Positions 1-64,000 of a stretch of 64,000 nucleotides of DNA are shown in pieces. This DNA is from Selaginella moellendorffii (taxonomy: Eukaryota; Plantae; Lycopodiophyta): contig NW_003314338.1 of assembly GCF_000143415.4 (NCBI RefSeq), forward strand, positions 124,001 to 188,000. Direction: 5' to 3'. The first letter of the stretch is position 1. Each line of letters begins with the position of its first letter. A model generated the notes under the pieces. The model was given only the letters and a program-made list of their open reading frames with translations. It ran no database searches and was not told the origin of the DNA. The translations under genes and the position numbers were made by a program.

Positions 1-1
1 G

Positions 2-1678
2 CAGTCACCACCTCATGACTCAGATTCCTATGGCAGACTCCCCTTCCCCAATCTCAATGGAGAGGTACAATGGATGAGGGAAGCTTTTCAAGTCAGGGCC
101 ACGTTTTTCTCATCTCGTCGTTTTCGAAAGGTGCAAGAACGTGCAGAAACCATGTTAAGACAGTCGGGTGAGGATACGGTCCTAGGTCACGCACTAAAAC
201 AGGCTATGGATGTCTTGTATTTTGAGATGGAGACTCGGCCAGATGATTTTCCCAAGATGGTCCTGGAAGAACAAGCCATCCAGCCTGAGCAGCCTATGGA
301 AGAAATGCAGGAGGGGGATGAGGAGCCAGAGAAAGATAATGAGCAGGAAGAGCAGAAGGACGAAGAGGAGGACAAAGAAGAGGAGGACGAAGAAGAGGAG
401 GATGAAGAGGACTTGGATGGTCCTCACAATGGTGACGATCACAATAACGACGACGACAATGATGACGACGATGGCCAGCCTGAGGTGGCCAAAGAGCAGC
501 GGAGGAAGGTCATACAAGACAAACCATCAGGTAAATAATAGTACATCCATTCCTAACCTTTTACCATTTCTAACATTGTCCATGTAGGTCGCAGAGCAAA
601 TGGTAAGTAGAGATTATTCAGTTGAATTTACAAACTCTAGCCTTTAGTGTCGAGGAAGGATAGTGCCAAGCAAGGGTCGAAACGTATGTCCAATCCTTCA
701 GAATCAGCAGTGCACCCAAGTGATATCGGTCCTAGTTCCTCAATAGCAGTTGATGGTAAATACAGTATAGTCGATTCAATGTGCTAATGAGTTTGTTTTT
801 AGTAGCACGGGAGGATACCATCTCAATCGAAGGGAGATATTTGGACATGCATATGGATCCGCCAGTGGACTCTACTTGGCTGCAAGAGTCATCAGAGCTG
901 GTGGAGGCTACTATCCATATCAACGCCAAGCAAGCTGACCACGCTCCACTTGATGCTGCCCATACCACTGAGTCAATCTTGTCCACGTATCCAACTGACG
1001 GTGACCAGGCGCCATTGGACCCACATGAGGCCACCCCAGCCGCCGAGCTGGTCGTATCCTCATTTCCAACGGACTCAACGTGTGCCCAATCGTCTGACTA
1101 CGCGCCGTTGGAACCTCCCTACACCGCCCCTGCTGCCTGTTCGGTCATATCCACTTTGCCAATGGAGGCACCAGCTGAAATGGCGTGTGATCACATGCCA
1201 TCGGAACCACCCCATGCCACTGTTGAGCCAGTTGTACCAAAGTCTACAGCTGAAATGGCATGTGCCCACACGCCATCGGATGCGATTGACCCCACATTGC
1301 AGAGGAGAGTATTTCCGCCCTTCACGTTTCCTCGACCAAAACCCTCTCAACGACTATCGGGAGCAACATTCGCTAATATTGTAGATGGTAAAATTGACTT
1401 GTACCATTTTTTATGCTGACGCAGATGGAACGGTATATCAGAAGCCATTTGATCGGACAGACACCAATCATCATTTATGGCATGTATATTGTCTAGCCAA
1501 GCACTATCCGCATCTCCATAATCTGCTCAACCGGATGGGTTCTTTGACCACTAAACATGAGCGTGGACGTATTAGAGAAGAGATGGCATTACTATTGGGT
1601 TTAAATCCTGATAGTGTGGAGAGTGATGAAATTCCAAGATTATTGTATAGGCGTTGGAGGCAAAAAATAACAGTCTAA
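2..1678 (+). CDS. 3' part of a spliced gene of unknown function (acidic D/E tract, Pro/Ala/Ser-rich repeats); probably carried by element D
   Basis: Frame is open from the window edge to a donor at 531 (CAG|GTAAAT). Further GT-AG pairs occur near 587/603 and ~803, and at 1388-1424 (ATG|GTAAAA...GCAG|ATGG). The last exon reads DGTVYQKPF...QKITV* to 1678. No family recognised. Confidence 0.45.
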
Positions 1679-2121
1679 GATGGCATGTATTTATTTTAAA
1701 ATGTAACTTATTATGGCATGGGGTTCCATGCCATTGTATTAATATTAAAAGACAATTCTTTGAGAGGATTTGCATTATACTAGAAGTGTTACAGCATGTT
1801 ATTGGAAGTCTATGAAGTTGTTTTATTAATAATGGGAAAGTAAAGATTGAATGGGGACTTGGGCTCCACCTAGACTCGGAGCAACTGAGCCAATATTAAA
1901 AGGATGGAAAGAAATTGGACGACGATGACAAGGAGAAGAGAGAGGTGAAGCAGTGGCAGGGGGAGGAGAAGTGATTGAGTAGACATTTCCTTGTTTAAAA
2001 TAAAATGGCATGTGCCTCAATGCAGTTGAATTTTGTTATATTTATATACTATATAAAGGTTTGGAAACCTTATTTTACAAGTGGGATAATGACAATTCCC
2101 ACTTTAACGAAATAGAGCTTA
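1170..2121. mobile_element. Right end of unidentified element D (copy 1) with ATGGCRTG-n-CAYGCCAT hairpin repeats
   Basis: Hairpin motifs at ~1179, 1255, 1714 and 2005. Terminal sequence TCCCACTTTAACGAAATAGAGCTTA (2097-2121) recurs at 30069-30093. Each copy is followed directly by the middle of an unrelated TE. Confidence 0.5.
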
Positions 2122-3817
2122 AGGTGGCATTTGTCCACCTTAAAGGAAAGTTGAGGAAGGCTCCCATGTTGGCATTACCAGACTTTGGTAAGGACTTCAA
2201 AGTTGAAATAGACACTTCAGACTTTGCGTTGGGTGCAGTTTTGAAGTAAGACAACCATCCAATAGCATTCTTCTTGAAGTTGGACAAGGCTCAGTGAAAG
2301 TGGTTTGCCTACAAGAAGGAAATATTTGCAGTGGTTAAGGTACTCAAGGAGTGGCAACACTACCTTGGGAGACACTTCAAAGTTTACACAGATAATACAG
2401 TTTACATGGATAGTTTACACGGCAACGAAACACTTCTTATCACAGCCCGACCTGAGAGGGAAACAAGGTCAGTGGGCCAATGCTTTGGCTGAGTTTGATT
2501 GCAAGATTCTGTATAAACCTGAGAAGAGCAACATCGTGGTAGATGCTTTAAGTCAAAAAGCAAGCTTGAAGTTGGTGATATCTAACGTGACAGCAACCTT
2601 TTAGGATTATATGTAGACATTATATGAGAATGATGGTTTAACACAAGAAGTGTTGCAAAGGAACCAAGAAGTGCGGGATGCTCACCAGAGAGGTAGGCCA
2701 CCTACAAAAGAGAAGACTAGCTATGTGGAATGCAATGGACTTATCTATTATAAACAAATAAGGGTGTATATTCCACAAGGGGAACTAAGGAAAGTAGCGT
2801 TAGATAGACATCCAAAACTATGTAAAGACATGTCCAACATATCTAATATGTCAGCAAATCGAAACCATAATTAAGGTTAGTGGGGGTTTGTTACAAAGCC
2901 TCCCAATTCTAGATTGTCCATGGAAATGTCTTATGATGGACTTCATCATGAGATTGCCCCCAAGTGAGATGTTTGGTGTGATATTTGTGGTGGTGGACCA
3001 ATTTTCATAGATGGCACATTTCTTACCCACCACAATAGAAGTGGATGTGGAAGGTGTGGCAAAACTATTCTTCAAACAAGTGGTTCGAGTGTGGGGAAGG
3101 CTAGAAGAGATTATGTCAGATTAAGATAATATCTTCACCAGTAGGTTTTGGAAAACTCTACTAGAATAGTATTGCACCAAGTTGAAATTCAACACAGCCT
3201 ATCATCTATAGACAGGTATTGGGTATTAATTAAAGTTTGATGGTAATAACGTTTCTTGACAGACGGACAAACGGAAAGGGTGAATAGACAGCTGGAGGAT
3301 TATTTGCGATGCTATATCTTTGGAGACTAAACCGATTGGGTAAGTCATTTAAGACTTGCAGAAATGTGCTATAACAACTCATCACATTTGGGTATTGTGG
3401 TGAGTCCATAGGAAGTCATCAATGGGCGAGCTATCGAAGGTCTAGTGGAACTCAGTGTGGCTAAGTATCATGGAAGAGTTACTTGTAGTGGAGGCGTTCA
3501 TGGTAGAAAGACTCAATATTTGAAATTTAGTGACGAATTCCTTGGAACGGGCTTAACAAAGGCAAACTAAATATGTGAACCAAAAGTGTTGGGATGTAGA
3601 GTTCCAACTTAGGGATACAGTGTGGCTGAACACCAAGAACCTAAGGTTACCAAGTGGGATCAACTGGTAGTTGAGCTAAAGGTAAAATACAGAAAGGAAC
3701 TGATCTTGAGTCCCTTAATCAAGTTCGTGAGGCCTTATGAGATTAAGGGTCAAATTAGTAAGATGGCTTACCATCTCTAACTTCCTAGGGAGATAGGGAA
3801 GATGCACCCTATGTTCC
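2122..3817 (+). pseudogene. Decayed Ty3/gypsy chromovirus pol (element E): RT-RNase H connection, RNase H, integrase core and GPY/F region
   Basis: Translations include LKGKLRKAPMLALPDFGKDFKVEIDTSDFALGAVL, WANALAEFDCKILYKPEKSNIVVDALS, MDFIMRLP..IFVVVDQFS*MAHF, DGQTERVNRQLEDYLRCY and MHPMF. Many stops and frameshifts. Confidence 0.92.
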
Positions 3818-4974
3818 TGTCGCGAATGTGATTTCGGGTATCGAAAGTTATCTGTCGGCTAGTCCTTTCGGATATTCTTTCCTTATTGCCACGATGGCAG
3901 GAGGTCGGTATTGCTGGACCCGTTATCAGTTTCCCACTTGAGCTAGTTGAGAAACTGGTCAATGACCGTGTACTTAGATCAGATAAACATAAGGTAGGAA
4001 CCCTATGTGTTTCTTGCTGAGCATACTCGGCTTGGTTTGAGAAACTCCTGTCATTGGCTTGCACTTGCTAGTATCAAGAACCCCCGCGATATTGAGATTG
4101 GTCCCTCAACATCGCTAGATGATAGCTTACCGTGTCTGCCAAACACCCTCGCTATCATGCCCTTTGTGTTAGTCTCATTTTGGTCCCAAATGCTATTTAT
4201 GGAAAGTGTCCAGATTTTCTCATTTGGCATGTCTACGGAATGTAGAGATCGTCCTGAACACAATGGTGTTCGTCCCATGTCCAAATTCGCAATCTAGGGA
4301 CATTCCATATTTAGTAAGTGTCGTAAGTGTCGAGCTTGTCCCAGAGACTAACTCCTGATACTAAGGGAGGCTTGGGGTGAAAGCCCAAAGCATGTGTTCC
4401 TCAAGGGGGGGTGGGGGCTATGGGGGGTTCCAAATGTATAGTAGGGATAGTGGGTAGGTCGGGCATGGCCGACCAACCTAAGGCATAGTCTAGCTCCCGC
4501 TTGCGTGCCTGTCTTTGTTCTGCGTCCGGCTTGGGTCTAAGCCCAAGTTCCATTCCATGCTAGCTGGTGGAGTACCCATATCCTCACGTTAGGCCACCAG
4601 TATGCCGAAATAGCGCCAGACTCCATTTGGCTCCGTTTTGCGTACTGGTCCTGGCATTGAGATGCTGGTTGCTCCAGGACTGTTCCAAGTCGCTCCGGGC
4701 TCCTGTCCCTTCGCTCCTTGGGCTATATGCTCGGGAGTTGCTCCGTGGTCCGGTTCCATCACTCTTTGGCGTCACGCTTGGGAGTTTGGCACCATTCCTT
4801 CATTCAGTGGCCCAAGGCCCTGAACCTCGGGTTCCTATGGACACATGGCATGGACACGTGGTATGTGACATGTTGCATCTATCACGTGGCACAAAGAGGG
4901 TTTAGGTTCTGCTTCGTGGTGTTATCCTATGGTAAATCACCATAGGATAAAGGGTCAAAACCACGTGCGCTACA
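3818..4974 (+). repeat. A1 5' LTR
   Basis: TGTCGCGAATG...CACGTGCGCTACA, followed by the PBS; direct repeat of 9959-11111. Confidence 0.95.
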
Positions 4975-7900
4975 TTTGGTATCAGAGGATGAGTCTCAGC
5001 GAGTACTATTCAATGAGATTGGGCAACTAGTCTCGTTGCATATGCAGAGATGAAAACGATGATCCGAGTGGGTACACGTTTTGGTGCAAAGACTTCGCAT
5101 TGGTTCCTTGGGATAGGTTTTGGTTACCTTTTTGTTCCATATTATGTGAGCTTGCTCTTGGGCTCATAGGGTGGACTGAGTTGTTCTGTTACACGAGTTT
5201 GTGCTTGGGCTCATGAGTGAGGCGCATTAGCAACTCGAGGTTACACTTTGAGTTGGCAGGATTAATGTTCGCCTATCGGTGGTTCCATGAGTTGTTCCAT
5301 GTACCATGGGTGCAAATAAACTTTCCCTGGGTTTGTTATGAGTGGCAAATAGGCTAGTCCGTAGCTGTTTAGCGCGGCACTAGTGGATCCTTCCTAGGCA
5401 TGATTATAAGTGGATCAATCAAGACTATAGGGATTAGTCTATTGGTTCAAGTAGTCATAGCCGTGCTCTCTCATAAACTTTTCTTGGATTGAACTGAAAG
5501 CAGTGCGAAAGCAAGCTTGAGGTTTGATCAAAGATGAGACCGAAAAGAGAGTCATCAGGGATGAAGGATCAAATACGTAAATCATTTTCTCTTCTTGGAG
5601 AGATGATCTGCAACGAGGTGTTAACTCATTGCTTGTGTTCACATCATGCAATCAAGAGTCCCTATCTTGATGCATGTTGGAGATGGTGGTGTTACAATGG
5701 TGAGTTGTAGGATGGATAGCTGTGAAGTGCTAAACCATTTTGTCTAAGCTTGCTATTGGAAGACTTGGGTTGCAATGCTCAATTCTTTTTCCGGAGAACC
5801 TTGTTATTGCTCCTTGAGTAGCTTGGTGTTGGATTAGTGTTGAGTTTGGTCGGAAAGAGAGTGGCATGAGCTTGTTCGTGTTGTGAAAAAAAGTTAGTGG
5901 TGTTAGATGTTGTAAATCTCTATTTGATGGGGTGTGGCATTTATGTTGCATTTTGTCGAATCGAGTTGGCACTTGATATTCACATAAACCTTTGCAGTAG
6001 TGACATGGGCATTGCTCATGGTGTTGCTTGATTGATGATCAAGTCATTGTGATTTATATCATATCCATGTGATAATGAGCAATGTGTTTACAAAGTTGCT
6101 TGTGTAAATGATGATCAACCCAAAAGTGGTTGATGGAGAAGCTAGTCTACTTGCACGAAGTAGCATTGTAGTAACTTTGACTGGATTCTCAATGGTGGTC
6201 CATTATCCTAAGCTTAAGTTGGTACCTTGCTTACTTGAGTTTGCCCATAAGGTGTTAGAAAAGGGTTATAGCATTCATTTGCTATGACTTGTCGATTGAT
6301 TCGTTAGCACTTGGAGTAGATTGTTGGATGGAGAAGATGTGTAGTTGGGGCATTGACATCACTAGCACTTGTGTTAGTGAAAGTGGCATTGTTATTTCAA
6401 GTGATGAGGAATTTTCCTTGGACCCTGATTTTCCATGTCATTTTTCTTGTTAGTGTTTTGACTTCACATTGAATCTTGAAGGTGATTGAAGAAGAGTGTT
6501 AATGCAATATGGATATCCAAAGATGTGGTCTTCGTGATCAAGCCTTGGGTGTTCATTTTGCATTTTGCGGATGTCAGTGTTGGATATCGGTTAGATGGGC
6601 AGAGATGTTTGAGGCTTAAGCATACTATGGGTCATGAGAATTTGTGTTGAGGTGAACTTATGTGAAGTTGTTGGTAGGAGGAAGTTGGTTGAGTCTTGAA
6701 AGTTTGCATTCCTAGACTGAGAGTTATTCTTTCTCTAGGATGGAAAATTTTCCACAAATTTTCTCAGGCTTTTCCAATGGCTGATTTGTTGATCATTTTG
6801 CCCGAAAACCATTCTATTTTCGTAAGCCAGTACAAACTAGTGAAGGGGTTGGAGTTGACTTCAGTTAGCTTAGACCCTGGTAGGTAGTTTGTATGATGCA
6901 GCCCGAAAGGGATGCTAACTTTTGGGGCTAAAATAATTGAGTTGGATAGAGTCTAGAGTTGGTGTAGAAAAGTGGCCGTTGCACTTTTCTCAGAAGGGTG
7001 ACCCTTGTGCCCTTCTTTTATAGTGTTTTGCTTGGTGGCAAGTTGCACCTTGCATTTCGCTAAGACTCTATGAGAGTAGTGAGCTCTCACTGATCTTGAC
7101 TTAGTCTTGGTAGCCCTGCACCTTGGCTAAGGATGGGGATGTCCAACTTAGTTGTTTGAGTTGAGGTGTTAGTAACCGTACTATAGCTTTGTTTATAAGG
7201 AGGTTGTGTACCGATATGAGTCCATCTCATGGTTTACACTTTAGTTTCGACTAAGTGTTGATCATGCATAACCAACCTCTTCAAGGCATGCTCAGAGGTA
7301 TTGACTAAATGCATTAATGAACTTATTATGGTTGAGTTGGATTCGAGTGGTCATTTAGTTTGTGCTTGTCTATGAACTTTTATCTCATACCTGGGGTATT
7401 GTGTTCATGTTGGACAAGTATGTGACTCGATGACGTGAGTTAGTGTTCGGGTCTTATGAAGGCAAGTTGAAGGGTGATTGTTAGTTGCTTTGCGACTAGT
7501 GATTACTTGTAGACTTCGTCAAGGACTTTTGACACTTGCTTTGCTCGATGATGATTTAGCAGTGATGGGCTTGCTTTACCAGATGGTGTTGTGGAGGATC
7601 GTGTCATTAGGCTGGCATGGTTTTTTTTTTTCCATGTTGGCATATCAATTCCTTTGTCGATATCATTTGGTTACGTTTGGTCTATAGTGTTGGATTTCAT
7701 TGAGTCTTGGACGTGGTGATTCACTCCTTGAGGAAGTGTTATCTATAACTGAGTATTGCTGAAGGATTGGTCTCGGATATTAACTGAGTATCTTCGACTT
7801 TGGTTAACTTGGTTGCTAGGAAGTTTTGGGTGGTGATTCACTCTTGCTTTCTTCTAGTTTTGTTATGGTGTTGATGGCATTGAAGTGATGCTTTGTCATT

Positions 7901-9958
7901 GACATTGTTGATATTGAGATTTCAGTGAAATGAGATATCTCTCCTTAGGATTGATATTGAGTTTCATTAATCTTAATGAAGATAGTATTAATGATTTTGC
8001 TATGGCTTTGTGTTATTGGCATTCGTACATTTGCTAGTTAGCAACTATGTTGACGTTCAAATGAACTGAGTGGCAAGTTTGAGTTAGTTGTGTTCTAAAC
8101 GAGATTATTTAGTAGGGGTTGAGCTTTGAGCTTTTCCTTGAAAAGTGATTTAGTCGTGGACTATGCTAACTCTACGAGAGGAAGAGTTAATGATCGATAT
8201 TAGAATGTTGAGTCCTTGCTGGATTTGAGTTCGGGATATTGCGATCATTAATGATTCTTTTTGGGCTTGTTATGAAGTGAGTTATGTCTTGCTATAGATG
8301 GATTCATGGAGGATTGTTTGATAATCACTTGTTGAGCATAACTTTGCTATGCTTAGCTTTTGGATTGATGCAGAAATGCTCTTCATTAGCTTTGCATTAT
8401 AAAATTTGGCTTATGGATATGTTGAGGAGGATATTGTGGGTTGCACCATGATTTCTTCTTTAACATTGAAGTTGGTTCATGCAAGACTTGTGATCATTAT
8501 TAGACAAGATATGGCTATAGGCTTCTTCGAGCTTTTGGTTCTTTGAGTTTTATGCTCATTGTTCCATTTGTTAGAAGTTATTGGGGAAGGCATTTTGGCT
8601 CCTAGCTTCGATGTTGAAGTTAGTATTTGCATCTAGCAATCATTGGTGATGATTGACTATCATCTGGGATAATTGATTATCCTTGTCAGAGGTTTTGCTT
8701 GATTATCGTTGATCTAGATTGATTTGCTATTCTTCGGGATGGTGGATTCCTTCTTAGAAGATGATTTTGCATCTCTTTATTGATGGGATGATTGATGATA
8801 TTTCATGATGGTTAGTTGTTCTCTTTGATGGATTGTGGCTTTTTGCATTACTACATGTTCTTTGTGGTTTGCCTTGGATTGGTCTTTTGGGTTTGAGACA
8901 TCAATAGGATGTTGCTGACATTTGCTTAAGCAACTCTGGTTCCTTGGTATTGTTAACCGGGATCTATTCAAATTGGCTAGTGCAATAGTTGGCATGACTG
9001 AGTGTTTGTTGGTCTTACCACATTCATTCTCTTCTATTGATTGTTGCTTGAGTTAGTTTTGATAGATTTGGATGTTATTTCCTTTGGGTGATACATTCGC
9101 GAGCATTTTGCTTGTCAGTCAATGATACTTTGTGTTCTTTGAGTTATCTTTCATAAGTTGTTTAGCATTCTGTCTGCAATCTTTAATAGTTAAACTTTAT
9201 CATTGAGTTTACTTGATGATATACTTGCTATTGAATTTTGTTTGATGGTGAATCCTATGTTTACCACTTATGCTGATCTTGGTGGTTCTTGCACTATAAT
9301 ACTAGTTTATTGGATGATAACTTACTTGGAATACTTTTGTGTTCTAATTTAAGCTTTATTCACTGATAATTCAATCTCTAAGATATCATTGTTTATGACT
9401 TTGATATAGTCCCTCTATATTGATCTTTGCGTTTGGGCCAGTATAGGCAAACTGGCTTCGGCACTTCGTGTGCATGTTGAAATCTCTAGTCGTGGGGTAG
9501 CTACTATCGACTGGTCACATAACCCGCCTCTTTGTCAATGTTCCTTGTTCCGTTGAAAGGGCATGACCATGTAAACAACTCTAACTGCCTGTTTACAGTA
9601 GTCTATCTAAACCTTACCGATAGGTTTGGTTTCTTTGCTTAGGAGGGTTGGGGCCTGTGGCTTCTCTCTCTATGTTCCTGCGGGCAGAGGCATATCACAC
9701 TTTTGTAAGCTGGGTGACTCCCAGAGCAGCAAGGGTGGCTGACTCCGTTGGTCATTTCCTTGTCGGCGACGGCCGGAAGGTGTCTGAGCTGGTAGCGCAT
9801 TTGCGTTGGACAAAGAGGTTGCCTCATAACTCATTTAAGTCGGTGCATTTCTCACATAGTGTGAGTACCGTGAACTTTTTCTGGAGTTGTTTCCTTGGCG
9901 GTATTCTAGACTCGAGTATGCATCGACGAGGACGTCGATCTTCCTTAGGGGGGGAGAG

Positions 9959-11111
9959 TGTCGCGAATGTGACTTCGGGTATCGAAAGTTACCTGTCGGC
10001 TAGTCCTTTCGGATATTCTTTCCTTACTGCCACGATGGCAGGAGGTCGGTATTGCTGGACCCGTTATCAGTTTCCCACTTGAGCTAGTTGAGAAACTGGT
10101 CAATGACCGTGTACTTAGATCGGATAAACATAAGGTAGGAACCCTATGTTTTCTTGCTGAGCATACTTGGCCTGGTTTGAGAACTTTTGTCATGGGCTGG
10201 CACTTGTTAGTATCAAGAACCCCCGGGATATGGAGATGGGTCCCTCAACATCGCTAAAGGATAGCTTCCCGGGTGGCTAAACACCCTCGCTATCATGCCC
10301 TTGGGGTTAGTCTCATTTGGGTCCCAAACGCTATTTAGGGAAAGTGTCCAGATTTTTTCATTTGGCATGTTTACGGAATGTAGAGATCGTCCGGAACACA
10401 ATGGGGTTCGTCCGGGGTCCAAATTGGCAATGTAGGGACATTCCATATTTAGAAAGTTTGGAGTTTGTCCCAGAGACTAACTCCTGATATTAAGGGGGGC
10501 TGGGGGGGAAAGCCCAAATTTTTTTTTCCTCAAGGGGGGGGGGGGGGGGGGGGGCTATAAGGGGTTCCAAATGTATAGTAGGGATAGTGGGTAGGTCGGG
10601 CATGGCCGACAAACCTGAGGCATAGTCTAGCTCCTGCTTGCGTGCCTGTCCTTGTTCTGCGTCCGGCTTGGGTCTAAGCCCAAGTTCCATTCCATGCTAG
10701 CTGGTGGAGTACCTATATCCTCACGTTAGGCCACCAGTATGCCGAAATAGCGCCAGACTCCGTTTGGCTCCGTTTTGCGTACTGGTCCTGGCATTGAGAT
10801 GCTGGTTGCTCCAGGACTGTTCCAAGTCGCTCCGGGCTCCTGTCCCTTCGCTCCTTGGGCTATATGCTCGGGAGTTGCTCCGTGGTCCGGTTCCATCACT
10901 CCTTGGCGTCACGCTTGGGAGTTTGGCACTGTTCCTTCGTTCAGTGGCCCAAGGCCCTGAACCTCGGGTTCCTATGGACACGTGGCATGGACATGTGGTA
11001 TGTGACACATGGCATCTGTCACGTGGCACAAAGAGGGTTTAGGTTCCGCTTCGTGGTGTTATCCTATGGTAAATCACCATAGGATAAAGGGTCAAAACCA
11101 CGTGCGCTACA
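9959..11111 (+). repeat. A1 3' LTR
   Basis: Preceded by the PPT and followed by TSD GTTCC. Confidence 0.95.
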
Positions 11112-11367
11112 GTTCCACATGAACTTACTCAAGCTGTACTTTGAAGATCCACTTCACAAGTATCAAGTAAAACATTTACCTAAGGTTATCTAAGGGGAAA
11201 AGGAATATGAAGTTGAGGCCATCCTCAATGCGCGCAAGAGCAAGCGACAAAGATGTGAGGTGAGGGAGTTCCATATAGAGTGGAAAGGATTTCCATATTG
11301 TGAAGCAACATGGGAACCAAAGGAGAACCTAGTGAACATGCGAGATCTAGTGGAGGAATTTTTGTAA
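11112..11367 (+). pseudogene. Continuation of element E integrase, including chromodomain
   Basis: Removing A1 restores HPMF|HMNLLK, followed by EYEVEAILNARKSKR...FHIEWKGFPYCEATWEPKENL (chromodomain). Confidence 0.9.
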
Positions 11368-11429
11368 GGTAGAACTCTATGTACTTATAAAAAATTCAAT
11401 TAAAGAATCTATTTGAGAAATTGAGCAAT

Positions 11430-14400
11430 GTCATATATTAAGACCCGAAGGTGTGCTGAAGGTAAGCTAATTAGCATGGGTTAAATATGTCAACCAAGTG
11501 TAGGGAACTACACCCGACTCCCCACAGGGATGTCAAATCTGTAGACGTATTCTACGGAGGTTGGGTTCAAGTCCCAACCCTCTAGTAAAGCAAGGCTAGG
11601 TTCATGTCCCAACCTGATACTAGGGCATGGTGAGGCGAGGTGTATAGGGACACTTATACTCCATTGTTGGTTATATCATCACCTACCACGGGGGTATAGC
11701 CTTCCTTGGTCACACTAGCCTTTCCTGGCTAAACTGATTTCACTAGAATCCTCCCCCCACAATACTTTTAGAGGTCACCAAACCCCTAGGTCTGGGAGAT
11801 GATCGCTTTGGGCTTTCACCCTCAAACTCGGACGGACTTGGACTTGGACTTAGACTTGGACTCACTCTCAGTCTTTATCTCACTCTTGGTCTCGCTCTCA
11901 GTCTCGCTCTCAGTCTTGGTCTCAATCTCAGTCTCAGTCTTAGATTTGGTCTCAATCTCAGTCTCCATCTAAGACTCCATCTCAGACTCCTTCTTAGACA
12001 TGGTCCTAACACTTCCATGTATCAGTCCTTCTTGTTATAAGCCACAACTTTTTCCTTTCCAATTTCTTAGCTTACCTCGTCTATCCGACCACCACAACCT
12101 TGGTCTTAGTTAAGTTCCTTCGCCAAGATTCTTACCTATTGTACCAACTTCTACTTGGTTTTACTTAGCTTTAACAACTCACTACATGAGCAATAAAGCA
12201 TTAGCCATCCATCCATAGATTCCTAAATTCTTTTCCAATCCCCCTCCTCGAGTTAGACTGGACTTAAGGTTTGGCTACACTCCCTACAAGCACAAGCAGC
12301 TAAACACACCAAGCCTCTAGGTTCCTAACATCCCTTGGTATAACAAGACTTGATCATGGCACCCTTTAAATCCCAAGCCCTTGGTGCAGCACTTGCTTCA
12401 GGACACTGAAGGGAAACACTATGGCCTAACAGCCTGGTACAGGTACCCCTTACTCCCCCACTTCCACCCCGAAGGGGAAGCCCAAGCCCCTAGGAAGGGC
12501 AAGGACCAATGAGCTGCAAGGTACTCAAGTGGGGCACCATTTCACATGAGCCAGAAGCACTGCAGTCAATTTCCCTTTCGGGAGTGGGAGTTGCTCTTAA
12601 GCACTTCTTTGGGAGGCCCCTCTGACACCACCCTAAACGCGAGCATCAACCTCAAGTCAATTTGGAAGTATCACTGGAGAGTTCCTTCAAAAATGGTTCC
12701 TATACCTCACTATCCATACTATACTTTTGAAACCACTTGCACCCCCCGCCCCCTCCCCCGCCAGGAGAGACACACTTTGGGCTTTCACCCCATGAGCTAT
12801 ATTAGTATTCGGACTCGGTCTCAAACTTGATCTCAGACTCAACCTCAGACTCAGTCTCAGTCTTGGACTCGATCTCGGAATCGATCTTGGACTTGGTCTC
12901 GGACTTGGTCTTGAACTCAGTCTCGGACTCGGTCTCGAACCCGGTCTCGGAGTTGGTCTTGAACTCGATCTTGAACTCAGTCTTGAACTCGATCTTAGAG
13001 TCGGTCTCGGACTCAATCTCAGACTCAGTCTCATCCAATGAACTCTTTATTATTTCGGTCGTGCTTTCAGGGATCCTTTAGCTTACAACACCTTGGGGAG
13101 CTGGTTCCTTACAACTCCACCACCTATAGAAGAAGTTAGATGCCCACAACAAACGTCTCTTTTTAATCCTATAACTTGTTGACCATGTCTTTAGAGGCAT
13201 CCCCCCACTTAGTGGTATGCCAACACTACTATTGTTACTTTAATCTCTAAAGAACTAGAACAAACTTAAAGATAAAAAGGGTTTTGTCTAAAAAGGTGAA
13301 ATAACCTTAGATACTCTCAGAAATTCTAAAATATACTGTAAAGATCAAGAATTTTTTATACAAGTTTGAACAAAGACTTATATTGACGATTGCCACCCAA
13401 TGGCAAAGAGGATAAAGAAAAATTTGCTTTGAAAAGAATATTTTGTTTAAATCGGAAATAAAGTCTTCTACAAATTAGCCATTATATGTTTAAAAAGTTA
13501 CTTGATGTCATTTCACAAACAAATTGATCCTTCCCTTTTTGCTCATGCCTAATATGGTTAAGATTAATTGAGTATAAAGTTTCTTGCATGTGATAGCCAA
13601 TTCTTGAGTAGCTTTCCTGTTTTATAGTGGGTCTTACCCTTTAGCTTATAACCAATCTTGCCCTTACAACTATGGAATTAAAAAGAATGGCCTATTGCTC
13701 TTAGCAAATTTTAGGCAAATCTCTTTTAAATGGATCAACACTAGAGACTAATTTGAATGGGGCGTGGAAACCATTCTGTAAAATTGCCCTATGGAATCAA
13801 TACAAGGGTCAAATTGTCTAAGGCATGATATATCCTTTTTTAGAGACTCATTCACTAATTACTTAGTGCTCATTCCTCGAGCACTTTGTTTGGGGTTCCA
13901 CTCTCACTCTTAACTTGCTTTTAGTCCAAATATGTTATGTTTGTTGGATTTCCACTTTGACCACCACTATGTGATACCTTTTCGGCTCCACTTTGGGGCT
14001 TAGGGATTTGTGTCTCACATGAGACTACTTGCTAAAGCATGATAGAAAGTGTAAAGTTACCTTTTTATTCTGAAGAAGAATAACCAAAGGGATTTGTAAA
14101 AAATATAAGTGTAAATGGTTAATAAGAATGTGTGAAATCAGAGTGGCACAATAGAAGTATGACCTTAAAGCTTGTCATGAGGTGAAATTATCAAGGTTGG
14201 GGAAATAATTCCCAAGTGTTCAAAACGATGGTTTTGAATGAAATTTGATAATTGAAGGTGTTGACTTTAGAAAAGGATGGCCTATGGGGCCAAGCATGGA
14301 GGAGTCTATTGAGAGTGACTAAATTTTCCATTCTACTTTAGTCATTTAACCACACTTTTGACCACTTAGAGGAGTTTCACTCACAACCTTTATAAGTCTT

Positions 14401-14755
14401 ATTCCTAACTTTGGGACATACTAGCCCCTTGAATGGCATCTATGCCACTCAATCTTTTCACTTGGTCCAAATGCTCCATATGTTGAATTTAGGACTTTGG
14501 GATGACATTTCAAACCAATGCAGCCCAATGTGAGCATTATAGGTACTCTCCCCACCTTCCACCTTTGTGTGCCCTAGCCATGTGGCTAGAGCAAAGTTCT
14601 AATAACCTATGCTAGGTATCTAAGTAGGTAGTGCCACCCACACTTGGATTTGGAGCATCAACTATTTGACCTCCCAAGGGAGCTAGAGTCGACTCTTAAA
14701 TACTTCACCAAGTTACCTTAAATGTTTGTCCATGTTCACTCTAGCCTTGGACTCA
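11430..14755. mobile_element. Mosaic of older, rearranged B-related LTR and internal fragments
   Basis: B internal T-loop module at ~11535-11622 (+). LTR core and arrays at 11660-12000 and 12715-13036 (-). PPT-adjacent end near 13110-13155. LTR end ...GTCTCACA at 14019. B internal piece at 14025-14318 (+). Deleted LTR at 14319-14755 (-). Confidence 0.75.
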
Positions 14756-15626
14756 AGTAACAAGTTCTATAGCTTTCCATTCCACTTTGTCTGGCAAAAG
14801 CTCAATTGTCATATATTCCAAATGTAAGCCACAATTGAATCATAACTCTTACTAGAGTAGTTGTATAATTTTCCCTATATGGAAAATATACTAGGTAGAA
14901 ATTTTCTCCTGTGAGGAGGAATACACACTTGTGGATCATGTCTCACAAAAGGTAGTCATATCTTGCAAAGTGTGTTTCATGCCTAAAGTGGTGAGTATTT
15001 TCCAAAGTAATTGTGTGTCTTTTAACTTGTTTGAAGGTAGATTTCACGCCTATTCATTTGTATTTGCTTTATGTCTATGCCTCATTTCAGAGGATATGGG
15101 GCACATTTCACATTATTGCCCTTGGTTCCTCCTTATAGAGCTTATGATGAGAGTGCTCTTAAAAGTTATAGAGGTGTGATGCTTTTCACACTAAGCAATT
15201 TTTGTAATTTCCAATTTTTAAGTAAGCTCTATATGTATAATAGATGAGCCTTGATTAATTCACTTAGGCGTACTAAGTATAAACCAATTTGTGATAACCG
15301 CTTCCAAATTTTCAACTTATGAGTCTTGTTTAAGTCTTATAGTCTCTTGCAATATGTATAAGAGACTTAAACTCAAGACAAATCTACTCTCAAATTGTGT
15401 TTGAGTAATTGTCCAAGTAAAGGACCTTGGATCAAAGCCTTGAAACAACACAATGTTTTAATTGTGATTTTGCCTCTGTCAAAGCCTCATAAGATTTGGG
15501 TGAATAATTCCTCAATTTGTTCTTTACTAATACTAACTTTAGCTCTCTTTAAGTTAAAGTAAAAAACAAGAGTTACAGGTGCATAATGTTTCTATTTATG
15601 TATGCTTAGAAAAATTGTAACACGCT

Positions 15627-18600
15627 TGTAAGCGACTAAATTTTCTATTCTACTTTAGTCACTTAACCACACCTTTGACCATTTGAAGGAGTCTTACTCA
15701 CAACCTCCATAAGTCCTATTCCAGACTTGGGGCTTGTTATCCCCAAGAATGGCATCTTTGCCACTCAACCTTTGCACTTGGTCCTAGTGCTCCACATGTC
15801 CGACCCCATGGTCGATACCCCAAGGTACCATCGACATATCAACCTATTATACTAAGGCCATACTCATTCACCTTGGTCACACCGATGGTCCAATACCACT
15901 TGCATCACAGTCCCATCTTTCAAAGAATGGGCCATCCGTCCATGAGTGATCATCCTAGATCCACTCCTTAACATCTTTAGGATGCCCACAAATATGGGGA
16001 ATAACCTTCCCCAATATCTCTTTTTCAATCCCCACCAAGTCCCTTTCTGTCTATAGCCGTGTTCGCCAACACTACCATTGGGACAAGGCCCACAGGCCCA
16101 ACCACTTAGTCTCACTGTCCTTTGGGACTTCCTCACCAAATGACTGTATCCTTGGTCACTACACCAGAGGACCACTCCTCTTCCTTTCCATAGTCTGGGA
16201 CTTTGGGACAACATTTCGAAACACCATAGCCCTAGGCGAACCTTATAGGTACTCTCCCCACCTTCCACCTTTGGATGCTCTAGCCATGGGCTTAGAGCGA
16301 GGCTCCGTTAAACCACAGCAAGTATCCAAGTAGGTAGTGCCACCCACACTTGGACTAGGAGCATCGACCATTCGATCTCCTAGGGGAACTAAAGCTAGCT
16401 TTTAAACACTTCACCGAACTACCCTACTTGTTAGTCCGTATTCACTTTAGGCTTGGACTTCCCAATGGTTATTTCATCACCCAACAACTGGGTATGGCCT
16501 TCTTAGGCCAAACTAGCCCTTTCTGGCCAAACTAGCTCCACTGGGGTCTAACCCCCACGCTCTCCCTACTATATTTGAGCATTTCATTAGGAGTTCCACT
16601 CCTGCTCTTAACTTTTCAAGTTGGAGCTTTTAGTTGAAATGTGTTATGCTCATTTTGCTTTCACTTCGGCCACTACCATGTGGCACACTTTCGGCTCCAC
16701 TTTGGGGCTTAGGGATTTGTGTCTCACAATTCCACCACCTATAGACAAAGTTTGATGTCCTCATCAAACGATAAACTATTTTATAAAGTAATACTAGCAT
16801 GTATTACCCTTTCCATCCTTAGCATCTAGCTAATATTCGTCAATGGTTTGACACTGAAGGTTCACCATGCCTTGTCCATCCTCTAAGGAGCATAGTCTCT
16901 CCAACTTAGAGACTCATTCGACCGTTTGTGGTGGTTCTCCTTTTTTTATTGGTTTAGTTCTCGCTAAGCCTGTTAGAGACACCTTTTCTATCTCAATTCC
17001 ACTACTCATTCTCGAGTAGTCTTAGTTTCCATTGATATAGCTTTTGCACTTTTGCACTTTTGCACCTTGCATTGCACATATTGTGCAAGTTCACTTCCCT
17101 ATCCTAGGAAGTTCTCTACTTGAGGGCACCATCATCCTCTTTTCTTTTTTTTTTTTTTTTGCCACCCTTGGCACTACATTCCAATTATTATCATTTGTGC
17201 TAAGGCTGTCCACGGCCCTATCCTTTGGCTACTTTGCCGCTCCTCACTTGGAGCTTTTACTTCGCCAAATTGGAGCACTTGGGAATCTATTCCTTGGAAG
17301 TCCACTTCCTTTCCCGCAATCCATTAGCATCAAACAGATTTGTATTCTNNNNNNNNNNNNNNNNNNNNNNNNNNNNNNNNNNNNNNNNNNNNNNNNNNNN
17401 NNNNNNNNNNNNNNNNNNNNNNNNNNNNNNNNNNNNNNNNNNNNNNNNTTTCCTTGGATTTACTATGCCATAGCATTGACATAGCTCATAGACCTTAGTT
17501 GTTCTTCCCACTTGGTCACCTCGACCAAGCCACACCTTTATCAATAGTTCAAATCAACACTTTGAACTAGGAATCATATTCCTTAACCCAAACAAAGACT
17601 TTGTTCTTGTTTAGCCACAAGATCACCTAGTGATCTCATAATAGGCCTATCAATAGGAACTAGGTCTTCCAGACCCTTCTAAGTTGTTGACTATGACCCC
17701 AGGGCCATCCCCCACACTTGGCGGTGCGCCCAAGCCAACCCTGCCGGCCAAGGATCCATAACAACTGAGACTTGGGTGTCCCCATCTCATTCACCACGTC
17801 CTTGGTGCCCTTTGCACCAAAGTGTTCAAGTTAAATATGCCGAGATTTCACTCTAAGCAATCTAACCGTGCATCACGACTTTGAGGCATCCCTCGCTTGG
17901 CGGTGTGCCCAAACCAGTCTCCTCACTGAGAGTCCATGACCACCGAAATATGAGTGTCCTCATATCCCAATCCATCACCACCCCCTAGTGATTTAGGACT
18001 TGAACCCAAGCACTAGAGGGTCGGGACTTGAACCCAACCTCCGTATATGCATCTACGGACGGCATCACCTTAGATGCCTAGCGTGACTCCCCACGCCGGT
18101 GCACCAATTTATACTTAAAGCGCACTACAGATCACAGCTTAGGAACCTAGTTCCTCCACCCTGCCAAGTCCTCTCACTTGACAAGTTCGTGATCATGCAT
18201 GGACTCCTCCATGCTTGGCCCCATGGCCCACCCTTTTTGAAGTAATCACCTTCAACTAGGGTATTTGTTAACCCAACTTGCCAATCTCGCTTGGCAAGTC
18301 CTCCGACAACTGTAACATGGGTTCCGCATAAGCGTGAAAGTCCTTGACCATTGACTTTCATTCAAAGCCCTCTCTTTGAACACTCAAGAATTACTTCCCT
18401 CACCTTGATACCTTTGCCTCATGGCAAGCTTCAAGACCACGCTTCTGCTGCGCCATTCTGATTTCGTGCGTTCCATGAACCATTTACACTTGGCCTTTGT
18501 AGGTACTAAGCTACCTAGAATCATCTTTGGGAACCTTGAAGGAACTCTGTCCCTTAACTTGCTAAGACCTCCTTTTTCACAAGCTTTATAGTTGCCATAT

Positions 18601-19489
18601 AGTTTAACATGGACAATTCCATATTTTAGACTCTCCATAGCATCACGGTTGCTAGCAACAACATCCTCGAGCACCCTCTTGATTCTCCACTCCCAACTTG
18701 CATAACCACTATTGGATATGCCCTTTGATTTCTATGGTTCAGTTCCATCCCAATACTACTTGCCTTTTGGCCCCCTATGTTTCCTTTGGTTATTCTCCTC
18801 CAAACTAGGAGGATATCTTTGCACATTTTACTATGCCTTAGCAAGTATGTTTGGGGATGAACCTACCCGATAGCCTAGGGAGTGGTTCCTCAATCTTGGG
18901 CATGCTCACCTTATAATCCCACACACCGGGATTAATGTTGCTGCTTATGGGCCTTTACATGCCCATCATTAGCCTTGCCAAAATTCCATTTTTGGCTTTG
19001 TCCAATTCGGGTAGACAGTCTTCTCTTGTCTCCACAACCTTGGACATTTAGATAGCACCTTCTATCCATCATTCGCTAGGGGCTTAGTCCCTTGGGCCTT
19101 ATCTATTGCCCTTGCGACACGAAACACCACCTCCTGGTGTTCTAGAGTGTTTGGGTGTCCCAATGATGGCCTTTGACTCCACCTCGGACTCCATCTCGGA
19201 CTCCGTCTCGGTCCATCTCGGACTCCAACTTGGGTCCATCTCGGACTCCATCTCGGACACTTCCACGTGTCATGTTTTGGTCCTTTTGGGTCCCTTCTTG
19301 GAGTCTCGCTTATTGCTTGCTTCGTGCTTGTTCCTTGAGCCCTTTGTTGGGAGTTCCACTCCCGCTCTCGACCTTTCAAGTTAGAGCTTTTAGTCCAAAC
19401 GTGTTATGCTCATTTGGCTTTCGCTTCGGCCACTACCACGTGGCACCCTTCCGGCTCCACTTTGCGGCCTAGGGATTTTGTGTCTCACA
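15627..19489 (-). mobile_element. Family B element B3, internally deleted
   Basis: 3' LTR at 15627-16728 (array deleted), adjacent PPT (ATTCCACCACCTAT on +), interior homologous to B1/B2, and 5' LTR remnant at ~19171-19489. PBS region lost; no matching TSD. Confidence 0.85.
17349..17448. other. Assembly gap (100 N)
   Basis: Run of N in the sequence. Confidence 1.
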
Positions 19490-19560
19490 TTCAACTCCTT
19501 TATCATTGATATGCACACGAAGGATTTATTGAGGGATGCCTCTATACATTTGAAGGGTGA
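19490..19560 (+). pseudogene. 71-bp fragment of C-family chromovirus pol between two B LTRs
   Basis: TTCAACTCCTTTATCATTGAT...TTTGAAGGGTGA aligns colinearly with 32495-32565. Confidence 0.85.
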
Positions 19561-19631
19561 TGTGAGACACAAAATCCCTAGGCCCCAAAGTGGAGCCGAA
19601 AGGGTGCTATGTGGTAGTGGCCGAAGCGAAA

Positions 19632-20030
19632 GTGGAGTCCGAGGTGGAGTCTGAGATGGAGTTTGAGATGGAGTCTGAAGTAGAGTCTGAGGTGGAGTCC
19701 AAGATGGACCGAGATGGAGTCCGAGATGGACCCGAGATGGAGTCTGAGATGGAGTCTAAGATGGACCCGAGATGGAGTCCGAGATGGACCGAGATGGAGT
19801 TCAAGATGGACCCGAGATGGAATCCGAGATGGAGTCCGAGATGGAACCGAGGTGGAGTCTGTGATGGACCCGAGATGGAGTCCGAAGTCGAGACCTAGAC
19901 AGAGACCGAGACCGGGACCGAGACCGAGACCGAGGCTGACGCCAAGACCAAGCCCAAGTCCAAGTCCGAGTTCAAGTCCGAGTCCGAATCCGAGTTTGAG
20001 TCCGAGTCCGAGTTCGAGTCCGAGTTCAGG
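19632..20030 (+). repeat. B-LTR tandem array: 11-12-mers GAGATGGAGTCC/GAGATGGACCC, then 6-mers GAGACC/GAGTCC
   Basis: Visible directly. Other copies at ~25500-25855, 26845-27140, 34875-35371, 38535-39115, 44500-44612 and 49895-50482. Confidence 0.95.
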
Positions 20031-22751
20031 TCTGAGAGGGTGAAAGCCCAAAGCGTTCGTCTCCCAGACCCTGGGGGGTTTGGTGAGCTCCAAAAGTATA
20101 GTGAGGGGGAGCACTACAGTGGGGCCAGTTTGGCCAGGAAAGGCCAGTTTGGCCCAGGAAGGCCAGACCCAGTGTTGGGTGATGAACTGACCACTGGGAA
20201 GTCCAAGACTAGAGTGAATACGGACTGACAAGCGGGGTAGCTTGGTGAAGTGTTCAAGAGCTGGCTCTAGTTCCCACGGGAGATCGACTGGCAGATGCTC
20301 CCAGTCCAAGTGTGGGTGGCACTACCTACTTGAATACCAGGCGTGGCTCAACGAAACCTCGCTCTAAGCCCATAGCTAGAGCACCTAAAGGCGGAAGGTG
20401 GGGAGAGTACCCACGGGGCTCACGTAGGCCCACGGTGTTCCGAAATGTTGTCCCGAAGTCCCAAATGGGTGTAAGGAGGAGGAGCAGTCCTCTAGTGTAG
20501 TGACTACGGATACGGTCACATGGTGAGGAAGTCCCAGAGGACAATGGGACTTAGTGGCCGGGCCTGCGGGCCTTGATCTAGTGGCAGTGTTGGTGAACAT
20601 GGCCATGGATGAAAAAGGGACTTGGCAGGAACTGATAAAGGGATGTTGGGGAAGGCTATTCCCCATGTTTATAGACATCCTAAGGATGCTAAGGAGTGGA
20701 TCTGGGATGACCACTCGTGGACGGACGGCCCAGTCTTGGAGAGACGGGATTGTGATGCAAGTGGTATTGGACCACCAGTGCGGCAAAGGTGTATGGGCAT
20801 GGCCTTAGCGTAACAAGCCAATATGTCAGTGGTACCTTTGGGTGTCGGTCTTGGGACTGGACACATGGAGCATTTGGACCAAGTGAAAGAGTTGAGTGGC
20901 ATGGATGCCATTCTCGAGACTAGCAAGTCCCAAGTCCTGAATTGGACTTAAGGAGGTTGTGAATGAGACTCCTCTAAGTGGTCAGAGGTGTGGTTAAGTG
21001 ACTAAAGTAGAATGGAAAATTTAGTCGCTTACAATTTGGTATCAGAGCTATTCCTTAGTCCGACTCTTATTGGTGGCCAAGTATATCACCACTTGTATTG
21101 GAATTGGAAGGTCCTAGATATGGACCTATCCTCGAGGAGTAGCATGTTGAGAGGACATGGCTTTCCGTTCAAGTTCATGTGTGAACTTGTGCGCGATGTG
21201 GTGGATGGAAAAGGGCCAGTAAGGGAACGACTTCGGGATCTTGGGAATGGTACAAGGTTTCCCTCAAAGAGTTGAGGATGTGATCCGGATGAGGGTTTGA
21301 CTCATCAAACTAGCTAGGTAGTTGTGGTAAACAACTATAGTTGGGATCACGGGAAAGATGCAGACTCCAAAACAATAAAGGAGTCACAAGATAATCCGCA
21401 CATAGTTGAGGCTGATGCTCATGAATTTGAGATCGGAATTGATGACCATGAGAGGTCAAGTACGGATGAGGGCAAGAGCCCTGGAAATGGTAGCTGGGGC
21501 TACCTTTTATAAATGCTATAACGAACCCAAGGAGTTGGGGGTGTGCTCAAAGGATGAGTTGGCATTCTCATCATAGGGACAAATAGTCTTAAGGGGCAAA
21601 GGCAACCCACAGAGAACGGGAAATAATGAAGTGTTGGAGTAACACTTGCAAGATGGTCCTTATGAGTAGGACATGAATACATGAAGTTGTATTCGAGTGA
21701 GTTGGCACCTCAAAAATAGAACCTTATGGGTCGTTGGTTTAGCGAAGTCTAAAAATGCTGGATGACTCAAGTAGGGTCAGGGAATGGTCCTAAGGGATTG
21801 GTTGAAGCATTTAGACTGAGGTGTATAGTGCCCCATGAGGTATGGGGAGGATCATAAAATCCAAGTATGAGAACAGAAGATATCTCATTGATGGCAAAAT
21901 GTGCCATACTAAAGTTGTGGGAAAGATGTTCCCAAAAGAAAGCAACTTTGGCCCAGAGTTGGGGACAAACATTATGGTGTGGTGCTAACGGATAGTTAGC
22001 AGGAGGCACAACTATATTGGTCTTGGCAAAGACCTAAACGCTAATAAGTAGTGTCATAAGGATAGGCCCGTGGGGCCAATGGTGTGGAGACACCAAATGT
22101 GCCAAGGTGTGATACCTTGAGGTTATGTTGATGGGTTCATAAGAACCCCTTGCCAAGGGAATCCCAACGGAAATGGGAATGGCATAGCCTAAGCTGGAAG
22201 GCATGTGGTAGAGTGTGGTGACCAAAACAATGATGGAGGTGTGGAAGCACTAAGCAATGAGTTGTAGGATTTCACAACTATGAGGCAACTAAGCAAAAGG
22301 TGCAAGATAATTGGTTAAACTGGTAGAAGGTAGCTACCCAAGACTTCTTAATGGCATAAGGAAGTTAGATATACCCTTACGAGGGATAAATTGCTTATGT
22401 TGTGATATAGTAAGTCAATGTCATAAAAGGGAATGCTCATTGTCAAACAGGCTATCATTTGGGACACCAAAACACTCTAGGACACCAGGAGGTGGTGTTT
22501 TATGTCGCGAGGGCAATAGATAAGGCCCAAGGGACTAAGTCCCTAGTGAATGATGGATAGAAGGTGCTATCCAAATGTCCAAGGTTGTGGAGACGGGAGA
22601 AGACTGTCTACCCAAATTGAACAAAGCCAAAAATGGAATTTTGGCAAGGCTAGTGATAGGCATATAAAGGCCCATAAGCACCAACGTTAATCTCGGTGTG
22701 TGGGATTATAAGGTGAGCACACCTAGATTGAGGAACCACTCCCTAGGCTAT

Positions 22752-22913
22752 TGTAGCGCACCTTATCTCTCTCCCCTTAAGCCAACTGGAAAAGGGGCAA
22801 TTGCTTGATGAGAGAGCCCTTAGTGGCTATTTTATCCCCATTTATCCCCCAAGGTTCCAAGGATCCACGGTGACAGTATATCCAAATCTCATCCCATGAT
22901 CACATGCGATACA
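22752..22913. mobile_element. 162-bp mini solo LTR (TRIM-like) inserted in B1
   Basis: Absent at the homologous site of B2 (~47180) and B3 (~18870). Termini TGTAGCGCA...TGCGATACA form an 8/9 inverted repeat. TSD GCTAT/ACTAT. Confidence 0.85.
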
Positions 22914-23725
22914 ACTATCGAGTAGGTTCATCTCTAAGAATACTTGCTAAGGCATGATAGAAAGTGCAAAGCTATCCTCCTAGTCTAGAGGAGAATGACT
23001 AAAAGAAAGGTGTGAAGCCATAAGCAAGTAGTAAGGGGATAGAACCAAACCATAGAAATCAAAGGGCATAACCAAGGGTGGTTATGCCAGTTGGGAGTGG
23101 AGAATCAAGTGGGGGCTTGAGGGTGTTATTGCTAGCAACCATGATGCCATGGAGAGTCTGAAATATGGAATTGTCCATATTAGACTATATGGCAATTAGA
23201 AAGCTTGCGAAAAGGAAAGCCTTAGCAAAATAAGGGACAGAGTTCCTTCAAGGTTCCCAAAGACGATTCTAGGTAGCTCAGTACCTAGAAAGGCCAAGTG
23301 TAAATAGTTCATGTAACGCGCGAAATCAGAGTGGCACAGCAGAAGTGTGGTCCTGAAGCTTGCCATGAGGCAAGGCTATCAAGGTTAGGGAAGTAATTCC
23401 CGAGTGTTCAAAGAGAGGGCTTTGAACGAAAGTTGATGGTCAAGGACTTTCACGCTTGTGCAGGAACCATGTTACAATGGTCGGAGGACTTGCCAAGCGA
23501 GATTGGCAAGTCAGGGGAACGAATACCCTAGTTGCAGGAGCCAACTTCAAAGGGGTGGCCAATGGGGCTGAGCATGGAGGAGTCCATGCAGGATCACAAC
23601 ATGCCAAGTGAAAGGACTTGGTAGTGCGGAGGAACTAGGTTCCTAAGCTATGATCTGTAGCACACTTTAAGTACATGTTGGTGCACCAGTGTGGGGAGTC
23701 ACACCAGGCATCCAGTGTAATGCCA

Positions 23726-23802
23726 TCCGTAGATGCATATACGGAGGTTGGGTTCGAGTCCCAACCCTCTAGTGCTTGGGTTCGAGTCCCAAATCACTAG
23801 GG
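23726..23802 (+). other. Structured module in B interior: hairpin plus two tRNA T-arm/B-box-like hairpins
   Basis: TCCGTA-GATGCATA-TACGGA; GGTTGGG-TTCGAGT-CCCAACC; CTAGTG-C-TTGGG-TTCGAGT-CCCAA-AT-CACTAG. Present in four copies. Confidence 0.6.
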
Positions 23803-25855
23803 CGTGGTGATGGTTTGGAATATGAGGAAACTCATATTTCGGTGGTCATGGACTCTCAATGAGGAGATTGGCTTGGACACACCGCCAAACGGGGGATGCC
23901 CCGGAGTCATGATGCAGGGTTAGATTGCTTAGAGTGAAACCTCGGCATATTTAACTTGAACACTTTGGTGCAAAGGGCACCAAGGACGTGGTGAATGAGA
24001 TGGGGACACCCAAGTCTTAGTTGCTATGGATCCTTGGCTGGAAGGGCTGGCTTGGGCGCACCGCCAAGTGTGGGGGATGCTCCCGGGGTCATAGTCAACA
24101 ACTTAGAAAGGTCTGGAAGACCTAGTTTCTATTGGTAGACCTATTAAGGGGTCAAGATGAGATCACTAAGTGATCTTGTGGCTAAACAAGGACAAAGTCT
24201 TTGTTTGGGTTAAGGAATATGATTCCTAGTTCAAAGTGTTGATTTGAACTATTGATAAAAGTGTGGCTTGGTCAAGGTGACCAAGTGGGAAGAACACCTA
24301 AGGGAAATGAGCTATGTCAATGCTATGGTATAGTAAGTCCAAGGAAAGTAGTCTCTATAAGAGATCCAAGGGAGGGTTTCAAAAGGTTGAGCTGTGATAG
24401 AGCCCATGACAGAAAATGTTAAAGAGACGTACTAGGGGTGAACACCCTCTGGAGTTAGCAAAGCAAGGTGTTTGCTATGGAACCCAAAGGAAACCTCAAA
24501 AATGGAGGTAGCAATCCTATGTTGCTGGGTGCAACAATCAAGGATAGGAGCAAAATACTAGTGGCTAAGAAAAGAGCCATGGGAATCATGGGAAAGAGTC
24601 CAAATGGCAAAGTTAGGCCAAGAACACTAATGTGTTAGGTGCTAATGGATTGTGGGAAAGGCAATGTTTCCCCAAGGATGGATTCCCAACCACTCCAATT
24701 TGGCGAAAGTGGATGCTCCAAAGGGGGGAGCGGTAAGGTAGCCAAATAATAGGGCCGTGGGCAGCCTTAGCACCAATTATGATAATTGGAACTTGGTGCC
24801 AAAGATGGCACGATATCGAAGAGAGGGTGATGGTACCCTCAAGTAAAGAACTTCCTAGGATAGGGAAGTGGAGTTGCACCATGTGCAACATAGGGTGTCG
24901 GAGACACTTAGGAAATTGACTCTGAGAAGTCAAAATTAAAAGTTCCAAAGTTCAAAGGTGATGTCGATGGAATCTAAGACTACTCGAGAATGAGTAGTGG
25001 AATTGAGATAGAGACGGTGTCTCAAACCGGTTTAGTGAGAACTAAACCAATAAAAGGAGAGAACCACCTCAAGTGGTCGAATGAGCCTCTAAGTTGGAGA
25101 GGCTATGCTCCTTAGAGAATGGACAAGGCATGGTGAGCCTTCGGTGTCAAACCATAGACAAACATTGGCTGGGTGCTAAGGATAGAAATAGTAATACATG
25201 TGGGTGTTACTTTCTAAAAGGGTTTACCGTTCGATGAGGACATTGAACTTCGTCTATGGGTGGTGGAGTTGTGAGACACAAAATCCCTAGGCCCCAAAGT
25301 GGAGCCGGAAGGGTGCCATGTGGTAGTGGTTGAAGCGAAAGCCAAACGAGCGTAACACATTTGGACTAAAAGCTTCAACTTGAAAGGTCGAGAGCGGGAG
25401 TGGAACTCCAACAAAGTGCTCGAAGAACAAGCATGAAGCGAGCAATAAGCGAGGCTCCAAAAAGGGACCCAAAAGGACCAACACATGACACGTGGAAGTG
25501 TCTGAGATGGAGTCTGAGATGGACCCGAGTTGGAGTCCGAGATGGACCGAGACGGACTCCGAGATGGAGTCCGAGGTGGAGTCCGAGATGGAGTCTGAGG
25601 TGGAGTCCGAGGTGGAGTCCGAGGTGGAGTCCGAGGTGGAGTCCGAGATGGAGTCCGAGGTGGAGTCTAAGGTGGAGTCCAAGATGGAGTCCAAAATGGA
25701 CCGAGATGGAGTCTGAGATGGACCCGAGATGGAGTCCGAGATAGACCAAGATGGAGTCCGAGATGGACCGAGATGGAGTCCGAGATGGACCCGAGATGGT
25801 GTCTGAGATGGACCGAGATGGAGTCCGAGATGGACCCGAGATGGAGTACGAGATG

Positions 25856-27369
25856 GTGATTAATTTTTCCATTCTACTTTAGTCACTTAACCACACCTCC
25901 GACCACTTGGAGGAGTCTCATTCACAACCCCCATAAGTCCTATTCCAGACTTGGGCATGCTAGCCCCAAAAATGGCATCCCCGCCACTCAACCTTTGCAC
26001 TTGGCCCAAGTGCTCCACATGTCTGATCCCATGACTGACACCCAAACGTACCACTAACATATCGACCCATTATGCTAAGGCCATGCCCATTCACCTTTGT
26101 TGCACTGGTGTTCTAATACCACTTGCATCATAGTCCTGCCTCTCCAAGACTAGCATCCATCCATGAGTGGTCATCCCAGATCCACTCCTTAGCATCCTTA
26201 GGATGCCCATAGACATGGGGAATAACCTTCCCCAATATCCCTTTGTTAGTTCCTACCAAGTCCCTTTTTTGTCCATGGCCATGTTCACCAACACTGCCAC
26301 TAGATCAAGGCCCGCAAGCCCGGCCACTAAGTCCCATTGTCCTTTGTGACTTCCTCACCACATGGCTGTATCCTTAGTCACCACACTAGAGGATTGCTCC
26401 TCCTCCTTTCCCTAGTTTGGGACTTCGGGACAACTATTCGGAACACTATGGCCTTATGCAAGCCCCGTGGGTACTCTCCCCACCTTCCACCTTTAGGTGC
26501 TCTAGCTATGGGCTTGAAGCGAGGTTCCATTGAGCCATGCAAGGTATCCAATTAGGTATTGCCACCCACACTTGGACTGTGAGCATCGGCCATTTGATCT
26601 CCCAAAGGAACTAGAGCCGACTCTTGAACACTTCACCAAGCTACCCCGCTTGTTGGTCCGTATTCACTCTAGTCTTGGACTTCCCAGTGGATATCCCATC
26701 ACCCAACACTTGGGCACAGCCTTCCTAGGTCAAACTAGCCTTTCCTAGCCAAACTGGCTCCACTAGAGTCCTCCCCCTACTATACTTTTGGAGCTCACCA
26801 AACCCCCTAGGGTCTGGGAGATGAACGCTTTGGGCTTTCACCCTCTCAGACTCGGACTCTATCTTGGGTCCATCTCAGTCCATCTCAAACTCCATCTCGG
26901 ACTCCATCTCGGGTCCATCTCGGGTCCTTCTCGGACTCCATCTCGGGTCCTTCTCGGACTCTATCTTGGATTCCATCTCGGGTCCATCTCGGACTCTATC
27001 TGGGGTCCATCTCGGGTCCATCTCGGACTCTATCTGGGGTCCATCTCGGGTCCATCTTGGACTCCGGACTCCATCTTCGGTCCATCTCAGACTCCATTTT
27101 GGACTCCATCTCGGGTCCATTTCAGACTCTATCTCGGACTCCTTCATGTGTCATATGTTGGTCCTCTTGTGTCTCTTTTCTAGAGACTCACTTATTGCTC
27201 ACTTCATACTTGTTTCTCGAGCACTTCATTGGGAGTTCCACTCCCGCTCTCGACCTTTCAAGTTAGAGCTTTTAGTCCAAACGTGTTATGCTCATTTGGC
27301 TTTCGCTGCGGCCACTACCAGTAGCACCCTTTTGGCTCCACTTTGGGGATTAGGGATTTGTGTCTCACA
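25856..27369 (-). mobile_element. Family B LTR in inverted orientation abutting B1
   Basis: GTGATTAATTTTTCCATTCTAC...GGGATTTGTGTCTCACA; first few LTR bases missing; no PBS, PPT or TSD found. Confidence 0.88.
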
Positions 27370-27578
27370 AGTAAAGCATTGCTAAAAAGCTTTGCCCTTC
27401 AAGGACAAATTATAATGCCCCTCACCTCTATCAAAATGAGTGCTTGGGATGTAGGAATAAGTATATTAATTGAGGTTTAGACCCTTGCTTATATATAAGA
27501 ATGGATGGACTAGATTCAGTCTCAAATAGATGATTTATATGTTATTGTACTATAATTAGTGTATTACCTAGCTAAACT

Positions 27579-27593
27579 AATACATACATATAC

Positions 27594-27630
<37 letters not shown>

Positions 27631-27790
27631 TATACACATACATATATATATACATAAATATACATATATATATATATATACATATACATACACATATACA
27701 TATACATATACATACATATACATATACATATATACATATATACATATACATACATACACACACACAGATATACATATATATATGTGTCTG

Positions 27791-27854
<64 letters not shown>

Positions 27855-27858
27855 CACA
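27579..27858. repeat. Compound microsatellite (TA/TACA/CATATA)n-(TC)n-(TA)n
   Basis: Visible directly. Confidence 0.97.
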
Positions 27859-28500
27859 CTTGGGATGAAAGATTCCTTAGTGGTTAGCTAAGATCATTAC
27901 AAGTTCTGGCATGAGATGTTTGCCTAGTTTGGGAAGATGAGAATGGATATGAACAAGAAATATGGCTGTATTGTTTTAGGGTAGAATCTCACTAGTGCTC
28001 CATAAGGAAACTCATAAACTAACCCAAAAGGCCCTTTGTTTTACAAGATTAGCTTAGGGTGTATAGATATTATTCGTTAAAAGACCACTATGTGATTCTT
28101 TCTAAGCAAGAGTGCAAGGTTCCATCTTGTTGCCTGCTATAAAAACACTATAATAGAATATATGAATTTTATACCATATAATAGAAAAATAAAATAAAAA
28201 ATAGAAATAGAAGTACTTTCAGCCAAAAAGAAATTCAGCCTCCACTAAGATCACTCAATTCTGGAAGATTCAGTATGACACGAACCACAGGAATATTCCA
28301 AGAATATTCCATGGCCTGTGTAATGCCTTAAGGGTTGGGAGGTTGGCCTAGGGTTCGCTCTCTTGTTCGTTTCATTGGTATCCAAGCAGCACGTTCTTTT
28401 GGGGATGGCAGATGAGCATGATGTTGATCCTGATGAGGAGTATAGCGTTAGTGATGATGGCCATAACGATGAAGAAGAGACTCTTGATGATGTCGTTGTG

Positions 28501-30093
28501 TAGATTTCAAGGTGAACAATCCGAATCTAAATCAGAGGAGGCGTGATGGCATGTGGCCTTACGCCATTCCTAGGTGAGATGATACAAATAACAAGTATAA
28601 ATTCTTAGTTGTTCTAGCAAATCTTACTTAAAGTTCAAGGTGAACAAGCCGAATATGAATTCATCGGATTGTTATAACAAATTGCGAGGTGATGGCATGA
28701 GGCGATACGCCATTTGAGAGTGGTAGCCATTCCTATATGAGGTGAGTGAAATATTTATTAGAAATACCTCATTCAATTGTGCACTTCTAAGTCTTGGTCC
28801 ACTCAGTATTGTTTACATGTTTCTATTTTAATTCTTTCTCTAAAATGTTATTTAGCATGTGGCTTCATGCCATTGCTCTCCACAATCATGCATTGAATTT
28901 TTCTATCCTTGCATAATACTTCTCCATATATATAGCATGTGCGCACATGTGATATGGTTCATTAGGCCTGATATAGTGTGTGAGGTAAAACAAAGATGAT
29001 GTGACATATGCATTTACCAATCACACATGCATAAATCTAATAATATGGCGTGTGGCCCATATTAATGGCACATAAACCCATATTGTGGGCTTACATGCTT
29101 TATGTACCATCATTCCCTTGCAGCGTGTGTGTTGGTTTCCTTTTATAACACAACGAACTCCATATTTTAGGGTGAAGAGCGTTCTCATGGCAAGCACAAA
29201 ATCTGTAAGTGAGGCAGAAAAGGAGACGGAGAAGGAGATAGGTGAAGATGTAGAATATATAAGTCTTCCAAACTCCCCAGGTGATCATTTTTCTGAACAA
29301 ACGGCAATATTAACAACTATCGAGAACGCCCCAGTAACGTCAGAGACAACAATCCAAAGCAAAACAACTGACCCGGAGAAGGATGATAGTACCGCTGAGA
29401 GTACCAAAAAGGAGGTGTCCACTAGCGCTTAGGCTTATAATGGCGTGTGCCCTCATGCCATTTACTTGATCACCAAATACCTTTTTCCCTTTGCACTAGT
29501 ATATCTTAATACCGGTTTGAGAAATAGAATGGCATGTGCCCTCAAGCCTTTTACTAAATCACCTTTGAAAGAAATGCAAGCCTCTATGTCGTAAAAAAAA
29601 GGTAGTAGAGAAATTCCTTAATAATATAAATGTTATTTAGTTTCATGAAAATACACTAAGGGTCAAATGAGTTAAATGACTTCTCCAGACTAGCAATGCC
29701 TCTTGCTACACCTTCACAATTAGATTCGTTAGAAAAAGATAACATTGAATAATATATAAATGTTCTCACCATTAAGTTATATGTCTGGCTAATAGGAATG
29801 ACGTTCATCTTGGAAAGCTCACCACACGCTCAATGAACAAACAAATAGTGTGTGCATGCATGCCATTGCTCTTCTTTAGCTTCAGATTCGGCTTGTTCAC
29901 CTTGACAATGAGATTTATTATACAACCAGATGGACTCAGTCTGGACACAAAGTCACCGCGCTAGTCACCATGCCCCAGATATGTCTAGCCCCTGGACAAA
30001 AAACATATAATTTCACGTCATTTTCAAATACTTGAAAATTTGTACCTAGTCCCATTTTACTGAATAAATCCCACTTTAATGAAATAGAGCTTA
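28501..30093. mobile_element. Unidentified element D copy 2, inserted in C gag
   Basis: TCAAGGTGAACAAKCCGAAT at 28506 and 28635 and inverted at ~29881-29905. About seven ATGGCRTG..CAYGCCAT hairpins. Same 25-bp terminus as copy 1. Exon-like segment at 29172-29432. Confidence 0.55.
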
Positions 30094-31240
30094 TTAGGGA
30101 AGTCAGAGAAACAACACCAACATGGTGGATAGCCAAGGAAAAGGTGATATATACGGCAACTCAAGACCAGGTGAAGTGTGTTGTCTTTGAAGTCGGTGGC
30201 AGGTCGACTATTACCATACAAGGTGCCTAAGGAAAGTCCACGACCGGACATGTCAAGAGCAGAGCTGATACGAGTTATAAAAATGGATAAGAAAACAGCA
30301 ACAATGGACCCAAAGATATCGGAAGGCCTGGTAGCTAGGATGTACTGGTTCAGGCAACAAAAACTAAGTGAGCTGACCTGGGATCCAACGGAATGGAATT
30401 GGCAGGGGCGGAAAAAAGAAGAGCTCTTTGCGTACAAAACAAGATTGGGAAGAAGGCTCATTCGCCCGCACAGTGGCTCGCTACTAATATCAAGGATGAA
30501 ACGAGCTCACATACAAGACAGGATGCAACAAGAGACTTTAAAAGGACTATGGAAGGGACGGTGGGCAGCAAAAACAAGATATTTTATGTGGTTGACAATG
30601 CAAGACTGGCTACCATCTAAGCAGAATACATCTCTTGGACCAAACATGCAATAAATGTGGAGTGAGGGAGACACAAAGGCACATACTATGGGAATGTGAA
30701 AGCACACAAGATGTGTGGAGAAGCACGTGCTGGCTGCTGCAATGACACTCCCAGAGAAAAGTGTGCCTCACGTACGAAGCAGCAGTGTGGGGCGAAGCTG
30801 CTACAGGAATGAGAAATGGAACAGACTCTTGGAAATGGTCCTCAAAAGAAGAAGAGGCACCGCGGTTCGATCAGCTCAACACAAGGAGAACAGACACAGA
30901 GGGAATTCCATCAGAGATAGTGGATCTATTGCGTGGAATTACAATGTGGGAAGTATGGAAAGCCGGGTGCAATAGGATTTTCAACGACAAGGAAGAAGGA
31001 CCAAGGGTGGTGGCGTCACGGGTCTGGACTAGAATGATAACTGCAGCAGCAGCCCGTGTCCTACAGCTGGAAAACAAAGGAGGGAGAAATGGTCCAGAAA
31101 AAGCAAAAAAAGAGGCACAAATCTGGCATTTTTTGTGGAAGCAAGGGGAGGCAGGTACTCGGGAATGGATGTCAACACCGCCGGACAAATGGTTCCAGGT
31201 GTCCAAGGATGCCAGATTTCTGAGGTTCAGAGAGACATAA
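30094..31240 (+). mobile_element. L1-type LINE ORF2 3' fragment (zf-RVT region), frameshifted
   Basis: LKGLWKGRWAAKTRYFMWLTMQDWLPS, then CNKCGVRETQRHILWECE, then MWEVWKAGCNRIFN. These are typical plant L1 C-terminal motifs. Confidence 0.8.
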
Positions 31241-33878
31241 AGGAGGTTAAGGATTCCATCAATCTCATTAAAGATTTCTTGCTTCATATGGACCCTCAAG
31301 GGTTGAATCGATCTCATGTCCGTGATTACCATTGGTACGTCAAGCATGCCAAGGATTATGGTATCGTGGAATGGAAATCATCACCGGATGTTTGTGATAG
31401 TCAAGAGGTTGATTCTTGGTTAAAATTGTGGGAAAGTTGTTGGTCTCACAATCCTTGTGAGGATAAGGTGAAGATAGTTTTTTTGTGACGAAGCTTATGG
31501 GCCATGCTTCTTCGTGGTGGAAGAACTACATCAAAGCTAATCTAAAGCCGACTTCTTGGACTGATTTGACAAAGGTTTTCCGCACTTTGTTTGTCAAGAA
31601 GTTTGAAGAGGTTGATCTCGTGAACCAGTTGTTAGAGATCCAACAGGGGACTTTGTCTTTGGATGCGTATGCCCGCAAATTCTGTGATCTTTGCCTTAGT
31701 CTCACGGGCACCTATAATGAGCTGCTAAAGGTGCAATGTTTTATCAAAGGATTGAGTTTAGTGGATATGCAGCAAAAGGTTAAGAAGGATTTTCTAGCAA
31801 CATTGACTGATGCTATCACTAAGGCTCAAATCTTTTCGCCCGAACCATCAGTCAACTCGGTCAATTCTGGTCAACAGGATGATCTATAGTGTGGTCAACG
31901 TGATGACCAGCTCACCAATGCTTCATATTCGGGGAAGAAACAGCCGTTGTTCCGTTGTGGCTTGAAGAATGAAGATGGTAATTAGGCAAAAGGACATCGG
32001 TTGGACCAACAAGAGAAGGACAAGGTGGTGGGCAATTGTTTTTGTTGCCACAGGGTTGGACATCATAGCAAGGATTGTTTTGAAGGGGTCAATGAATGAT
32101 AAGATGATTGTGGTGGAAATTATAGGTAATGATGTAAGTGATAGTGCTTTTGGGGCCATATTGCTTCAAGTTAGGCATTCTCTTGCATTCATGAGTCACA
32201 AGTTTGATGCCACACAGCAGAATTGACCTACTTGAGAATGGCGACATTCTCTATATAGATCGGACTTCCATGTGGATTCAAACCATCAGTCTCTCCAATG
32301 TTTCAGTCAACAAAAGGATCTTTGAGGCCGTCTTGCTCATTGGCAAGAGTTCCTACAGGAAATGTTTGTTAAGATCCGGTACAAGCATGGAGGTGACAAT
32401 AAGGTGGCTGATGCGTTATCCAGGATGGTAAATTCTATCTCGTTCGTGAAGCTATCCAGCAATCTTTTTGGATGAGCTTAAGGAGTTTGTTGACTTCGAC
32501 TCCTTTATCACTGATATTCGCGCGAAGGTTTTGTTGAGGGACACCTCTACAGATTTGAAGGGTGACAAGTTTGCGTCATTCGAAATATGAGATGGAATTC
32601 TAATGAAGAAGGGATGTGTAGTGGTTCCTCGTGTTGACAAACTCATCAAACGGATTTTGGTTGAGTGTCATGATGTGCCAAGTGCTGGGCATCCGGGGGT
32701 ATTGAGAACATATATGTTGGTGAAGAAGCATTTCTTTTGGCATGGGATGAAGTCAGATGTTGAGAAGTACATACGTAGTTGTTTGACCTGCCAGGTGGTC
32801 AAAGTTGATCATCAGAAGCTCGCTAGCCTCTATCATCCTTTACGTGTACCCGAGAATAAGTGGAATAGCATCTTGATGGACTTTATCACTGGTTTGCCCA
32901 AAACCTTTCGAGGAAATGATGCTATTTGGGTTGTTGTGGATCGTTTGACGAATATGGCTCACTTCTTCTCTGTGAAGACAACGATAAAAGCTTCTAAACT
33001 TGCTTAGTTGTTTGTAGACCAGTTATTCAGTCTCTATGGTTTGCCGGGTGACATTGTGAGTGATCGGGATCCTAAGTTCACATCCAAGTTTTGGCAAACG
33101 GTCTTTGAAAAACTAGAGACTAAACTGAGCATGAGTAGTGGTGAGCATCCACAATTTGATGGGCAGACAGAGCACATGAATCAGCTATTAGAAAATATGC
33201 TATGGCCTTTTGTGGGAAATTTGACTCGACAGGGAGTATGGGAGAGATACTTGCCTTTGCTTCAGTTTGCTCACAATAGCGCTTATCAATTGGCTATTGG
33301 CATGTCTCCTTTTATGGTGATGTATGGCTATGAGCCTAGGTCTCCTGTGAGTTTGAATTTGGCTTTGGTTCGGGTTCCTCATGCTTGTGATTTCCTGAAG
33401 GATATGCAAGACAAGCTTGAGTTGGCAAAATTGAACATGAGGCAAGCTCAAGAACGAGACAAAAGATTGGCTGATGAGCATCGTCGTCATCAAAAGTACA
33501 AAGTTGGTGACAAGGTTTTCCTTAAGTTGTCGGATGCACAACGGTCTCTAAAAGGAGGTGGCAATGTTAAGTTGTCTCCACGGTATTGTGGGCCTTGGAC
33601 AATTTTACAGTGTGTGGGGGATCTTGCATACATTTTGGACTTGCCAGTTAGTTCGAAGATTCATCCAACATTCCATGTGAGCAAGCTTAAAGCATGTTTG
33701 CACTCTAGTGATATCATGGATCAATCCATCATCCAGGTTTTAGAGATTAATGCAAAGAAGGCTGGTCCAGCCAATATTCTTACTCAAAGATTGTTAAAAA
33801 CACGCCGGAAAACAACTAGGGAGTTGTTAGTTCAATGGAATGGTTATTCCATGGACGAAGCTACATGGGAAACTGAGG
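31241..33878 (+). pseudogene. Element C gag (capsid, zinc knuckle), RNase H, integrase and start of chromodomain; protease and RT absent
   Basis: GHASSWW..PTSWTDLTKVF..IQQGTLSLDAYARKF; CX2CX4HX4C at 32037-32078; DVSDSAFGAIL; ECHDVPSAGHPG..CLTCQ; MDFITGLP..VVVDRLT; DIVSDRDPKF; RYCGPW; HPTFHVS; LLVQWNGYSMDEATWE. Confidence 0.95.
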
Positions 33879-35371
33879 TGTAAGCAACTAAATTTTCCAT
33901 TCTACTTTAGTCACTTAACCACACCTCCGACCATTTGGAGGAGTCTCATTCGCAACCTCCATTAGTCCAATTCAGGACTTGGGACTTGCTAGCCCCAAGA
34001 ATGGCATCCATGCCACTCAACACTTGCACCTAGTCCAAGTGCTCTATGTGTCCGGTCCGAAGACCGACACCCAAGGTACCACTGACATCTCGGCCCGTTA
34101 CGCTAAGGCCATGCCCATTCACCTTTGCTGCACTAGTGGTCCAATACCACTTGCATCACCATCCCGTCTCTCCAAGACTGGGCCATCTGTTCACGAGTGG
34201 TCATCCTAGATCCACTCCTTAGCATCCTTAGGATGCCCACAGACCTGGGAAATCGCCTTCCCCAAAGTCCCTTTGTCAGTTCCTACCACGTCCCTTTCTG
34301 CCCCTGGCCGTGTTTACCAACACTGCCACTGAATCAAGGCCCACAGGCCCGACCACTAAGTCCCATGGTCCTCTGGGACTTCCTCACCACACGACTGTGT
34401 CCTTGGTCACTACCCCAGAGGACTGCTCCTCTTCCTTTCCACAGTCTGGGCCTTTGGGACGACATTTCGGAACACCGTGGCCTTACGCGAGCCACCTGGG
34501 TACTCTCCCCACCTATCGCCTTTAGGTGCTCTAGCCATGGGCTTAGAGCGAGGTTCCGTTGAGCCACGTCTGGTATCCAAGTAGGTAGTGCCACCCACAC
34601 TTGGACTGGGAGCATCGGCCAGTCGATCTCCCGGGGGAACTAAAGCCGGCTCTTGAACACTTCACCAAGCTACCCCGCTTGTCGGTCCGTATTCACTCTA
34701 ATCTTGGACTTCCCAGTGGTCAGTTCATCACCCAACACTGGGTCTGGCCTTCCTGGGCCAAACTGGCCTTTTCTGGCCAAACTGGCTCCACTGCAGTCCT
34801 CCCCCTACTATACTTTTGGAGCTCACCAAACCCCCCAGGGTCTGGGAGACGAACACTTTGGGCTTTCACCCTCTCAGACTCGAACTCAGACTCGGACTCG
34901 GACTCGGACTCAGACTCGGGCTCGGGCTCGGTCTCGGCCTCGGCCTCGGTCTCGTTCTCGGTCCCGATCTTGGTCTTGGTCTCGGTCTCGGTCCCGGTCT
35001 CGGTCTCGACTTCGGACTCCATCTCGGACTCCATCTCGGACTCCATCTCGGACTCCATCTCGGGTCCATCTCGGACTCCATCTCGGGTCCATCTCGGACT
35101 CCATTTCGGGTCCATCTCGGACTCCATCTCGGGTCCATCTCGGACTCCATCTCGGACTCCATTTCGGGTCCATCTCGGGTCCACCTCGGACTCCATTTTG
35201 GGTACATCTCGGACTCCATCTCGGGTCCATCTTGAACTCCATCTCGGACTCCATTTCGGGTCCATCTCGGGTCCACCTCGGACTCCATCTCGGACTCCAT
35301 TTCGGGTCCATCTCGGGTCCACCTCGGACTCCATCTCGGACTCCATTTCGGGTCCATCTCGGGTCCATCTC

Positions 35372-38300
35372 TGTAGCGCACGTGGTTTTGACCCTTTATC
35401 CTATGGTGATTTACCATAGGATAACACCACGAAGCGGAACCTAAACCCTCTTTGTGCCATGTGACAGATGCCACGTGTCACATGCCACGTGTCCATGCCA
35501 CGTGTCTATAGGAACCCGAGGTTCAGGGCCTTGGGCCACTGAACGAAGGAACGGTGCCAAACTCCCAAGCATGACGCCAAGGAGTGATGGAACCGGACCA
35601 CGGAGCAACTCCCGAGCATATAACCCAAGGAGCGAAGGGACAGGAGCCCGAAGCGACTTGGAACAATCCTGGAGCAACCAGCATACCAATGCCAGGACCA
35701 GCACGCAAAATGGAGCCAAACGGAGTCTGGCGCTATTTCGGCATACCGGTGGCCTAACGTGAGGATATGGGTACTCCACCAGCTAGCATGGAATGGAACT
35801 TGGGCTTAGACCCAAGCCGGACGCAGAACAAGGACAGGCACGCAAGCGGGAGCTAGACTATGCCTCAGGTTGGTCGGCCATGCCCGACCTACCCACTATC
35901 CCTACTATACATTTGGAACCCCCCATAGCCCCCACCCCCCCTTGAGGAACACACGCTTTGGGCTTTCACCCCAAGCCTCCCTTAGTATCAGGAGTTAGTC
36001 TCTGGGACAAACTCAAAACTTACTAAATATGGAATGTCCTTAGATTGTGAATTTGGACACGGGACGAACACCATTGTGTTCAGGCCGATCTCTACATTCC
36101 GTAGATATGCCAAATGAGCAAATCTGGACACTTTCCATAAATAGCATTTGGGACCGAAATGAGACTAACACAAAGGGCATGATAGCGAGGGTGTTTGACA
36201 GACACGGTAAGCTATCATCTAGCAAATATTGAGGGACCAATCTCAATATCGCGGGGGTTCCTAACACTAGCAAGTGCAAGCCAACATCATGAGTTTCTCA
36301 TCACCGTGTCAAGTCTGCTTGACTAAATGACAACTTAGGATTTCCTTCCTTAGTGCCCTTCCGGTCTAAGTGCACATGTGATGACCAGTTTCTCAACTAG
36401 CTTAGGTGGAAACTGATAACGGGTCCAGCAATACCGACCTCCTGCCATCATGGCAGTAAGGTAAGAGTGTCCGTAAGGACTAGCCGACAGGTAACTTTCG
36501 ATACCCGAAGTCACATGCGCGACACTCTCCCCCCCTTGGGAAGATCGACGTCCTCGTCGATGCATACTCGAGTCTAGAATACCGCCAAGGAAACAACTCC
36601 ATAAAAAGTTCACGGTACTCACACTATGTGAGAAATGCACCAACTTAAATGAGTTAGGGGGTAACCTCTTTGTCTAACGCGGATGCGCTACCAGCTCAGA
36701 CACCTTCCGGCCGTCGCCGACAAGGAAATGACCAACAGAGTCAGCCACCCCTGCTGCTCTGGGAGTCACCCAGCTTACAAAAGTGTGATATGCCCTGCCC
36801 GCAGGAACATAGAGAGAGAAGCCAGAGGCCCCTACCCTCCTAAGCAAAGAAACCAAACCCGTCAGTAAGGTTTAGATAGACTACTGTAAACAGGCAGTTA
36901 GAGTTGTTTACACGGTCACGCCCTTTCAACGGAATAAGGAACATCGACAAAGAGGCGGGTTATGTGACCAGTCGACAGTAGCTACCCCATGACTAGAGAT
37001 TTCACCATGCACACGAAGTGCCGAAGCCAGTCTACCTATACTGGCCCAAACTCAAAGATCAATATATAGGGACTATATCAAAGTCATAAACAATGATATC
37101 TAAGAAGCGTAATTACTAGTGATTATATCTTAGAGAAGAACACAAAAGTATTCTAAACAAGTTATCATCCGATAAACTAGTAGTATTGTAGATAGGAACC
37201 ACCAAGATCATCATAATTGGTAAACATAGGAATCACCATCCAACAAAATTCAATAGCAAGTAGATCATCAAGGAAACTCAATGATGAAACTTAACTATCG
37301 AAAATGGCAGATAGTATGCTAAACAACTCACAAAACACAACTCAAAGAACACAAAGTATTATTGAGTAACAAGCACAATGCTCGTGAATGTTGCACCCGA
37401 AGGCCATAACATCCGAATCTATGAGAACTAACTCGAGCAATAATCAACAGATCAAAATGAATGTTGCAAAGCAAACAAACACTTGTTCATATCAACTATT
37501 GCACTAGCAAATCTGAATAGATCTCAATCAACAATACCAAGGAACCACAGTTGCTCAAGCAAGTGTTAGCAACATCCTACTGATGTCTCAAACCCAAGAG
37601 ACCAATCCAGAGCAAACCACAAAGAACATGTGGTATTGCAAAAAGCCATAAGCCATCAAAGAGAACAACTAACCATCATGAAAGATCATCAATCATCCCA
37701 TCAATAAAGAGATGCATAATCGTCATTAAAGAAAGAATCCACCATCCGAAACAATGGCAAATCTTTTTAGATCAACGATAATCAAGCAAAACCTTCGACA
37801 AGGATAATCAACTTTCCTAGATGATAGTCAATCATCACCAATGATTGCTAAATGCAAATACTAACTTCAACATCGAAGCTAATGAGCAAAAATGCCTTCC
37901 CCAACAACTTCTAACAAATGGAACAATGAGCACAAAACTCAAGAACCAAAAGCTCGAAGAAGCCTATAGCCAAGTCTTATTTAATAATGATCATGAGTCT
38001 CGTAGAAGCTAACTTCAATGCTAAAGAAGAAATCATGGTGCAACCCACAATGTCTTCTTCAACACATCCATAAGCCAAACTTCATAATGCCAAAGCTAAT
38101 GAAGAGCATTTCTGCATCAATCCAAAAGCTAAGCACAATGGAGCTATGCTCAACAAGTGATCACTAAATGATCTTCCATGAATCCATTTATAGCAAGACG
38201 TAACTCACTTCATAGCAAGCACAAGAAGAATCATCAATGATTGATATATTTCAACTAAAATCCCATAAGGATTCAAAATATTCCAACATCGATCACTAAC

Positions 38301-41300
38301 TCTCTGTGAGACACAAAATCCCTAGGCCCCAAAGTGGAGCCGGAAGGGCGCCACATGGTAGTGGCCGAAGCGAGAGCCAAACGAGCGTAACACGTTTGGA
38401 CCAAAAGCTCCGACTTGAAAAGTCAAGAGCGGGAGTGGAACTCCCAACGAAGTGCTTGAGGAACAAGCACGAAGCGAGCAAAAGGCAAGGCTCCAAAAAG
38501 GGACCCAAAAGGACCAACACATGACACGTGGGAGAGTCCGAGATGGAGTCCGAGGTGGACCCGAGATGGACCCGAGATGGAGTCCGAGATGGAGTCCGAG
38601 ATGGAGTCCGAGGTGGACCCGAGATGGACCCGAGTTGGAGTCCAAAGTGGAGTCCGAGATGGACCCGAGATGGAGTCCGAGATGGAGTCCGAGATGGAGT
38701 CTGAGGTGGACCCGAGATGGACCCGAAATGGAGTCCGAGATGGAGTCCGAGATGGACCCGAGATGGAGTCCGAGATGGAGTCCGAGATGGAGTCCGAGGT
38801 GGACCCGAGATGGACCCGAAATGGAGTCCGAGATGGAGTCCAAGATGGACCCGAGATGGAGTCCGAGATGGAGTCCGAGATGGACCCGAGATGGACCCGA
38901 GATGGAGTCCGAGATGGAGTCCGAGATGGAGTCCGAGATGGAGTCCGAAGTCGAGACCGAGACCGGAACCGAGACCGGGACCGAGACCGAGACCGAGACC
39001 GAGATCGGGACCGAGACCGAGACCGAGGCCGAGGCCAAGACCGAGCCCGAGCCCGAGTCCGAGTCCGAATCCGAGTCCGAGTCCGAGTCCGAGTCCGAGT
39101 CCGAGTCCGAGTCCGGAGCCTGAGAGGGTGAAAGCCCAAAGCGTTCGTCTCCCAGACCCTGGGGGGTTTGGTGAGCTCCAAAAGTATAGTAGGGGGAGGA
39201 CTGCAGTGGAGCCAGTTTGGCCAGGAAAGGCCAGTTTGGCCCAGGAAGGCCAGACCCAGTGTTGGGTGATGAGCTGCCCACTGGGAAGTCCAAGACTAGA
39301 GTGAACACAGACCGACAAGCGGGGTAGCTTGGTGAAGTGTTCAAGAGCCGGCTCTAGTTCCCCCGGGAGATCGACTGGCCGATGCTCCCAGTCCAAGTGT
39401 GGGTGGCACTACCTACTTGGATACCAGGCGTGGCTCAACGGAACCTCGCTCTAAGCCCATGGCTAGAGCACCTAAAGGCGATAGGTGGGGAGAGTACCCA
39501 GGTGGCTCGCGTAAGGCCACGGTGTTCCGAAATGTTGTCCCAAAGGCCCAGACTGTGGAAAGGAAGAGGAGTAGTCCTCTGGGGTAGTGACCAAGGACAC
39601 AGTCATGTGGTGAGGAAGTCCCAGAGGACCGTGGGACTTAAGGGTCGGGCCAGTGGGCCTCGATCCAGTGGCAGTGTTGGCAAACACGGCTAGGGGCAGA
39701 AAGGGACTTGGTAGGAATTGACAAAGGGACTTTGGGGAAGGCAATTCCCCAGGTCTGTGGGCATCCTAAGGATGCTAAGGAGTGGATCTAGGATGACCCC
39801 TCGTGGACACATGGCCCAGTCTTGGAGAGACGAGGTGGTGATGCAAGTGGTGTTGAACCACTAGTGCAGCAAAGGTGAATGGGCATGGCCTTAGCGTAAC
39901 GGGCCGAGATGTCAGTGGTACCTTTGGGTGTCGGTCTCAGGACTGGACACGTGGAGCACTTGGACCAGGTGCAAGTGTGGAGTGGCATGGATGCCATTCT
40001 TGGGGCTAGCAAGTCCCAAGTCCTGAATTGGACTAATGGAGGTTGTGAATGAGACTCCTCCAAATGGTCGGAGGTGTGGTTAAGTGACTAAAGTAGAATG
40101 GAAAATTTAGTCGCTTACACTCTCCCACTTGTAGAGTTAGTATAGTCCATGACTAAATCACTTTTCAAGGAAAAGCTAAAGCTCAACCCTCTACTAAATA
40201 ATCTCGTCTAGAACACAACTAACTCAACTTGCCACTCAGTTCATTTGAACGTCAACACAGTTGCTAACTAGCAAATGCACAAATGCCAACAACACAAAGC
40301 TATAGCCAAATCATCAACACTATATTCATCAAGACTAATGAAACTCAATATCAATCCTTGGAAGGATATCTCATTTCACTCAGATCTCAATATCAACAAT
40401 ATCAATGACAAAGCATCACTTCAATGCCATGAACATCAGGACAAAGCTAGAAGAAAGCAAGAGTGAATCACCACTCGGAGCTTTCCAGCAACCAAGCTAA
40501 CCAAAGTCAAAGATACTATACTTAGTATCCGAGACCAATCCTTCAGCAAAACTTAGTGACAGATAACACATCATCAAGGAGTGAATCACCACATCCAAGA
40601 CTCAATGAAATCCAACACCACGGACTAAACGTAACCAAATGATATCGACAGAGATAGAATCGATATACTAACATAGGAAAGCTATGCAAGTCTAACGACA
40701 CGATCCTCCGCAACACCATCCGGTAAAGCAAGCCCATCACTGCTAAATCATCATCGAGCAAAGCAAGTGTCAATTATCCTTGATGAAGTCTACAAGTAAT
40801 CACTAGTCACAAAGCAACTAACAATCACTCCTCAACTTGCCTTCACAAGACCCAAACACCAACTCTTGTCATCAAGTTATATACTTATCTAGCATAAACA
40901 TAATACCTCAAACATGAGATAAAAGTTCATGGACAAGCACAAACTAAATGACCACTCGAATCCAACTCAACTGTAATAAGCTCACTAAAACATTTAGCCA
41001 CTAGCTCTGAGCATGCCTTGAAGAGGCTAGCTATGCATGATCAACACTCAGTCGAAACTAAAGTGAAGACCATAAGATGGACTCATATCGGTAAACAACC
41101 TCCTCATAGACAAAGCTATAGTACGGGTACCAACATCTCAACCTCGAACAACTAAGTTTGGACATCACCATCCTCAGCCAAGGCGCAGGGCTACCAAGAC
41201 TAAGTCAAGATCAGTGAGAGCTCACTACTCTCATAGAGTCTTAGCAAAATGCAAGGTGCAACCTGCCACCGAGCATAATGCTACAAAAGAAAGGCATAAG

Positions 41301-44300
41301 AGTCACCTTTCTTAGAAAAGTGCAGCGGCCACTTTTCTACACTAACTCCAGACTCTATCCAACTCAATTGCCTTAACCCCAAAAGTTAGCATCCCTTTCG
41401 GGTCGCATCATACAAACTACCTACTAAGATCTAAGCCAACCGAAGTCAACTCCAACCCCTTCACTAGTTTGTACTGGCTTTCGAAAATGGAATGGTTTCC
41501 GGACAAAATGATCAATAGATCAGCCATTGGAAAAGTCTAAGAAAATTTGTGGAAAATTTCCATCCTAGAGAAAGAATGACTCTCAGTCCAGGATTGCAAA
41601 CTTTCAAGACTCAACCAACTTCCTCCTACCAACAACTTCACATAGGCTCACCTCAACATAAATTCTCATGATCGAACAACATGCTTAAGCATCGAACATC
41701 TTTGCCCATATAACCGACATCCAATACTGACATCCGCAAAGTGCAAAATGAACATCCAAGGCTTGATCACGAATACCACATCTTCGGATATCCATATTGC
41801 ACTAACACTCTTCTTCAATCATCTTCAAGATCCAATGTGAAGCCAAAACACTAACAAGAAAAATGACATGGAAAAATCAAGGTCCAAGGAAAATTCCTCA
41901 TCACTTGAAATAACAATGCCACTTCCACTAACACAAGTGCTAGTGACGTCAATGCCCCAACTCCACATCTTTCTCCATCCAACAATCTATTCCAAGTGCT
42001 AACGGATCAACCGACAAGCTATAGCAAATGAATGCTACAACCCTTTTCCAACACCTTAGTGGGCAAACTTAAGGAAACAAGGTACCAACATAAGCTTAGC
42101 ATAATGGACCACCATTGAGAATCCAGTCAAGGCTACTACAATGCTACTTCGTGCAAGTAGACTAGCTTCTCCATCAACCACTTTGGGGTTGATCATCATT
42201 TACCCAAGCAACTTCGTAAACACATTGCTCATTATCACATGGATATGATATAAATCACAATGACTTGACCATCAATTGAGTAACGCAATGAGTAAGGCTT
42301 ATGTCATTACTTCAAACGTTTATGTGAGTATCAAATGCCAACTCAATTCGACAAAATGCAACATAAATGCCACACTCCACCGATAGAGATTTACAACACC
42401 CAACATCACTAACTTTTGTTCACCACACGGACAAGCTCATGCCACTCTCTTTCCGACCAAACTCAACACTAATCCAACACCAAGCTACTCAAGGAGCAAT
42501 AACAAGGTTCCCCGGGAAAGAATTGAGCATTGCAGCCCAAGTCTTCCAATAGCGAGCCTAGACAAAATGGTTTAGTGTTTCACCACTATCCATCCCATAA
42601 CTCACCACTTGTAAGACCACCATCTCCAACATGCATCAAGGTAGGGACTCTTGATTGCATAATGTGAACACGAGCAATGAGTCACACCTCGTTGCAAATC
42701 ATCTCTTCAAGAAGAGAACATGATTTACGTCTTTGATCCTCCGTCCCCGATGCCTCTCTTTTCGGTCTCATCTTTGACCAAACCTCAAGCTTGCTTTCGC
42801 ACTGCCTTCAGTTCAATCCAAGAAAAGTTTATGAGAGAGCACGGCAATGATTACTTGAACCAATAGACTATTCCCTACAGTCTTGATTGATCCACTTATA
42901 ATCATACCTAGGAAGGATCCACTAGTGCCGTGCTAAACAGCTACGGACCAGCCTATTTGCCACTCATAGCAAACCCAGGGAGGTTTGCTTTCACCCATGG
43001 TACATGGAACAACTCATGGAACCAACAATAGGCTAACATTAATCCTGCCAACTCAAAGTGTAACCTCGAGTTGCTAATGTGCCTCACTCACGAGCTCAAG
43101 CTCAAACTCGTGCAAACAGAACATCTCCAAACCATCCTATGAGCCCAAGCGCAAGCTCACATCATAAGGTACAACAAGGTAACCATATCCATACCCAAGG
43201 AACCAATTGCGAAGCCTTTGCACCCAAACGTGTACCCACTCGGATCATCGTTTTCATCTCTGCATATGCAACGAGACTAGTTCCCCAATCTCATTGAATA
43301 GTACTCGCTGAGACTCATCCCCTCTGATACCAAATGTAGCGCACGTGGTTTTGACCCTTTATCCTATGGTGATTTACCATAGGATAACACCACGAAGCGG
43401 AACCTAAACCCTCTTTGTGCCACGTGACAGATGCCACGTGTCACATGCCACGTGTCCATGCCACGTGTCCATGCCACGTGTCCATAGGAACCCGAGGTTC
43501 AGGGCCTTGGGCCACTGAACGAAGGAACGGTACCAAACTCCCAAGCATGACGCCAAGGAGTGATGGAACCGGACCACGGAGCAACTCCCGAGCATATAAC
43601 CCAAGGAGCGAAGGGACAGGAGCCCGAAGCGACTTGGAACAGTCCTGGAGCAACCAGCATACCAATGCCAGGACCAGCACGTAAAATGGAGCCAAACGGA
43701 GTCTGGCGCTATTTCGGCATACCGGTGGCCTAACGTGAGGATATGGGTACTCCACCAGCTAGCATGGAATGGAACTTGGGCTTAGACCCAAGCCGGACGC
43801 AGAACAAGGACAGGCACGCAAGCGGGAGCTAGACTATGCCTCAGGTTGGTCGGCCATGCCCGACCTACCCACTATCCCTACTATACATTTGGAACCCCCC
43901 ATAGCCCCCCCCCCCCTTGAGGAACACACGCTTTGGGCTTTCACCCCAAGCCTCCCTTAGTATCAGGAGTTAGTCTCTGGGACAAACTCAAAACTTACTA
44001 AATATGGAATGTCCTTAGATTGTGAATTTGGACACGGGACGAACACCATTGTGTTCAGGCCGATCTCTACATTCCGTAGATATGCCAAATGAGCAAATCT
44101 GGACACTTTCCATAAATAGCATTTGGGACCGAAATGAGACTAACACAAAGGGCATGATAGCGAGGGTGTTTGACAGACACGGTAAGCTATCATCTAGCAA
44201 ATATTGAGGGACCAATCTCAATATCGCGGGGGTTCCTAACACTAGCAAGTGCAAGCCAACATCATGAGTTTCTCATCACCGTGTCAAGTCTGCTTGACTA

Positions 44301-44499
44301 AATGACAACTTAGGATTTCCTTCCTTAGTGCCCTTCCGGTCTAAGTGCACATGTGATGACCAGTTTCTCAACTAGCTTAGGTGGAAACTGATAACGGGTC
44401 CAGCAATACCGACCTCCTGCCATCGTGGCAGTAAGGTAAGAGTGTCCGTAAGGACTAGCCGACAGGTAACTTTCGATACCCGAAGTCACATGCGCGACA
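35372..44499 (-). mobile_element. Full-length family A element A2 inserted in the array of the B2 3' LTR
   Basis: LTRs at 35372-36524 and 43335-44499. PPT at 36525-36537. PBS at 43322-43332. Perfect TSD ATCTC at 35367-35371 and 44500-44504. Confidence 0.96.
38305..40119 (+). mobile_element. Family B solo LTR inside A2
   Basis: TGTGAGACAC...GTCGCTTACA with perfect TSD CTCTC (38300-38304 and 40120-40124). The flanks rejoin to match A1 at ~8170-8200. Confidence 0.95.
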
Positions 44500-47400
44500 A
44501 TCTCGGACTCCATTTCGGACTCCAACTCGGGTCCATCTCGGACTCCACTTCGGACTCCAACTCAAGTCCATCTCGGACTCCACTTCGGACTCCAACTCGA
44601 GTCCATCTCGGACACTTCCACGTGTCATGTGTTGGTCCTTTTGGGTCCCTTTTTGGAGCCTTGCTTTTTGCTCGCTTCGTGCTCGTTCCTCGAGCACTTC
44701 TTTGGGAGTTCCACTCCCGCTCTTGACTTTTCAAGTCGGAGCTTTTGGTCCAAACGTGTTACGCTCGTTTGGCTCTCACTTCAGCCACTACCACATGGCA
44801 CCCTTCCGGCTCCACTTTGGGGCCTAGGGATTTTGTGTCTCACAACTCCACCACCCATAGAGGAAGTTCGATGTCCTCATCGAACGGTAAACCCTTTCAT
44901 AAAGTAACACCCACACGTGTTACCATTTCCATCCTTGGCACCTAGCCAATCTTTGTCTATGGTTTGACACCAAAGGCTCACCATGCCTTGTCCATCCTTT
45001 AAGGAGCGTAGTCTCTCCAACTTAGAGACTGATTGGACCACATGTAATGGTTCTCTCCTTTTATTGGTTTAGTTCTCGCTAAACCTCTTAGAGACCCTTC
45101 TCTAAGTCAATCCCACTACTCCTTCTCGAGTAGTCTCAATTTCCATCGATATAACCTCTGCACTTTGGAACTTTTGAATTTTGACTCCTTGGAGTCAATT
45201 TCCTAGGTGTCTCCGACACCTTGCCTTGCACCTTTTGTGCAACTCCACTTCCCATCCTAAGAAGTTCTCTACTCGAGGGCACCATCATCCTCTCTTCTAT
45301 TTCGTGCCAAAGTTCCAGTTATCATACTTTGTGCTAGGGCTGTTCATGGCCCTATCATTTGGCTACCTTACCGCTCCCTCCCTTGGAGCTTCCACTTTCA
45401 CCAAATCGGAGCAATTCGGAATCCATCCTTGGAAACACACTTCCTTTCCCGCAATTTGTTAGCGTCCAACACATTAGTGTTCCTCGCCTAACTTTCTCAC
45501 TTGGATTCCTTCCCAGGGATTCCACGGCCCTATCTTGGCCACTCATCTTTTGCTCCTATCCGTTGATTGTTGCATCAAACAACATCGAATCTCTACCTCC
45601 CTCCTTGAGGTATTCTTTTGATTCCATAGCAAAGGCTCTGCTTTGCCAAGACTAGGGTGTTCACCCCTAGTAAGTCTCTTTTAGCATCTTCTGCTGTGGG
45701 CTCTATCCTCGGCCCAACTTTGTGACCCTCTCATGGGTCTCTTTAGAGACTACTTTCCTTGGACACACTATGCCATCGCGATGACATAGCTCATTTCCCT
45801 AAGGTGCTTTTCCCACTTGGTCACCTTGACCAAGCCACACCATCATCAATAGTTCAAATCAACACTTTGAACTAGGAACCTTATTCCTTAACCCAAACAA
45901 GGACCTTGTCCTTATTTAGCCACAAGATCACCTAGTGATCTCACCTCGGCACCTTAACAGGTTTGCTAATAGGTACTAGGTCTTCCAGACCTTTAACTTG
46001 TTAACTACGACCCCGGGGGCATCCCCCACACTCGGCGGTGCGCCCAAGCCAGCCCTTCCGGCCAAGGGTCCATAGCAACTGAGATTAGGTGTCCCCATCT
46101 CACTCACCACGTCCTTGGTGCCACTTGCACCAAAGCGTTCAAGTTAGATATGCCGAGCTTTCACACTAAGCAATCTAACCGTGCATCACGACTCCGAGGC
46201 ATCCCTCGCTTGGCGGTGTGCCCAAACCAGTCTCCCCACTGAGAGTCCATGACCACCGAAATATGAGTGTCCTCATATTCCAAACCATCACCACGCCCTA
46301 GTGATTTGGGACTCGAACCCAAGCACTAGAGGGTCAGGACTCGAACCCAACCTCCGTATATGCATCTACGGATGGCATCACACAAGATGCCTGGCGTGAC
46401 TCCCACGCCGGTGCACCAACTTATTTTTAAAGCGCGCTACAGATCACAACTTAGGAACCTAGTTCCTCCACACTGCCAAGTCCTCTCACTTGACACGTCT
46501 GTGATCATGCATGGACTCCTCCATGCTCGGCCCCATGGCCCACCCTTTTTGAAGTTATCACCTTCAACTAGGGTATTTGTTCCCCCGACGTGCCAATCTC
46601 GCTTGGCAAGTCCTCCGACCACTGTAACATGGTTCCTGCATAAGCGTGAAAGTCCTTGACCATCGACTTTCGTTCAAAGCCCCCTCTTTGAACACTCGGG
46701 AACTACTTCCCTAACCTTGATAGCCTTGCCTCATGGCAAGCTTCAAGACCACGCTTCTGCTGCGCCACTCTGATTTCGCGCGTTCCATGAACCATTTACA
46801 CTTGGCCTTTCTAGGTACTAAGCTACCTAGAATCGTCTTTGGGAACCTTGAAGGAACTCTGTCCCTCAGCTTGCTAAGGCCTCCCTTTTTGCAAGCCTTC
46901 AAAATGCCACATAGTCTATCATGGACAATTCCATATTTTAAACTCTCCATGGCATCACAGTTGCTAGCGGCAACACCCTCAAGCCCCCACTTGATTCTCC
47001 ACTCCCAGCTGGCATAACCAACCTTGGTTATGCCCTTTGATTCCTATAGTTCGGTTCTATCCCCTTACTTCTTGCTTTTTGGCTTCACACCTTTCCTTTG
47101 GTCATTCTCCTCCAGACCAGGAGGATAGCTTTGCACTTTCTATCACGCTTTAGCAAGTATTCTTAGGGATGAACCTACCCAATAGCCTAGGGAGTGGTTC
47201 CTCGATCCGGGTATGCTCACCTTATAATCCCACACACTGGGATTACATTGTTGCTTATGGGCCTTTACATGCCCATCACTAGCCTTGCCAAAATTCCATT
47301 TTTGGCTTTGTCCAACTCAGGTAGACAGTCCTCTCCTGTCTCCGCAACCTTGGACATTTGGATAGCACCTTCTATCCATCATTCGCTAGGGACTTAGTCC

Positions 47401-50400
47401 CTTGGGCTTTATCCATTGCCCTCGCGACATCAAACACCACCTTCTGGTGTTCTAGAGTGTTCGGGTGTCCCAATGATGGCTTTCTTGACAATGAGTATTT
47501 CCTTTTATGACATTGACTTACTATATCGCAACACAAGCAACTTATCCCCCGTAAGGGTATATCCAACTTCCTTATGCTATTAAGACGTCTTGGGTAGCTA
47601 CCTTCTACCCGTTTAACTAGTTATTTTGCACCTCTTGCTTAGTTGCCTCATAGTTGTCAAGTCCTACAACTCATTGCTTGGTGCTTTCACACCTCCATCA
47701 TTATCTGGGTCACCACACCCCAACTGCATCCTCTGCAACTTAGGCTATGCTATTCCCATTTCCATTGGGATTCCTTTGGCAAGGGGTTCTTATGAACCTA
47801 CCAACATAGCCTCAAGGTATCACACCTTGGCACATTTGGTGTCTCCACACCATCGGCTCCACGAGCCTACCTCTATGACATTTCCCCTTCGTGTCTAAGT
47901 CTTTGCCAAGACCAACACCGCTCTTTCTCATGCCAACCATCCATTAGCACTGCACCATAGAGGTCACACACAACTTTATGTCAAAGTTGTTTTCTTCTGG
48001 GAACACCTTTCCCATAACTTTAGCATGGCACATTTTGCCATCGATGAGATACCCTCTGTTCTCATTCTTGGATCCTATGATTCCCCCCCCCCCATCCTTT
48101 GTGGGGTACAACACACCTTAGTCCAAATGCTTCCATCAGTCCTTTTAGGACCATCCCTTGACTCTACTTGAGTCATCCAGCAGTTTTGGACTTGGTTAAT
48201 CCACAGACCCGTAAGGTCCTACTTGTGAGGCACTAGCTCACTGGAATACACTTCTTGCATTCCTGTCCTACTCAAAAGGACTATTTTCACAAGTGTTACT
48301 CCGACACTTGATTTTGTTCTCTGGGGGCAACTTTTGCCCCTTAGGACTACTTGTTCATGTGATGAGAATACCACTCATCTCTAAGTACACCCCCCAACTC
48401 CTTAGGTTGTTCCATCATTTATTAAAGGTAGCCCCGGCTACCATTTCAAGGACTTGAGTCCTCTTCCGTATTTGACCTTCCACGGTCATTACCTTTGGTC
48501 TCACATTCATGAGCACCAACCTCAACTATATGAGGATAATCTTGTGACTCCTTTATTGTTTTGGAGTCTCTATCTTTCCCGTGATCCCAACTTTAGTTGT
48601 TTACCACAACAACCTTGGCCAATTTGCTGAGACAAATGCTCATCCGGATCACATCCTCAACTCAATGAGGAAAACCTTGCACTGTTCCCAAGATCCCAAA
48701 GTCGTTCCATTATTGGCCCTTTTCTATCCACCACCTCGTCTACAAGTTCACACATGAACTGTAATGGAGAGCCATGTCTTCCCGACTTGCTGCTCCTCAA
48801 GGATAGGCCCACTCCTTGGACCTTCCGATGCCAACACTAGTGGTGATATACTTGAGCACCAATAAAAGTCGGACTAAGGAACAGCTCCGATACCAAGTTG
48901 TAAGCGACTAAATTTTCCATTCTACTTTAGTCACTTAACCACACCTCCGACCATTTGGAGGAGTCTCATTCGCAACCTCCATTAGTCCAATTCAGGACTT
49001 GGGACTTGCTAGCCCCAAGAATGGCATCCATGCCACTCAACACTTGCACCTGGTCCAAGTGCTCCACGTGTCCGGTCCGAAGACCGACACCCAAGGTACC
49101 ACTGACATCTCGGCCCGTTACGCTAAGGCCATGCCCATTCACCTTTGCTGCACTAGTGGTTCAATACCACTTGCATCATCATCCCGTCTCTCCAAGACTG
49201 GGCCATCTGTTCACGAGTGGTCATCCTAGATCCACTCCTTAGCATCCTTAGGATGCCCACAGACCTGGGAAATCGCCTTCCCCAAAGTCCCTTTGTCAGT
49301 TCCTACCAAGTCCCTTTCTGCCCCTGGCCGTGTTTACCAACACTGCCACTGAATCGAGGCCCACAAGCCCGACCACTAAGTCCCATGGTCCTTTGGGACT
49401 TCCTCACCACACGACTGTGTCCTTGGTCACTACCCCAGAGGACTGCTCCTCTTCCTTTCCATAGTCTGGGCCTTTGGGACGACATTTCGGAACACCGTGG
49501 CCTTACGCGAGCCACCTGGGTACTCTCCCCACCTATCGCCTTTAGGTGCTCTAGCCATGGGCTTAGAGCGAGGTTCTGTTGAGCCACGCCTGGTATCCAA
49601 GTAGGTAGTGCCACCCACACTTGGACTGGGAGCATCGGCCAATCGATCTCCCGGGGGAACTAGAGCCGGCTCTTGAACACTTCACTAAGCTACCCCTCTT
49701 GTCGGTCCGTATTCACTCTAGTCTTGGACTTCCCAGTGGTCAGTTCATCACCCAACACTGGGTCTGGCCTTCCTGGGCCAAACTGGCCTTTCCTGGCCAA
49801 ACTGGCTCCACTGCAGTCCTCCCCCTACTATACTTTTGGAGCTCACCAAACCCCCCAGGGTCTAAGAGACGAACGCTTTGGGCTTTCACCCTCTCAGACT
49901 CGAACTCGGACTCGGACTCGGACTCGGACTCGGACTCGGGCTCGGGCTCGGTCTCGGCCTCGGCCTCGGTCTCGTTCTCGGTCCCGATCTCGGTCCCGAT
50001 CTCGGTCCCGGTCTCGGTCTCGACTTCGGTCCCGATCTCGGTCCCGGTCTCGGTCTCGACTTCGGACTCCATCTCGGACTCCATCTCGGACTCCATCTCG
50101 GACTCCATCTCGGGTCCATCTCGGACTCCATCTCGGGTCCATCTCGGGTCCATCTCGGACTCCATTTCGGGTCCATCTCGGGTCCACCTCGGACTCCATT
50201 TCGGGTACATCTCGGACTCCATCTCGGGTCCATCTCGGACTCCATCTCGGACTCCATTTCGGGTCCATCTCGGGTCCACCTCGGACTCCATCTCGGACTC
50301 CATTTCGGGTCCATCTCGGGTCCACCTCAGACTCCATCTCGGACTCCATTTCGGGTCCATCTCGGGTCCATCTCGGACTCCATTTCGGACTCCAACTCGG

Positions 50401-50714
50401 GTCCATCTCGGACTCCACTTCGGACTCCAACTCAAGTCCATCTCGGACTCCACTTCGGACTCCAACTCGAGTCCATCTCGGACACTTCCACGTGTCATGT
50501 GTTGGTCCTTTTGGGTCCCTTTTTGGAGCCTTGCTTTTTGCTCGCTTCGTGCTCGTTCCTCGAGCACTTCTTTGGGAGTTCCACTCCCGCTCTTGACTTT
50601 TTAAGTCGGAGCTTTTGGTCCAAACGTGTTACGCTCGTTTGGCTCTCACTTCAGCCACTACCACATGGCACCCTTCCGGCTCCACTTTGGGGCCTAGGGA
50701 TTTTGTGTCTCACA

Positions 50715-50790
50715 TGAGGATGACGTGAAAAGAGTGTTTCCGAGTTTTGGTTATAATTTGGATGACATTCCTGAGAAAGGGGAGAATTGA
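50715..50790 (+). pseudogene. End of element C pol (chromodomain tail)
   Basis: Removing B2 restores ATWETEDDVKRVFPSFGYNLDDIPEKGEN*. Confidence 0.85.
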
Positions 50791-51522
50791 GTTTTATAAC
50801 CATATTACTATATGATTTGAGCTATTTGTTCTATTCTCATTCTCTTGTTTCTATGACCGTATTGTCATGTGAGAAAGCCATATTGCTTTCTTTCTTTCGT
50901 GGCCATTTGTCGTGACATTGGTGTTGCTGTTTGCACATCTTTTCTCCATGGCCATCTTGCCTTGGACTCCTTTCATGTGAGGCTCATTTAACTTCTCGAA
51001 ACTAGTGTATGTGGCTGGGTCATGAGGGAGGGGATAATAACAAGAACCACAAGAATATTCCAAGAATATTCCATGGCCTGTGGGATTTAAGGCCATAGCG
51101 CCTTAAGGGTTGGGAGGTTGGCCTAAGGTTCACTCTCTTGTTCGTTTCACAGTTGGTATCCTGCTCAGGTGACAGTTGGAGCCTTCTGGACTAGTTGATT
51201 TCCTCATGGCTCCTCCAAGGCTTTAGCATCGCTCCAAAGGCTGACCACGCCCGGCAACGGCACAAGACACACGACATCGTGCCACAGGTTACAACAAACA
51301 CCACGCTCGTCGACTTTTACGAGTTTGCATGCAGCGCATGAGCATGCACAAGGTTGACTCAACTCGACGCTTGGCTGTCGGCTGAGGCGGCAACGGTACC
51401 CCTAAGTCTAGATGCACTATCCAGGCAACCCCGGAGAGACTTCACTCGGGAACCTTTAAAACAGAGTGACAGACAACAGACAATTATTCTCTCCGTTTCT
51501 ATTCATCTGCTACACACAGTTC

Positions 51523-53061
51523 TTACCGGATCCGGTCTTGTATGTCTGCAAGAAGGCTCGACGCAAACGAGCTGAGCTTCTTCCCAGTCTGGCCAGCCAT
51601 TTGTTTCAACGCGGACATGTCCTGAGAGGCCTGAAAAATCACCCAGGTCACTTATATATATATATATATACACAACCAAGCCTCTCTCACGCACCTGCAT
51701 TGATAATCTTGTCACGAGTTCCGATGCGGTCAGATCTGCGGACGATGCAACGGAGTTGCCTTCGTTTCGGTCGAAGAAGTCGGCACTTGATATGGACGAC
51801 GAGTTCTGCAAGCCAGTGTTCAAGGGATAACTAGTCCGTGTCAAAAACAAGCTTACCGCGAATTTTTGCAGGCGCACGTTGTTATCTACATCCGCAACCT
51901 TGCTGGGATCGTTGAAAAACTGCGCAGAGGATATAGACTTGGCATTTGAAAACTTTCGTTGAGCCTCGTCACTTTCTTCAACCTGTAAACGAGGAGTGTG
52001 ATAAGATCAATCTACTATGGCGCTGCTACTCAGATCGGTACCTGGGTCTTAGATCGACTGGAACGGGAGGAACTCTTCGCCTCGGAACTGAAGTCGGAGA
52101 AAAAGTCGGTTTTACTGGACGGTGCCACCACGTGCCCGGAGTTTGTAGACACGGCAGGTGGATCGTCATCGTCGGCATAGACGAAACGAGATCTAGGAGC
52201 AGGAGCAGCTTGCACAACCGCAGGAGAAGGCGCCGCCCCCGCTGCTGCTGCTGCTGTCTCTGTCTCTGCCGGCTTCTGATCATACAGGTTGTCACTAGTC
52301 TGCAAACAGGAATGAGAGTTTTCAGTATACGAGCGAGCGGCCAAGGGAAGTTGAAAAACACAACCTTGGTGGTGAGCTTCTTCACACCCAGGCCTCCACC
52401 CGACTTTCCACCTCCAATCTTTCTCAAGCCAACAGCGGAGGCCTTTTTGGGAAGGGCGACAGCAGGAGTGACAACAGGGGGTAGCAGCGCGGCATCGTTC
52501 TCGACGTGCTCGTCGTCAAAGTGCGGTGAGGCAGGCCCGAGCTTGGGGCTCGCAACTGTGTCAAGTTTGGCGGAATCCTTGGCGAGAACTTGCCTGTAAA
52601 GCTCGGCCGCTCTGGACGTATACTTGGACTCGATCTTGCCACCGTCGGTCCAGCCGTGCTGCTTGAAAAAGGCATGCGCACGACCATTCCCACCAACAAG
52701 CATCAGCTTGAGCTGATCTTGTGTCCACGAGTCGAGATTGGTGGACCTGTGAAGAGCCATTCTCATTCGTCACAAGAATCGAGACCAAGTCACTCTCTCA
52801 CTCGATCGCTCACCTCACGAAGCTTATGTGAACGCCCAGGCTGCGGTGGAGAGCCGAGCAGTCGAGGCAGATGAAGACTCCATAGGGGATTGATGCCCAG
52901 GTTGGGTTCTTCGTGGAGCAATCGAAGCACACCTGCATTAAAACAAAGGAAACAAAGCTAAGCTAGGGGTATGGCGCTCTTAGTACCTTGTTGTCCGCCT
53001 TGGCCTTGAGCCGCCTGAACACGGCGTCTCTCTCCCAGTGCTCGTCCCCTCCGGCAGCCAT
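51523..53061 (-). CDS. ADP-ribosylation factor GTPase-activating protein, AGD8/9/10 (Glo3/ArfGAP2-3) type
   Basis: Seven exons: 53061-52987, 52932-52814, 52746-52365, 52299-52042, 51982-51857, 51805-51695, 51630-51523. ArfGAP zinc finger [43 protein letters not shown] and Glo3 motifs [10 protein letters not shown] and SISSADFF. Confidence 0.93.
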
Positions 53062-53135
53062 GAGCCTAGATCTAGGTCTCCTCCTCCCTTCCTGGTTACC
53101 CTAAATAAGGGCCTAGGGTTTATCGATCCGGGAAA
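53062..53135. promoter_or_regulatory. 74-bp head-to-head interval with telo-box
   Basis: TAGGGTTT at 53114-53121 and ACCCTAAA at ~53098-53105, between two divergent ATGs. Confidence 0.55.
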
Positions 53136-56100
53136 ATGGGGCTCGTCCTGCTGCTCCTCCTGGCGCTCACCGGAGTAATCCAGGCGCTGGCAGCTTACAG
53201 CGATGTGTTCCGCCACGCTTCCGCGCCTCAATTCCACCACGGTGCCTTCCAGGACATCAGCGACAGCATCCGATTCGATGTTCATCGCTTCCTGCATTCT
53301 CGTGCCGAGGTGAGCTAGCTACGCCCTGATTCGATCGATCAGACGGGCTGATTCATGGCGCCAGGTCCCTTTCGAGGTCCCTCTGGAAGTAAATGTGGTG
53401 CTCCTGGGATTTAATGGCGATGGTGGCTACCGCTACACGCTGGATGCGGTCAAGCTCAAGAATGTGCTCAACCAGAGCATTCCCCGCCACAGGCCTGCCT
53501 GCTTGGAGACTGGCCAGCGTCTCGACATTGAGCACAAGCTCTACTACAACGTCATGCCGGTAAAGCCGAGCATCAAAACTTTCCTTTTGGGCCAATTCTT
53601 CGTGTGTTACAGGCCGGCCAGATCGAACTTCTGACTGTCGAGAGCCATCTCAAGGGGGCCATGGTGGCTACCAATTCGACTGCAAGAGAGGTTGTTCTTA
53701 CTGGCATCTTTGTCCTCTCAACTTATGTCTGGGGTTTAGACAGAGTTTGGCAAAGTGCTTCCGTTGTACGAGGTGGAGGCCACCAAAGTTGAGCCGCTTT
53801 TCGACCGCTTGTACAGCTACCTGTTTGGTGTAGAACCGGATGCCAACACGAGCACGCACAAACACTTGCCGGTTGCGATTTTTATCCTTAACCTCGACAA
53901 GGTCTGGCCATTTGCTACTTATAGCTGTTGAATCCTGACATGGTTTGGCAGGTGCGTATGGACCCTCGAATTCCTGTCGACGTCAACAATGCAACACTGT
54001 CCTCGAAAATTGAAGGGCTCACACCTGAACAGCTGAGGGAACAAGAAGGTGGCTATATTTACAAGTATCGCTACAACGAAGGTGCGTCGACGCAGCTTTG
54101 GCTGAGCTCTGGAAGGTGCTAGTGCTTACTGTAGAATGCATATGTCCAGCTTACTTCTCTCTTTCAGGTATGCCGTGATTGATATTGCGGCTGGGCCTTG
54201 TGCATATGGAAAAGTGGACTCGAACGAAGGCAGTGTAGGATACAACACGGTTCCGAGGTTGCAAAGCGTCTTCTTTCCTCGAGGACGGTCTCCGATCCAA
54301 GACACAAAAGCACACAGTGTTTTCTCCGGCCAACTTGTTGCGCTTGTCGCATCTGCTGTTGAGTACTTGATATCACCAGATGTCAGGTGAGCATCTATTG
54401 TTACGTTACGATCGGCTAACGAGTGGTTCGAGCAGGTATGAAACAGTGGACGTTGCGCAGAGGCTTCTGGTTTCTGTCATAATCTTGAGAAACCATCAAC
54501 AAAATACTCTACTTCATTCCGGGGGAAACGATACAATAGACATGGATGCAATCGAGAGAGAGGTATCTGCATCATTGAGACATGTATTGCTCATTCTTTA
54601 CCGGACTTTTGTCAGGTCAAGAAACTGGCCGAGCCGGGGCAGGAGGTAGTTGTCGTTGGAGGAACACATAACTTGCATGACCACGAGAAGCTGGCAATTG
54701 CTGTTAGGAAAGCATATCGCAGTTTGTCAACTCATGAGACTACGAAGGACGGACGGTATCAAGTTCGGATCAAACCTTACCTTGATGGTTCTGTTCTAAG
54801 AGAGGTACACTTGTTATCGATGTCGCAAATAATCATCTTACTGGTACAGTTTGATGCAGGAGTTCAAACTTTCTGCCGATCTTCTAGCGTCGGGGCTTCT
54901 TGAACTTGCGGAGCCGTCCCTCTCAAATAAGTTCTTCAATTACATGGTTGCTCTTTTTGAATGCAATGAAATTTTCTGAACGATTTATGTTGCAGGAGGG
55001 GGAGCCAGATGAGGAGCAGTTCAAACGCGACCCAGTGATCAAATCCTCTTCTCGACAGGATTGGAGGTACGGCAGCAAGCAAGACAAGGAAAATAAGAGA
55101 GCGGAATCCAGATTGCAAAATCCTCCAAATGTGAAGAAAGCCTACGGAACCAGAGTTGTCCCCGTGTAAGTTTTTCTTCTCAGGGCTCCTGCACCATTCT
55201 AAAATGTATTTTCTTGCAGATTTGTGTTGTCACTGGCTGGACTCGATGAGGAACTTCTCATGCAAGGAGAGAGTGCTGTCTGGACAAGTAACGACGCTGT
55301 TTTTGTTGTACAGCACGAAAGCGATCCCTTCAATTTAAGGTCTGCTACGTTTATCTTATATGCTCTCTTGTGACTAATAATGTGGCTATGTGGTAGCTAT
55401 GTTTCGGAGACGGCGAGGATACAAGCAGTTCCAAAGAATCCTCAAAGACACATCATTGCTGGCCTGGCTGCCGTGGTGGGAGGCTTGGTGGCACCATATG
55501 AAAGAGCATCGCATGTTCATCAGCGTCCCCTGGTAAACTGGCTCTGGGGCTCCGGTCATCATCCGTTTGGTCCCTTCTCTAACGCAGCAAAGATTAGCAG
55601 CTTACAAACTGACACGGCGTTGGTACGTGGTGTGGTCTTTGTTAGATTTTCCTTAATCTGATTCTCTCAAACAGCGGAATTCGATTTATGCACGCGTGGA
55701 CCAAGCTCTTCGAGCTATAAGACAATCCACAGAGGTGTGGTTGCAAAAGCAGATGTTTGTTTTTCCTGACCGTGGCCTTTACCAGAGCATCCAATCATTC
55801 ACAAATGAGTTCCTGAAAACTCCGCTTGGAGAGCCTGTGAAGGGTAAGAAGCCACAGTCTGTTGCGGGACTGTGGCTCGACAAATTCTACAAGAAGACTA
55901 CGAACCTTCCCATGCCAATTCCGCACGAGCTGGTCCAGCAACTGGAAACTTACCTGGATGTAAGATCGTCTCTCTATCTTGTGTTGGCTGTTGGTAACTG
56001 TTTGTGGACTCAGGAACTGGAGACGCAGCTGGTGGAAGTGTCGTCTCGTTTGTACAATCATGAACTGCTGGAGGCACATGAAAACTCCACACACCTGCTG

Positions 56101-56345
56101 CAATACACGACATTTGCCAAAGCGTAAGTGGATTCAGAAAGGAACCTCGCATTGTGCTGATTGGTTTCCCATGCTGCAGCTATGTGGAGCATGTCCTGGA
56201 AACGGAGAGAGACCGGATGAGGTGTTGTCATGTGGAGCATTCGATACCAGTCCAGAGCTCCCAGGCCCTGATTTACGGGGTGATATTGCTTACGGGCTTT
56301 GTCATATATTTCCTCGTCATTTCACTTTCAGGTGACAAATGGTAA
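53136..56345 (+). CDS. Conserved plant protein with signal peptide and C-terminal TM helix (Arabidopsis At4g16180-like, from memory)
   Basis: Multi-exon with ~50-nt GT-AG introns. MGLVLLLLLALTG..FHHGAFQDISDSIRFDVHRFLHSRAEVPFEVPLEVNVVLLGFNGDGGYRY..HRPACLETG; C-terminal LIYGVILLTGFVIYFLVISLS. Confidence 0.85.
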
Positions 56346-56667
56346 AGCAAACGAAAAGCTTTTGAGGAACACAATTTTGGCACCTGTGAAATAATAGAAA
56401 CACCTAACGTCTTCGATCGTCAGCAAGCACCTTATCTCCTTGGTGGCTGACCAAGAAATGCATTGTCAGAGTGTCGTCCAGGCATGCCCAAGACTTGAGA
56501 GCAACGTTCACAAAAATGACAACGACCCTTATGGCAGCGAGATGTTGTGAAACTTTGATCATTGGGTAGGAAGGGCTCAGCAGGCAGTCGGATTGGGGAC
56601 TCCTCTTAAGAAAGTGACGAGGCTTTTCAACCGCCAAATCTATATAGTTTTTATAACGACTATGAAC

Positions 56668-56808
56668 ACTGCGTCTTCCATGTCGAGTGCCGAGCTCGTG
56701 ACAAGATTACTATGGCCTTTTGTGTGTACGTATGACCTGGGTGCCCTCTCTGTCCGCATTGAAACAAATGGCTGGGGAAGAACTTCTCAGCTCGTTTGCG
56801 TCGAGCCT
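56668..56808 (+). pseudogene. Inverted, deleted relic of the ARF-GAP gene exon 6-intron-exon 7
   Basis: Blocks CTCGTGACAAGATTA, TGACCTGGGTG, TGTCCGCRTTGAAACAAATGGCTGG and CTCAGCTCGTTTGCGTCGAGCCT match the reverse complement of 51554-51800 in order. Confidence 0.85.
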
Positions 56809-58302
56809 GGATCTAGTCTTTGGGGGCTCAAGCGACGAAACAAACAACCTGTTGATCGAGTCCCGCTGCTTCAGCTTCTCCTGTTCTACAGCCATGACGT
56901 CGGCCTTGTCCGTGAGGCCCTGAGAGCGGTAGGCCTGGATGAGGATGTTGTAGGTGAGGTGGTCGGGCTTGCATCCCTGCTCCTGCATGGCGGCGAAGTA
57001 GCGGTCGATGCTGCTGATGTCGGAGGCCCTCCTGTAGGCGTCGAGCACCGAGTTGTAGAGCGCGGTGTCGGGCTGGACCTTGTGCATGCTCATCTGCTCC
57101 AGCAGCCTGGGGAGCTTGCGCTGCATCCCAAACTTGCCGTAGAAGTTGATGAGCGTGCAGTAGGTGACGGAGTCGGGCCGGACGCCCCCACACTTCATGC
57201 TGGTGAAGGTCTTGAGCATCTGCGTCTTGCGGCCGGCACGGCCATAGGCGTTGATGAGGATGTTGTAGGTGACGGCGTCAACCTGGTAGTGGTACCTGTG
57301 GATGTAGCGCACAACCGCGTGCATCTTGTCGAACATCTCGGCCTTAGCGTAGGCGGCCATGAGCGAGTGGAGCGTGAGCGAGTCGGGGCCGTCGCTGGGC
57401 GTGGTCAGCCTCTGGAACCACTCCTCCATTCGCCGGATGTCGCCGCGGTTGCCAAAGCCTTTGACGATGGCGTTGCGGCTCCAGTGGTCGGGCCTGCACG
57501 AGGGCGAGGGCGACTGGAGCATCTGGAGCGCCAGGTCGTGGAGCTTGTCGAGGGAGCCGCACTTGGCATAGGCGTCGAGGATGATGTTGTAGGTGACGCG
57601 GTTGGGCTGGATGCCTCGGGCGGTCATGTCGGCCAGGAGGTCCGCGGCACGGCTCAGCTGGCCGCAGTCGCAGCACGACTTGATGAGGAGGCTGTAGGTG
57701 AAGACGTCAGGCGAGCAGTGCGGGGTGGCGTTCATGGCTTGGAGCACTTCCATGGCGGTGCTCATCAGGTTGCTGCGCGTGTAGGCGGACATGAGGGCCG
57801 TGAATGCCTCCCGGCTGGGGCCGCAGCCGTCGGCGAGCATGGTCTGGAAGAGGGAGGCGGCCTCGTCCGGCCGCTTGCATTTGCCCAGCATCTCCAGCAT
57901 GCGGATGTAGGTGCCGGCGTATGGCTGGTACCATTGCTGCGAGCGGAGGAGCTCAAACACTTTGAGCGCCGCCTCCCACTGGCCCCGCTGGATCCTGTCC
58001 GACAGTATGTCGAGCAGCGAGCTGGGCAGCAGCTTGCTCGCCTTTCTGGCCATACTCTTGCGCAAGCTCGCCTCCTCGGACGCCATGACCCGGTTTGCCA
58101 CCGTCATGGCCTCCCTGGCCGACCGCTTGTCCTGCCTCGTCTCCCGCCATTGCAAGCGGCTGGGCCGCACGCTCCTGCTGCTTCCGCCGCTGCTATCGCT
58201 GCTGCTGCTGCCGCATTGGACACACATCCTCGTCCATCGCCCATTGCCAAGTGCAGCAGCGAGGTGCCAAGAGGCCGGCCATGGCTCCCGCAGATGAAAC
58301 AT
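56710..58302 (-). CDS. P-type pentatricopeptide repeat protein, probably plastid-targeted (At5g48730-like, from memory)
   Basis: Intronless 530-aa ORF with about ten 35-aa repeats (PDVFTYSLLIKSCC, PNRVTYNIILDAYAKCG, PDSVTYCTLINFYGKFG), WEAALKVFELLRSQQWYQP motif and Ser/Arg-rich N-terminus. Confidence 0.93.
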   Translation of the reverse strand: MFHLREPWPASWHLAAALGNGRWTRMCVQCGSSSSDSSGGSSRSVRPSRLQWRETRQDKRSAREAMTVANRVMASEEASLRKSMARKASKLLPSSLLDILSDRIQRGQWEAALKVFELLRSQQWYQPYAGTYIRMLEMLGKCKRPDEAASLFQTMLADGCGPSREAFTALMSAYTRSNLMSTAMEVLQAMNATPHCSPDVFTYSLLIKSCCDCGQLSRAADLLADMTARGIQPNRVTYNIILDAYAKCGSLDKLHDLALQMLQSPSPSCRPDHWSRNAIVKGFGNRGDIRRMEEWFQRLTTPSDGPDSLTLHSLMAAYAKAEMFDKMHAVVRYIHRYHYQVDAVTYNILINAYGRAGRKTQMLKTFTSMKCGGVRPDSVTYCTLINFYGKFGMQRKLPRLLEQMSMHKVQPDTALYNSVLDAYRRASDISSIDRYFAAMQEQGCKPDHLTYNILIQAYRSQGLTDKADVMAVEQEKLKQRDSINRLFVSSLEPPKTRSRLDANELRSSSPAICFNADREGTQVIRTHKRP

Positions 58303-58346
58303 GCATTACCTAGCTATATAGCATATGGCAGCAGAAAAGCAAGTAC

Positions 58347-59836
58347 TTACGTGGCTCGGAAGAGGAGCATCTCCTGCTGCTTGAAGTATCTCCTCTCCTC
58401 TTGGTCCACTAGCACCAGGTTGAGGTAGTACCTCACACTGAACTTGTTGTTGATGTTGCGGTACGTGGGCGTCAGATCGTAGGGGCTGAGGAAGAGGCGG
58501 ACCGGGATGGATTCACCTGCGCAGCGCAGCGGATGCATGTCATTTGTCGTGCGAGTGAGAGTGAATGGAGTTACCCCGGACTGGTGCCCCGTCCATGATC
58601 TCGTACTTGGCCAGCGTCTCGCTCTCGTTCAGAGTGTTGGGCCCGGAGCCGGTTGACTCTCTACGCCGGATCTCCAGTTCCATGTGCTTGATCTTGATGC
58701 GCACCAGCAAAAAGTAAATCTTCCCAATTATCACGTCCTTGAGATGGTACCTGCGAGCGATGTCAACGTAGTCAACTCCCAGCACACAATAGGTAGAGAA
58801 ACACTGGTACTTGCTCTTGGTGTACTCAAACTCAATGTGCAAGCAGTCCTCGATGCCCACCTCCATCTGTGCGTTGCAAACCAGCTTACTTCAGGCTCCA
58901 AGAGAGTGAGTGACAGGGGCAGACATACCTTGATGCTGGTGTTGATCTCTGGATGGGGATTGAAGTTGCGGACCTTCAAAACAACAAAGCTTTTCATCAT
59001 GGCACTCTCTAAGACACAAACGAATGTGCTTACCCAGAACTCCTTGTGCTCCACAATGTTGGCCGCAACATAGCTCCTGCTCACTGTGACCTTGAGCACA
59101 TAGCTGCAAGGCAACAACCAAGGTGTCAAGGACAGTGGGGGCCGGGGGCAGCTTTCCTTACCGGAGCCTAACATTGACACCGTTGTAGGATTCATACTGC
59201 ATCTCCACGGTGGAGAACTCAAACGGATAGATCTTGCGGTCGTGGATCACTCCTGGCACGTCCAGTTCCCTGACTTTTGCCAGTGCTCACGGATGAGATG
59301 GTAAGAAGCCAAGCTAGTAGGTAGTAGAGAACAGGTTACCAAGAGATGTGAAATCGTAAAAGTGGCCACGGTCCACGTACAGCTCTGCCAAAGAAGAAGA
59401 TAATACATCCATGGGTGTTAAGTGTAATTCCTCACCTATCTGACCCAGGAGCTCGATCTTGACGCCCTGATGCTCGATCCGCTTCCCCGGGAGGGGGTCG
59501 ATCCTCACCTGTGACAGGCACTATTAGCAACGAATGCGGCTCCAAGCGATCAACCAAACCTGGCCGGCGACGCTGTCCTGGCTCCGGAACAATGGCACGG
59601 ACGCCATTTGCCCATTCTCCTTCTTGAGGGTAACCTGGGAATTCGTGGTCCACGTGATTGATTGGCGGATCGATCTTGAGAGCTTTGGATCGACTTACAT
59701 GCTTGCGCGTGTCCTCGTCCGCGAGCTCGATGGAGACGCTGGCCAGCGGGCTGAAGGCTCCCACAAGGAAGTTCTGCGCGCGCACCAAATCTTGTGTCAC
59801 AACAGTTAAAAAGCGAGATCGAGCAAGTGTTACCAT
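58347..59836 (-). CDS. VPS26: Retromer subunit VPS26
   Basis: ATG-only first coding exon (59836-59834), then NFLVGAFSP.., [100 protein letters not shown]. Confidence 0.96.
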
Positions 59837-60000
59837 TGGCCGCAACTCCTCACTCTTTCTTGTGAATGGCCCCCGACGGAATGGCCCCCGACGTGTGCTC
59901 TGGACGAGACTCGAACCCGCGACGTGTGCTCGCTGGTCAATTCAACCACGTCAGCATTTTGTTGACGATGGGCGGCCCAGGCCATTGACGAGAAGCAAGA

Positions 60001-60040
<40 letters not shown>

Positions 60041-60063
60041 GGAGCGAGAGAGGAGGGAGGGAG
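60001..60063 (+). repeat. (GA)n tract in the divergent VPS26/WRKY promoter or 5' UTR
   Basis: GAGAGA run is visible; GAGA tracts are BBR/BPC-type binding sites. Confidence 0.8.
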
Positions 60064-60176
60064 CAATTCATCCGCAGTGGGAAGTGGCCGCGAGGAAGGT
60101 AACTAATAAATAAGCTCAGGCCCCCCGGGAAGAGGAAGGAGGTGAGGAGATAGCAGTACCCTAGGGAGCGCCCAGG

Positions 60177-61758
60177 ATGGAACGAGGAGAAGGGAGCGGG
60201 CGCGGTGGTCTCGTCGTGTCAAAGCCGGTCAGACCTCACCTGGCAGTCCTGCCGCCCCGGCCCTCCGTGGAAGCGCTCTTGCGGAGCAGCGATTTGAGCC
60301 GCAGCCCCATGGGCGTGGTGGCCAATTTCCTAGCTGAGCAGGACCCCGACTCCAGCTCCATTTCCTTCACCAGCCTCCTGCAAGGGGCGCTCGCCTCGCC
60401 ATCGCCCAAGATCCTCTCGCGCTTCAAGTCGTCGCCACTCGACTCGCCGCTGCTGCTCTCTTCTTCGGCGCTGGTAAGCCTGTCTTTGTTTTCGTTTCTC
60501 GTGCTGCCGTCTAACCTTGCATTAACGGCCTGGTGCCTCAGGCAGAGCCATCTCCTACCACGGGTTTCCATGTCGTCAATCCCTTGGCATGGCATCCTCC
60601 GCCGTCTCCACTGCCACTGGTATGCTGTTGCTCTTCTCCAGGGAAATCTACTAATGCCCTGCTTGTTTCCAGTCTCCTTTGGGAGGGGTGTCTCACGGCC
60701 AACTTCTGGCACAAGTCCAGTCGCACGCGCAAGTGTTGCAGCAGCAGCAGCAGCAGCAGCAGAAGCCAGCGGACAGCAACAAGCAGGAGGAGGATGACGA
60801 GCACGGGGAGCAGCAAGACGAGGACACGAGCGTTGCTCTGGTGCCTGCTGCTCCTGCGGTGACAAGAGCAAGCGCAAGCGCATCAACACCCGCTCCAGAG
60901 CACGACGGCTACAACTGGCGCAAGTATGGGCAGAAGCAGGTCAAGGGGTGTGACAATCCGCGGAGCTACTACCGCTGCACGCACCCGGACTGCTCCGCCA
61001 AGAAGCTGGTGGAGCGCTCCGTGTCTGGAGAAACGACGCAGATTGTGTACAAAGGCGACCACAGCCACTCCAAGCCGCAGATGATCCGGAGGCTGGCGGT
61101 GACCCGCGTGCAACCGGACGACGGCAGCAAGAGGACTCTGGTGCTTGTGCCCGGCGGCGCCACCCCCACGCCTGCCCAGCGCCATGCCAGCAACAGCAAC
61201 AGCAGCGACGTGGAGGAGGAGGAGGAGGAGCAAGAGGCGGAGGACGGGGAGGAGCCGGATGCCAAGCGCAGGTAACAAAGAATGCCTTTGAGACAAGCTT
61301 GAGACACTTGACTCACCTGAGTCGCCATGCTGCTTGTGCAGGAGACGGGACGGGATGAATGCCTCGAGCAGAAGCAGCGGCAGCGGCAGCCGCGAGGCAC
61401 CCGTTGTGGTGCACACCAACAGCGAAGTGGACGTGCTCGACGACGGCTACCGCTGGAGAAAATACGGGCAGAAGGTTGTCAAAGGCAATCCCAACCCAAG
61501 GTGAGCTCGTTTCTAGCTAAGGAGATCTTGGTTTTGATTGGTTTAAACTCTCGCCGTGTGTCCAGGAGCTACTACAGGTGCACAAACCCGGGGTGCCCCG
61601 TGAGGAAGCATGTGGAGAGAGCAGCGGACGATCCAAAGGCAGTCATCACCTCGTACGAAGGCAAGCACGACCACGACACACCCGCTGCCAGGGGCGGCGC
61701 CGCTTCCACGTCCACCACTAGCACAAAGCTCCTCCCTGCTCCTCCTCTCTCCGCCTAG
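60177..61758 (+). CDS. Group I WRKY transcription factor (WRKY3/4-like)
   Basis: Exons ~60177-60473, 60542-60619, 60673-61271, 61342-61500, 61567-61758. Two WRKYGQK domains with C2H2 fingers, AEPSPTTG motif and the conserved PR-type intron in the C-terminal domain. Confidence 0.94.
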
Positions 61759-61827
61759 AGTACGGTAGCCTAGCTTACGCCTAGACTAACCAGCAAAAAT
61801 GCAGCAACCTAACTCTGGGGGACAGTT

Positions 61828-61866
61828 TATATAAAGTGAAAACCCTAAACCTGGGCCGCCTGGGTT
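61828..61866 (+). promoter_or_regulatory. ATM promoter elements: TATA-like, telo-box, site II
   Basis: TATATAAA at ~61828-61835, AAACCCTAA at 61840-61848 and TGGGCC at 61852-61857. Confidence 0.55.
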
Positions 61867-61913
61867 TTAAAATCCCAGCGCGGGGGAAGGAGGGCTATAG
61901 CCTAGGGCGAGCT

Positions 61914-64000
61914 ATGGCCGTCAATGTCCGTGTTGTGGAGGAAATGGTCGCCAAGCTGAGGTCGGATCGCCACAGGGAGCGCGAGGTAAGCGCGCCTCTT
62001 TCATGTGTCAAGTCGGATTGGCATGCCCCAAACCAGGCCGGCCTCAAGCTGCTCAAGGAGTATGTCAACATGCGGGATTTCTCGAGGCTGCTGGACGAGC
62101 AGACGGAAAGGCTCCAGCGCCAGGGCCAGATTCCGCGTAACAAAGCTTTTGCTCGCTCGCTTTCTTTTCTCATCTCGCCCTGTCCTGTTTTTGTGCTGCA
62201 GCATCGACATGGCCGGGTGTGGTGCATGCCTTGTGCGAGGGCACTTCGTCATACCTGAAAACGCCCAAGAAGAAGGCGCCCAGTTTCGAGTATGCCAAGG
62301 TACTCAGGAGTCTGGTGAGGAGGGCTTGTGCCTCCGGTAAGCTGCGCGCAATCTTGCTCAAAAGCACGACGTGTTGTCAACTGAATATCCTTTGATCGCA
62401 GACAAGAGAGGGGTCCTGGTGCGCAAGCTCAGTCACCTGTACCAGCATTTGGTGGATACCGTCGTCACTGTTCCCAGCTTCCAAGCTGATTACTGCGCTA
62501 TTGTGTCCGATCTTCTTAGCGAGCACGAATACCGCTTGCGCATGAAGGAGGAAACATATGCAGGTAACTCTCGCGTTATAAACGACCTCACACAGTCTTG
62601 GTTGCCTGCTCTAGAACTTGTCCAGTTCCTTCTGCAAACTCAGACGCAGCCGCACGACGATGCCTTTCTGTCCATCGTCAAAAATCCACCAGGGGGTATC
62701 CCTCCGTCTTTAAGGCCGGACGTCGCGGCCAAGCTCTCCAACATCTTTCTGCACATCAGGTGTGTTCGTAATTCTGGGAGTTTACGGACATGACACGCGG
62801 GTTCTTAAACCAGTGATATCAAAGCGGGTCTGAAAAAGGCTCTAGAGGCAGTCACCAGCTTGTTGAGGCATGATGGACCAAATCTAGGCAGTCACCTACT
62901 TGAAATTCATTGCGGTGCTAAGAAATGCCTTTTCCGGTCATGGGCTACAATTACCGACACTGCTACCAAGGTTAGATGCTACCCTGCGGTCTTTATATGC
63001 TCATTTCCTTTACTGTTACAGGACTTGTTTGTTCTGTATCTGAGGATGCAACTGAAACTAAGCAGCATTGTGAGGGACGACGAAACCGATCACCTCGAGG
63101 AGTTGTTTGACTTCGTGGTTAAGGAACTGGACGGGAAGTGTTGGTAAGCCGAACCTTTCGTAATGCCAAGAAGCTTACAGCGCATTATTCTTTTTACCCA
63201 GGGACACCAAGGCTGTACCACTTGCGAGCTCGACACACTCGTTTCTAATGCTTGCTGCCCAAGTCATTTTTGAGGTGCATTCAGCGTTTGCTATACTCTC
63301 CCGTTCTGACTTCTCTCTTTCAGTTCCTCGGCAGGGACAGAGGTCATGCTACCAACAGCTCTAAACGTAGAAAAAAGGAGAGCGTCACTGCGCTCATCAC
63401 AGACAGAATACGTGATTTGAAACCGTTGTGGTAAGAGTCATGTTGGTGTGCGACATCGTCACATTCCTGCAATAATCAGGGCTGGCGCCATTTGCCTTCT
63501 GCTGAGGCACTATGGTTCTAAGCTTCCGCAGCAGTTCTTATCTGATGTCTTTCAAGCTTTGGTGCAGAGGTACGTCTCGACTACAATGCTGTATGATAAA
63601 CATATGTATGTGCTTTTTGAAGGTTGCCTATTGAAGCGATCAACGTCATGTCCTTTGAAGTACCTTTATGGCTTATAAGGTTTGTCTTCCACTGCTCTTA
63701 TATCTGACATTATTCAGAACAATCCAGATGCGTCAACGAGATTTGTGATATTGGGGACCATGGAACCTGGCAGGTGTGGTAGATTGTAATTTTTCCACTC
63801 TTCTGCACTCTTCTGTTATTTACGTCCGCTAGTCTTGCAGAACGCAAGCCTTTGGCAGTGTGTGTGGGAGGCGACAATCAAATGGATATTGTTGATGAGC
63901 ACTGTGCTGGTTCTTGTATGGGTGATGTCGTACTCCTCCCCATTGTCTTCTCATGATGCTTGCAGGTGGACGAGGCTTTGAAGCTACTGAGCAACATATT
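61914..64000 (+). CDS. ATM: ATM serine/threonine kinase, 5' part (TAN-like N-terminus); continues beyond the window
   Basis: MAVNVRVVEEMVAKLRSDRHRERE|AGLKLL..FSRLLDEQT..IP|..TWPGVVHALC..KKKAPSFEYAKVLRSLVRRA resembles the plant ATM N-terminus (VHEIVSKLSSDKAKTREDGVKLL..TWPFLV). Many small introns. The kinase domain is not in the window. Confidence 0.8.

What the first reader, a model, noticed from the sequence alone, without database searches (positions are those of the whole stretch)
3216..3722. Intron-like inserts inside a chromovirus integrase (candidate splice-gated retrotransposon)
Seen: the integrase of E has two short inserts that element C's integrase lacks. Insert 1 (3216-3262, 47 nt) reads ACAG|GTATTG...TAATAAC GTTTCTTGACAG|AC. 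Removing it exactly restores the conserved T-D-G-Q-T-E-R-V-N motif that carries the catalytic Glu. Insert 2 (3682-3722, 41 nt) reads AAG|GTAAAA...CTTAATCAA|G and restores LS(Q)R-FV(G)PY, if the final AA is a decayed AG. Both follow an exon-end AG, begin with GT, break the frame and are close to host intron size (~50 nt). Established: introns are normally purged by reverse transcription of spliced RNA. Inference: the family may package unspliced RNA and make integrase only from spliced mRNA. Alternatively the sequence was domesticated or moved as DNA. Insert 1 is also flanked by a GACAG repeat, so it could show intron birth from a TSD-forming insertion.
Basis: partly seen in the sequence, partly recalled or inferred. 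Interest (0 to 1): 0.85.

Follow-up and report, generated by a model that had tools for sequence, protein, structure and literature searches.

The report
Host-type introns inside retrotransposon integrase
Two short inserts that split the integrase gene of this dead plant retrotransposon are kept, mostly with intron-type ends, in many related genomic copies, so the family likely needs splicing to make its integrase while likely copying itself from unspliced RNA; no RNA could be tested.

Summary
Both inserts are real and are family traits, not scars of one copy. Insert 1 (3216-3262) splits the integrase core: 119 of 123 intact homologues are continuous across it. Insert 2 (3682-3722) splits the SH3 (GPY/F) domain. 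In genomic DNA contigs of the same organism, dozens of diverged copies carry both inserts. Relatives have a branch-point motif in insert 1. Their insert 2 is about 51-52 nt, and it ends in AG in 42-77% of depth (three runs, one sample). No exact intron-less joint was listed. Host introns nearby have a median of 54 nt (13 hand-picked). The element is Galadriel-like. Its layout closely fits SM1-Galahad of Selaginella moellendorffii, published in 2012 as one long and two short ORFs, with no mention of introns. That identity and the host species are inferred, not sequence-tested. Best reading: two spliceosomal introns gate integrase production while unspliced RNA is reverse-transcribed (about 60%). 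Main rival: a non-autonomous family given integrase in trans. Splicing itself, this copy's LTRs and young TSD-flanked copies were not observed. New variant of a known kind; interest 0.66.

The parts
2127..2393 (+). RNase H of element E (decayed); E's gag-PR-RT part is not in the window
   Evidence: Pfam PF17919 E 1.4e-19, PF17917 E 4.3e-17; no homologue hits upstream of about 2020
2416..2806 (+). end of RNase H and linker towards the integrase zinc finger, frameshifted and partly deleted
   Evidence: tblastn of homologues; loose ends at 2804/2807 show relatives carry extra sequence here
2807..3215 (+). integrase core, part before insert 1 (first two catalytic Asp positions; four in-frame stops in this copy)
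   Evidence: Pfam rve E 8.7e-4, below curated cut-off; 15427 phmmer hits at E<=0.001; translation
3216..3262 (+). insert 1: likely spliceosomal intron, 47 nt, phase 1, splits the Asp codon of the T-D-G-Q-T-E motif, five codons before the catalytic Glu
   Evidence: sequence; 119 of 123 homologues collinear; kept in relatives with a branch motif
3211..3215 (+). GACAG, repeated at the end of insert 1 (3258-3262)
   Evidence: sequence
3263..3681 (+). predicted exon 2 (419 nt): catalytic Glu helix to first half of the SH3 (GPY/F) domain; +1 frameshift near 3473-3475 in this copy
   Evidence: blastp to homologues; indel table
3682..3722 (+). insert 2: likely spliceosomal intron, 41 nt here, about 51-52 nt in relatives, phase 2, stop codon right after the donor
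   Evidence: sequence; variant row 3722 and loose ends
3723..3817 (+). predicted exon 3, first part: second half of SH3 (GPY/F) domain
   Evidence: Pfam PF24626 SH3_Tf2-1 E 6.3e-7, profile positions 24-55 of 64
3818..11111 (+). nested non-coding LTR element (7294 bp; LTRs 1160/1153 bp, 94% identical; tRNA-Met-type PBS; TSD GTTCC at 3813-3817 and 11112-11116), inserted later into E
11117..11367 (+). predicted exon 3, rest: chromodomain and stop
   Evidence: Pfam Chromo E 2.2e-14; contiguous with 3817 in 19 of 26 homologues

Best explanation
Element E is a dead copy of a multicopy Galadriel-like chromovirus family whose integrase gene is split by two short inserts that are likely host-type spliceosomal introns, so a complete integrase would come only from doubly spliced mRNA while unspliced RNA is likely what gets reverse-transcribed. 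Shown: the inserts, their exact fit to the protein, their presence in many diverged genomic copies, and GT, AG and branch-type motifs in relatives. [quoted passage not shown] The family is probably SM1-Galahad of Selaginella moellendorffii (inferred from layout, about 75%).
For: Collinearity with intact integrases. Family-wide retention in DNA: 3759, 3534 and 1810 contigs of X3, X5, X6 and 23 of X1 were laid on 2750-3817, most under 95% identical. Six of the 32 listed pieces bridge insert 1 with 31 or more letters on each side, and all six keep it (0-3 gap letters). At 3244 and 3246 most relatives differ from this copy (25-54 contigs per run, 79-99% of depth), which gives them a CTAAC branch motif 13 nt before the acceptor. 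For insert 2, loose-end strings show the GT donor and AG-ending acceptors, and site 3722 reads G in 14, 22 and 14 contigs. Five loose-end strings carry a YTRAY motif at the homologous place, in four spellings; two deviate. Insert lengths vary by non-multiples of three among copies (1-nt gap at 3236 in a depth-33.7 contig; about 51 versus 52 nt for insert 2). Sizes fit host introns: 49-70 nt, median 54, 13 hand-picked. No exact intron-less joint among 15 of 28 joints shown or the single joint. The ATG at 3763 is not conserved (G in 64-77% of depth), so exon 3 lacks a conserved start of its own there. Novikov et al. 2012 (PMC3350952, section 2.1) describe SM1-Galahad, hundreds of copies, as a 1295-aa ORF ending in core integrase, then ORFs of 316 bp and 309 bp (113 aa, chromodomain). 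E gives 322 nt (with a +1 frameshift), 306 nt and 114 codons. E pairs with a Galadriel-like Prunus protein in a 30-sequence tree, support 0.93.
Against: No spliced RNA was seen. The A at 3722 still holds 23-58% of depth, so many copies lack the second AG. The GT and AG of insert 1 in relatives are not directly displayed (157 variant rows hidden). No listed contig bridges insert 2 end to end. X3, X5 and X6 are one sample, and X1/X2 may be the source of the window. Contigs drop rare variants, so intron-less copies may exist unseen. One X6 contig is 24 letters shorter across 3158-3296, which is neither intron retention nor exact loss. E's own LTRs and TSD are not in the window, so retrotransposition of intron-bearing copies is inferred from family size. 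A YTRAY motif lies 13-19 nt from the end in only 5 of 13 host introns, so it is a weak marker. An intron-less spliced RNA should, once reverse-transcribed, take over, and nothing here shows what prevents that. No SM1-Galahad sequence was in hand.
Confidence: 0.6

Rival explanations
1. The family is non-autonomous for integration. The inserts killed its integrase in the founder (or are spliced too rarely to matter), and copies spread using integrase from an intron-less sister family such as SM2-Galahad.
For: SM2-Galahad has one intact 1577-aa ORF, hundreds of copies and 99.7% identical LTRs, while no intact SM1-Galahad copy was found (PMC3350952). Non-coding LTR elements are abundant in this window. 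Many copies lack the second AG.
Against: It leaves two independent host-sized GT-AG inserts with branch motifs to chance (about 3e-5 for the ends alone). The last 13 letters of three loose-end strings in insert 1 are identical while the first 17 differ at 6-8 places (read by eye; the variable part rests on few contigs). Exons after the inserts are as close to homologues (up to 56% identity) as the exon before (up to 47%).
Confidence: 0.2
2. The introns are real, but the family multiplied as DNA (Ginger-like cut-and-paste, cargo of a DNA transposon, or segmental duplication), so reverse transcription never had the chance to remove them.
For: Ginger1 transposases are Gypsy-integrase-like and carry 1-4 GT-AG introns (PMC2836005, passages). 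GingerRoot exists in Selaginella lepidophylla (PMC6839031). E's RNase H abuts the end of another repeat at about 2121. No LTR of E is in the window.
Against: E has a retrotransposon RNase H in front of the integrase and a chromodomain behind it. GingerRoot has no chromodomain, and Ginger elements are told from LTR elements by the lack of RNase H and RT. The matching published family has LTRs, PBS, PPT, gag, PR and RT.
Confidence: 0.08
3. The inserts are not spliced at all. They are old filler or insertion scars inherited from one founder, bypassed by recoding or not bypassed.
For: The 5-nt direct repeat around insert 1 resembles a TSD or repair microhomology. No RNA evidence for splicing exists here.
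Against: Splice-type ends, host-like size, length drift by non-multiples of three and stop codons inside. No stable fold that would suggest a recoding signal (z +1.0, -0.5, +0.8, -0.9).
Confidence: 0.07
4. Splicing is real and intron-less daughter copies do arise, but they are rare or recent and were dropped by the contigs; there is no special packaging rule, only inefficient splicing.
For: Contigs show presence, not absence; 13 joints and thousands of pieces were hidden.
Against: An intron-less subfamily of any size should give a multi-contig joint, and the best-supported joints shown had one contig per run.
Confidence: 0.05

Closest known systems
SM1-Galahad, Selaginella moellendorffii chromovirus (Novikov et al. 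2012, PMC3350952; seen: section 2.1 whole, other passages, supplement searched with no hit)
   Same: Galadriel-related; group I chromodomain with substitutions in the chromo-box (E reads FHIEWKG); polyprotein ORF ends in the integrase core and is followed by two short ORFs whose sizes fit E's exons 2 and 3; high copy number; no intact copy.
   Different: The paper reads the layout as three ORFs; 'intron' and 'splic' occur 0 times in its main text. Identity with E is by description only; its LTR features could not be checked on E.
Ogre (Ty3/gypsy, Tat) intron (seen: passages in PMC6317226 and PMC12786077; the primary paper PMC2596294 is not held)
   Same: An intron is removed from a subset of transcripts to allow translation of the whole polyprotein, and genomic copies keep it. 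This is the closest working model.
   Different: One intron of about 274 bp between Gag-PR and RT, at a domain boundary. Here two inserts of about 50 nt lie inside integrase domains and would gate integrase only.
BARE1 and EVD/Ty1-copia spliced Gag RNAs (PMC3735527 abstract; PMC5580714 passages)
   Same: Spliced and unspliced RNA pools with different fates; unspliced RNA is the replicated one.
   Different: There splicing truncates the product to Gag and unspliced RNA encodes Pol. Here the logic would be reversed: splicing completes the enzyme.
Foamy virus spliced pol mRNA (PMC7828637, passages)
   Same: An enzyme made only from spliced RNA while full-length RNA is packaged.
   Different: The splice removes gag and makes a subgenomic RNA; there are no small introns inside the enzyme's coding sequence.
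Ginger1 and GingerRoot DNA transposons (PMC2836005, PMC6839031; passages)
   Same: Gypsy-type integrase; Ginger1 has GT-AG introns in its coding sequence.
   Different: They have TIRs and no RNase H or RT and move as DNA, so intron retention needs no explanation. E has RNase H and a chromodomain.

Membership tests
Ty3/gypsy chromovirus | RH-INT order with C-terminal chromodomain | tested here: met
   Pfam RT_RNaseH, rve (weak), SH3_Tf2-1 and Chromo in order
Ty3/gypsy chromovirus | paired LTRs, PBS, PPT, TSD, gag-PR-RT | tested here: inconclusive
   not present for E in the window; both ends are cut by other repeats; no genome held
Galadriel/Galahad clade | phylogenetic placement on RH-INT | tested here: inconclusive
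   sister to P0020 (Prunus dulcis) at 0.93 in a FastTree of E plus 29 of 151 homologues that matched all four pieces in order; the label Galadriel rests on a motif recalled from memory, and no named reference was in the tree
SM1-Galahad | ORF1 ends in core integrase, followed by ORFs of about 316 and 309 bp | tested here: met
   322 nt and 306 nt; 114 codons versus 113 aa
SM1-Galahad | over 80% nucleotide identity to the consensus | not testable with these tools
   no sequence in the paper's readable supplement; the REXdb table and FASTA were too large to read
SM1-Galahad | LTRs over 1 kb with poly-G, tRNA-Met PBS | tested here: inconclusive
   E's LTR is absent; the nested non-coding element has such LTRs, and its link to E is untested
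U2 spliceosomal intron | GT donor and AG acceptor | tested here: met
   insert 1 in this copy; insert 2 in 42-77% of relatives' depth, not in this copy
U2 spliceosomal intron | removal restores collinearity with homologues | tested here: met
   119 of 123 for insert 1; commonest gap, 8 of 25, for insert 2
U2 spliceosomal intron | branch motif and host-like length | tested here: met
   a weak marker, as only 5 of 13 host introns show YTRAY at 13-19 nt
U2 spliceosomal intron | excised from RNA | not testable with these tools
   no RNA holder listed
Ginger/GingerRoot DNA transposon | integrase alone, no RNase H or RT, TIRs | tested here: not met
   RNase H directly upstream and chromodomain downstream
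Introner-like intron-generating element | repeated element with TIRs and TSD at many unrelated sites | tested here: inconclusive
   no second copy of either insert in the window, no hairpin ends; genome not searchable

The most novel reading that the evidence does not exclude
A high-copy LTR retrotransposon gained two spliceosomal introns inside its integrase, at least one through a duplication-forming insertion, and has kept them through hundreds of reverse-transcription cycles. Host splicing then acts as a licence for integration: unspliced RNA builds particles and cDNA, only doubly spliced RNA supplies integrase, and single splicing could give a chromodomain-less form. With an intron-less sister family in the same genome, this would be a dated natural experiment on intron gain and on how retroelements choose which RNA to package.
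Probability: 0.4. Interest if true: 0.85.

Novelty: new variant of a known kind. Interest (0 to 1): 0.66.

Why it matters
Loss of introns during retrotransposition is the classic proof of an RNA intermediate, and a 2025 review lists only Ogre and EVADE as notable intron-bearing plant LTR elements (PMC12786077, passages). Those introns sit at the gag-pol boundary. Two host-sized introns inside the integrase catalytic core and SH3 domain of a high-copy Gypsy family would be a new way of rationing one enzyme, would force a strict packaging choice for unspliced RNA, and would re-read a published three-ORF element as one spliced gene. It is directly testable with public RNA-seq and a long-read assembly. 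It would also warn annotators that apparently dead families in short-intron genomes may be splice-competent.

Tried and rejected
No whole genome is held, so copies, LTRs and TSDs could not be surveyed. The look-up of sequencing runs listed no RNA holder; this is no evidence on expression. Three word-based protein searches found no close relative: one Theobroma hit at 53%, none, none. The full HMMER search gave at most 48% identity among the best 150, so no family protein, spliced or not, was seen. A 20-nt junction pattern hit three metagenome loci that share only the pattern; a 23-nt version found none in prokaryote genomes and the 20-nt one none in viral contigs; a protein scan of viral contigs found none. 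Exact look-up of a host PPR protein failed, so the species is not confirmed. RNA folding of the inserts and flanks gave nothing above shuffles. An automatic host-intron caller gave 21 introns, median 53 nt, but several calls were wrong; I used 13 hand-picked ones. An IQ-TREE run timed out and FastTree was used. Literature searches for a description of these introns found none; the library lacks most subscription papers, and Repbase and two REXdb supplements could not be seen. Rejected: single-copy decay (family-wide); domestication (many stops, multicopy); Ginger membership (RNase H present); my first idea that ORF3 starts at a conserved ATG at 3763 (not conserved). Earlier scan notes held nothing on this sequence or genome.

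Full report
Setting. The window is eukaryotic. Its first 50 kb are a nest of LTR elements; from about 51 kb there are compact genes with very short introns. Thirteen hand-picked host introns are 49-70 nt, median 54. I take the host to be Selaginella, probably S. moellendorffii, from this anatomy and the literature match below; an exact protein look-up did not confirm it, and no whole genome is held.

The observation. Both inserts are at the stated coordinates. Element E reads RNase H (2127-2393), integrase core (2807-3215), insert 1, a middle piece (3263-3681), insert 2, an SH3/GPY-F half (3723-3817), then a nested 7294-bp LTR element with TSD GTTCC, and a chromodomain ending at 11367. This copy is dead: it has many stops and frameshifts. 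Against 151 homologous proteins, the pieces on either side of insert 1 are separated by exactly one residue in 119 of the 123 proteins that match both. For insert 2 one residue is the commonest gap (8 of 25), with more scatter. Reading into either insert meets a stop at once or within five codons. Element C lacks the inserts but is only 33% identical in protein.

Is it one copy or a family? Public DNA runs of the same organism were laid at 80% likeness. On 2750-3817, 23, 3759, 3534 and 1810 contigs were laid (X1, X3, X5, X6; at most two samples), most under 95% identical. Summed depth is not a copy number, but up to 95 contigs per run share a single variant, and in X1 a family contig spanning insert 1 has depth 33.7 against 2.04 for the contig identical to the window. 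Six of the 32 listed pieces bridge insert 1 with at least 31 letters on each side, and all keep it; 9149 pieces were not shown. At 3244 and 3246 most relatives differ from this copy, and the shared state is a CTAAC branch motif 13 nt from the acceptor. One contig has a 1-nt gap inside the insert. The GT and AG of insert 1 have no variant row among those shown, but 157 rows were hidden, so their conservation is not directly shown. One X6 contig is 24 letters short across the region, which I cannot explain.

Insert 2 was examined alone (196, 240, 153 and 1 contigs). Site 3722 reads G in 199.8 of 473.9, 12556 of 19360 and 7145 of 9326 depth (14, 22, 14 contigs), so the AG acceptor is common or the majority, though A remains frequent. 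Loose ends show the GT donor, three AG-ending acceptor strings, and about 10 extra letters, giving 51-52 nt. Five strings carry YTRAY at the homologous place, in four spellings, and two deviate. No piece bridges the whole insert, because the alignment breaks at the length difference; contigs enter it from both sides. No exact intron-less joint appears among 15 of 28 joints shown or in the single joint. Contigs drop rare variants, so this is weak evidence of absence.

Which family? E pairs with a Prunus protein carrying Galadriel-type motifs (label recalled) at support 0.93 in a tree of 30 sequences; 122 of 151 homologues were left out for not matching all four pieces in order. Novikov et al. 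2012 (PMC3350952; section 2.1 read whole) describe SM1-Galahad of S. moellendorffii: Galadriel-related, hundreds of copies, no intact copy, a 1295-aa ORF ending in core integrase, then ORFs of 316 bp and 309 bp, the last given as 113 aa with a group I chromodomain. E's pieces give 322 nt (including a +1 frameshift), 306 nt and 114 codons, and a spliced total of about 1545 aa, near the 1577 aa of the single-ORF sister SM2-Galahad. The paper never mentions introns or splicing. No sequence was available, so identity is inferred at about 75%; the REXdb supplements that I could not open may bear on it. If right, even the family consensus has the breaks, which argues against decay of single copies.

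How it most likely works. Shown: two inserts with splice-type ends and host-like size, at frame-restoring positions, kept across a large family. Inferred: they are spliced; unspliced RNA would give Gag-PR-RT-RH and an integrase stump without the catalytic Glu; doubly spliced RNA would give the full enzyme; and the replicated RNA is unspliced. Ogre is the closest precedent for splicing that completes the polyprotein (passages in PMC6317226). BARE offers a way to keep introns, since its capped, translated RNA cannot be copied into cDNA (PMC3735527 abstract). EVD (PMC5580714) and foamy virus Pol (PMC7828637) are further analogues. None of these has small introns inside the integrase. Ginger1 transposases do (PMC2836005) but move as DNA and lack RNase H, which E has.

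What is missing. No RNA run was listed, so splicing is untested. E's LTRs are not in the window, so movement by reverse transcription rests on domain content and on the match to a published LTR family. The strongest rival is a non-autonomous family supplied with integrase by an intron-less sister (0.2); it leaves the splice signals to chance, about 3e-5 for the ends alone by a crude count, but only selection tests on full copies can exclude it. The GACAG repeat around insert 1 is a weak hint of origin by duplication; insert 2 has no such repeat and neither insert recurs in the window.

Verdict. Observation confirmed and strengthened; interpretation partly supported. Nine literature searches found no description of introns in this family or inside a Gypsy retrotransposon integrase, within a library that lacks most subscription papers. 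New variant of a known kind; interest 0.66, rising to about 0.85 if junction reads and young intron-bearing copies are found.

Noticed in passing
window 3818-11111 and 35372-44499 (minus strand, itself interrupted at 38305-40119): Two copies, about 90% identical, of a 7.3-kb non-coding LTR element (longest stop-free frame 111 aa, no homologue hits) with 1.16-kb LTRs, a poly-G tract and a tRNA-Met PBS. These LTR features match the description of SM1-Galahad, so it may be that family's non-autonomous partner.
   Followed up: partly
window 2094-2121 and 30066-30093: The same 28-nt end of an unidentified repeat (rich in TGGCATGTG-like motifs, with short-intron-like gene pieces at 1-1400) abuts E's RNase H at one site and a LINE-like fragment (by eye) at the other; possibly a DNA transposon end.
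   Followed up: partly
window 19561-25856, 44500-50714 and several solo LTRs (e.g. 33876-35371, 38305-40119): A second abundant non-coding LTR family whose LTRs contain a variable tandem array of GGACTCCATCTC-like units; these arrays produce the long spurious ORFs.
   Followed up: no
window 31494-33876: Element C, a decayed chromovirus of another family with gag, RNase H, integrase and chromodomain but apparently no PR-RT, and no inserts in its integrase.
   Followed up: partly
run X6, record 25 (window 3158-3296): One diverged contig has 115 letters where the window has 139, across insert 1; not an exact intron loss (which would give 92).
   Followed up: no
window 51.4-61.8 kb: Host genes named by eye from translations (recalled, not searched): an ARF-GAP, an unknown membrane protein, a single-exon PPR gene, VPS26 and a WRKY factor, all with 45-70-nt introns.
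   Followed up: no
window 17349-17448: An assembly gap of 100 N.
   Followed up: no
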